Source of the DNA: Lytechinus pictus
Lineage: Eukaryota
NCBI RefSeq assembly: GCF_037042905.1
Contig: NC_087252.1
Location: forward strand, 4,218,001-4,282,000
Direction: 5' to 3'
DNA length: 64,000 bases
The notes under the pieces were generated by a model that did no database searches, was not told the origin of the DNA, and saw only the letters and a program-made list of their open reading frames with translations. Below are positions 1 through 64,000 of this stretch, piece after piece. The position numbers and the translations under genes are program-made. Each line of letters begins with the position of its first letter. Positions within the stretch are counted from its first letter, which is position 1.

Positions 1-314
1 AAAGAGATATAAACGTGAGGAGAAGCGTGGACCGGGTTCTGGAGACTGCGAGACGGCAGAACGCTACCCCGACAGAGCTCGGTTACGCCACAATACTATG
101 CTTTTTTTTACCTCAAAGAAACAGGCATAGTATCCATAGATGGATATTGGCTGGCGGCTCATTAACATACAGATACAAAAAACATAAACAGTATCACTAT
201 GATCCATGGAGTAACAATACTGCTCTGTAAGTTTGTGAAGAAATCGGAACCATAACGGCATTGCATCGTTTCAAATTAGGGCATTATTTACTTCTATTTG
301 ATCTCAGTCTTATA

Positions 315-363
<49 letters not shown>

Positions 364-2239
364 AAATAAAATATAATACTAATACAAATAATAATGCTAA
401 TACTAATAGGTTCCTTTTATCTCGCATTTCAAGACAGGGTAAATTCACACTGCGCTTTACATGAAACAAAATAAATAAATAGTTAACAATACAGAAAAGA
501 TGTAGCTGCTGCAAGCTTAACAACAAACTAATGTATACCAGTCAGTCCTGATATCAGTATTAGTGTAACAATAGTCATATAGTGGGAGCATGAAGTTGAA
601 CAATTCATGATTATACATAATTATATATGTTTGTTTGAATAATACTTGTTATAAAGATAGTAGTATGGTACTCTCTGTCACGAATTATTATGTATACTGT
701 TGTATCACATTCATTTTCTATTCTGTTTTAGATTGCGCTGATGCATTTTGCACACAATGTATAATGCCTATAACACGAGTGGGCCAGACCACACATGTAT
801 TTCAATAAAAAACGACTTGAGAAAATAACGTGTATATAAATATATAAATAGATAAATAAATAAATGCATATAATGTATATATATATGTATAAATATCATA
901 TACCTGTAATATAATCTGATATAAACTAATAAATAAATAAATAAATATAATACATATCATATATGAGAAGGTATTGCTAGTACTCGGTTCGTGCCTGAAA
1001 AGTAGTCTCGATGAAAAGAAAAAAGTTGTTGCTTCATTCCCATACCAAAAACAGCTTGATTAACAGTTGCTAATCAGATAATAGAGACATGCGGTAAGTT
1101 GGTAAACTTACTTAAGGAGCATTCATGGCTCAACAAACAAACATATCGGTCTCTTAGTCAGTTTTACTTTTGTAGTCTTGCAAATTTGTGTCTTAGAAAC
1201 CAAATATCTTGCGCCTCTTTTCGTTCCTGCCCAGTAAATACTTGTAAGATTTTCTTTTTTTTACCGTCTGAATTGGCTTTCACCGTGTGAATGCGGCTAA
1301 TAACAATAAACACAATTACAATAATGATGAGGATTATTATTATCATCATCATAATTATTATTATTATTAATATTATAATTGTTATCATTATTATTATTAC
1401 TATTATTATCATCATTATGACTTATTAAGTAACCAAATATCATTCCCCAAAACCTGGGGGGGGGGGGGGATGATTGTACATGCCATCCCCCTCACCCCCC
1501 CCCCCCCCCGTTGTCTACGCCCCTGAAGTGGACCGATATAGATCCCAGGCTGGACAGGTGTTAACTTAACACCGGCGTTTTTGCAGTGTGTGTGAGTTTC
1601 ACATCTCCTGCAGGTCGAGGGAAAAATGTGAAGTTTACATGCTAAAATACTTGTTGGCTAACAGCCCAAAGTCCAATTGGAACGGTCAATGTTTAGCGGC
1701 GAACCATTGGAAAATGCGCTCATGGGGGCGGGGGTGCAATAATCTTTCAATGTCTGGGCCTAGACTTTGAACGGATTACAAGTAATTTAATATTCAAGAT
1801 CTGAGTTAAGAACGTTTAAAGAGTAGAAGTAAATCCATATATATACCGGTGCACAATATCGGGAAAAGGTTGCAAACACAAGGCCTTCACTCTAGAAAAA
1901 AAAAACTTCGAGGGTTTTTCCCGCATTGACAAGAATATTCCAAATTGCCCTTTTTAAGGAGTGTTTAATAAAATTAGGTCTTCTATTTCGTATCATTAAC
2001 GCCCCACCCCTCTCTTTCTCTTCCTATCCTGTCATCTCTCCTCCCCCTCCCACTTTTCTGCCTGTTTACAGTTTCCCCTCCTTCCTCCCCCTTCTCTCTC
2101 TCTCTCCCTTTCTATCTATCCCCCGTCCCCAATGTCTCTACAAATCTACACCCCTTCCCACACTCTCGCAACCTCCTTCTTCCCTGCTTCACCTTTCCAG
2201 GATCCGGGTTCGTTATTCCGAAAGTTCATTACATTCGGC

Positions 2240-2768
2240 CCCGGGGGGGCCACTTCCATTGACGAGTGGATACCATGCGCGACCACGGGGTCTCGAAAAG
2301 CACCCTAAACACGTATTTTCCATGTTCTGAAAATGCACCCCTTAACAAGTATTGGCGTCTGAAACCCTACCCTTAACAAGTATTGGAAACAAAACTATAC
2401 GCTTGGCAAGTATTCCCTGAAATGAACCCCTAAACAAGTATACAGCGATATTCTATTGTTGTGTCACGGGTCCGTCGGTCGTCGGTTTTTACCTAATTCA
2501 CACACCATTTGGTTTAGTACGGCCCCACCTTCCTCACCTCGCGCAAATCGGGTCTCTAAACACGTAGTGTTGGGGCAAAAAGGACATCCTTTATACAACA
2601 TTTTAATTTTGTTTTATTATCCCCGCAAATTTGAGCCTAAACACGTAGCTTTCCTAGCGAAATAGATACCCTTTTTTCATTATTTTTCTGTTTTTGACAC
2701 CCTTATCACGTTACGTACGTAACGTGCCCTATCTTGAAAAAGACATCCTTTTTACGTGTTTTTTTGGT
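2240..2768. mobile_element. Truncated MITE with a CCCGGGGGGG-type terminus
   Basis: Starts CCCGGGGGGGCCACTTCC like the element at 29167; internal repeats CCCT(T)AA(A)CA(A/C)GTA; no right terminus seen. Confidence 0.55.
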
Positions 2769-4593
2769 GATGCCACTGATATGAAGCCAGTTCAGATTTA
2801 TCATTAATCAAGATCATCACCATAATTTTTTGTGACATCATTTTGCTACAGAAGGTGCAGCCATAGGCAAACAGAGGTAGGGGGAAGGTATATATAGGGA
2901 GGATGAGAATTGAGGAGAAGGGTCGAGGGGAGAAGGAGGGAGAAGGGATCCCCCGGAGGGGAGGAGAAGGCGAAGGCCGATAGGAGGACGAAAATAAGAT
3001 TATGTTAATATTCTACCGTTACAAACATCATGAGGCAATGTCACTACAATTTACGTGCTTTAAGCAAGACATGTTTATTAGGTATAAAGATTATCACCAC
3101 CATCAATTAGGGCCTAATACAAGTCCAAAGGAGAAAATATGTTATTTTTTTGTAACAACTAAAACTAAAAGCCATGTATTATGGTCTTTAAATTAATCAA
3201 CAATGTAAAAATGAAAAAAAAAAAGAACATTGGGGCTAGTTTCAGAATGAATTGCGATAAAACGAAATTCATGAAGTCAAATGCAACCTGATCTGTTTTC
3301 AACCAATGAAAATTAATGCGCGCATTAGGTACTTGTGCTTTTTTTATATGCAACTTTTCCTTCGAGGAGATATGGGAAGAAAAAAAACACCTTTTCACAA
3401 CAATAACAAGACAAGAACTGATCTAAAGCCTCTCCCATTTTATCCCCGAACCCCCATTGATTCCTTTTTACTCATTTTGTCAACAAAATACGTTATCAGA
3501 TCGAGGCTTGAGATCTGGTGTATTTACCAATCCTTCCAGAAAATAAATAGACATATTGCGGACACTAAGTCTACACCTCAAGTAAGTTATTTGGTCAATA
3601 CTTATTGTAGACATATAACATGTAGCTGTGTGTAGTGATTAAGATACGGTCAGTCAGGCGGTGATATAGAAGAATTGACGAATTTATTGGGAATCTATAA
3701 ACTACGTCATATCTTTCTATTATTCGTATTTCCTGTATGTTCCTCCATTGCGCATCACCTGTGCTGAAGGGGCTATTGTTTTTAATCGATATATGGATTG
3801 ATTCGTCAGCTGTGATAAGAATCCTTTGAAAAGCGAAATGGGAGAAAAGTCATTCTAACACATTGGAGGAATATGGATACTTTGAGTTGAATAGCTCAAT
3901 AGACGAGAGACAGACGTAGGCATATACACTAATACAGGTGAGAAGTATACCAAGAAGTATATAGTTATAGTCCTTTGCCTTATTATGCATGGCTGTATAT
4001 TAAGATGTTCTACAGTTCCACACTTGTCTTATTCAAAGTATTGTCTGCATTGACAATTGTTTATCTCAGAACATAATGCATTGTATGCTGAAAGCCGGCT
4101 TTCACTCTGAGAGATGCACTCAACCATATACGGTATAAGTCTATATACTGTATTTTAAAATCCTTCCTTAACTCCACATTTGACTCTTATATATACTTAT
4201 GACATGTTCATCATATTCACTAAATTTTAGTTGTCTCTCCATTAGCATGATTAGAAAAAAAACTAAATTCAAATGAGAATCGTAAACAAATATCACACAA
4301 AATACAAATAAACTTTATGTGTATGTATAGGAAAGGTGTCTATGCAGTAGCCAAGACAGGATATTCCTGTAATGATTATGATAAATGCAATTTATCTTCG
4401 CCATATTTCGGACTCGGTAAATTGCTATCAATTAGCTCAGTTAAGGTCATTACATAGTCCTTACTTTTCTTTCTTTCTTTCCTTTTTTATGTATACACAG
4501 GGAAATCTCTCAACCCCGAGTGGACTTTGTTTTGTGCACGATCAGTTTAACGCTGGTGGACCATTCGCGTGTTACACGTATTAAAGGACTAGA

Positions 4594-5872
4594 ATGGATC
4601 CAAATTTACCCACATACGTACCCCCATCCCCTCCTTGGAGAACATCACCACCTCCAACAGAAGGTGAAAATATATTACTTCTTTCATCTGAAATTTCTTA
4701 TATTCTTATTGGCTTCTACTATATTGAATAAAAATGTTTCTGATTGAGGTTGATGAAGCGATAATCATCGCAATTAACAAACATCTAACATACTTTGTAA
4801 CATACCATGTTGTGGGCGTAAAGTTTTACCTACAAAACTTGCTAGCCCTCTCCTCCTTCGAAAATTGGTATGAAAATATTGCTATAAATGTTGAAACTGC
4901 ATATTCGTATACATAATTGTTATTGCATGAGTTAGCGAAAAGATCAATCTGAACAAAATTAAAACAATAGTGGGAAACGGGTCTCATTCTTACCCGTTTT
5001 AATTGACGACAGACATGACTGACCCGTATTAGTAAAAAATTGCCATTTAGGCTTAATGTGTATTTTCGTTTAATCAAACTTTAAATTTCTAGTAGGGCGA
5101 CACCTCCTCCCTAACCCCGAAAAGATAGCCGTCAATACGGTAAGCTTAATGTACGATTTTCAGGGTCAATTATGTCAAACAGGGGGCAACTTGGAGGGGC
5201 ATTATAATTATGCACAGCAAACATGTTCGATTTTTACAAAATTTATATTAAAAAAAAGTGTTACTCAACTTTTTTACTACAAAAGATAGGTTCAATAATG
5301 TGACTCGAATTCTTCTGCAGATTATAGGCTAGCCAACTACCAACTTGGCTCCATTTTTCACATTTTTCTTTTTTTAAATTAAAATATATTCACCACCCTT
5401 GTCCCCCATTTAGATCCCTGTTCAAGCTGCCCTCGTCTGCTGCCTGGATGGGCTCTTGCTCTTCTCATTATTCTCCTTCTGGTTGTGGCTATCTCGGTGG
5501 GATTGAATATCATGTTCGTTCTCAGGCGGCGTCGTTTACAGAGAGATCTAGCCATTCAAGGTACGAAAAAGATTCAATTGAGAAAACGAGTAGTATAGGG
5601 TTTATTAGATGACGAAAATGGTAAATGTAATCATGGTGGTGAAGAGCGATGATGATCGAAATGAAGATGATGGTAAGAATGACCCATGATGATTGTGATG
5701 ATGATGATGGTGATAATGATGATGATGGTGGTGGTGGTGGTGGTGATGATGATGGTGGTGGTGGTGGTGGTGATGATGATGATGATGATGATGGTGATAA
5801 TGATGATGGTGGTGGTGGTGATGATGATGATGGTGATGATGATGGTGGTGGTGGTGATGATGATGATGATAA

Positions 5873-5906
<34 letters not shown>

Positions 5907-5959
5907 GGTGGTGATGATGATGATGGTGATGATGATGGTGGTGGTGGTGATGATGATGG

Positions 5960-5991
<32 letters not shown>

Positions 5992-8900
5992 ATGATGATG
6001 ATGATAATGATGCTGATGCTGATGATTGTTATGGTGATGATGTTGTTGATGATGATGATGATAAATGATGATGAAATTAAAGAACCAAAGAAGAGAAGTC
6101 ATAATTCAAAATAAAGAAGGAAAAGGAAAGTGGTCGAAGAAGGGCGATGCTAATGTAAAAGATGGCGACAATGATGATGACGGAGATGATTGTGATGATG
6201 GTGGTGATGATTACGAAGATGGTGGTGATGATGTTGGTGGTGATGATGTTGGTGATGATTAATGGTGGAGATGATGATGATAATGACGACGACGACGATA
6301 ATGAAGATGATTACGACGATAATCACAATGAAATTAAAGAAGAAGAGGATGAAGCAGTAGATGAATAAGAAGAAGATTAATAGAAGAAAAAGAAAAAGAA
6401 TAGGAAGAGGAACTAAGAAAAAAAAACCTTTGTGTGGTATATCCAGATAATGTTTTAGACATTAAAAATGCGTTTTCTATATTAAATAATAATTATTATG
6501 TCCCTAATATATTTTATCTTGCTTTGTGTATTTCTTTTCTAATTTTAGCCCACATGGATTTGCAGAAGTCATCGTTTATGCGGTAAGTTACTAAATATGC
6601 CAGAAAATCTAATTTTCTTAATTAAGAAGAGACCCCCAAAAATATTTCCACATTTTGTTGTTTTTTAATCTATTATTTATGACCATGCTTAAATTTATTG
6701 ATACATGTCTTATAATTAAAAAAAAAAGTTACGTGAAGCTATACATTTGAACTATAATGTTTGGAACAGTTTGCTCGGTCCGCGTAACGAGGAAGTCCTC
6801 GTTGTGTTGTGTGTGCTCAATCCAATGTGAATTTTGTGTGTCCTCGGTTTCCACCATGCGTGAACATATACTCATCCTCCCAAACACTCAATCAAACGCA
6901 TCCCCGCATTTACACGCCCACACATAAATATGCACACACGGTCATCCACTCCACGCACATGTACACAGCACACTCCCACATACGCATCCAAAGATACTTT
7001 TTCATATTCTCCATACTTTTAGGTGAAACTGTCCACTCACATGAAATGACGTACCTTTCGACCGAAAAACAAAAATGGACTAAAAATAAAACAATTGGCG
7101 GTGTTACAAAACTTCTCATCTATTTAACCATGGAGCTATTAACAAAATCAACCCCTGTAATGCGCATATGAATGTTAATGACCAGTAATTTGGAACATGG
7201 TTTGCATCGAATCAATCTTTTCTTAGATAACTAAAGTACTCAGATTTCTGATCCTCTCAGTATCAATTGGATTTTTTTTTCTTCAGTAAAACTAATGGTA
7301 ACGGAGTTTCACAACCCAACGGGTCAGATAAACAACCTATGCTTCGAACGAAAAGTAAGCGAATCTCCCTATTTCAGTTTATTTTCATTTATTTTAGGTT
7401 AACGTTGAAACATTTAAGAATATTTTAATGTCTCCAGTATCAAGAATACTTTATCGCACTTTACGGCTGCTCTAATTAGAAAAGCATTTCATCAACGTTT
7501 TTGTCCGACAACTCGTAAGATCTGACAACTTTTCGCTAATTTTGATTGGTTTAGAAGCAATGTTTCTACGGTAACTGCCAGATAATGTATAGTTTGTCGG
7601 ATAAAACATCAGACAAGTCATTTCACGAAACACTTCACAGGAAATCAGTATATTTTATAATAAGACTCCCAACTCTCTCACAATTATACCATACATCTTC
7701 CAAGCATTTTCTTTTGATACTTTGCGTCCCTTTTTTCTTTTCAGCCATTGCACTGAAGAAAAGTAGGATAGAAATTCCGCGGGAAAACATTGGTATTAGC
7801 GTGAGTCTGCGATCGATCGGTGATGGTCAATTTGGTCACGTGTGGAAAGGAGAGACACGTGGTCTGACGGTCAATGATGGTCACGTGATTCCAGTAGCTG
7901 CAAGAGAATTACCAGGTAAAACATATACTTTTTAATCCTTTCATTTTCCTCCAATATTATATGAAGCAAATTATATTGGAAAATTTTCTCTTCCGTGTAA
8001 AAGTAAAAGAGACCATTCTGTCCCCTCCCCTCAAAGAAAAAAAAAAGCCTGAATGAAGTGTAATGTACACAGCAAAAACTGTGGTGTTAACCGGTGCACA
8101 TAGAGGACCACACCAGTTATTTTACACCGGTGTTAAATTGGTGGTGTTAGTTTTACACCTCTAGGTGTTATTACAACACCTATGGTTGTTACATTTACAC
8201 TCTTTGGTGTTATGTTCAATCTCTAGGGTGTTATTTTAACACCTCAGGGTGTGGTCCTCTATTAACACCAATTGGTGTCAGTTTTAACACCACAGTTTTT
8301 ACAGTGTACATATTTTTTTTTAAAGTTCCCGTTCTTATTTCAATGCCATTCACACCCATTTGTGATTCAAAATATATATTTCTTCCATTTCAATCACAGA
8401 TACAAGAAGAAATCAAATATAATAACAATAAATCAAGTACAGATAACTCGAAATAAAGTAAAAACTCCGTAATGAAAAAACAAATGTTCATGAATTTTTG
8501 CCATTGGGCTTTGTATACATAAAAGTTAATGACAATGGAACGACTTTTCCTTCTCTGTAAAAGTATAGAATGCCATTCAAACAGTATTTTTAAATGAAAA
8601 GTAATTAATAATGGAAATATCTTCTCTTCCATGTACTAGATTCGCTGACCAGAGATGACGTCCTTGATCATCTTACGCCTATATGGAGATTAAAAACTCA
8701 TGAAAATATTGTCCAAGTTTACGGGTGCTGTTTAGAAACCGGTATGTAAAAAAAAAAAAAATTATAGCACCGTTTTATATACTCGTTGTTGAGTGAAGCT
8801 TGATTTAAGAGCATGATGGAATTACTTTTGGAGCTATGCTCAAACAAAATGTATTGTGCGATGAGCTCTTATTATATATTTTTATTGATTGTCTAGCTTA

Positions 8901-11900
8901 GTTCAGCTGACATCTGCAGTGTTTCTTAAGAAAGAGGATAATACTGGTTCATAGCATACAGGGAGTTGCAATTCAAATATGTCAAGCAATTAATATAATG
9001 ATTATTCATTTAAAAATAGATTTGTCTTCAGGCACCGTCTCTTTGTAAGTGTAAAGGAGCCTGCTGATTGGTCAAATAATGACACATGCGTGGGTATTCA
9101 TTATAAAACTTTGTTTGGAAAGACAGGAATTCTAGATAAAGGCCCATGTTTACTTGAATATAATGAAACAAAATCTTCACATTTTACGGATATAGGGATA
9201 GGGGCACAGGGCAAAGAAACAAAGTATTTTACAACCGAGTTTAATGAATAAACAGATTAGGTTTCGCATAGGTTTGAACAAAAAGTTTTAAATTTGGACA
9301 AAAGTGTTCAGTTTCTAGTATTAATTGAACATATTGAACATTGCTGATTGAATATTTATTTCACTTGATATTTCTTTCAAACTCTTAAAGAAAATCGAAA
9401 ATCGTATACTGGGATGTACCATATAGATCATGCTTCTTAAGTTTGTTTTTATAGTGCAGTCAGTCTATATGTATTGTAATTGCCCACTATTAATGATTAT
9501 TTTTTTAAATATGTGTATTGACGCAGAACCTTCTTATATCCTAACTGAGTACGTCCCGAATGGATCTCTCTTTACGTATCTACGTACCAATGGGGGAATA
9601 ACGAGAACATCGATCTACGCTAATATAGTAGAAACACTGGAAGATGATCATCAGATAACACTCAAGCAACAATTTATGTTTGCATTCGATGTGGCTAATG
9701 GTATGGAATATCTTGCTAGCAAGCAGGTAAGGAAAACAAAATGACGATGATGATGAGGGGGGTGATGAGGAGGAGGGGAGGATGGTTGTTGTGGTGGTGT
9801 TGGTGATTATGGTCATGATGATGATGATGATGAAAATAATATAGAATATTTGTATTCGATGTGGCTAATGGTCTGGAATATCTTGATAGCAAACAGGTAA
9901 GGAAAACAAAATGACGATGACGGTGATGATGATGAGGGGGATGATGATGAGGAGGAGAAGGAGAAGGAGGAGAATGGTTGTTGTAGTGTTGATTGTGATG
10001 ATTATGATTATGGGGATGATGATGGAGATAATGATGATTATGAATGTTTGCATTCGATGTGGCCAGTGGTATGGAATATCTTACTAGCAAGTAGGTAAGG
10101 TATACAAAATTATGATGACGGTGATGATGATGACGATGAAGGAGATGATGATGGTGAGGAGGATGGTTGTAGTAGTGGTGGTGGTGATGGTGATGATTAT
10201 GGGAATAATGATGATGATGATGACGAAAATAATGTAGTGTTTGCATTCGATGTGGCCAGTGGTGTGGAATATGTTGCTAGCAAATAGGTGAGGTAAACAC
10301 AATGACGGTGATGATGATGATGAGGATGATGATGATGATGATGAAGAGGAGGAGGAGAAGGATGTTGTTGATGATTGTAATGATGATGATAACACGTTGA
10401 AGATAAAGATGATGATGATTGTGGTGGTGTTGGTAGTGATGATGGATGAGATGGTGATGATAGTCCTTTTAACAATGTGATATCTAGAAGAAGAGGAAAA
10501 TGGGGTAAGGGGAGCTGGAGAGAAGTATTATATTGTGGAAATATTTTATTTGAAAAAAAGAGAGAAGATATACGTTTTTTATAATTTGATGTCACTCATT
10601 ACCCTTAAAGATCTCAATAGAGAGATAAGAGGAATTAGGGTAGAAACATTAAGACGAGGCATGTGATTCTATTTGACAAAAAAAAATGAAAAAAAAATAA
10701 GAGGAGACGATGGGGAAGAAAAGTAAATCAGAACTTCTGTTTCTAAAATGCATGTACAAAGAAAAAAAAAACGATATGGGCTAATAAGTTGAAATGCATT
10801 CAAGATGAAGATTATTGCTCTCATATTCTCTACATTTTATTTTTCTTCAAAATTGGTCAGGTTATCCATGGCAGTCTTTGTGCTCACAATATCTTACTAT
10901 CTCAAGATAAACGCTGTAAAGTAGCTGACTTTGGATTGACAGCTTTATCCGACTTGGTAAGCATATTTTTCATGTTTTTAAGACTTGCCTAACATTGGGT
11001 GTTTCATAGTTCGAATCCTACCGAGGAAATGTTCCATGGTAATAAATGAATGAATCTTTATTTCGTTTCAATTCCAAAACAACAAAAACAACAACAACAA
11101 CAGTAAATCATTGCAATACAACTAAATAGCAAATAACAAAAGTAAATAATTACAGAATAATATACATAATTATGTGCACTACTTTTTATGAAACATTAGT
11201 AACACCCATGAGACAAGATGGAAATGAAACGTGGTGACTTACTTAGAAGCTTAGCTTGTGGGCCATAGGCCATGTGCAGGAAAGCACCCAGATAAATATA
11301 TATATACACTTTTCATACATAATGTTTTATTCCTCAGCAAATGGTTATTTTTATTCTTATCTTATGTTCTATAAGACAACCGAAATGTTGGAAATGAATT
11401 TTTTTTGTTTTATTAAAGTTTTCCTATTTAGACAATCTCAAAAAAAAAAAAAAAAAACAGTCGTTGGCCAACTCACACATTTTTATTATTTTTTAAAATC
11501 TCCAATAAATGTTTTATTACATTCATTGACGACATCCCAGGATGTTTGGGGGCTAGCCCCCCCCCCCCCCCGGGAAATAGAGTATTATACATCAGCCTAT
11601 GGAAAATGGTAATCCTGCCCCCACCACTCCCCCATGTCCCAAAATTTCACAAAATATCAGCGCATGATTTCAATTTTTGGCCAAGGTGACTAAAGATAGG
11701 ATTTATTACAAATAGGTATTTTTTAGAAAGACATTCAAACGGTATTTGTTCAACTCATCCATTAAAAAAATAAACTTCATAACTTTACACTGTTTGTATA
11801 TTATAAGTTTCATTTGCAATATACGTCCACTTTACTTTGTTTTGTTGAAAGGAAAAAAATTGAATTTAATTGAACTGAACTTGTATTTCATTTTTTTTAG

Positions 11901-12078
11901 GCCAAAGTGACTAAAGATAGTATTTATGAAAGATGGATGTCTTTAGAAAGATTATCAAACGGCCTTTGCTCACCTCACGATGATATATGGGCGTATGGAG
12001 TATTGGTATGGGAAATTATGACGTATGGTAAGAAAATATTACCCTTATCATTTGTGATTATCTTGATCCTTATTATTG

Positions 12079-12115
<37 letters not shown>

Positions 12116-13826
12116 TATCATTATTGTTATTATTACTAGTAGTAGTATAGAAGTAGTAGTAGTAGTAGTACGATCCATAATATAATCAGTATATTATTAT
12201 TATTATTGTTATTATTATTATTATTATTATATCAATACATGTACTATTATGATTATTTGTATTTATTGTTTCCTTGTTTCCATTACCATCATAAACATTA
12301 TAGTTATTTTCATAATTATTATCATTGGAGTCCTTTATAATTTCTAAGAAAATTTGTTATCCCCTCCATAAAAATATAAATATTATCAGTAATCATTTTG
12401 AAAGTAATACAATTCCTATTGACTCTGACACACAGGAAGACGCCCATACTCCGAGCTTGGAAAAGAAAATCTAATAGAAACGTTGGCCAGTGGATACAGG
12501 TTACGTGTACCAGAGCGATGTGATGAAATGACGTAAGTTTTTATTATCATTATTGTTATTACCATTATTGATATTACTATCATTACAATGATTATCATTA
12601 TGAATACTGTTTATTATGTTATTATTATTGATAATAATAATATTATGATTATGATGATGATGATTACTATTACACTGCAAAAACTGGTGTTGATTTAACA
12701 CCAGGCCGAAATCTACGTCTCTATATCCACACCAGAGAATTCAGTGTTAAACAACACCAATATCGTTTTGGTCTAACACCAGATTGGTGTATATAAAACA
12801 CCACTTAGTATAAAAACAGCATCGGTTTGATTCCAAACTGGTGTTGTTTCAATACCTTTCTGGTGGGGACATAATTCCGGGCTGGTGTTAAATCAACACC
12901 GGAGTTTTTGCAGTGTATCATTATTATTATTATTATCATTATAAAAATGGAGGTCTTCCACATTTCAAAATGTATTAAGTAGATATATATCTCTTTATAT
13001 TTTTTTTCTGCTATATGTTTCAATATAAAAAAGAAATTTATCAGGATATTAATTGATATCCTAATGGTGTCGATTTTTTTTCATAACATTGACGAGAATG
13101 TTCCTTTTAATTACCGCTTCAATTAATTTATTTGTTGTCAACTTTAAATTTTCAGATCTGGCCTGATGAAGAGTTGTTGGGCGGAGAAAGAGAGTGAAAG
13201 ATTGACATTTGAACAGATCAAAACCCAATTAGGTGATAAAGTAGAAGAAGAAGCGGTAAGATATGGGTTACCCTTTTACTTCTCAAAATTGTTAAGATTA
13301 AATGCGTTAATAAAAATAACAAGCACACCTGTATATTCAACAGTAAAGAACAGAGTATTTTTTAAATGTAGAAATTATATTAAGAATTTTTTTTCATTTT
13401 ATCATTTTAAAGTTTGCTCACGTACCAAAGCAAAGTAAAGTATTTAGAATAAATGAAAATGCTTTGTACATTGTTGTTAATACCAACGCGTGGCCCCAAA
13501 AGGTCAAATAAATTCGTTAAACAACCATAACTAATTTCGTTTTAGCTTCTTCGTTTTCATTATGTTGACCAGTAATTTGTATCATCACTAAGTAGTATGA
13601 CTACAGAATGACAGTCGAAAAAATAAATGTTTACTTGAATTTACTTGAATATAATCAGTTTCCAGGTTTTAGGATCACATATCTACAATCAAATAATTTC
13701 AAAGGTTAAGAACTTCATGAAAATATTATATGTTTTTTTCAATCATAAACACTATTTCAGGACTACTTTGCTCTCGGAAATAACATGGATAGCTACTACG
13801 CATGCGTGGACGTGATCGAGAGATGA
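4594..13826 (+). CDS. Receptor tyrosine kinase-like pseudokinase with minimal ectodomain (STYK1/NOK-like architecture), ~425 aa, 12 coding exons
   Basis: Phase-consistent GT-AG exons: 4594-4663, 5414-5560 (TM WALALLIILLLVVAISVGLNIMFVL then RRRR), 6549-6582, 7287-7354, 7745-7915 (IGDGQFGHVWKG...PVAAREL), 8640-8741 (HENIVQVYGCC), 9527-9726 (EYVPNGSL...VANGMEYLASKQ), 10861-10956 (VIHGSLCAHNILL...KVADFGL), 11901-12027 (RWMSLERL...DIWAYGVLVWEIMTY), 12436-12532 (GRRPY...GYRLRVPERC), 13156-13255 (LMKSCW...RLTFEQI), and a less certain last exon 13761-13826 (DYFALGNNMDSYYACVDVIER*). In-frame TAA at 4582-4584 precedes the ATG. Confidence 0.85.
5685..6310. repeat. Compound (GAT/GGT)n microsatellite
   Basis: Directly visible; source of the poly-H/D/G/M/V pseudo-ORFs. 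Confidence 0.95.
8068..8306. mobile_element. MITE with CAC..GTG termini and TA flanks
   Basis: CACAGCAAAAACTGTGGTGTTAA ... TTAACACCACAGTTTTTACAGTG. Confidence 0.8.
9676..10345 (+). repeat. Four-copy minisatellite (~170-200 bp) containing a kinase exon 3' end and splice donor
   Basis: TTTGCATTCGATGTGGC..GGAATAT..TAGCAA..AG|GT(A/G)AGG with donors at 9727, 9897, 10095 and 10288. Confidence 0.9.
12673..12915. mobile_element. MITE with CACTG termini and TA flanks
   Basis: CACTGCAAAAACTGGTGTTGATTTAACACCAG ... CTGGTGTTAAATCAACACCGGAGTTTTTGCAGTG. Confidence 0.8.
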
Positions 13827-15197
13827 TGATGGCCCCGACAATAGTTTTTTTTTTCTGACAGTGACAGATGAATAGAATGTTAACCTCTTGACTACTGGAG
13901 CAGGGTGTACCTTGACAAAGCCTGTAGGGGGTTAGGGAATTTAGTAGTCGATGGGTTAACCACATTGAGTCGTATTCTTGTAAAATAACATGAGACTATA
14001 TACAAATTTTCGTCCAAACATCTATTACTACTTCTACATCAATGCCGAAGAAAATATACCAAAGAATCTAATTGTATTGCAATTTAGTTAATACCTTATT
14101 GATAATCATTCTCTCTTCGTTTTATTGGAAATCATGTATTGGACATTACTTTGGTCACTGTAGGATTAAAGTGATCTCCACTTGATGAATAAATTGACAA
14201 CAAGCACTCCATAATTTTGGTTTGAAGTATTCTAGATGCTAATTCCAATCCAATCAATGTTTTGCGAATGTCAACAACTATTTCATGTACAATGTAGTAA
14301 AAATATATACTGTATAATACGCTATATAATATATTCATATTTATTTCATAGCTCTTTTTAATGCTTGTAGAATTGTTCATTTTTATATTAATGTCAACTA
14401 TTTCATATGTTTGAATTGATGTAATACAAGTCAGAGGGAGTGGGGCTAATATAGGCCTACGCTTTATTGTAAGCCAGAAAGGCATGCCGGAGTAATGAAC
14501 TCATTACTCACAAAACACAATTTTGAAACATTAGTCTATATTTCTATTTACTGTATATGCAAAGACATTTATTACTGTAATGCATTGAAAAAAGTGCTTT
14601 TCATATAGTATTTTGAATACTTTTATGATTTTTTAAATGCATTTCATGCAAAGAAAAAATACGTATAATGGCTTGGAGAGCAATCGTATCGTACGAAATC
14701 GTAAATTCGAATATTTGGTTTTGTATTTAGTTAGTGGAGTGCATAATAGGACATGAGTATTTGCATAATCATTTTCCCCCTAATTATATTGCCAGTAAAA
14801 TACCACATAGACATTACGGCAAAATTATAAATAATGTTAAAATATCCATTCATGAAATAAAAAAAAATAGTGTATTTTTGATGAGGTTATGTTTCTTACT
14901 TCTGTTCATACTGAACTATAATGCAATTGTGTTGAACTCAAATTTTAGGGCTTTAATACGATTTTTCAAATAAACACAAATAAATATTTTGACGGCGAAT
15001 CACCCTTAATACAATGGGATTAAGGTGGTGTAGTTATTTGAGTGACCTCAATTTATTGTAGATGAAAAATATATATTTTTTTTCGGACATTATTATTTCA
15101 TGTGCTTATTTTCCTTGAAAACTTTGTTACAAAATTATTATACTGTACTTGGAATCTCACTTGCAAGAAATATTCTTCAAAGGCTCTTTCGTTACCA

Positions 15198-15492
15198 GGG
15201 GCCCGTAACACAAAACTTAGCAATGATCGTAGAACATTTTTCTACGATTAATTCCATAGACTACAATGTACAATCATCATAGAAATCAAGCGTACGATCA
15301 ATCGCTAACCTTTGTGTTACGGGACCCAGGGCTCCGTAACACAAAGGTTTGCGATGAATTGAAAATAATATGAAAGACCCACATGTGATTGGCTCCCTGT
15401 CAGTGTTTTAAACAGAGTGTGCATGCAACGATGATCTTGATTGGTCATTGGTATTAAGCGATTGATTGCAACCCTCTGTCTTACGGAGCCCA
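15198..15492. mobile_element. Two adjacent short MITEs with GGG..CCGTAAC termini (Harbinger-like)
   Basis: GGGGCCCGTAACACAAA..TTTGTGTTACGGGACCC followed directly by GGGCTCCGTAACAC..TTACGGAGCCC. Confidence 0.7.
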
Positions 15493-16382
15493 GGTCATAG
15501 TTTTCCCTTTGTATATTTCTAAATTATATTGATACATTATAATAATGAATTATATCAGTTATGGATAGCATTTTGTATTCTTATTTGATGTATCTCTCTT
15601 TATTGTCGTGTAGTGTGTAATTTCTTATCGAAATTGATAACTGTTATCCCCACAAACTGGATTAATAGCAAAATAATACTAATCTTTTTTTCAAAAAGTA
15701 TACCGTCTATACTATATCAGGTGACGCTACCTTCCTGTTGCACCGCCTTGCCCTTGCTTATGATAATTATCATGAAAATGGAGGAGTAAGAGTGTGTATC
15801 TGGAAGCCGTCAGCAAGTAGTTACGGGACTTGACTTTTAAAGCAGGAACCGCGGAACGGTTTTGAAAGTGGGGGAGGGGGGCTGACCATTGCACAAATGA
15901 CACTCAGATGTTAATTTTTAGTTTGGAAAAAATGTGGGAGGAGGGGGGGGGGGGGCTGAAGCCCACCAAGCCCCCCCCCCTCTGGTTCCACGACCCCTTT
16001 TAAGTAAAGTCCATACCTACAACAAATCGATTTCAAAAAAAAAAAAAAAATCATATTTAGGGATTTAACATTAAAATGGGTTATGCATCAAAAAGCCTTT
16101 GCATGTTTACACAAAATAAATATCATGCCAATTTTTGTTCGCAAAATGAGAGATCAGATAATAACACGAAGTCACAGTTTGTCTTATATTTCATGACATA
16201 AAAATATTGTGTTTTATAATAACAGTACCTTTGTATTTCTTCTAAAGAGTTGCAATTAATTCAAATCAAACTCAATCTGACAATAGTGCCTTTAGCCTTA
16301 TGAATAAAATAATCATATTAACAATAACGTATCTAGGAAAATGCAATACCAACGCCCCTGCATAATTTAACATATTGTTATA

Positions 16383-16506
16383 TGCTGTCGAGCGTCAGGC
16401 AAGAAATCATATGAGGTTTAGTTTTAAAAGTCTTTAGTATGACATGACCAAGGATTGAACCCATGAACTCCTGTTCATGAGGAGGAAGCTAAACCACTGA
16501 GCCACT
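16383..16506 (-). mobile_element. Degenerate tRNA-derived SINE 5' fragment
   Basis: Reverse complement reads AGTGGCTCAGTGGTTTAGC (A box) ... GGGTTCAATCC (B box). Confidence 0.55.
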
Positions 16507-17363
16507 ATGTCTTATTACTTTTGTATATATTCACCACAAACAGGGAAATTTTAAGGACTATTTTTAGGAATTCATAAAAAGCATGCATTTCTCACCATAT
16601 TCATCTAATGCGAGCGCCAATCGCTTGATGATTTTGTCAGAATTACACCTAACGCATGAAGCACTTTTTATATCATTAACATGATACGTATCTCACTTAT
16701 CAAATATTGCGAACACGAAGCGCGAGCTGAAATTTTTTAAATTCATAGGAGTAGAGGGGCATTCCAAGGCTTGTTTGTAGGAATTCACTAAGACTATACG
16801 TATTTCACTAACCACATGGTGCGAGCGCGAAGCGCGAGCAGAAAATTATGTATATTCACACCAAAAGGGACATTATATAAAAAAACTGTTTTTAGGAATT
16901 CATAAGAGCAGACATATCTCACCTCCCCAATAATGCGAAAGTAAGCACAGACTGGAAATGTTTTATATTCAGACCTTAAAAGGGGGCAATCGTATAGTTA
17001 CTCCACTGATCTGTCTATTTGTACGTGTATATGCATTTGTAATTTTGTAAGCCCGATGTGAAAGGAATTCCTAAACGGACAGTAAATATTTTATTCAATT
17101 TCAATGTTTAACGAATAACAATATACAAGCGCGTATCACTGCGTACAAAGTCCAGCCATGCATATATAATAACACGATAAGTACGTTTGTAACAATATTC
17201 CTCAACTCAACTTTTATTCAGAAGCTAGGCAGACGGCTCGCTTGATTCGTAAAAGATAGATAACCCAGAACGGAATCTATTTTCTCCTGCCCAGAATGCA
17301 CTTGCTTGACACAAGGAGAGGTCATGTACAGTATGTAGCCACATGACATCGCGAATCGCAGAT

Positions 17364-17374
17364 GGGGATTCCCC
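17364..17374 (+). promoter_or_regulatory. NF-kB/Rel site GGGGATTCCCC upstream of gene 2
   Basis: Exact match to a classical high-affinity kB site; TATAAAA at 17428-17434; ATG at 17591. Confidence 0.6.
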
Positions 17375-17590
17375 GACGACTGTATTATCACAGCCGAAAC
17401 ACAATTCTCCATGTTTGTGTGCCGCCATATAAAATAAATGGGCCAGGCTATTTCGAGTGATTAGAAAGCGCGCTGTACATAATCCTTCAATATTCCTGTT
17501 TTTACAATATTTATACGTTCGGAATTATATTGGATCACTGGAGTTTGAATTACACCAAAATCTGCTCCTCAGTATAGACGGGGAATAGAA

Positions 17591-17968
17591 ATGATGATGC
17601 TGAAGTGGACACTGATTGTGGGTGTATATTCCCTCTCATTGATAACGAGCGCAGAATCTGGTAAGTATATATATTCCAGGCTAATATAGTATTTAGCAAT
17701 GATACAAATAACTAATTTATCTACCAACTAACACATGTCACATGTTCTGCATATAGGTCGTGTTATTTTGTGGGATTTAGTGATCGATAAAATTAATAGA
17801 TAAATCAAATGAATGCATGGTAGAACTTTTCCCTCTAAAATGTGGCAATTTCCGTTATACTCTGGGATTTCCAAATTATGACTCATGCACCATGATGTAA
17901 AACAACTAATAGGCATAATCGATGCTACTGCATTTACTGGCTACTTCATACTACTAATACTACTGCTT

Positions 17969-18033
<65 letters not shown>

Positions 18034-18091
18034 GCTACTACTACTACTACTACTACTTCTACTACTACTACTACTACTACTACTGCTGCTG

Positions 18092-18137
<46 letters not shown>

Positions 18138-18154
18138 CACTACTACCACCACTA

Positions 18155-18214
<60 letters not shown>

Positions 18215-18514
18215 GGCTACTACTACACCTCAGGGGCGGAAATCTCTCCAAAAAGGTAGGAGGGGGCACGGGGCTGGGAAATTTGACAACCCCCCCCCCA
18301 AAAAAAAAAAAAAAATAAAATAAAATAAGGTCATCTCGTCCTAAAATAATGTTTTATTTCGATTTTGAATGATGTACTTCTTACCATCATAAAAGACCAA
18401 TAATAGAAGGGGGACATTTGCTATTGTGTCCGCTACTATTTTGAGTAGGGGGAACACGTCCCCCCTGTCCCCCTGGGATTTCCGCCCATGATACTACTAC
18501 TGCTACTAACACTA

Positions 18515-18549
<35 letters not shown>

Positions 18550-18562
18550 ACTATTACTACTA

Positions 18563-18594
<32 letters not shown>

Positions 18595-18607
18595 ACTATT
18601 ACTACTA

Positions 18608-18642
<35 letters not shown>

Positions 18643-21600
18643 ACCACCCATGCAAAGGACGTATCCCTGCCCCCCCTGACGAGCTTGAAATACCTTGTTT
18701 GCCCCCCTGACGAAAATCCTGGAAAATCCTAGGTACGCTAGTGCCTACTGATCATCCAAGGGTGAAGACTTACAACATAAATATAGTATCAAATTATTTG
18801 GGTGAAGATATTCTTTCCAGACATATATAATGATTATGCATTTATGGCATATTTTTCCTTAATATTGGGTTTTGTGAGTTGTCATTTTTTTTACTCACTC
18901 GGTATAACTACCATCACCACCTAAATACTTATACACTATGAAATAACGTCATATGTAGACAACTTATCAATGGGACTCAAATTAAAAATGGAAATTTTCT
19001 TATCAAAAAGCAGTTATCTCGATCGTATTAATTTCAGCAATGAACTACCTTTTTAAAAGAAATATTCGTCGATATTGATAATGATAAACACCTATTGGTA
19101 AGCTGTATTTGTCCTATAATGTTTGTGAACTATAGCCACTGTGATTTATATTTGGCTGACGTGGATCGCCATAATTCATAAATCTCTTCTTTTCCAATGC
19201 CAATGTCAGCTAATAGAATGCTAGTTGAACGGAAGAATAATGTAATGTTTGTACATGGGAACATTCAAAGGCATTATGTATATAATGCACCGCAAAGCTC
19301 AACAAAGAACGTGGCATTGTCTGCTAGCGTGGGTTTGGGGTTTTATTAATGTCATATTGGCGCGGGGTGTAGGGCTGTCGAAATGTATTTTAAGAGCAAG
19401 AGGGGGAACAGAGACAAAAAGAAAGACAGAGAGAGAGAGAGAGTAAGAGAGAAAGAAGGGGTGGGGGGCAGACAATGGATATCATAATGTATGATTATAC
19501 TTTTTTTTCTGTTTGGCTTCACAATTGCTGAATTGCTGTTTTACATCAATGTCCTGATGGATAAAAAACACATAACGTTACAATAATATTATGATACAAA
19601 ATACATATAAATATTTAAACTTAGCTATTAAAATATGATTTAAAAATACTGTAAATAATTATGTTAAGACATTAAATAATGAAATTACTTAGCTACAGAA
19701 ATATGATGATAAAATACTGTAAATAATTATAGGGAAGGGCGAAAAAAAGTTGGAAAACAAGAAATGATATAAGAGATAAGACAAAGAAAGGAAAGAGTAA
19801 AGAGAGAAAAGAAAGAAATAAGAAATAAAGGAAGGGTAAATATGAAGAAAGATACGAGACATAGAGTGAAAGAAAGAAGAGTAGAAAGAAAACAATTAAG
19901 AAAGTGAGAAAGAAAAGAAAAAAAATATTCACACACCCAACATTAAACTATCCAGTCATCAATTACCAAGTCTGCAATGCAATAACAAAGCATAATCCAA
20001 ATAATAGGGCCCTGTCTACCATGAGGCTGGGTTCACATAGAAGTATACGGTATACGATATACGGTGAGGAATGCTATTGGAAATACTGTAGTTATGTTTC
20101 CAAATTTATATTTTAAGGTTTCAAACCTGTATCAGCCTAATTGATTTTATCAATCATTCCTATTTTTGCTTTGATGACGTCATTTTTAGGGGGGGGGGCT
20201 TGATTCTCTACTCCCCCATCCCAGCTCTGTGAAATCATAGCAAAAGTAAAATAATAAATAAATCATTAGTAAACAATATTTTCTTGAATGAAATATGTTT
20301 CCACATTATTATCGACTTATTATAAGAATAATTAAGTAATTAATCAAACATGACTCAGCGATACACAACAACACAGCTCAAGTAGCCTTTGCTGCAGACC
20401 TTTTTGACCTTGTATCTTCAGTCATTTCAAGGTAAAAAAAAGACAGAACGAAAAATGCAGAGCCCACATAAATCATACAGCATGCATGTGCATGAGATAA
20501 ACTCGGAAGTGCTGGATAACTTAAATATGACGGCATGTGCTAAGAAATTCCAATAAAATGAGTACCAAGAAATCATTTCATTTGAACTTACCTCATTTAA
20601 CCAACGCACACAGTAAATATTATAGGGAAATTCAAAACACCACCTGTCACGTCTGTATACGCTGCACGAAAATCGAACAAGTACGATTCCTACTATACTA
20701 TACTATACGCAGCTATACGGCATTTTCGTATAGTGCCTTCTCATGTGACCCGGTATTAGGAAATCGTATTGTTCGATTCAAGCTATTCGCGTGCCCTCGA
20801 AAACGTGCACCGTATACCCGAATAGTATACTTCTATGTGAACCCAGCCTGAACACTACGCTGCTACCAACAGAAATGGGAACAGAATGGGAAATGCACAG
20901 TAGAATCATTACAATGATGCTGCACGTGATATGTATTAACATTGGAAGAGCTTTTTATACATTCTCTTGAAGGAGTTAATTGAAGGTAAATTTTGAAAAA
21001 TGTGGTAAATTATTCCAAATTTTTTATCCCGAATATAAAATAGACCTCTTAAAACATTCCAAGTTCGGTTTGGGTAGTATAACATTGAGTGTATCACAAT
21101 TTCTAGTTCTTACGTCATGCCTATCAACTACCAACTCAATATTATTACATAATCTTTTAGGAGTCATTCCATGTATACACCTAAACATATATGTCAATTC
21201 GGATTCCTAAAAACAGTTCTTAAAATGTCAATTTTCTGGTCTGAATATTGATATTTGCAGCTCGCACTTTGCGCTCGCATCATTTCGATGGTGAAATATT
21301 TATGGTCTTAATGAATACCTACACCAAATACTTAGAATGCCCCTCTTTAGGTCTGAATTTCCAAAAATTTTCAGCTAACGCTTCGCACTCGCATTATTTT
21401 GGTGAGACAGGTACATATCGTGATTACAAAAATTTTCTGCTCGCGCTCGCGTTATTTTATAAGTGAGATACATATCCGTTTAATGGCACAGTCCTTAAAG
21501 ATTTCTTTATTAGGTCAGGCTTTTGAGTGCGTTTCGCGGGCCCACTCAATTTCTTGCTTGTACCCATTATGACATGACCCATGGTATGCCACTGACAAAC

Positions 21601-24386
21601 ATAACATATAGACTTATGTTTTTTAAATGAATTATAGATAATCAAAATTACTAAGAAAATATAGTTCTAACAAGTATGATCTACTACCAAATCATTATAA
21701 CATTCACAATTTGAAGGAAAAGGGTTTTCATCATAAGCACCAAGCAGACTGCTAGAAAATACCTTACAGGGAGGGGGGGGGGGGGGGTCACATCCGGCCC
21801 GTGCCTCCCCCTGTAGAGAGCTATAATAACAATTTGTAATGTAAATATGCCGTTTCTACCGAAGTGTACCCCACCCCCTTTTGAAAGTGAGGATTTTTTT
21901 GTTTTGCTTGTCAATTTTTCCGCGGACAAAATGACCTTAGATTGTAGGTGAAAACCTTTTTTATTTAATTTTGTTTGTTTGTCAAATTTTCATCTGGAAA
22001 ATGTGCCTCCCTTTTGGAAAATCCTGGATCCGCCCCTGCTTACAGTAGTTGTTTAAACAGTTTAAACAATTGTTTGAAATCTAATACAACAAAGTTAATT
22101 TGTTAATATCTAATCCTCAATAACTTCAGCATTGCTTTTAAACTTTTTAACAAATACTGTAAGGTTCATGTGATAATATCAGCATTTGATGTTAAACAGA
22201 GTTTTTACTGGGTAATAAGAATTAAACATGGATGCAAGCCCAATTATTATAATGAATGTTCATGCAAAAAAAAAAAAATCTTCCTTTTCTATGTACATGC
22301 TTTTTACCGCAGAATGAACTTTGGTACGAACAGAACAAGAACGGAAATATAATTTCCGAAACCTATTGTAAATATCCAGTAGGAAAATACATCAGTATAT
22401 GATACATATTATATCATTATGTGCAAGTATTTCCTGCATAGTTCAGTAGTATTTTGTTGTTGTTGACTTTACAGACACATCGATAATAGATGACAAACTA
22501 AGGTCCACGATTTATAAACAAAAATAAAATGTTATCACTTTGAAATGGATATTCCGTTGATACATAATATAATTTCATTGGATTTTATTTAGTTTATTTA
22601 TATTTGCTGTCTTTTGTAAAACCTTTTTTTCTTTTACAAATTCACGTTTTCCAGGAGAATTCGAAAATCCCGTGCTGTCCCAAAATCCATGTGTTTTCCC
22701 GGGGTTTTCCGTATCTTGGGACAAACAAGATAAAGAAAATGGGAATACTGACTTATTAATTTCTTAGACAAAAATAAAAGAAAATAATTTGTTTATAATC
22801 ATTTTGGAATGTGGGGGGGGGGGGGTAAAAACTAAATGGGAAATGTCGTAAGCCTAGAAAAAAACAAATTTTCACTCATGATCGTCCTTCTTCACCCTGT
22901 CAATTTTGCAGCCCTTGTAGTTACCACGAACCTAACCGCAACAGCTTACAAGGGCAGAAGTATAACCCTCCCCTGCCGGTTCGAGGGTGAACCGACAGCC
23001 GTCTACTGGTACAAGCATAACCGGACTGCACCCGACGCTGAACCCAAAGTTCCCGTGCAGTTCTTTCAAGGAAAGGTGTTCAATGAAGAGGAACCGCGGT
23101 TCAACATGACCGCAGATTATTCGATGGTTATATCGGATATCCGGATCGAAGATGAAGAGATGTATTCATGCAAACCGGTTTTAGAAGACGATTCGACAGG
23201 AGAAAGTTTCACAAATCTAACTGTCATAGGTAGGTTTGATTGATACGTAACGTTCTAATAATGTCAATAAAAACAGAAAGTAGTGTGGAAGAGTTTCAAC
23301 GAATCACAGATTACTCTTAATGTTCACCATTCTCTATCATTATTGTATAGGCCTGTCATATAGGGATATATATATATATATATATATTATAGGCTATTTC
23401 ATTGGCAGTATTATCGAAATTTGATTAAATTCAGTGCCGACTAAAACGACTTATCTGTCAAAAATATCTACATTATATTTCAATTGAAATTAATTTTGTT
23501 TGAAAACAATGTTGTTCTGTCGATTGAGTCTGTTTCCTGTTTGGGCAACCTTTGGAATTTATTATAATCTTTTGTTCGAATCTGAGTCATGAATGATCGT
23601 GGTTATCTGCATGGTGCATGCACTATTGGTAACACGACATTTGCTCCTGCGACATTTGCTCCGGGTTTAATTTTGTCTAAGATGTAGGGTAAAGTTAGGG
23701 GTATGGTGTTAAACCAAGGGTTGAAGTTTGTCATTCGATTAGTGTGTGGAATTTAGAGCGGAGAAATTGTCGCCGGAGCAAACGTCATGGAACCGAACTA
23801 TTACTTATATTAGTAGGCCCTAATGGTTATCAATGAAATCACTGCTCTAGGGCGTTCAAATTCAATCGTAAATCATATTCTTTTCCTTCAGAAGCAATCT
23901 AGCATTCTTACGTTGGAAAGCATTTAACGTAAAACAAAAATAGCACTTACTTAAGATCTTCATAAACGGTCTATGATCTATGATTGCAAGTGATAAGTTA
24001 TTAATCGAAGGCTCCCAATTGCTCTTTTCACTATTTTTGGGAAACTTAGAATCTCATCACACTATTATTTATTTTCAAAAATTGTTACCGTTATGTAACC
24101 TTTTACTTCTTCCTTCTGTTATATTTTTTGTAGTATAGTTATGCCTTTTAAGAGTATTGTCAGCATTATAAAAATCATCATGTTTATTATCATTACTGTC
24201 TTTATTATTATTGATATTATAGATTACCATTATAATTATCATTACTACACTATAACATGAACTGAATTATTGATATCATTATTATTGTCATCGTAGTTAT
24301 TATTATTATTATTATTACTATTATTATTATTATTATTATTATTAGTAGTAGTAGTAGTAGTAGTAGGTCTACTACTGCTACTGCTG

Positions 24387-24440
<54 letters not shown>

Positions 24441-24499
24441 GTACTATTATTATTTTTAGTAGTAGTAGTAGTAGTAGTAGGTAGTAGTAGTAGTAGTAT

Positions 24500-24550
<51 letters not shown>

Positions 24551-24576
24551 GTCTACTACTGCTACTGCTGCTGCTG

Positions 24577-24612
<36 letters not shown>

Positions 24613-24628
24613 GTACTATTATTATTTT

Positions 24629-24676
<48 letters not shown>

Positions 24677-24724
24677 GTAGTAGTAGTAGTAGTGGTAGTA
24701 GTGGTAGTAGTGGTAGTAGTAGTA

Positions 24725-24786
<62 letters not shown>

Positions 24787-27700
24787 TCACCATCATCATC
24801 ATTACTATTGGTACTTGCATTATAACAGCCTTAGCAGACCCCCTCGAGCCAGTCGTCCCGGACTGCAAGCCAACCGAGCCCGGTAAGTGCGTATATGAAG
24901 TAGTAGGAGTAGTCACGGAAAGTTTTGAGCTCAGATGCCGAGTCGACGAGGTGAAACCTGCCGTTACACTATCATGGACGGCTCAGGATGGGACGGAGAG
25001 ACCATCGGAAGAAACTCCTTCAGGCCCCGATGAAAATGGACTTTTTAGTGTTGTTTCAGTGTTTACGGTGAGCAATATAGACCCCTACATGAGGCAAACA
25101 GAGAAATATACTATATATTTAGATAAGTATTGGAACTGTAGTTAAGCAATTTAAGTAATCAAATCTGATGAACTACTTAGTATCTTTCTCATAAAATAGG
25201 CACATGTGCATGATGTGCTAAAGCTCTATACCAGAGGTTCTCAATTTACGACCCGCGAAGCTTCTCAATCTGGCCCTTTCTAAATCATTTTATGTTACAA
25301 TATTTTTTTTTTCTCTTTGCCTCTTCCTTGAGGATTTATTGTTTCAAAATATTTACATATATACATATTTACATAGGAATAACTTTTTTTCAAGAGTCGA
25401 ATGATATAATATTTATAACAGGAATTACAATATATCAATAATTTTCTTGACCTCTAATACACAAAATTGTTTAGATCCGTAATGATTCAAATAAAACTTC
25501 AAATATGAAACAAATTCCGTGATCAATCTCTCATTGCTATGATTTAGATTCTGAAGGTTGCATTTTACATAATGATTATAAACTACAAACTGAGCAACAT
25601 TGATCGTCAAATTAATAAGTTCAAATTTTGGGTTTTCTATTTTATACCCAATTAACAATGTTTTCATAGTTATCACCATTTCTTCTTTGAAAATGAAATA
25701 AATCATCCTCGATATGATTTTCCAATAAACTTTAATCTTTTTGCAAAAAAACAGAAAATGGCCAATGGTCTCGATTTCATTACAGATTTCGCATTGATTT
25801 GTATTTACAATTTTCCACTTGAACAAATTGTCTCTAGAAGGTAATATTTTATGTAACAGTCTGAAATTGAATTGCTTAATTCTGTTATCTTTTATCTTTT
25901 TGAATTTAAAATGAAGGATATCTTTCCAAACTAAATTTTCTGGCAATTTTAGTTGTTTTCCCCAGATGTCCAAAATATAAAAATCAACCTTCTTTTGTTG
26001 TAAAAACAACACATAATATTGTTTTGCTCTGGTGCAAGTTATATTAATACGTTCACCAACAGATGTATCAATTTCTTCTTGTTCTGAAGACTCATTTTGC
26101 TTTTCTTTCATCGTACTTATTTTTTTAAGCCAATGAGCAGGAAATGCTTTTTTTAATTTTAAAAATCTAAAACTAAATACTAAATTATCAACATCAAAAA
26201 AGTTTCTAAAAAATGATATATCTTTCCATTTACCTTTATATACAACTTGTTTAACATATAAAATACCAACTTCTTTCCATTCCTGAAAATTTAAAGGTTG
26301 TCCATTTATTGTAATATTACTATTATTCCATAATGTTTCACGATATATATTTTCAACATTCTGCTCATTTAAATATCGTAATTGAGCCCATGTATATAGA
26401 AATTCAATATAAAACATTGGTAAACCCTTTTTTCGACAAAGCTTTAACATGTGTTTTGGATGACAATTCATTTGAAAACAGTAGGGGATTTCTCCTATGT
26501 AACTTAACCAAAACGAGAAAAGTGTTTTCCAGACTGCATCATAATTATTAAAAAAGGAATTTATCCAAGACAATATAATTGATTTTGATTTCGAATATAG
26601 ATCGATCATACCAAGACCACCTTCAACTATCGGTCTGACACAAATATTACGTTTAACTTTTTCACGCTTTGAATTCCATAAAAAGCAATACATTATCTTA
26701 TGTAAACCCTTGCATATATAGTCTGGCATTGGTATAACCGAACCAACATAAACGATTTGAGGCACAATTAAACATTTTATAATAATTATTTTACCATAGC
26801 ATGTAAGCTGTCTCATTTTCCATGTTTTTAATATGTTATTGACCTTTTCAATTTTCCCTTCCCAATTTAGCTTTCGTATATGCTCTTCATTTTTTCCCAC
26901 AAATATTCCTAAATACTTAACAGGATCATCTGTAAAATCGAACTCGCTTCTTTCTAAGTTAAATATCCCTATTTTTAACATCTTTGTCTTATTCCAATTT
27001 ACTTTTGGACCTGCAATATTACCGAAATTATTTATCTCTTTCATAACATTATGAAGGGAATTAATCGAATTGATAAATATCGTCGTATCGTCTGCGAACT
27101 GTGTTATTTTTATCTCTCTGTGTGGTAAGCATAAACAATTTCCTGAAATATCTATTCCTCTGATTTCATCATTTTCTTTAATACGAATTGCTAAAATCTC
27201 TGCAACCAAAATAAACAACAATGCTGATAATGGACACCCTTGTCTTACACCTTTATAAATATGAAATGATTCTGATAACCACCCACGCTGTAGTACTCTA
27301 CCGTGAGCATTTTTATATAACATCTTAATCCAATTTATAAACGATTCCTTAAACTTCATCCGCTTTAATGTTTCAAACAGAAATGAGTGGTTCACATTGT
27401 CGAATGCTTTTCGAAAATCTAAAAAAATTATAATGCCACGGGAACTTTTAAATTTACAATAGTCAATAATATCTTGAACAAGCCTAACATTTTCGGATGC
27501 CGATCTACCTTTAATAAATCCACATTGATCAGTTGAAATAATTGATGATAAAATTTTCTGTAAACGCATCGCTAAAACCCGAGCTGCAATTTTGTAGTCG
27601 ATATTGAGTAAAGATATTGGTCGCCAATTGTCCAGAGATCCCCTATTGCCATTTTTGTATAATAGAGTAAGAACTGACTGTCCTTGTATAAAAGAGAGTT

Positions 27701-30700
27701 CTCCCTTTTCATACCCCTCATTTAAACTATTTATAACTAGATCTTTAATTTCATTCCAAAAACATCTGTAGAATTCCACACTTAGACCGTCACTCCCGGG
27801 TGAACGGTTTAAATTCATGGAAGACAATGCTTTTCTACATTCTGTTTCAGTAAGCAACCCTTCACAACTTTTTGCTTCTTCCCGAGATAAGCATGGTACC
27901 TGTACATGAGTAAAATATTTATCAACATCTGTTTCGTGTATCGGTGGACAATACAAGTTTTTATAAAATCTGTGAATATCTTTAAGAATCTCGTCATTAT
28001 TAAGGACCTTTTTCCCATTTTTTTCAAGAAAGTGTATTTCTTTTTTATTTCCTCTTTGCCTTTCTAGCTGAATAAAATATTTAGTACATTTTTCTCCATT
28101 CTCTATCCATTTTTCTCTTGATCTAACATAAGCACCTTTACACTTATTTCCATACCATTTGTCTAACTCTTCTTTCAATTTATTCATTTTGTCTATTAAT
28201 TCATCATTCATATCAGTATCAAACATTTCGTTGTAATGCCTTAATTCTCTTTCTAATTTCAGATAATACCCTTTTGCTCTAGATTGCTTTTCCTTTGCAT
28301 AACGGATACTGTATTCTTTAATCTTATATTTACAAACATCCCATTGTATTTGTGTACTCATTCCTTTCGTTTCAAACTTGACCACTTGTATCAAACTTTT
28401 AACATAATTAACATAAACCTCATCATTCAACAACGAGTTATTAATCTTCCAATAACCTTTACCTCTTTTTTCTTGAGATATTTTTATCTTTAATGATATA
28501 GCATTGTGGTCACATTTTAATGCGGGCCTTATGTCTGTTGAAAAGACTGAACCCAAAAGACCTCTACAAATCAACCAATAATCTAGTCTTGAGTGTACAT
28601 TTAATAATAATTGTCGCCAAGTAAATTGTTTTTTATCTTGGTTACACTTTCTCCATATATCAATTAATTTGTTTTTTGCTTGAAAACTTTTAAAATTCTT
28701 TTTTGGTAAATAAACATTTGATATGCCATAAGTATCTAATATTCTATTTTGTACACAATTCCAATCTCCACCTGCTATAACCATATCGTTATTAGGTTTA
28801 CATGCTTTTACCCAGGCATCTAAGGACTTGTAAAAAAATTCTTTCTCCGTGTTCTTTGTCGGAGCGTAAATGTTTATACAAAAGTATGATATTGAATGAC
28901 ATGAAAATCGAATAATGATAGCTCTACCATCTCCTTTACAATTAACAGAAATAGAGTTCAATGAAAGACCCTCACGAACAAGAATGGCTACTCCTCTTGA
29001 GTGATTTGTGCCATGGTCAAAGAAACACTGACCTTTCCATTCCTTCTTTACACTTTGCTCTATATTATGTAGCCAAAAAGTTTCTTGGAGAAACGCAATA
29101 TCACATTTCTGATTTTTTAACCATAAGAATATCTTGTCTCTTTTAAGCTTGTTTCGTAACCCCCTCCCCGGGGGGGGGGGGGGGGTGCACTCGACCAAAA
29201 AAGTGGTAGGGGTGTGCCGCGGGCGAGACAAAAAACGGGGGCCTTGGAGCGGGCTCATTGTAAAAAGGAGGGTCCTCGGAACGAGCTTTGGAACTACAAA
29301 TGTTTGTGAAAACGGGGGTCCTTGGAACGGGTCGCCTGTGTGCGAGTGCGTATGCATCCCTATGGAACGTACATGCAGCTAGCCCGGCGGCACGACTGAC
29401 GGGCGCGCTAGCGGAGAGGCGATGGTCGGACAGCGAACTGCGGCCGCTTTTCACCAAAATTGCGACCGGAACGGCGTAACGGAAAATATGCGAAGCCCTG
29501 GAGCGGATTTTTTTCTTCTTTTTATCTCGAGAAGAAGAAAATGCTATGCTCTGGAGCGGCTTTCTATGTTCTTTTTCTCAATAAGACAAAAATGCTATGC
29601 CTCGGAACGGAAATTTGAGTGTAAAAATGGGGGTCCCCTCCGCGGCACATACCCACTATGCATTATATACTGAGTGCCCCCCCCCCCCCCCGGGACCCCC
29701 TCACATTCAGGGAAACGAAATGTAACATAGACTTATCTATGAATCGATGGTTTGACATTCTTTCTTTCTAACTGCTCATCAATTTCTGTAATTTCTTTCC
29801 ACTCACTTATTTTTGCTTGTGTCTTTTCGCTTCCTTTTAGAGGGTTTTCTCTTATCTTGTACCAATTGTAGTGGAGGTGTTTCAGCTGACAGCGTGGTGC
29901 CCTCGTCATCGCTATCGCGATCGCTTGTTTCTGTTTCTGAGCTTGATCCGTAATTACTCTTTGCTCTATCTCCTTTAGACTTATCTCCAGGATCTTCGTC
30001 TGTAGATGAAAACTTACCATCGCTTTCCACGACGATAGCATTCATCACACTATGCGCTTTTCGTGGTCGACTAGCTTTCTGATCTGATGGGGTTGGGACG
30101 GGTAGGAAATCCTGTAGATTAAGTTGCTTCTTCGCTTTTCCGCTGTATGAAGTGCTTGAAGTGAGGCTAGCAGCGGCGGCTTGTCTCGGGCGATCGTCAT
30201 CTAGTCGAAGATCCGTGGCGTCCGTAGTTTCCGTTGCTATGTTGGTTGGGCACTTGTTTCTCACGTGCCCACTCGCTTTACAGAGGGAACACCTGATTGC
30301 ATTCTTGCATGAGGATACGTGATGCCCTTTCTCCAGGCATTTCGAGCATGTAGCGACGCTTCCAACTCCCTGTTCTGGCTGTCCAAGATGGTACAGTCGA
30401 CCGACGAAAACCTTCCCGAAAACGAATTTCCTAGGGAGGGCTTGGGCGGGTGGTTTGATGAACAAAACTCTATCTCCATTCAGGCAGCTCGTCAGTTGTC
30501 CATTAACTCTTAGTTTTTGTCTGATGATTTCACCATGAATTTCAATGTTTTTGGTTTGAAACTCAGACTTGATAAGTTGGTCACTTACTGAGAGTGGGAT
30601 ATCCTTGATTACCACACGAAGGAGATTCTCATCCCTGGTTTTGGTAAATGGGTTGAGGTCATGTACAGGGGTAACTGCCCCACGAAGCTCTAAGCCACTC

Positions 30701-33700
30701 ATTATCACTTTCACTCTGTCTTCATGACGAACGAGGTAAATACGCCATAAGTTACGTATTTGCTGGATACCTGATATGTTAGTAGGTTCTATTATCTTGA
30801 CTAACGACATGTACAATTCCTCACCCGATATTTGTTTTGTACTCACATTTCGAACATCCTCTGATTTAACAAAAACGGGTTTAGTTCCACTTGCGTTAGC
30901 CATTTTTAGAGTGAGACTGGGTGTGGCTTTCCGGAATCTCAGCTAGATTTCTCCCTTTCTCCTCAGAAAAATTCACTCCAAAGCGTCTCAGATTATATAA
31001 TTTACTTTTTCCTTCAATCTTGTTCCAAATACACAACCTGATGGCTTATCAGTTTTCCGATGATTTGCGATTTTAATTCTCAATCTGAGAGGGTGACAAA
31101 ATTACGCCTTGACGTTGAAATTGCGCCCTCTAAACTCATGTTACAATATGAAATATGCCTTAATATGATCGCATTTGTGACCATGCAAGCAACCATGAAA
31201 AAAAAATGATAGTCCAGACAATTTGACTTTTAATAGTAATAATAATAGCTGGATTTATAAAGCGCTTTTTGCCTGAGGATACAAAGCGCTGCTACTATTA
31301 CCCCGGCTTTAGCTCGAGCTACCATCACCGGCGCTCAGTGCATTCAAGGAATTACTCCTGCCGGGTACCCATTCACCTCACCTGGGTCGAGTGCAGCACA
31401 GTGTGGATAAATTTCTTGCTGAAGGAAAACACGCCATGGCTGGGATTCGAACCCACGACCCTCTGTTTCAAAGGCGAGAGTCCGAACCACTAGACCACGA
31501 TGCACCCATTTTAGCAAAGTTCAATGAATTTTGAGTCGTATCTGTCTGTACTACGTAGTTTATGATTTGATGTTATGAAAGATAGTAACAAGCCATTGCA
31601 CATATTACATCCCACAGTTGGATTTAAACGTGAACGTGCAGATGATACTAGTGGGATTTGTATATTTTCTACAATGAACATGTTAAATAATTCATACCAG
31701 AGCACCTTGACCAGTAAACATCTTGCACCAGTTCATTCGTCTGGCAATCACTCATTTTGTACCAAGGTTTCAGCAACTTGTTGTTCACTTTCCCACTGAA
31801 TGGAATTGATACAAATTAAGAGAAGCTTCAATTATTAGAATCTACAACAGCCCTGGTATACAAACTTGTAAATGATCCTTTCACTACACCTGTGCCCTCA
31901 GTTCAAATATTTGTTGAAACTGACATTTATAAGTTTTGAAAATACAACTTTCTTTAATGATTACTACTGAATATGGTTGCATTTTGTGTATTTGCATTAA
32001 CATGGTTATGGCTAAGACAATAAAATAAAAGATGACAGAAGAATATCACGGCCCAGTTTCCCAAGACGTCAACGGTGGCATGGGCTGACAACACTCCAAA
32101 AATAATAATTGCTCACAAAACAATACGTCATCACGGTCCTGAAGTTTGGAACACTTTGCCGAATAACATCAAACAAGCTACATCTCTTTTTTTCCTTTAA
32201 AGCTTTGTTAAAAAGGTTTCTTGTATCAAAGTATTTGTAAAAATCTCACCTGCACGTGCACCCACATCTGCACCACTTCACCTGACCCCTTTACCCTCTC
32301 CCCCTTTTTTCTTAACATTTCAAATAATTATGTGACATCATTATTATAGACCCATGAATTTTTCTCTACAATGGTTTTCATGTAGCTGCCTTCCTCTGGC
32401 TGCTATTCTCTCAAGCATTTTGCTTATGATAGCTAGCCACTGCATTTTATTTTATATATTATTGCTTACATGTATATCTATGTAAATTATTCTTCTATTA
32501 TGTAATCGTCGCAATTTGTAATTATTTCATTTATTTTTGTATTTCTTTATATTCATTATGATTACTGTGTTTCATATATTGAATTTTCAATAAATGCAGA
32601 AACACCTGCAAAAAAAAAAAAAAACAGAAATTTTCGACTCATTTTCGGGGGGAATAATAGAAAAAAAAAAGAGGTCGGGGAAAGAAAAATAATCCCCCTT
32701 TTTGCGGGTGAGAGAGGGTCCCCCTTATATATGTTTATATATTGACCAAAATTTAAATGACTGATGTCACGGCTAAATCACATTTTACCCACCTTTACCC
32801 TTTTTTTCTCTTTTAACAACATGCAGGTATTTCGAGGCGAGATAGGGGAGACCTTTGTTTGTAAAGCCACTGGTGATAGTGTAAACGGAACATCAACATT
32901 ATTGGTAACAGTAAAGTATCCTGAAAGTAAGTTAATTAAGCTCCATTGTATTTTTTAAGTTTTGACCACCGTACCGAGAACCAAGAGTTCAAATAAACCT
33001 TTACCATGTATACTTTTAACTTTAAAACAGCAAATGCGGACAAAGGAAGGGAAGGGGGAAAGCTACCGTTTCACGTCTTTTAAAATAAGGGTTTGGATAC
33101 TACTTCGTTCTGACAGCGATCCGTATTTAATACCTGTACACTCTAAAAAATGTTGGGCAACATACGGTCCACACAACAATTGGTTAAAACTTTATCCAAT
33201 TCTGGGTAGTTTTACACCAATAATATGTGCTTTGGGTGAAAACTACACAGTATTGGTTGAAAACTACCCAGAATTGGATAAAGTTTTAACCAATTGTTGT
33301 GTGGACCGTATGTTGCCCAACATTTTTTAGAGTGTAGATGAATGCTAAGATGTTACATCGCGACAGTATAATTAAAATTCATGACATTGGCGTAATGTAA
33401 ATGGTATTTAGGTGGCAGTCGCTGATGTATGCATAATTGCGAGAGATCAAAACATTTTGTGGAAATATTAGATATTTGATGTAGATTTGATAGGTTACTA
33501 AATGCAATTTTTGCCAGTAGGGTGATCTTAAATAATTAGCTACCTTTGCCGCCAATATTACATAATATTACATAAAATGCTAACAACAGATAGAGTAGAC
33601 GGTCACGCTGCTTGCCTCCATGAGCAGTTGAGGTGCGCATAAACATTCCCGTGGAACGCCCTGCGCAAAGTCAGAACTATCACCCTTTTGATTTTAACAT

Positions 33701-36700
33701 TCATTTTCGCAGAAGTTTAATTCATAATCGAATGTTGGCTTATTCTATTTTTCTTTCCATCCCGTTACTTTATTACTTTTCTTTTCTTTTCTTTGTTTAT
33801 GTTTTATTTTCTCTTCTTTTCTTTTAATCGACAGAAAAAGGCCTCTCTGGTGGAGCGAAAGCGGGAATTGCAGTATTTCTAATTTTCCTCATAGTCATCG
33901 TCGCAGTTGTTGCAATCGTCTATATAATGTGGAAAAGTAAGTGAAAATAAAAAAAAGGGAACATTATTTTTTTTCGGAAAAACATGACATTACATAATCT
34001 TTGAAATTTACCCCTAATTTAATACATTTGTTTAGTTTATTACATAAAGGCCGTCTTAAGGAGATTTCGATTTGAGAGGCAGAGTGGCAAATCCCATTTT
34101 GGAGTAAAATTATGTTATATTCAAAGGGTTGCCATTTTGTCCATGTGCATGCATAACAATATTCTTGCAAATGTTACCTAAAGCGATCATTACTTGACAT
34201 TTTTCAAATACTCGCTAGCCACCTCCCCCCATACCCTCGTCAAAGTAAATTTTACAAGTTCTTTGAAGTGCAGTCATTGCTGTTGACGCAATTGGGAATT
34301 ACAAAGAAAAAAATAGAAAGAGTAACACTATCATGACTACACACGTGGAAATTGATGGGTGCATGGATGATGGGTATAGGTAAATATAACTTAACTTTGA
34401 AGAAACTGCGATATATGTGAATGGAGACTATGTGAAGGGGGATGCAACAAATTTAAACTAATAAGAGCTGAGCGCATGTAAAAAGAGAGTAGCTGTTAGT
34501 ATGAAAAATCGTTTTATTTATGACGTCACAATACAGAACGGAAGAATCAGAAGCCGGAGAACTACCCAGACCAGATGCAGCTCTTAGCCCCATTTCAGGG
34601 TAAGAAGACAAGATCATGTTAATATAATACTCGTTCACTTCTGGAAGTGATGACATGCAATTAACACCACGTGTTACACCTAAAGTCGTATTCGAACTAG
34701 TACTATTATCATTATATTAAAAATGACTGGTTTGATCGTACGATTTTAGAAATAACTTGAGATTAAGTTTTCACCGACGGCAATTTACAGGCCACTCAAA
34801 TGGGTGAAATGTATAGTGATAAATTATTTGTTATATCTTGCCAATCTATAATGAGTTTCCATCACAGTGGTGTAATCAAATCTCACTAATGATACAAGGA
34901 TTATAGAAAATAATCATGTATATTTGGACCGTGGTTCCACATCAATGCTGAGATGTTATTTGAGAGAGCATGATATATACATGTATATATATATATATAT
35001 ATATTTCCATGGAATCAAATTGTAAGCGAAGATATTTTGGATAGCACATCACTAATGGAAAGAGCGCAGTGTCTCACAGTGTATGCAGTTTGAAAAACAG
35101 TCATATTGTAAAATATTGTAAAGTGTAAATAGCATCTTCAACACACCGATTCACTCTTTACTGGCATCCACAGTGTGTGATTTATCTTCACACTGTAAAA
35201 TCTGAGCCTTTGACAGTGTGAATCACATCTTCACATTGTCTGCTTTGTGAACACACTGACCCGTATTCTGAAGTCAGGTTTAACTTAGACCATGCATGGT
35301 CTCACTCTGTGCTAAAATTATGGAAAGCCAAAAATGTCAAAATTTTGTTTTCATTGTATATTTCTCATGTGCTCTTTCCTAACTCGAGAATGGCAAAGAA
35401 AGCTATCTCAAGTTTTCCTTCCGAAACTGTTAATAATGAACTGAGAGAAAAATGAGCTCATACATTGAAAAAATAATGTTAGATGTTTATGCCACTATTG
35501 GCTATCCATAGTTAAACCAAAAGTTCAAAGCAGAATTTAAATTAAACCCGACGTCATAAAACGGGTCACTATCTATATCTATTTTGAATACTCGACACTT
35601 TATAACTCTCCACAGTGTGAAATCGTGTTCCCACTGTTGAATTTGATGATTAATAGTGTAAATTCACAAAGTTCATTATGTGAGCACACTGTGAATACAT
35701 TGTGAAAACTATTAGTATAGAACCGTCCACAAAATGAAAATTATTTTCACAATTAATTGAAGAATGTTGACAGTGTGAATTAGACCTTTACACAATCTTC
35801 TATGTAATCACACTATGTGGCAATGTGCTATGTCCAAAATGGGTATAACGCGCAATTTACTTTTGCTTCTCCAGGGGACTTCAACGAACTGGCCGAGAAA
35901 CTACGGGATTACAAACCCGGATCATTTTCCAACTTGGAGAAAAAAGAAGACCGAAGTTGGCCGAAGGTGACCCGATTAGGAGTATTCGGGGTGACGCATG
36001 CCGGGAAGTCATCTCTTGTGAGATCTCTCACCTATTCTCTGAAAGGTAACAGATCAAAAGCAAGCTTGGTGATCATAACAAAATCCATTCCATGATTTTC
36101 ATTTTTTTTAAATTCATGTTAAAATTCAGTTTGTGAGATAATAGAGCTGAAACATTTTTACTAGATTAATCAATTTTCCCCTTCTTGTCAAAGCTCCACC
36201 AATCAAAATGTCTGATCTGGACCACGTGACACGGAGACTTTAAATAAGCTATAGGTTTGTATATCGATTCTAGTTGGTTGATATTGGTATTTTTATACAA
36301 TATACAATGCAACCATTGTCCTGATTGGCCTATGTTACATTGAAATGGATCGCAAATGTTTATGTTACCGGGTCCAATATTCCAATCAAATGAAAACGAA
36401 ACCTTTGTCTATATTTAATGGCCCGTATTCTGAAGTCAGGTTTAACTTAGACCATGGTCTAACTCTGTGCTAAAATTATGGGGAGCCAAAAATTCAAAAA
36501 ATCTGTTTATATTGTATGTTTCTTATGATTACTATTTTGTTTCATTTTGCTTTCATAATGAAGAAAAATACTTCAGTTATCATTCCCAGACAATTACGAA
36601 CAATTTGGGTGCCATATGAGTTAATAAATTGGATCAGGATGCATACTGTAAGGGGATTTGTGCTCCAATTGGCTCTCCATATTTAAACCACAACTTTAAA

Positions 36701-39700
36701 CCAGGGTTTAATTCAAACCCGAGTTCAGAATACGGGCCAATGGGTTTATCTTTAGATATCTCCTCTTTGGTTCTTCCGTTCTTTATTAGGAGATTTCATC
36801 GCGGTGGAGGTAGCCCAGTCCCACTCCATAGGAGGAGTCACCGTAATCCCAAAGACGTTTGCAATCACTGATCATATATCTGTGGTTGATAACAGAGGGT
36901 TGAAAGATCTCGATGTTTCATGCATTACTGACATCATGGACCAAATGCGTGAGTAATCAGAATGTTAACTCGTATATACCTTACCTGGAGTTATTTATAT
37001 CATTTGGTTGGAAGGGGAGGGCTGTCCACTAGCGTACCTAAGGGGGGGGGCAGGGGGGGCAGACTGCCCCCCTGACGAGTCACAAGCAAAAAAAAAGGAA
37101 GCGAAAAAAGGGAAAGAAAAAAAGAAAAGAGGAAAACGAGAAAAAAGGGAGAAGGGGAAAAAGAAGAAAGAGTTAAAGAGAGAGGGTAAAACAAAAACTG
37201 GACTGCAGACTGTCGGAAAAAATGAAAAACTGTCGGGCACTCGGGGCTGTTCCAACTGATTTGGTTTTTTAGTTCCACCATCTTTGTCGGTAAATGTCAA
37301 TTAAACTGTACACTTTTATTGGTAAATTGTGATTTTACGCAATGAGACTTTTAGAGCTCTCTGTACCCATAGTGAGGATGGACTGGGCTGACCAGGGACA
37401 GGAAAAGGGTAGAGAACAATTTTTAAGTAATATAATTATAACAATAAAAATTTCGCTCGCGCCACGCGCTCGCATCAATTTTTTAATTGGGTACTTAAGA
37501 TAAATGTCTAGTTTTCAGGTTGAAAATTTTCAGCTCACACTTCGTGCTCGCGTCAATTGATTAGTTAGAAACCAATTTGTTCAAGGTTACAAAAAGTGCT
37601 TATGATATCCAGTTCTTAGGCCGGAATATCAAAAATTTCAGCTCGCACTTCGTGCTCACATATATCTATTTAGGTATATCCATCCTGTTCATAGATAAAT
37701 GAAGTGGTTAGAATGTCCGGTTTTCAGTCCGGAATATAAAAAATCAAATATATTAAAAATACATAATTAGAAACCAATTTGTTCACGGTTACAAAAATTG
37801 CGTAGAACATCAAGATCTTAGGTCGGAATATCAAAAATTTCAGCTCGAGCTTCGCACTCGCATAAAGTTCCATCCTGTTCATAATTAAATGAAGTGCTTA
37901 GAATGTAAAGTTTTCAGGTCGAAATATCAAGTTTTCAGCTCGCGCTTCGCGCTCACACCAATTAATTGTTTTTTACTACCATCTTGTTCATAGTTTTAAA
38001 AAAAAAGGTGCTTATAATGTTCACTTTTCTGAGGGGAATATCTCAAATTTTCAGCTCGCTCTTCGCGCTCGCATCAATTAATTATTCAGTTAGAAACCGA
38101 TTTGTTCATGGTTACTAAAAGTGCTTAGAATATCAAGTTCTTAAGTCGGAATATCAACAGTTTTAGCTCGCGCTTTGCACCCGCACGTCTGTTTAACTGT
38201 AAAACTGCTTAGAATGTCTAGTGTCCAGTTAAGAATATCAAAATTTTTAGCTCGCGCTTGGCGCTCGCATAATTTATTAATTTATTAAGGAAGATACCCA
38301 TCCTATTCATAGTTAAGTGCACAAATGTATCGTTTGAGGTCTAAATTTTTGGAAAATTTCAGCTCGCGCTTCGCGCTCCAATTATTATTTTTATATAATT
38401 TTAGTGTAAGTTGTTAGGCACGTGCAAATGAAAGTGAAGACTTTTTGGGGGGTGGGGCTTGTCAAATTTTTTGTAAAAAAAATGTTCCCCTTGAAAATCC
38501 TGGATCTGCCCCTGGGTTAGATAAAGATGAGTATTGGTCGTCGGACGTCAGTAATCGGTACTGATATCTGTCGGTAAAGGCCTAGCTATACCCCTGCTTA
38601 CACATTCCTCTGGTTATTACCGTCCCCCCTTTCTATCCTATGTACCCGATCCCTTCGTCCGCCTATCTATATTTTCCAATTTCAATTCCCTCAACCTTCT
38701 GACATTCCTGCCAGTGAGTGAGTGATTTTCCCCATATCTAGTGATATATCATGTTACTGTCGCATATTTTTTCACGTTCATATTTATTTTTTATGAGTGA
38801 ATGAATGGAAATAAAACAAATGCAAATCAATACATGAACGCAACTGATTTCAATGTCAAATACCTCTTTTATAACGTCTCCAAAATGAGCAGAATTGGGA
38901 ACATAATGTAAACACCTTCAAAGAGGAATAAAAGAAGTATTTTGATATAAACATTGCAATTACCACTTGATTAGAAATATATCGATCACGATCCAATACA
39001 TTTCATTTCTAGAATGATATACAAAAAAATAATAATTTCGACAATAAAGTGCAATCGCCCGATAGCAAATATCAGTAGTAGCAAGATCCCAACTGTTTTA
39101 TTGGGCACCCCCTGGGTAACCTTTCCCACCTTCAGTGCCACTTCCAGACCTACACATCCAAACGTTTATGAGGGGTGGGCTGCAAAATGCAGGGCAGCAG
39201 GGACTGCGAGGTGCCCAAATATCCTCGTGTATTTGTAATATTATGACCGAATGTATAATTTCTGCAAGTTTCATATCATGTAAAAAGGCTAAATAATAAT
39301 TGAAAAAAATGTTCGCTCGCTTCGCTCGCTAGAAAATTAAAAACTGTGAAGTTGATATTTGGGCAATGATTATCAGCCCCCCTTGAAAAATTGTGCCTAT
39401 ACGTCCATGCCTACTACCTCCCCCCCACCTTGCTCATTCTTGTCGCTTGCCCCCCTGACGAAGTATGCCAGGTACGCCACTGGGGCTGTCCCAACCCTCT
39501 CCCTAATTATCACAATAAGGGTGTTTGGGGTTAAATTGCAAAAAAGGGGGAAAACCAAATGTGATTTTCAATTTGTTTGATGAATCTTTAATACAAAATT
39601 AACACAAAATTCATTATCAATTTCAAAATAATCGATCTTCCTCGATTCATATTTCTTTATATAAATTGCTTGACCGACCACGACCCCAAGGACTGCATTA

Positions 39701-42248
39701 GTGATATCAATGATTTTCATTCCAAGCGTTTTTATTTTTCATGTGTCGAATGAATAGTTAAATGTTACAATATAACAATATAACCCCAAAAATGGTACAT
39801 GATGATTGAAGCGAATTGGCAATAAATCTTAGATACATAATACAAAGAAAAATTGATAGCTTGATTACACATGATGTAGAAAACATGGCACATTAAAAAG
39901 GAAGCAGAGCTGGTAGAAAAATTAGTGCCTCTGTGATTAAATACGATTTGTAAGTCATAGAGTCAAAATAAGATTGTACATATAAAATCATTGACCATTA
40001 TACATTGCCTTCAAAACATAAAAAGTGAAAACATCAATTTAGAAAGGAGGGCTATGAAAAGGGCAGCATAAGGGTAATTTGAGATTGACTTGGGAAGAAC
40101 GACTCATGGTGGGCATGTAACTATTGTCATGATTGTAAGGTTAAACTAATCTTGTGCTATCTTACATCTGACTATCATAAGTTTTACAGTGTAATTCTCA
40201 CCATTTCTTTCTTCTTTAGAAGGAAAATGTAAACTCTTGGATGGAACAGTCGATTTTCCGATCCTGGTGTTTGAGTAAGTAATATATTAACTGGGACTTA
40301 AAATTTCAGATAAAAAATTATACGGAAGCATCGAAAAGAATAGTCATTAAAATTATCGTCACGAATTGTATTTCAATGATGTTGTTTCATTGTTGCCATT
40401 GAGATTTGTTGAAATAATTTTCATTATTAATAAGATAATAATATTAATAATTTCAATACATATGACAGTAATTATGTTATGTATTCTACTTGCTATAATT
40501 TCCATTATTATCGTTACCATTATTGTCATCATTATTATAATTATTAGTAGTATTATCATAATCATCATCATTATCATCATCATCATCATCATACTTATTA
40601 TCATCAACATCATCTTGATAAACAATCATTTATAAAACAGAGATAATGTCATTCCTATTTCTCTTGGTGATTTTGATGCGAAATATTGTATTTCCTGTCC
40701 TGAAATTGTTCTTTTACTCTGCAGCGCAAGGCAACCCGTCAATGCACTGGAAAAGTTTCTACCAGACTTTGTGAAGGCGACTCGTAAGGAATTTGGTAAT
40801 CAAATAATTTTTCTACTTTCTCCCTTAAACGTGTCTTATTTATGTCGAGGCAACATATTGATCAGTTCAGTTCAGTTCAACTTTATTCAATTCCAATATC
40901 AAAAACATTTAACAACACATTGGATAAAAAATGCAATTCAAGATAAAATAAAGCAGTTCAATGGTATGTACATGCATATTGAATAGAAAAAGTATTGAAA
41001 TTAGGTATAGCTGTAAAAACCATAAAGGTCTTGTCAAGACAGCTCCCTTAATAACATAAGACTTGATCAATTAATAAAAGCGGAGAACAAATTCAGTAAA
41101 TATTCAGTAAATAAAAATGAATTGCGTCTTGCACCAAGACAAACCCAGAACAAACATACATGATCCTGGTGACCTATCAACAACAACAAGAAAGTCACGG
41201 TCTAGAACCGTCATCCACAGCATATCCTTCAGCTGATCTACAAATCAACTGAGCTGCGCTAGCCTGGTTGACTATAGTCATGATAGTCTCGACTTTAGAT
41301 GGGCTAAGAGAGCGAGCGAGGATGACTACAAGGCTGTGTTGCCGGCCCCGCTGACACGAGCTCACGCTGCAATCAAGAATTCTTTATTTTGGCAATTTGA
41401 ATTCGAGGTACACCAAAATATTACTGAACACAGGCCTTTGGGTTTAGGCCCACTCACGAACAACATCAACATTCCTGTTTTCTTATTAAGCAAATTGAAA
41501 TATCATGATGAAATAAATAGTAATTAATGGTGTTGTTTTAGACAAAGTCTGAAGACGCTCATGGCTCTGGACTGACAGCTACAAATATAAACAGTTTCCA
41601 CAAATAGACCTTCAAATACACAATGGAAAAAGTGAGTACACCATTTTGTATCACTCACTGGAATTCCAGCTAATGAAATTTGATGGGACTGGTGCCCTCC
41701 CGCATGCTGCTCCGTTCACCAACAAGTTTAGGGACAGGCCCGGTTAGCTCACTGCTCACAAGAGCTTTAGGCTGCAAAGGGCAACAGCCCCTAAAGGAAG
41801 TCAATAAGAAGTCAACCAGTGAGTGATGATTTAAATGCTTACTAGACCTACTAAAGAAGTGTAATTTCTTATGAATCCGGGTTTATCATGTTTTTGAGGT
41901 TTGTTTGTTTTTTTTATTCTAGGTTCTCACCCAGCAATTGTGTTCACCCATGCACGCAACGTTGGCGACCGACAGGACACCATCAAAGCCCAGGCCACCG
42001 GCATGGGTGCCTTGGACCAGAAGATTTACTTCGTCGAAAACTTCACGGAGGACCCTACCGAACCTTGCTTCGAACGGCGTTTGGAGTTCCTGCGCATGCT
42101 GAAGACAATGCTGCAGTGTGCTGATGAGAATCTCGTGATAAGAGACAATAAGAAGGCCAAAGGCAATGGCGCGTCTAACGTCGTGGAGATGGACTCGGAT
42201 GACGCTCCTAGACAAAAGGGGTTCTTGGGTTTCTTCAAGAAGAAATAA
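17591..42248 (+). CDS. Type I membrane protein: signal peptide + IgV + IgC-like + TM + cytoplasmic IFI44-like P-loop GTPase domain, ~557 aa, 11 exons
   Basis: Phase-consistent exons: 17591-17660 (MMMLKWTLIVGVYSLSLITSAES), 22912-23229 (LPCRF..VYWYK..DEEMYSC), 24829-25067 and 32827-32926 (LRCRV..LSW..FVCKATG), 33835-33936 (TM GIAVFLIFLIVIVAVVAIVYIMW), 34537-34599, 35875-36045 (LRDYKP...GVFGVTHAGKSS), 36790-36948 (GGVT...VVDNRGL), 40220-40274, 40725-40795, 41923-42248 (IVFTHAR...IYFVENFT...LKTMLQCAD...GFFKKK*). Total 1674 nt, open throughout. Confidence 0.88.
17949..18645. repeat. (CTA/CTG)n microsatellite split by a small CAGGGGCGG-type MITE (~18231-18489)
   Basis: Two (CTA)n tracts flanking CAGGGGCGGAAATC..GATTTCCGCCCATG. 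Confidence 0.9.
20025..20848. mobile_element. PIF/Harbinger-like non-autonomous element
   Basis: TIR GGCTGGGTTCACATAGAAGTATAC / GTATACTTCTATGTGAACCCAGCC; 3-bp TSD TGA. Confidence 0.8.
24290..24786. repeat. Compound (TAG)n/(CTA)n microsatellite with internal inversions
   Basis: Alternating complementary tracts, directly visible. Confidence 0.95.
25425..29728 (-). CDS. LINE ORF2 (APE endonuclease + reverse transcriptase + C-terminal zinc finger), interrupted near its start by a MITE
   Basis: Motifs AFLQET, NIYAP, GGDWN, SRLDY, CDH; SPGSDG, WRPISLLN, DFRKAFD, GVRQGCPLS, QFADD, YLG; CEIC..ETIGHFLFFC. Removing 29167-29702 restores MLHFVSLNVRGLRNK.. (~1255 aa). Confidence 0.92.
29167..29694. mobile_element. 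Non-autonomous DNA transposon (MITE) with CCCGGGGG..CACTC termini, nested in the LINE
   Basis: Imperfect TIRs CCCG(G)n(T)GCACTC / GAGTG(C)nGGG; 8-bp TSD ACCCCCTC at 29159-29166 and 29695-29702. Confidence 0.9.
29803..30903 (-). CDS. LINE ORF1, gag-like nucleic-acid-binding protein with two CCHC zinc knuckles (366 aa)
   Basis: Intact ORF; CSKCLEKGHHVSSC and CSLCKASGHVRNKC knuckles; charged, low-complexity C-terminus. Confidence 0.9.
   Translation of the reverse strand: MANASGTKPVFVKSEDVRNVSTKQISGEELYMSLVKIIEPTNISGIQQIRNLWRIYLVRHEDRVKVIMSGLELRGAVTPVHDLNPFTKTRDENLLRVVIKDIPLSVSDQLIKSEFQTKNIEIHGEIIRQKLRVNGQLTSCLNGDRVLFIKPPAQALPRKFVFGKVFVGRLYHLGQPEQGVGSVATCSKCLEKGHHVSSCKNAIRCSLCKASGHVRNKCPTNIATETTDATDLRLDDDRPRQAAAASLTSSTSYSGKAKKQLNLQDFLPVPTPSDQKASRPRKAHSVMNAIVVESDGKFSSTDEDPGDKSKGDRAKSNYGSSSETETSDRDSDDEGTTLSAETPPLQLVQDKRKPSKRKRKDTSKNK
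31236..31507 (-). mobile_element. tRNA-derived SINE
   Basis: Minus strand: TGGTCTAGTGG A box, GGTTCGAATCC B box, central CACTCGACCCAGGTGAGGTGAATGGGTACC domain, (ATT)n tail. Confidence 0.88.
33139..33334. mobile_element. Near-perfect palindromic MITE (CACTC..GAGTG, TA flanks)
   Basis: Arms of about 75 bp are exact reverse complements (CACTCTAAAAAATGTTGGGCAACATACGGTCCACACAAC...). Confidence 0.88.
35258..35567. mobile_element. Harbinger-like MITE, older copy
   Basis: GACCCGTATTCTGAAGTCAGGTTTAA ... AAACGGGTC; 3-bp TSD ACT; same family as 36420-36738. Confidence 0.75.
36420..36738. mobile_element. Harbinger-like MITE
   Basis: TIR GGCCCGTATTCTGAA / TTCAGAATACGGGCC; 3-bp TSD AAT. Confidence 0.85.
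37027..39482. mobile_element. hAT-like non-autonomous element with internal GCTCGCGCTTCGCGCTCGC-type tandem units
   Basis: Termini CACTAGCGTACC / GGTACGCCACTG; 8-bp TSD GGGCTGTC at 37019-37026 and 39483-39490; ~100-120 bp degenerate repeats at ~37450-38380. Confidence 0.8.
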
Positions 42249-43791
42249 GTGCAAAGTCTCGTACACAGTGCGTTTATCCGCAGACCTGAACAGTCTCCTA
42301 TGATGACATGCCTGGAGAAAAGAAATGTCGTTTTCGAAAGAGTGCAAATTATCCTCTTTATAAAGGGGAGCTAAGGATCCTCTAAGGGGGCACTCAGATG
42401 TCGAGATAACGATCTTGGGAAGTTGACATCGTATTAGCGAACGAACAGAAAACGAGATCTTGGATCGCTTCATGTTTACGTCCCTTCTAAGAGATGATAA
42501 TGTGATGAGATGTCTACATCCTTTCAAGGGCGTAGGCTGGGGTAGTCTGGGTGCACGTGCACCCTCCCGCTAAGGCCGAGGAGTTCCGACACTGGCAAAC
42601 AAAACGAAATTTTTACCCTTTCTTATGCTTTCAGCAACTGATTTTCCAAACTTTAGTTCCACCTCCCCAAGATGTGCACCTCCATACCACTTTAGTTCCT
42701 CCTCCCCAGGATGTACAACTCCCCATGCTCAAACTAGCCTACGCCCTTGCCTTTAGAAAAGATGCATGACTGTACTATTTATTTATTTTTTTATCTGAAG
42801 GGGAAGATACGCATTAACATTTTCTGAAAGTTCGAGGGAGCGAGGGGCGCTTTGCATTTTTTATAGTGAAACTAAAATTTGGTGAACGAAATTATGTTTT
42901 CACAAAAATTGTTGCGGGCAACTGCCCCTGTGCTGAGTACGGCCATGAAGAAATAATTAGATTATGAAACCTTGGATGTCATAGATGTCATGTATATTTA
43001 CATAAATTGAAATTGAATTATTATCGATTTGATTATTATTTATAGGTTTTTCTTATGATTTCCATTGATAACAATTTTTATTATATTCATCATTATTGTT
43101 AGTCAACTAGTTATCAAATGCCTATATTGATTCATTATTCCATTGTTATTTTAAACCAATATTAACATTTAGTAACGCAGATATGATAAAAATGTAGTTT
43201 TAGCCTAAATAGGGCTATAGGTCCCCCATTCATGTATAGAAAAAGATTTTCGATAGACGAATGAAATTTTATCGTATGTTATTTGAATGACCACAAATAT
43301 ATTTTGTCTTTCTATGAATTATCATGTTGAAAAATGTATATCAAGGCTCGCTAATACTAAGAGTTCAAATGGACTGCACGAAACGCGCATGCAAAAATGA
43401 TCTTAATTGGGCATTTTTAGCGGCCGAATATTAACCTTGGTGTTGTATGCCTAACCGATGAACATGTTGAATGGATAATTGTGTATATTATGGTTATCAT
43501 GTACAGGGCCTACGTGTGAGGGCGTAGGATGCGTGTGTAAGTGTGTGTGTGGTATTATCAAATAACTAGGTGTCGGTGTGGGTATGGGTGGGGTAGCTTC
43601 AAGAAGGCTTTCTAGGCACTTGTTCACGATTTCCAGTATCCCTTTTCTGTATATTTTATATCTGTTTAAATCGACACCTTTTAACCACTCTTCTTACAAA
43701 TTACATGTAAATGATTGCATATCAAAGTGCTACACATAAGATTGCATCTGAATTTTCAGCCCGTTCTATGCATGCTAGAGATTTTTATTAA

Positions 43792-44355
43792 AGGACAAGT
43801 CCACCCCAGCAAAAAGTTGATCTGAATAAAAAGAGAAAAATCCCAAAAAGCACAATACTGAAAATTTCATCAAAATCGGATTTAAAATAAGAAAGTTATG
43901 ACATTTTAAAATTTCGCTAAATCTATATGCACATCCTGGTCGGTATGCCAACGAGGGGGCTGATGACGTTACACACTCACTATTTCTTTGTATTCTATTA
44001 TATGAAATATGACATATTCTTATTTTCTCCCTCTTTTCATGTGAAATCGAGTGTCATTTGTCCCTGAACATGTGGAATTATTACTGTTTAACAATATGTG
44101 GTTTAGTCAAGTTTTACATTATTGCCAATTCTGTAAAAATTGACATATTGTATAATTCAAACATTAAAAAAAATAGTGAGTGATGGACATCATCGACTCT
44201 CTCATGTGCATATCACTGAGTTGTGCATAATGTTTTGCGAAAAATAAGCGAAACTTCAAAATGTCATAACTCTCTTATTTTACATCCGAATTTGATGAAA
44301 TTTTCAGTATCAAGCTTGTTTTAGATGTTTCTCTGTTTATTTAAATCAACATTTA
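43792..44355. mobile_element. TTAA-flanked non-autonomous DNA element (Kolobok/piggyBac-like), right end truncated
   Basis: TTAA|AGGACAAGTCCACCCC start; internal inverted arms AAAATTTCATCAAAATCGGA..AAGTTATGACATTTT / AAAATGTCATAACT..TCCGAATTTGATGAAATTTT. Confidence 0.65.
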
Positions 44356-45024
44356 AAATGAAAAGAATTCATACTTCAGTTTTCTTACGATTCTCGTCAC
44401 ACCTCGAAAAATATGTTTTTCTCATTATTCTATTAAGTTATCTTTTAATAACTATTTTGATAAGTAATTTTTTTAATAACTCGGACTTGATATCAGGATG
44501 AAAGTTCCTCTTTTTATACTCTGTAAGTCGACCTGACAACTCAACTTCAAAAGGGTTACGTGTCATAGTGACAATATAGGTGTCTTGCCATTTATTTTTA
44601 ATCGCCCTAGCTGGTAATATACATTATTTCGCTGAAATGATATATTTAGTTCATATTCAAGTTCAAGTTCAAGTTTTATTTCATTTCTCAACTCAATACA
44701 AGATAAGAAAAAATTACACAGATATAAAATGATAACCATACAAATCAATACAAATGAAGATACATTGCAAGCAACATGACTATACTAGAAGAGTAAATAA
44801 ATGTTTATGGTGAACACTAAATAACGTGATAATCATATTAACCAATATAGGTCTTTCAAATCGACTTTTAAAGATAATGTTCCCAAATCTTGTTATTTTT
44901 CATATCATGTTAACGCTCCCGTACATATCTAAACATGTGCAATATAAACCATCAGCTATTATGAGGTATGGCAGTCTTTACGTATATTATTACATTTAAA
45001 ACCAATGATAAAATTTAAACCTCA

Positions 45025-45077
<53 letters not shown>

Positions 45078-45119
45078 TAAATATATATGAGTAAATATAT
45101 ATATATATATATATATATA

Positions 45120-45936
45120 CAGTGCGTCCCAGAAAAAACGAAACCGAGATTTAGCGATGATTTATCATAACTTAATCACAAATACAATAGACAAATGACC
45201 TACCAATGTAAAGCTTAGAATCTCCTCTTTCATCTGATATTACTTAGATTATTCCTCATTCACGCATGAGTGAGCAAAAACAATTTGAAGAAAGGATACC
45301 AAAAACTCATTTGGCGGGGGGTATCTGAATTTTAAAAAGAAAATCACATGCCTAAAAAGTTCAATATCTGCTCTTTAATTTGATACCTTAATCACAAAAA
45401 ATGGTCAAGAAGTAAAAAAGTTACGTTCCCTCGAAACAATGCTTGTATTTCCATAATTTCATTAAATAAACGTGTTTTCACCGGTTTTCCACAGAAGCTA
45501 TGGCATGGTTAATAAAAGACTTCATGCATGGCTAATCGTCAACAAAACGGAGTGTCGAGTGAGTTTGAACGCTAGCCTGTAAAACCTCTTCATTTTATGA
45601 AATGATTGAAATTCAAGCCTTATTTCAAATAACCAGAACTTTCTTATTTCTTGACCATTTTCTGTAATTGAGGTATCAAATTAAAGAGCAGATATTGAAC
45701 TTTTTAGAAATGTGGTTTTCGTTTTGAAACCCAGATACCCCCCGCCAAATGACTTTTTGGTATCCCCTCTTCAAATTATTTTTGCTCACTCATGCGTGAA
45801 TGAGAAATAATCTAAGTAATTTCAGATGAAAGAGGAGATTCTAAGCTTTACAATGGTAGGTCATTTGTCTATTGTATTTGTGATTAAGTTATGATAAATC
45901 ATCGCTAAATCTCGGTTTCGTTTTTTCTGGGACGCA

Positions 45937-45939
<3 letters not shown>
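45120..45939. mobile_element. Tc1/mariner-type MITE with ~300-bp inverted arms inserted in (TA)n
   Basis: CAGTGCGTCCCAGAAAAAACGAAACCGAG ... CTCGGTTTCGTTTTTTCTGGGACGCACTG; (TA)n on both sides. Confidence 0.9.
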
Positions 45940-46033
<94 letters not shown>

Positions 46034-46410
46034 ATGTACATGTATGTATGTATATATTCGTTTTTAGTTTTTATATTGCATGCGCAATTAATAAATGAGC
46101 TGAATTAATGGTTTTATTGTATTGATATGCTAGCTAGCGTACATAATGTGTTATGGTCTCATGTGTTGTGATTAATCTACGATTCGAGGTACGAGCATTT
46201 TATTTGTTGCAAATATATATATATGCGATATTGATGATGATGACGATTTAAAAATGAACTCACTCATGCGTGAATGAGAAATAATCTAAGTAATTTCAGA
46301 TGAAAGAGGAGATTCTAAGCTTTACAATGGTAGGTCATTTGTCTATTGTATTTGTGATTAAGTTATGATAAATCATCGCTAAATCTCGGTTTCGTTTTTT
46401 CTGGGACGCA

Positions 46411-46493
<83 letters not shown>

Positions 46494-46720
46494 ATGTACA
46501 TGTATGTATGTATATATTCGTTTTTAGTTTTTATATTGCATGCGCAATTAATAAATGAGCTGAATTAATGGTTTTATTGTATTGATATGCTAGCTAGCGT
46601 ACATAATGTGTTATGGTCTCATGTGTTGTGATTAATCTACGATTCGAGGTACGAGCATTTTATTTGTTGCAAATATATATATATGCGATATTGATGATGA
46701 TGACGATTTAAAAATGAACT
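45787..46720. repeat. Direct tandem duplication, ~470 bp x2
   Basis: 45787-46260 is repeated at 46261-46720, apparently identical except for (TA)n length. Confidence 0.9.
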
Positions 46721-46904
46721 TTCATCTAGGAGATGAAAGTAGTGGGATTGGCACTACCCACAATTTTCATCACCATCACAATTTTTTTCATTATTTATGA
46801 TAACCTTGCAAACATCGCACGATGCATTTACTCTTAGATAAATTTATGTAACCTACTTCCGAAAATCAGTTTTGTTCTATTTTCTTTCACCCGCCTTGAC
46901 TTTG

Positions 46905-48965
46905 AGTGTGTGTTTGTGTGTACGGGTGGGTAAGGGGGTGTGTGTGTGTTTCTACGTGTGTGTGTGTGTTTGGGAGTGAGGGTGTCCGCGCGTGTGTGAG
47001 AGAGATATTGAGACGGGCGTAATTGAGATAGAAAAAGGAGTTAGAGAGTGGTGGGCTGACCTAAACTTACGGAAAAGGGGTTAATCGGGAGAGAAAGATA
47101 GAGAGAGAACGAGGGGGGGGGGGGGAGTGTGTGTGTACGAAAAGAATCAAGAGGAAAGACGACGATTTATTAACAAACGAACATGTGCAAATGTGTTTAA
47201 AAATATCGTATACATCTTGATTAAAAAACTATATTTTCTACCTAAGACTAGGCCTACACCCTTAAACAACGTATTTTCATTGTTTAATATTTCATTTCAT
47301 AAGCAAATGAATTCAAAATCATTGGAAGTAAATGATCCTCAGATTAATGTATGCAATTTGGCGGATCTTTCAGAACGAAAAATACACTCATAATTTGAGA
47401 GAACATGATAGCAAAAAGTGTTAGAAAAACCCCAACAAAACAGAAAACTGATATCACAATATTCTCCCCCCCCCAAAAAAAAAAAAACAATCTGCAGATG
47501 CTCAAATAAATCAAAATCATCCCGGTTTGATTATTATTCTGAAAAGTAGAAAAAAAGAAGAATAACAAGAAGACAAAGCTGGGTCATCACATTTGGGACT
47601 TTCCCGTTAAAGGGGAAGTTCACACTGACAAATAGTATATTATAAAAATTGCAAAAAATAAATAATAACATATTGGTGAAGTCTTGAGGAAAATCCATCA
47701 AAACTTAAAAGTAATTAGAACATTTTGATTTGTGACGTCACATATGAGCAGCTTCACATGTATCGTGAATAAAAAATTATTTCACACCTAGTTATGAAAA
47801 AAACTAAGTTATTTTAAACCATTTTTAAAAAGTGAACTTTATGCGTTTAATATTACATAACATATGGAACAGCTGTTCGTATATGATGTCACAATAAAAA
47901 AAACCTTCAAATTCTAATAACTAGCTTACAAGAGGAGTGATCAAATAGCACTGTCACATCTGGAAGCACTTTCACGGAAAAAAAATTAAAGAGGATCTGA
48001 AAATAAACAATATAGGTCAAAAGGGAATACTCTGCCATCAGACCCCCCCCCCCCACCTCCCCTCGAACGCTAGTGGTAAGACCTGGTTATTTTGGTGGGT
48101 GAAAGCGCTTTGGGCATGTGTGAATGTGAGTGAGGGTGAGGATGTGTGTGTGTGTGTGTATATGTGAGGAATGGTGTGTGTGTGTGTGTGAGAGAGAGCG
48201 AGAGATAGTGAGACAAGGTGTAAATTAAGATAGAAAGTGGAGTCCGAGTCAGAGAGTGGTGGGCTGACCTAAACTTACGGAAAAGCGGTTAATCGGGAGA
48301 GAAAGAAAGAGAGAGAGAGTAAGAATAGAGTAAGAGGAGAGACGTAGCTTTACAAAAAACAACATGTGCAGATATGTTTAATTGTTTACACGACATATTT
48401 TGCAATATCTTATACATTCTAATTATGAAATACTATATTTTCTTCTTAAGTTTACACCCCCCCAAAAAAAACGTATTTTAAAGATTTAATATTTCATTTT
48501 ATCTGAAAATGAATTCAAAGTTATGGTAATGAATGATCTTCAGATTGATTTCCCAAGACTGTAAAGGACTTTGACTATGCTAATTAGCGAATTTTTCAGA
48601 ACGAAAGTTACATTAATAATTTGAGAAGACTATGGTATAAAAAAACAAAAACAAAACCAAAATAGAGAGTACCCGTGAATATCACAACATCTTACCCAAA
48701 TAAAAAGAATACAATCTGCAGATGCTTAAATAAATAAAACAATCGAATCTCCGTTCGATTATTAATACTTGTTATATTCTACATGACGAAATTTGCACCC
48801 CAAGTGGATTTGAGAAAAGCTAACCTTACCTTGGGATGCAGATCAAGGATAACTAAGGGGAGGGGCATCAAAAGGCAACCAATTTCTTCTCCAGTCAAAT
48901 ATGATATGAAATACTAATTACAAAAAATAATAAGAGAACAAAGCTAAAGTCATTACATTTTCCGT
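46905..48965. repeat. Diverged tandem segmental duplication (~1.2 kb offset)
   Basis: Collinear blocks at ~46905-47610 and ~48115-48965, for example ACATGTGCA, TTTAATATTTCATTT, CAATCTGCAGATGCT, and a 56-bp near-identical core. Confidence 0.75.
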
Positions 48966-49979
48966 TAAGTTATTTTTGAAGAAAAAACTCTAATTCACAC
49001 CACACCATTCTTATAATCTGTTATATTTTTTTATCTTAATCCGAAATTTTCATGTAAAAGTGTGCGTGTGTGTGGAGGGGGGGGGGGGCTAGCAAATCAT
49101 CAAAGCATAGACCTACCTTTAAGACTTTATAATACATGCATTACAATTCTGGATATAATTTCATTACTTAAATTACATAAATTCCTAAATCGTGTGTTAA
49201 ATTATGCTACACCTAAAATCGCTGTTACAGTCATCTATCGAAAACAAATATATTAAGCCAACCAAATGAATAAGGAATACACAAAAAGGGGGCTCAGCTA
49301 AGGTGCACCTTAATCATGTTAATATGTTCGAATTGTGACAAAATGCTATTTCCAAGCTCAAAAGGAACACATAGGGCCAACATTAAATGCGGCACGATCA
49401 TTTTTCTTTTTTTCATATTTGTACTCAAATCAATATTTTGTTTGAATGCTGGAGTTATCATGATTTTCATGATTAATTTGTCATTTTGATTTTTTTAACA
49501 CTAAGAATTTTCCTTGCAGGCTTAAATTACAGTAAACAGACTCTGTAAATTTACTATATGTCAAGTACTTTCGCAAGGAGACTAAATTGAACAGTGCTAA
49601 ATTAGAATACACGTCATTACTTACTGGTCTGACTAGCTTCCTATAGGGGATGGTGTGATTATAATTTGCTATAGCTCCTGTGAGTACTGAGCTGAGCCGG
49701 GTTGCCCCTTAAATTGTCGGTGAACGGAGCAGCAAGCAGAGGGCACCAGACCTCACCAGGATGTAGCTAGGAATTCCCGTGGGTGAGGCAAAACTGTACC
49801 TCAGTAACTTAAGATCTCTCTCTTCTTGTTTTACTTCGTTTACATTTATAATTATAGTTGTTATATGTACTTATGTATATCTAAAGGAACTCTAACTGCG
49901 CTAGCGCCATGAGCGTCTCTGGAAGGTTTGTGCGCTCAATAAGACGTCACTATTACCACCATTATTATTTAATTTGATA

Positions 49980-50292
49980 ATAATGATAATATTCCGCTTT
50001 TATATAGCGCTTAATACATCGGAACAACGTCACTAAAGCACTTTAAAGATTATGTTATTTCCCCGGTCATAGGATCCTGGTATGCCCGCGTACAATGTAC
50101 GCACCTTCTCCACTCCCTTGCAAGGCATACTACATAGACTTTCGCATCCTACCGAGTACCCATTTAACATCTGGGTGGAGAGTGGCAAATTGTGGATTGA
50201 CACCTTGCCAAAGGACGTTAGGCCATGGTGGGATTCGAACACACGACCCTCTGATTACAAGGCGAGAGTCAGAACCGTTACACCACGACACT
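49980..50292 (-). mobile_element. tRNA-derived SINE
   Basis: Minus strand: GTGGTGTAACGGTT A box, GTTCGAATCC B box, CTCTCCACCCAGATGTTAAATGGGTAC central domain, ATT-rich tail. Confidence 0.85.
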
Positions 50293-50659
50293 TGTTAATT
50301 TATAATTTTCACATTTTTTCACAGACAATGGGAAAATATTCAATGAATACGCATGTCACTATGATTTAGACATTAGAAAATCGATTGCAATCGTTTTCTG
50401 GACGGTCCGGTTAATATTTTTCGGAAAATGTGAGAATTTATGCCAAAATTTCCACGTTTTAGGTCAAAAATGTGCATGTGCATTAATATCTTTCTTTTTT
50501 ATCATTAACATCAACAACTATTGCAAAATATCATCATTCGACACGTAAGGGGGTATATGACGGAAAATATTGATATGCTTCATGACGTAATTAATGTCTT
50601 AACTTGCACCTTAAATCATAGTCCCGCAAGAGCCTGTCAAAGGTGAAAATATCGTGCTT

Positions 50660-51475
50660 TTTGGAGCCCCTAATGTGACGAAATGGTGTTTTGGCTACAG
50701 AGGAAAACAACTTTTATTGTCTTGAAATCACTTGGTGGCAAAAGAGTAGGCTTTTCGCTATCAGTTACTTAAAAAGAAGCGATGGCACAACAAATTCTAC
50801 CCCCTCAGGGGGCTGCCGACGTCACCAACCCCTTTTTGTATTTTGCCAATTTGTTGGAAAATTCGCAATTTTTTTGCCCCATTGAGGCAAAAGGCGTTTC
50901 CCCTTTGCAGTAAACCACTGTCGTGTTTTGTCAGCACTAGGGGATGAAAAGAATGATTTTCCGCTATCAGCTGAATGTAAAGAAGTGCTGCCACAGCAAA
51001 GCCTACGGTCGACCCCTCAGGGGTTTGCCAAAGTCACACACCCCTTTTCCATATTTTTGGAAAAATCTATAAATTCGGAGCCCTCATTGAGGCAAAAAGG
51101 CGTTTCTGCTATATAGTAAGCCACTTTTATTGTCCTAAAACAACTTTGAAACAAAGAGTAGCCTTTCATCTATCTGCTTCATATATAAAGAAGTACTGGC
51201 ATATCGAAGCCTACATCTCTCAGGGGGCTGATTAATCACCCACCCCTTTTCCGTATTTTGTCAATTTATGTGAAAATCTGCCAATTTGGAGGTCCCATTG
51301 AGGCAATACGGTGTTTCTGCTCTATAGCTCTATACCATTTCAATTGTTTTGTAACCACTTGAAGATAAATAACTTTCCTCTATCAGCTACATATAAAGAA
51401 GTGCTGGCACAGCAAAGCCTACCCCCTCAAGGGTGTCTGAAGTCTCCCCACCCTTTTGTCTATTTTCCCTCTTTA
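50660..51475. repeat. Degenerate tandem repeat, ~200-215 bp unit, about 4 copies
   Basis: Recurrent CCCTCAGGGG, CCCATTGAGGCAAAAGGCGTTTC and AAAGAAGTGCTGGCACAGCAAAGCCTAC blocks. Confidence 0.75.
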
Positions 51476-51837
51476 TCAAAAAAATCGCGGGCAAACATAA
51501 CACTGAAATTTAATCAAAATCTGACAAAGAATAAACAAAGTTAATTATGATACTCTAAAGATTTGCATTATTTCGGAGAAACAGTTCTAGGCATGTCATC
51601 ATGCATATTCAATGAGCAAACTGATGATGTCATATAACCCGCATGTTCTTATGCATTTTACAATGTGAAATTTTGTTAAATCCCCGTTTTTCCTCCAAGA
51701 ATTAAAAAAAATCAACAGACAACTAAATCGATGCACTAGATACTCATTGCTACGATTTATTATAACCATAACCATATGTATGAAAATATGAAGTAGTGAT
51801 TCACGTAATAAGAAAATAGAAAGTGGGGGACATCAGA

Positions 51838-52108
51838 GGGAGGGTCGTGGTCTTGTGGTTAAGACTCTCGTCTTTTAATCTGAAGGACATGGATTCGATT
51901 CCAAGCCACTGGTGTTTTCCTACAGTAAGAAATTTACCCACATTGAGCTGCACTCAAACCAGGTGAGGTAAATGAGTACCGGCAGGAAGTAATTCCTCCA
52001 AAAAAAAATGTGCGCACCGGAATCGGTAGACCAGCTTAGCCGGGGATAGGAGCCCCTTGAGCACCTAGGAAGGTGGATATATGCACCATACAGATTATTT
52101 CATTATTT
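51838..52108 (+). mobile_element. tRNA-derived SINE (related to 31236-31507)
   Basis: GTGGTCTTGTGGTTAAGACTCTCG head, GGATTCGATTCC B box, GCACTCAAACCAGGTGAGGTAAATGAGTACC domain. Confidence 0.8.
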
Positions 52109-52390
52109 TTATCACCAGCCATCCAATAATTACGTGCATATAATTATAATTGTTTCACAAAATATCGCTAAAATTCAAAATACTATAACTTAGATATTTG
52201 CTATCAGATTTTGATAAAATATTCAGAATTTTGCTTGCTGAATTCTTTCCTATTTACTGAAATATAATTATTTTCATCCTGAATACCTCTTTATCCCATA
52301 GCTGCACATATATATATGATAATAATATTGAAATATTAGTAAGCCTACGCCGAAAATGATACCAAGTCCTGGGTAAAAGACTACCAAGGC

Positions 52391-52412
52391 GGGGAATTCC
52401 CCGGGGAATTCC
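52391..52412 (+). promoter_or_regulatory. Tandem NF-kB sites GGGGAATTCCCC-GGGGAATTCC upstream of gene 3
   Basis: Two adjacent palindromic kB consensus sites ~340 bp before the ATG at 52754. Confidence 0.65.
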
Positions 52413-52753
52413 ACGCAACATTTGACCCCAGTTTGCTTGTATTCAACCCATATTTTCATGTTTCGTTTGCAATCACTAAACATCACCAAATACATGTATT
52501 TCATCGTTCTCATGATCATTCTCTAGTGCTCCCTATCTTCCTATTCACTTTGATAGTCCTCAGTGGTGATAGTTCCCCATGACCACATGCTATACGTCAG
52601 TTAATATGCAGCATTAGCATTGTATCAACGGATTCAGAGATGTATCGATAATCATCAAACAGCAGGATTTGATTGGCAGCCATCTAATGTAATCAGCATT
52701 ATCATTTTGAAGAATTAAAGCGGCCGTATCTCTTGTCAACCAAGGCTACAACA

Positions 52754-53357
52754 ATGTTCACTCTTAATCTCAGGAGAACGTGTTTCATCTTCATTGTCTT
52801 TCTGCATTGTTTTGTAGTTTCATCGTGTGAGTATTGACTTTTTTCTCTCATTCTTCTCATGTTGATGGATAAAGGAATCTCTATTAATATTATGTGCCCC
52901 TTTTCCTCATGATGAATATTAACAGCACAATACAGAGGAGCCTCGTCGAGATGAGAAAATATACTTTTGTTTTCACGATTTTTTTTAACCTTTTTCTTTA
53001 AGTTAAGGCATGAGAAATAAACATTCTTTAACATATCTTTTTAATAGATATGGATAAATTGTATTTATTATAATGAAAACAAGTTTGTAACCAAAGACTG
53101 AATTACACGAATCTGTACAGAGTAAAAATTATGTACATTTTGCAAACAGGTAATAAAGATGCCTAATACCCCTATGTTGGGCATTGATTATGATACATGA
53201 TCAATTAGAACTTAAAAAATACAATATATCCATAATTATAGGATATAATAATAATAAAACAATAGGGTTTGTATAGCGCACGTATCCACCTTGGTTGGTG
53301 CCCAAGGCGCTCATATATTACCCCGGCTAAGCTAGTCTACATAATACACATTATGCA

Positions 53358-53440
<83 letters not shown>

Positions 53441-56400
53441 TAATATAAATTACGAAGAGGTTTTTTTTTTCTGGTTGCAAAAGGGGTTACATCATTTTTG
53501 GACCTTTCCAAGAGAAATCAGGTTTTTTAAATCTCCCAGCTATATTCTTATGAGAAACTAAATTGGCATGATGTACTACCCTATCATGTGAACATAACAT
53601 TGGGTGTAAAAGAAATATACGTGTCTTCATTTTTTATATACATTATTTTTTAAAATATAGTTGTGGATCTAACCCCTTTTGACCAAACTGAAATGCAACA
53701 AAAGCGTGGATAGAGATAAAGATAATGTTACAACTGCCCATAATCGTGTAATAGCTGTGGGGCGATTGTAACACTCGGTACACTTGACTTCTTATTTTGA
53801 AATGATAATAGCTTCTGTTAATCGCTAAACTTAACCAAACCCTATTCAAACGTCAAGCCTAGAATTGTATGATTTCGTTTTATTTAATGGAGTTGACAAG
53901 ACTGTCAAGTTTGGAAAATGTTGCTACAATGTTATTGTCCGCGGTCTCCCCTACTCTTGAAATGGGTTGGTCAATATTGTAACTATAGTATCCAATTCTA
54001 TTAACCAACGTTGGGTCGCATTAGTCTGAAGGCACATAACCTCATTGAGACTGATTTAAAAGTGTGTCTCAAAGCAAAGACTAGCTTAAATACAAAAAAT
54101 GATATTTCAATTCAGCGAGCAACAGGTCCATCAGTACACAAGGTGTTATAGGCTGCACCTTCAGACCCTTATGTTGAAGGGTTTGCAAAGCAGATTAAGG
54201 TTTACTGACACTTTTTGCCTAAACACATTGGTCATGAAATTGGCCAACTTTAGGTAGGTGAAAATTGCCCAATATGTGTTGTTCCTCGTTTGAATCGCAT
54301 TTATAATTAGAAATCAGGTTAAAAAAATAACGATTAATTAAAATCGGACTCGTGAGAAGATAACCCCCCCCCCCCCCCCGAAACGCATATTTGGCCTACT
54401 AATGCGAATGCGTCGGAACTGTGCAGAAGTTAGTATTTTGACTACTCGAAAATCGACAAGATCGATATACAGTATACCTAAAAAACAATTTCCCGTAACT
54501 ATTCCATTCCTGGATTATAATTCTACTTAGTTGTATTCTAGATAGTTCATGATAAATTTGCACACGCAAAATGTTTTGGTGAAAGGCATGCAAATCCATG
54601 TAAATAATATAGGCAATGTAACGTCTGTGGGGGAATCCCAGTGGGAATTCCCATTAAAGCTTGCCGTGTACTTGTAAACACCAAAGTTGTGAAAAGCATA
54701 TGTAAGGGGAATATAAGAATGAAGGGTAGGAAGAGAAATGAAATAGCTTACAAAAGCTAGCATACAATGGGATCTAGTGGCGGATCCAGGGGAGGGGGGC
54801 ACATCCAAATTGTTTAATGTAGATATGCCGTTTTTATCCAAGCGTGCCCCCACCCCCCCCCCCCGTTTGAAAGTGAGGTCCATTTTTTTCTTGCTTTTCA
54901 AATTTTCCCCGCAGACGAAATGACCTTAATTTAAAGTGAAGACTTTTTTCTTTTTTTTTCTTGTCAAATTTTCCGCGGACGAAATGACATTGAATTTTTG
55001 GTAAATACTCATGTTTTTTTTTTTTTTTTTTTGGGGGGGGAGGGCTCCGTGTCTGTCAAATTTCAATCGGGAAATGTGCCCTTTCCCCTGATAGAAAATC
55101 CTGGATCCGCCCCTGACGGTATCCGAAATATATAGAATTAAAGAAAATCATTAAAAAAAAGTGAACGAAAAAAATTCTAACATGATTGTTTTCCTTGAAG
55201 CGGAAGCTTCAAGGGACCCGGTTGTGTTCACTTTGAGTGCCAAGTTACTATCAGATTAAGTAAGGATTTCTTCACAAGGTGAATCTAAATTATACAGGGT
55301 GTTTCAAAAAAGGGTAACCGAAGTTCAAAGGTCAGCTGTATTAAAAAATGCATAATATAGTTTTTTTTTATTTCTACTCTACATAAGTTCGTATCTCATT
55401 ATTTTTAATTTGGCACCTTGCTTGCGTCACAATTGTAACGGGTCACATAGTTCTGGTCCATCGAAAGCGAAGGGTTCAAAACCGACTTTTTCAAGTTTTA
55501 ATGTACATGCACGAAACCCACTTTGTTGTAAGGTTTTGGTTTCATCACAGTTTTTGTTTTAAATTATATTGAAATGCTATCCCCTCTGTAAACGTTTTGT
55601 GAGTGACTGGCATTTACATATCAACTGCCTAGCTTCAATCTCTGTTGAACAAGTTCATAGCTATCTTTAGCACCAACACCTCCAAAGTTTTCACACTACC
55701 ATCCTTGTCGACGCTGCACTTCTCTTCTAATCATTGCATTACAGGATTGTGATCTTATGCCAAACAATGTGCTCAACCAAATTTTCATCTAGACACATGT
55801 AACATTCATTTGCAAAGAAAAACAAATCAGAAGGGTAACATTTTCCCTAAAATTTGCAAAGAAAAACTCTGAAGAGACTAAAACCTTACAACAAAGTGGG
55901 TTCTGTGCATGTCCATGACTTGTGTATTAAAGCCTAAAACTTGGAAAACGTAGGTTTTGTACCCTTCACCTTTAATATAGCATAACTCTGTGACCCAGGA
56001 GATTAGTGAGGTAATCAAGGTAACAAAGTTAATAAAAATTTATGAGTTACTTGATTATGTAGATTAAAAATCACAAGAATAAATCATGTATTCTTGAAAA
56101 AGCTGACCTTTGAACTTTGTTAGAAACAGTAATACAGTGTACAATCTAGTAAACCAAAGTAGGTTTAAGTAAGTTATATTATAACATAATCGAAGGATGA
56201 AGGATTTATGTACATTGTTTGCACTGTGTACTAGTTTTAATTGTTTAAAATGGCATTTAGATTATTTAATCGTAGTTACGACCGAAAGAAATTTACGAAT
56301 ATGGTGAATAAAGACGAACTTTTGAACTTTTTTGAACGATCTATTAAAGGAAACTATTTTTTTTACCCTGTCAAATGTTTTCAATCATTCATATCTATCC

Positions 56401-59400
56401 AGGCATATTTGTATTAATTATGGATCATTTCCTATAATCAAGCTTTCGTGAAGACTGCAAATGAAGACCGCAATTATCATTCAAAGAGGTGCACAAACAT
56501 ATATGGGTTGTCTTGAGTAAATAGATAAACATCATCTGGGGGGCGTTTCATCAACAACTGACAACTTTCCTGGATTCTCTTTGGTTGAGAAGCACTGTTG
56601 ATATACTAACTGTCGGATAAAATAGGACTTGTGGGATAAAACGTCTGACAAGTCCTTTCATGAAACGCTACCCAGATGTTCGATGACCAGAGACATAATT
56701 TATGATTAAATTTGAAACGATTCGCCCTTTCTATATGCTAAAAACCCCGGAATTTACATTTTATATGTTTCTTTTTCTAGATTGATCTAGAGCGATCATT
56801 GTTATTGACACTTAAAGTAATTATAAATTGATCGAACTTTATTTCGACGCATCAATGCAGATTACGAATTAATTTTGTAATAAAGAAAACTTATCCTTAA
56901 ATATCCGTTTCATTCCATCCGATGCTTGAGGAATGGTTTCATGTTAGATATATGAAGCAAAATATTTAAAGCGGAAATTCACTATGATGATAATATACTG
57001 GTGAATGTGTGATGAAAATCTATCAAAAGAATAAGAGAGAGATTAGTTTTTAATGTTCTTGCCTTTGTGACGTCATATGCGAGCATTTCGATTTTTAATG
57101 GAATATGAGGAATACAGTTATTTTCCGAAAGGAGGGGTTATAAAATATTGTGTCTGATTTGTCTGCAAGCACAGCTATTTGACAGTTTAACCAATAACAG
57201 GTCTGGAGTAAAGACTAGTCTCCGTAAACTCTGTCTGTGTGAAATAGAGCCAGCCACAGTAAACAGTGAATCTAGTCTCACTCTTACAGACACTGTATTA
57301 CACATCATGTGGAAACCAAGGTTCTGTGCCTGTAGACTAGTGTTTGATGATCCATCACACATAACATTTTTCAAAATCATGAATGAGGAAATTGCATCAT
57401 TTTGAAGTTATATCACACAGCATCGAGAAGCTGCTAGTCTGTAAATCACAAAATAAACACTACAGAAAATGTCAAGAAATTCCATCATTCATTGACGGGT
57501 TTTCATCAGACTTTCACCAATGTTCTCTTGTAGTCTTCCTACTTTTATTAAAACCAACTTATTATCAGAGTGAATTTCACTTTAAGGTATACGCAAGTGA
57601 ATATCTGCTCGGGCCTGGAAAGCACTTCATGAAAACAGTGTTGTAGTGCCTTGATGCTCGGCCTTGGCCTTAAGGCCGCTTTTCAAAGCCTTGGCCTTGA
57701 ACATTCAAGCCTTGGCCTTAAGAGTGCCTTGGCCTTGGCCTTGAGGATTTTGAGCCTTGAAATTTTAAGGCATTTTCAAGGCATTTTCAAGGCTTTTTCA
57801 AGGCATTTCATATTTTGTACTTTCATTTGTTTTTATATAAGTAGGTACAAATGTTTAAATTGTTCTGTATATCTAATGACACTAGGGGTCAATACTACCT
57901 GTCAGCAGTACAGTGCGTATCAAAAAAAGTTTACACTTAGAAAAAGTCCTGTAAAATTATACATTTGTAATATCCTGAAGATTTTCCCACATTTTAACAT
58001 TGGTACAGATCCATTTAAGGAAATGACGATATAACTGTCGAAAAATATTTCCACTTGAGTGAGCACCACTTACTTTTGAAAAGTTAGTGAAAAATGATTT
58101 GCGCAGAACTTTGAAATAGTTATGAGAATAAAAGGAGACCTTAATCAAGAAGAACACGTTGAATTTAGCTAGTAAAATTTATTTGAAGATATCTTTCACC
58201 TTTTTTAAACTTGTTTCCTTGCCCAAAACACTTCAAAGAGTGCATTGCGCCCAACCTCACTTCCCCACAAACCAAGGCCATCAAGACGATATTTGCTTTA
58301 CACTGAGCTGTGATTTTCATGAAATGGCTAAGGCTTGATTTTCATCTTGTTAATCATTGTCAAGCTTGGGAAAAGTGTGGAGAAACAAGTATTAAATGAA
58401 AAATGAAATGTAAACCCACTTTAAATGATAAAAACTTAGTGAAAAAATGCTGGAGATGTCTGATGTAAACTTTTGTTCAGATTCAGCTATGTCCTTAAAT
58501 CCAGTTGGCACAAAAAGGGTTAAGTTTGTGCTTACTAAGTGTTGAAATTTCAATTCGGGTGGCAAAATTGTTACAAAATGCTTGAATGTATCCGTTTTAT
58601 CTAAATTGACTAAAAGTACAAGGGAAATGTATGAAAAATGTTTCGCAGGGTAAGTTTGATTTCGCCCGTTCCCCTTGACACAGCGTGAAAACGAGCATTT
58701 CTGCGCAAACAGATTTCTGCGAGCTTTACAAAAACGGACAGTGCTCACTCAAGTGTAACATTCTGTCAAAACTTTTACTTTCATTGGATAGATGAGACCC
58801 AAACCCAAGATCATATGTGAAAAAATTACCCACATGTTGTATATTTTTTATTTCCTAGGGCTTTTTCAAAGTGTAAACTTTTTTTGATACGCACTGTATA
58901 GCAGTTGCAGCAGCAGTAGTAGTACATGTAAATGTACTTAGCAGTGCCATCAATTTCAATATTTAAGAATTATCATCACATAATTAAGTAACAAAGAAAA
59001 CAGAAGTGATGAAAAATAACATTATTCATTAGTAATATGTTGTTTAAAAATGATGATAATGGCAAAATCAATGATAATGAAAATGATAAAGATTATAGTG
59101 ATTTTATGACTGGAATAATTCTGACAGATCTGACTGCAATTTTGACAACAGTTTTCATGAGAATAGCTACATGTAACTCTAAAGAATGACAACAAGGTTG
59201 ATTTCTATTCCATTAGGATTTTCCTTGTATTATCTTTGACCAACAAGAATGTTTCAAGTCTTAATGATATTCTGAAAAGTTTCGGTAAACTTGAACACAA
59301 CAGGCAAGACTGAGGAATGGGAAGAGAGATAGAGAGAATTAAGGGGAGGCTGGTTTGGCAGAATATACTGCTAAATCAGTTAATATGTTGATACGCAGTA

Positions 59401-62400
59401 CATCTAACTTTTTTTTTTTTTTTTTTTTTTGGGGGGGGTATAGTGTCTCAGATTAACAAAATAGAGTAAAAAAAGGGTTACTAATTTTTAATCATATGGT
59501 TCTACAATGAATTTAATTTTCACTACAGTTTCAAGGAAACAATCAAAATATTTGTTTTTGTGTCAGTGTGGTTTCATAGAAAACCCTATTTCATAAATTT
59601 AAGAAATAAGATTTAACCTCCCCCAACTAATGGTGTGGGGTGTGCCCCGTTTATTTTATATCCTTTTGAATATAACTTTATTTTTTATCATTCTTTATTC
59701 CGGTTTTTAGAGGTAAATTAATAGAAGATACAAGAAAAGAGAATTGAAATTTAATATTGGTTGTAAGCAGAAAAAACATGAAAATTGACAAGAGTCCTAA
59801 GAACTAATCATTTTCAGGTCAGCATTTGAAAATTTTAACTTGCGCTTGTGCTCTCTTGCCCCCCCCCCCCCCTGAAAAATTCCCTGTAGGAAAAAATGCC
59901 CGTTTTCCAAAATCGAAAATGCCCTTTTTCCAAATCAAATGTGCCCTTTTTCAAAAAGAAATACCTTTTTTGTACTAAAACATAATACATTTTAGATTTA
60001 AAAATCACCAAATTTTGGATCGCGCTCGCATAAATTGTTAAGTAAAGTACTCATTCTGTTCCCATTTCCAAAAAAAATGCGTAGAATGTCCAGTTTTCAG
60101 GTTAGAATATCACAAATTTTTGAGCTCGCGCTTTGCGCTCGCATTATTTTATTGGTGAGTTTAATGTATCCTATTTATGAGTCACTAAATGCAGTCCAGA
60201 ACAGCTTTCTTTTCTGGTCAGGAAAATTTCCGCTCGCGCTTCGCGTTCGCGTGAATTCTTTAAGATGCACATCTTTTTTTCATGATTACAAAAACAGCTC
60301 GTAATATTTAATTTTCATTTCTCATTACACGAAATGTCCGGAAGTTTGAGCTCGTGGTTCGTGCTGGCAATATCTAGCAAGGCTGCCCTTTTAGCGCCAT
60401 AATTGACCGAAAAGCGAGTTTTAAAACTTAAGAATTTATTTTTTTTTCAAAACAGCTCGCTCGCTACGCTTTCTGGCAGAAAAGTAAAGCCTAAATCAAA
60501 ATATATGTCTTATCAATTAGAAATCACTTTAAAAAGGCTTTCATTTTGACTTAAAGGTGTATTTTTAGGCTTTGACATCCCCCCAAAACACGTTCTGCCT
60601 CCCCTGTCACAGGGAGTGGAGAAAGACATACGTTGATAATGGGCATGCCAGGATCAGACGACCGTTGTAATGATAATAATTGCAATGTAAATCGCCTAGA
60701 AAAATAATGTATTAAATGTACAAAGGTAACTATATTATTATTTTAATGTCTAAATCTATCATGAAATTATTTTTTGTTTTACATGTACAAGGTCAAACTT
60801 ATCGCTCGCTCACACCTTTAATAATACATTTTGCCCTGTGTGTCATGTCTGCCGCCTAAGCATTGTTGTCTCATTGTTCCGTATACATGTATTGAAAGTT
60901 TGAAATGCCTTGGCCTTGGCCAAGGTATTGAAGCCTTGGCCTTGGGTATTAAGGCCTTGGCCTTGGCCTTGGAGGTTTGAGCCTTGACTACAACACTGCA
61001 TGAAAATCGATTTATCTAAGATAATAATAATTAAATCTGTCCTGGATTGAAAAAAAATCTTCAATTTCTAAACTTTCCCCTTTACATCAAAATACCGAGA
61101 AAAGTAATGGAGATAAAGTTTAGGCATATCGCCGTTCTTCGCAATCTTCGCTTTTATTTGGAGAATTAGACACCAAAGAATGTATTTTGTAAAGCAGTAG
61201 TTGTATATGCAAGGACAATACCATCAATTTTCTTACAAAACCAGTAAACCATAAGCATCTGTGTAGGCCTTTTTCAAGAAACAGTGGATATCATGGCCAG
61301 GGTCTAACTCTCGGTATTTAATTAAGGAACAAAAAACTCAATCGATTTACTTTCTCCTTCAGCATTTACAGTGTTCACGGAGCAATCGGTAACAGCAGTG
61401 AAAGGGGGAAATGTATCCATACCATGCAATTTCACCGGAAATCCAACTTTCGTCTGGTGGTGGAAGCATGATTCAACAGGAGCCACAGACGACGACGTAA
61501 CACTCGTAGCCCGCGAGTTCGAGGGGATTGTAGAAGATGCAGGAATTGACAGGTTCAATATCACGAAGTCTGAAAATGATTACCGTCTGACGATACGTAA
61601 TGTGTCTCTGCTGGACGAGACCACATATTCTTGCCAAGTAGAACTCGATAATCATGAAGATGAGAGGGGCTACACGAATTTGAGTGTTCTAGGTAAGTTT
61701 TAAGTAGAACAGTCATATAACTCATATTAATAATTGTAATAATATTTGGATTTTATATTTACTTGTTTATATTATTTCCAGAGGACACAAAACACTCTTA
61801 TTAAATGTTAAATCAACATTTGAAAGATTGGAGAAGTGACAACATTTAAAAAAATGCCACTCCAACCTAGCATAATGTGACTCCAACATTTTACGTATTT
61901 GTTCGAATCATTTTAAGTGGTAAATGCAACATATAGAAAAGGTTTTGGTCATCTTCCAACATTTCAAATGTCGATATAACGTTTCATTTTTAGAGTGTAA
62001 GAAGTTTGATTTTAGAGTGAAAATGCTTGATCACATAGACCTACAACAACTTTTTTTATTTTCCGTCTTACCTTTTCGATTTGACCTTTTAATGAAACGT
62101 TTTATCCCCGTTTTTTTTTAAATACTCAGAATTTCACTCGTGTGTTTTATGATATTGTATTTAGGCCTATTCCATTTTATCTGACTCAATTCAAACATTG
62201 AAAATGAATTTTCAGGTTTGCCAAAATCTTTATCAAACTGTTTTTTATAACCTCTGCAAGCTTTGGCAGAGCCCCTGGAACCAGTCATCAAGTTATGTCA
62301 TGTGACAACGCCAGGACACTGTACTTACTTCATTGACAAGAACCCACCTGAGCAGGTGAACTTGGTTTGTGAGCTCCATCAAGTTCGACCCCCTGTAAAC

Positions 62401-64000
62401 CTTACCTGGAAAAAGATCGACGGCATATTGCGGGAAACTGATCCACCGCTTGTATATGATCAAAATGGACTCTACACCGTCTCATCTGTATTACAGGTTA
62501 AGTGACATAATGAAACAGTTTATGCTGTAGTCACATTCCCTCCACGGCCACCGTACGGCGAGTCCAAAAAAACGTTTTATTTAATTTTATTCAAACTACC
62601 TACATGTAGCAGGTACAAACATGTAAAAAAAGGCTGTTTTCAAGTCGCCGTTTGGCGACCGTAGGGGAAATGTGACTGCGCCATTACTACAAAAAAGAAA
62701 TCATTCGAGTTTAAACCAAAAGAGTTGAACATTAATTTGGAAAACATATGTTTCATGGTTTTTGAAGTACAAAAATTTATAATAAATATTCAAACTAAGT
62801 ACTGAAATTACCAAAATGAATAAATCCTATTAAGACAATTTGATGAATGGTAATATTTAGTCAAAGATATTCATGTTTATGCCATTCACTTATACATTAT
62901 CATGTACTTGTACTTTTTTCTTTTTGTCTGAATAATATGCCGTAAACTTGATATTTCAGCTTTCACAAAGTAAAAGTGTCAGAAATTAAATAGTATTCAT
63001 GCCGATGCTGCATTCTTTATTATCAGATATCCAGGTCCGAGTTCGATCATCAGTATAAATGCGAAGCGAGAGGACAGGCGGTAAATGGGGTCTCTTCCAC
63101 GACAGCGTCCTTTGGTAGTAAAACTACGGAAACCCCCCAAACAGGTACTATCCTTAACCCTGATGCAAACTTTTCAGGGTTTTTCATTTGATTCATTTAA
63201 TTAGTGACGCATTCTATTATTTTTCAAATTCTTGTTTGTTATATTGATTTTATCAATAACACGTAGTCCTACATTTTTTATCAGTTAAATCATAAGTGGC
63301 ATCTGGGAGAAGATGCCCTGTGTCGATTTATGAAGCAATGCAATATTATTTGGTTAAACAAACACAAACAAAGGCGTAGAAAGATGCGAGCGCGAAGCAC
63401 GAGCCAATTTTTTTTTATTTTTTTTTTTGGGGGGGGGCGGGTTAAGGTTGATGCTATTCTTGCCTGAAAACAGGTCCGGCAGTTATCATAGAGACCAGGG
63501 CTGCTCAACCAATAATAAACAAGGCTTTATCTCGAGTTTCATTTCAGCGCTCGTGCGTTCAAGGAATTAATCCTGCTGGGTACCCATTTACCTCACCTGG
63601 GTCGAGTGCAGCACAGTGAGGATAAATTTCTTACCTTAAGGAAAACACGACATGGCTAGGATTTGAACCCACGACCCTCTGTTTGGAAAGCGAGAGTCAG
63701 ATATATAATCCTTCATCAAAGGTTATACGTCTCATTCAGTAATAGCAAGGATCAACATTTTCACGAAAGGTTAGGCTACACGTCCACCAGACCCGACGCG
63801 ATTATCCAATTGAACAGAACAATCGCATTATATTAGTTCAATCAGACTGCTTACTTATTAAAAAAAATAAGACTTTTTCTTTTCATCTTGTCGTTCTATC
63901 TATTTCAGGGTTACATCCGGGATATATAGTTCTCATAACATTTCTCATATTAGGGATAGTCATCATACTTGTTTTAATCGTAGTGTTCTATCACATAAAG
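52754..64000 (+). CDS. Tandem paralog of the Ig-Ig-TM protein (5' part; runs off the window within the TM exon)
   Basis: Exons 52754-52826 (signal peptide MFTLNLRRTCFIFIVFLHCFVVSS, donor GTGAGT), 61363-61692 (IgV: IPCNF..VWWWKH..DETTYSC), 62261-62496 and 63027-63144 (LAEPLEPV..LVCEL..LTW..YKCEARG), 63909-64000 (TM YIVLITFLILGIVIILVLIVVFY). Same intron phases (1,1,0,1) as gene 2. Confidence 0.85.
53361..53437. repeat. (TA)n microsatellite
   Basis: Directly visible. Confidence 0.95.
54630..54652 (+). promoter_or_regulatory. Paired NF-kB sites in intron 1 of gene 3
   Basis: GGGGAATCCC (54630-54639) and GGGAATTCCC (54643-54652). Confidence 0.5.
54775..55115. mobile_element. MITE with (A)GTGGCGGATCCAGG / CCTGGATCCGCCCCTG termini
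   Basis: Inverted termini; related right ends at ~22020-22038 and ~38497-38514. Confidence 0.7.
55295..56140. mobile_element. Degenerate Tc1/mariner-like MITE
   Basis: TA|CAGGGTGTTTCAAAA start; inverted arms AAGTTCAAAGGTCAGCT / AGCTGACCTTTGAACTT and AACCCACTTTGTTGTAAGGTTTT / AAAACCTTACAACAAAGTGGGTT. Confidence 0.65.
57636..60998. mobile_element. hAT-type non-autonomous element, 3.36 kb
   Basis: TIR CAGTGTTGTAGT / ACTACAACACTG; 8-bp TSD CATGAAAA at 57628-57635 and 60999-61006; subterminal GCCTTG arrays at both ends. Confidence 0.88.
57911..58896. mobile_element. Tc1/mariner-type MITE nested in the hAT element
   Basis: TA|CAGTGCGTATCAAAAAAAGTTTACACTT ... AAGTGTAAACTTTTTTTGATACGCACTG|TA. Confidence 0.88.
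63522..63700 (-). mobile_element. SINE fragment (same family as 31236-31507)
   Basis: GGGTACCCATTTACCTCACCTGGGTCGAGTGCAGCACAGTG and TTTGAACCCACGACCCTCTG blocks. Confidence 0.8.

Follow-up and report, generated by a model that had tools for sequence, protein, structure and literature searches.

The stretch of DNA we analysed (the window) is 64,000 nucleotides from the sea urchin Lytechinus pictus. Its last part, positions 52754-64000, holds the first five exons of the second of two related genes, encoding a signal peptide, an IgV domain, a split IgC domain and a transmembrane (TM) helix, all on the + strand. Exon 1 (52754..52826) is an open frame with the ATG and signal peptide, corresponds to the N terminus of the protein P0004 and ends in phase 1 at a GT donor; spliced contigs of X1 and X5 join it to the IgV exon with 0 differences. 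Exon 2 (61363..61692, phase 1) carries the IgV domain (Pfam V-set, E 2.7e-13), is likewise seen spliced and is 100% identical to P0001. Exon 3 (62261..62496), also present in spliced contigs, encodes the first part of the IgC domain and ends at a phase-0 intron; its C1-set match has an E of 2.6e-5 on the whole gene 2 protein (24.9 bits, against a cutoff of 21). Exon 4 (63027..63144, phase 1) adds the second part of IgC and the stalk and matches P0004, and exon 5 (63909..64000), an exon model agreeing with P0004, encodes the TM helix and is cut by the window end. The four introns in the window are all GT-AG, with phases 1, 1, 0 and 1. Our splicing check covered exons 1-3, for which spliced contigs from two studies show the joins. 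Coverage of the IgV exon by RNA is low, about 1.5x in X6 and 0 in X7 (6% of each raw run was read). This is the V-C layout of a type I Ig-superfamily protein: a hydrophobic N terminus, a V-set domain, a C-type domain and one TM helix near residues 259-277.

The GTPase exons of gene 2 lie downstream, outside the window, and encode residues 284-541 of P0004. This 541-residue protein is the window's own gene 2 product, identical to our five-exon model over all 283 residues. To judge from its motifs, the chain runs on into a complete P-loop GTPase domain, giving a single-pass protein of signal peptide, IgV, IgC, TM and GTPase. The motifs are G1 (GLTGAGKS, 343), G2 (T380), G3 (DNKG, 396) and, at the G4 position, THRD (464), which compared with [NT]KxD keeps the Asp and has His in place of Lys; the equivalent is THAR in gene 1 and THCD in P0008, the purple-urchin counterpart of gene 1. 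The MMR_HSR1 profile matches P0004 with an E of 6.6e-7. The initial annotation had proposed that the cytoplasmic domain might be another IFI44-like GTPase or a swapped effector; the tail of P0004 is a GTPase, likely IFI44-like, and rules out a swap in gene 2 itself. A Pfam domain scan found no NACHT domain in P0004, nor any TLD match at E up to 0.1, and a motif scan of the gene 1 and gene 2 tails found neither ITIM nor YxxL motifs. A pseudogene is ruled out by the open frames, the canonical splice sites, the spliced contigs and the full-length P0004, the downstream exons being neither absent nor frameshifted.

What does such a tail look like? A structural model of the GTPase domain alone (pLDDT 90, pTM 0.88) has Toc33 as its best fold match (Z 14.3, rmsd 3.8, 202 aligned), with EngB, an Arl2-type chain and mitofusin tying with Toc33 and GIMAP4 and septins at Z ~12.5; all 50 matches listed are GTPases or GTPase-containing entries. 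The full-length P0004 model is poor (pLDDT 59) and its fold search gave only antibodies and T-cell receptors, just as sequence searches of the PDB gave Ig matches only, among the matches listed. Prediction also favours a homodimer of the GTPase domain with GTP/Mg, scoring 0.55 against 0.01 for the best control, at a mark reached by 21/30 solved pairs and 0/23 monomers (7/16 in animals), with contact agreement of at least 91% and pLDDT of at least 79. The predicted interface (P0004 residues ~324-329, 452-458, 472-493 and 525-539) names no G1-G4 residue, and so is not the nucleotide-sandwiching interface of the Toc34/GIMAP type. Toc33/Toc34, GIMAPs, septins and mitofusin are the closest solved folds, and like them the tail may be a membrane-anchored, self-associating GTPase; they differ in having only 12-18% identity to it and no Ig ectodomain, and in the G motifs missing from the predicted gene 2 interface.

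The tail is likely IFI44-like. In the ESM Atlas it adjoins a cluster labelled "interferon-induced protein 44-like" (0.93, 179 features), and its pattern of G1, DxxG, THxD, (E)NY/F and a long C-terminal helix is one we take to resemble IFI44. IFI44 itself is soluble, and to our knowledge the biochemistry of IFI44-type GTPases is poorly defined. Our sequence searches returned no named IFI44 among the matches listed (5/7999 and 5/8000). IFI44 and IFI44L likely share GTPase-domain features with the gene 2 tail and differ in what precedes them: the gene 2 GTPase follows an Ig ectodomain and a TM helix, with Ig-Ig-TM in place of the N-terminal TLDc, a domain that a passage of PMC5614904 describes as putative in IFI44. 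Homologs of IFI44 belong to a cnidarian antiviral programme, according to parts of PMC13319465. Neither IFI44 nor four family locus identifiers were found in two supplementary files of PMC11688612.

Gene 1, the upstream paralog, spans 17591-42248 on the + strand. Its exon models comprise a signal-peptide exon (17591..17660, phase 1), an IgV exon (22912..23229; Pfam V-set, E 2.3e-10), the first part of IgC (24829..25067, ending in phase 0 and supported by Pfam), the second part (32827..32926) and a TM exon (33835..33936). Six cytoplasmic exons (34537-34599, 35875-36045, 36790-36948, 40220-40274, 40725-40795 and 41923-42248) follow with the juxtamembrane region and GTPase, completing an open 557-residue model with its stop at 42248. 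Within the window, tblastn with seven family proteins found these two genes and no further family exons, and the upstream kinase gene has no related ectodomain there.

The kinship of the two genes had been read from their exon phases and shared motifs, and both observations hold up. The first four introns fall at the same places with phases 1, 1, 0 and 1 in each gene, and all ten motifs occur in both. Seven of the ten are unique to the two genes across six frames of the window; TAxKG turns up once elsewhere, WxKH twice and YSC 18 times, so that YSC alone is uninformative. The IgV exons are identical at 39/105 positions (score 184; best of 1000 shuffles 12), that is 37%, close to the third estimated by eye. 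The first IgC exons match at 32/78 (41%; score 144, best shuffle 14) and the second at 11/33 (score 36, best shuffle 17). Alignment scores of the signal and TM exons do not rise above shuffles, and the exons of the two genes have no meaningful similarity at the DNA level.

The low IgV identity had also been taken as a mark of variable ligand-binding domains in an old tandem array. An old tandem pair within a multigene family it is, and the mark of variability falls away: between gene 1 and gene 2, identity is 37% in IgV, 39% in IgC and 38% in the GTPase (Fisher p 0.90). Such uniformity reflects the age of the pair and rules out divergence specific to its IgV domains. Excess divergence of the ectodomain appears in 1/3 pairs compared, namely gene 1 and P0008, with 51% identity in the ectodomain versus 81% in the GTPase (181/223 residues; p 8e-8). 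Gene 2 and P0003 are even throughout (86% versus 84%, p 0.63).

The family extends well beyond two single-copy genes. Ectodomain and GTPase occur together in 25/162 sequences scanned, or about 19 loci once duplicates are collapsed, and the named members all come from sea urchins: Lytechinus, Diadema and probably Strongylocentrotus. Nine L. pictus loci were seen, including the adjacent two in the window, and at least six lie on one contig of 42,376,555 bases. That is a modest family, far below the scale of the TLRs, NLRs or SRCRs. Diadema, which as a genus has suffered disease die-offs, supplies a good share of its members. Two members bear the NCBI names nectin-2-like and nectin-4-like. Effector swapping, suspected from the outset, is supported in the wider family, where the same Ig front end meets other tails, known from automatic gene models and in the Death-like case from a weak match (E 0.04). 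In the ectodomain tree the closest relatives of gene 2 are proteins whose tails are of the P2X7-ballast (P2RX7_C), Death-like or coiled-coil kind; together they form a clade of 11 rows (100/99). A P2X7 tail follows Ig domains in two Lytechinus species and a NACHT tail in two Diadema species, the NACHT tails being 66% identical; the family members with NACHT include P0041, P0047 and P0050. The NACHT receptors of Diadema branch from within its GTPase receptors, with TM and juxtamembrane sequence in common (38/59), and a topology test rules out one clade for all GTPase-tailed rows (p-AU 2.7e-117, 25 rows). One Diadema branch (P0014, P0059 and P0081) has degenerate G1/G3 motifs. A mosaic test of P0013 was one-sided: a grouping with gene 1 is rejected for its left part (p-AU 8.5e-5), and for its right part a grouping with the gene 2 clade is not (p-AU 0.118). 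Four-Ig NACHT proteins, one from Holothuria leucospilota, give weak profile matches (E ~1e-13 to 1e-10) that are interspersed with generic Ig proteins, and in the tree the sea-cucumber-type Ig-NACHT rows have long branches and fall outside the urchin clade.

Gene 2 is an intact member of an old sea-urchin family whose Ig front end is also found with other tails, and we lean towards reading it as a surface immune receptor. A ligand, microbial or damage-derived, would cluster the Ig ectodomains, and clustering would switch the self-associating GTPase inside the cell, with defence (phagocytosis or cell death, for example) as the output. Parts of PMC8699970 report that in a sea cucumber an Ig-TM-NACHT receptor binds microbes, forms dimers and promotes phagocytosis. 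For gene 2 and its family we infer an innate-immune role. The GTPase may be the ancestral tail, replaced by NACHT, P2X7-ballast, Death-like and coiled-coil tails through exon shuffling. The fuller scheme is one we hold tentatively and would not bet on: mix-and-match urchin immune receptors, their V-C Ig chassis recombined at shared intron positions with an IFI44-type GTPase, NACHT, P2X7 ballast or Death, the GTPase form being a cell-surface receptor with a GTPase of its own that ligand-driven clustering activates, and the urchin membrane NLRs arising from it by tail replacement. Several observations count against the immune-receptor reading: divergence is uniform across domains in gene 1/gene 2 and gene 2/P0003, the family is modest, RNA coverage is low, no named IFI44 is among the sequence matches listed, the predicted interface lacks G motifs, the other tails come from automatic gene models and the ectodomain link to sea cucumbers is weak.

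The same uniformity in gene 2, the conservation of a gene 1 counterpart in a second urchin genus and the two nectin-like names would suit a nectin- or B7-like protein of cell-cell recognition or adhesion (developmental, neural or allorecognition), with no microbial ligand and a GTPase that links contact with remodelling of the membrane or cytoskeleton. The V-C-TM layout does give C2-set, C1-set and butyrophilin-type Pfam matches, and mitofusin and septins are among the fold neighbours of the tail. We nevertheless think this unlikely: NACHT, Death-like and P2X7-ballast tails are typical of signalling in immunity and cell death, the tails change from lineage to lineage and the family as a whole diverges fast. 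B7, butyrophilin and nectin receptors share the V-C-TM front end and differ in the tail, theirs being B30.2 or short peptides rather than a GTPase.

Butyrophilin 3A1 is an inside-out sensor, which brings up a further reading: the cytoplasmic nucleotide-binding tail might sense the GTP/GDP level, or a viral or bacterial product, and alter Ig display to neighbouring cells. Nucleotide binding is known or possible for three of the tail types (GTPase, NACHT and P2X7 ballast, the last possibly with GDP according to parts of PMC7016195), and the degenerate motifs of P0014, P0059 and P0081, with THAR at G4 in gene 1, fit binding or scaffolding over catalysis. Gene 2, however, keeps all catalytic motifs, and AjNLRC4, the only studied analogue, signals outside-in; we consider such a sensor very unlikely. 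Little credence, too, goes to a small family drifting neutrally, in which the Ig-GTPase fusion is real and most of the other tails come from gene models that wrongly take in a neighbouring gene or a mobile element. Several models are indeed truncated or extend into retroelements (P0001, P0002, P0016 with its GIY-YIG, and P0044), and our splicing check covers gene 2 exons 1-3. Against this, Ig-P2X7 and Ig-NACHT are each modelled in two species, the latter with those 66% identical tails, and parts of PMC8699970 show Ig-TM-NACHT experimentally in a sea cucumber.

A 2006 purple-urchin immune inventory reportedly lists a few V-C1-TM genes, and the family's Ig ectodomains may have been catalogued there. 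Chordate clusters in the ESM Atlas (0.82-0.86, leads only) combine Ig and GTPase in one chain, "IFI44-like" with I-set and AIG1 (GIMAP) with V-set; the IFI44-like ones have I-set where the urchin family has V-C. The sea-cucumber proteins AjNLRC4 and AjNLR-new, as far as parts of PMC8699970 and PMC13133943 describe them, are also echinoderm membrane proteins with Ig domains and a P-loop NTPase, and urchin family members carry NACHT tails; gene 2 differs in its GTPase in place of NACHT, its one V-C pair and its short stalk. The literature we searched (most subscription papers lie outside it) yielded no description of an Ig-TM-GTPase receptor. Parts of PMC13511894 name TLR, NLR, SRCR and Trf as urchin immune families, with no single-pass Ig receptor with integral GTPase among those named there.

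L. pictus is genetically tractable, according to parts of PMC11688612, so claims about the family can be tested. If signalling by clustering is true, gene 2 and its kin would offer a ligand-controlled handle on IFI44-type GTPases. The ectodomain trees, for their part, suggest a route to membrane NLRs, in which NACHT takes the place of a GTPase tail while the ectodomain is retained.

Gene 2, on the plus strand, begins at 52754 and runs off the end of the window; its five exons here (52754-52826, 61363-61692, 62261-62496, 63027-63144 and 63909-64000) are separated by GT-AG introns of phases 1, 1, 0 and 1. Its upstream paralog, gene 1 (17591-42248; 557 aa from 11 exons), repeats these phases at matching positions, just as the initial annotation had it, and all ten motifs named there as common to the pair were found, seven of them unique in the window to these two genes. 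The estimate that roughly a third of IgV residues match was close: 39/105 are identical, giving a protein score of 184 vs 12 for the best shuffle. Likeness also far exceeds shuffles in the two parts of the split IgC (IgC-a, 32/78; IgC-b, 11/33) and does not exceed them in the signal and TM exons. No further family exons were found in the window. Upstream of gene 1, a receptor tyrosine kinase gene contributes its TM and tyrosine-kinase exons (about 5400-13300, plus strand), and at 45785-46720, by an (AT)n repeat, stand two 460-base copies, head-to-tail and 97% alike, the duplicate being a possible assembly artefact.

The IgV exon of gene 2 has a match at 100% identity in a Lytechinus pictus record (3 matches among 134 candidates). 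P0004, the 541-aa protein encoded by the window, falls in the cluster of that record and equals the exon model over its first 283 residues. Exons 1, 2 and 3 are joined with 0 differences in spliced contigs of two RNA runs from two studies (X1 and X5), and raw reads cover the IgV bin at about 1.5x in run X6, in the sense orientation expected of a stranded library, and not at all in run X7 (6% of each run read). Gene 2 is therefore intact and spliced, with low expression in those two samples; a full-length protein and splicing of exons 1-3 leave no pseudogene with absent or frameshifted downstream exons. Two other L. pictus models resemble it: P0001, with 5 differences from P0004 in the first 360 residues, ends after G1, and P0002 ends before the GTPase and has a TM exon in common with L. 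variegatus (29/30 vs P0003). They may represent alleles, a gene model broken in two or one more gene copy; P0002 may be either another L. pictus copy or another haplotype.

Residues 311-540 of P0004 form a P-loop GTPase domain (G1 at 343, G2 at T380, G3 at 396, G4 THRD at 464), and P0003, a relative from L. variegatus, shares its architecture. In a fold comparison the confident domain model (pLDDT 90) has Toc33 as its top match (Z 14.3, rmsd 3.8, 202 residues); EngB, an Arl2-type chain and mitofusin come within 1 Z of it and count as ties. In the ESM Atlas the tail adjoins an IFI44-like cluster (0.93). Sequence searches recovered no named IFI44 among the matches listed, so an IFI44-like identity is likely, short of proven. 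Of the alternatives first offered for the downstream domain, an IFI44-like GTPase or a swapped effector, the GTPase stands and the swap, for gene 2, falls. IFI44 is described as having a TLDc domain (PMC5614904), which the gene 2 protein lacks.

A predicted two-copy GTPase model with GTP and Mg passes (0.55 vs 0.01 for the best control; contact agreement at least 91%, pLDDT at least 79) a mark reached in calibration by 21/30 pairs, 7/16 for animals, and by 0/23 monomers, although the predictor's familiarity with solved GTPase dimers may be behind this result. The modelling supports self-association and, because the predicted interface (N-terminal loop, two mid helices, C-terminal helix) names no G-motif residue, does not support nucleotide-gated dimerisation. 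Gene 1 has THAR at G4, its Asp missing, and shares with P0008, P0006 and P0051 an aromatic and basic C-terminal end (window 41923-42248), absent from gene 2, that could bind membrane. Diadema P0014, P0059 and P0081, monophyletic at 100/100, have Arg for the G1 Lys and an altered DxxG, a probable pseudo-GTPase branch. P0064, P0105 and P0144 are GTPase-domain relatives without Ig domains: two carry tandem GTPase domains, and one is a soluble protein of S. purpuratus whose tail is coiled-coil-like.

A profile search returned 1118 proteins at E <= 0.001, the best 150 of which were inspected. Profiles built from leading members were run over 162 sequences, of which 25 join the ectodomain to a GTPase, about 19 loci once duplicates are collapsed, and every one with an organism name is from a sea urchin. 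L. pictus has at least nine family loci, a lower bound because each 50% cluster is represented by a single protein in the source library; a 42,376,555-base contig carries gene 2, P0007, P0013, P0156 and P0161, and gene 1 adjoins gene 2. A multigene family, as initially proposed, is borne out, rather than only two single-copy genes. Other tails modelled on the ectodomain are P2RX7_C (P0007, E 8e-17; P0005), NACHT (P0041, P0047, P0050; P0043 by custom profile), a weak Death-like match (P0013, E 0.04 only) and, by eye, coiled-coil-like (P0011, P0016). For the P2X7 ballast, an ancient origin, a capacity to be captured as a module and possible GDP binding have been reported (PMC7016195). Ig-TM-NACHT receptors are already known from sea cucumbers. 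In the literature listings covered, older subscription papers apart, no paper turned up that describes an Ig-TM-GTPase receptor or an exchange of tails among these proteins; what was covered of PMC13511894, PMC8005160 and PMC11688612 holds nothing on the family. Chordate Atlas clusters with IFI44-like plus I-set Ig, or AIG1 (GIMAP) plus V-set, score below 0.9 and, as leads only, suggest that Ig domains have repeatedly been paired with immune GTPases.

In an ectodomain tree of 53 of the 162 rows, picked for a near-complete V-C unit, P0008, probably an S. purpuratus protein to judge by adjacent accession series, partners gene 1 (99/97); an 11-row clade (100/99) unites gene 2 with members that carry P2X7, Death-like or coiled-coil tails, and all four two-Ig NACHT receptors nest within a Diadema GTPase-receptor clade (100/96). 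A further test used the 25 rows whose tail could be identified, with short, TM-less and four-Ig rows set aside. It rejects a single clade of the 16 GTPase rows, a group defined by domain content after the first tree had been seen (p-AU 2.7e-117), and the five tail states can be accounted for by four changes. A 25-row GTPase tree, with gene 1, gene 2, P0008, P0006 and P0014 together (99/99) and a coherent Diadema group, broadly parallels the ectodomain tree, which suggests, although both trees are unrooted, that the GTPase was co-inherited with the ectodomain and is the ancestral tail. Diadema P0041 (NACHT) and P0159 (GTPase) are identical at 70/110 IgC and 38/59 TM-juxtamembrane positions and divergent thereafter. 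P0013 looks mosaic: its IgV and IgC-a are closest to P0009 (66%, 53%), its IgC-b and TM resemble gene 1 (71%, 59%), and the changeover falls at the phase-0 intron; a formal test supports the left half only. The same intron in gene 1 holds a seemingly intact minus-strand non-LTR retrotransposon (25425-30942; a 379-aa zinc-knuckle frame and a 1317-aa endonuclease/RT/zf-RVT frame).

Low IgV identity had been read as the mark of a variable ligand-binding domain, a reading this pair does not bear out: divergence is uniform across IgV, IgC (42/109) and GTPase (84/220; p 0.90). Gene 2 vs P0003 is uniform too (86% vs 84%, p 0.63), whereas the ectodomain is much the faster in gene 1 vs P0008 (IgV 54/105, IgC 64/109, GTPase 181/223; p 8e-8), so evidence for ectodomain-specific fast divergence is mixed, in one of three pairs compared. 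The age claimed for the pair fared better. The IgV of Diadema P0006 is about as distant from either gene (39%) as they are from each other, and with a Diadema split reported at about 250 million years ago (PMC7299941) the duplication is, judged by sequence distance, very old.

What might such receptors do? Adhesion or cell recognition is a possible role to which we give limited weight. Inside-out sensing seems improbable. Drift, with the tails artefactual, we consider just as doubtful.

We lean, by a little, towards outside-in immune signalling by a ligand-clustered Ig-GTPase receptor. IFI44 homologs are reported to be induced in cnidarian antiviral cells (PMC13319465) and in infected trout (PMC12428285). 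The closest analogy is AjNLRC4: its Ig part is reported to bind bacteria and polysaccharides, to dimerise upon infection and to drive phagocytosis (PMC8699970). For AjNLR-new, the group behind that work describes the opposite topology (PMC13133943), which misfits a signal-peptide type I layout such as that of gene 2; P0143, an Ig-TM-NACHT protein, has the 1197-aa length stated there for AjNLR-new. In gene 2-type receptors of sea urchins, the V domain would bind a microbial or damage ligand, binding would cluster the receptors, and the tethered GTPases would then self-associate and switch.
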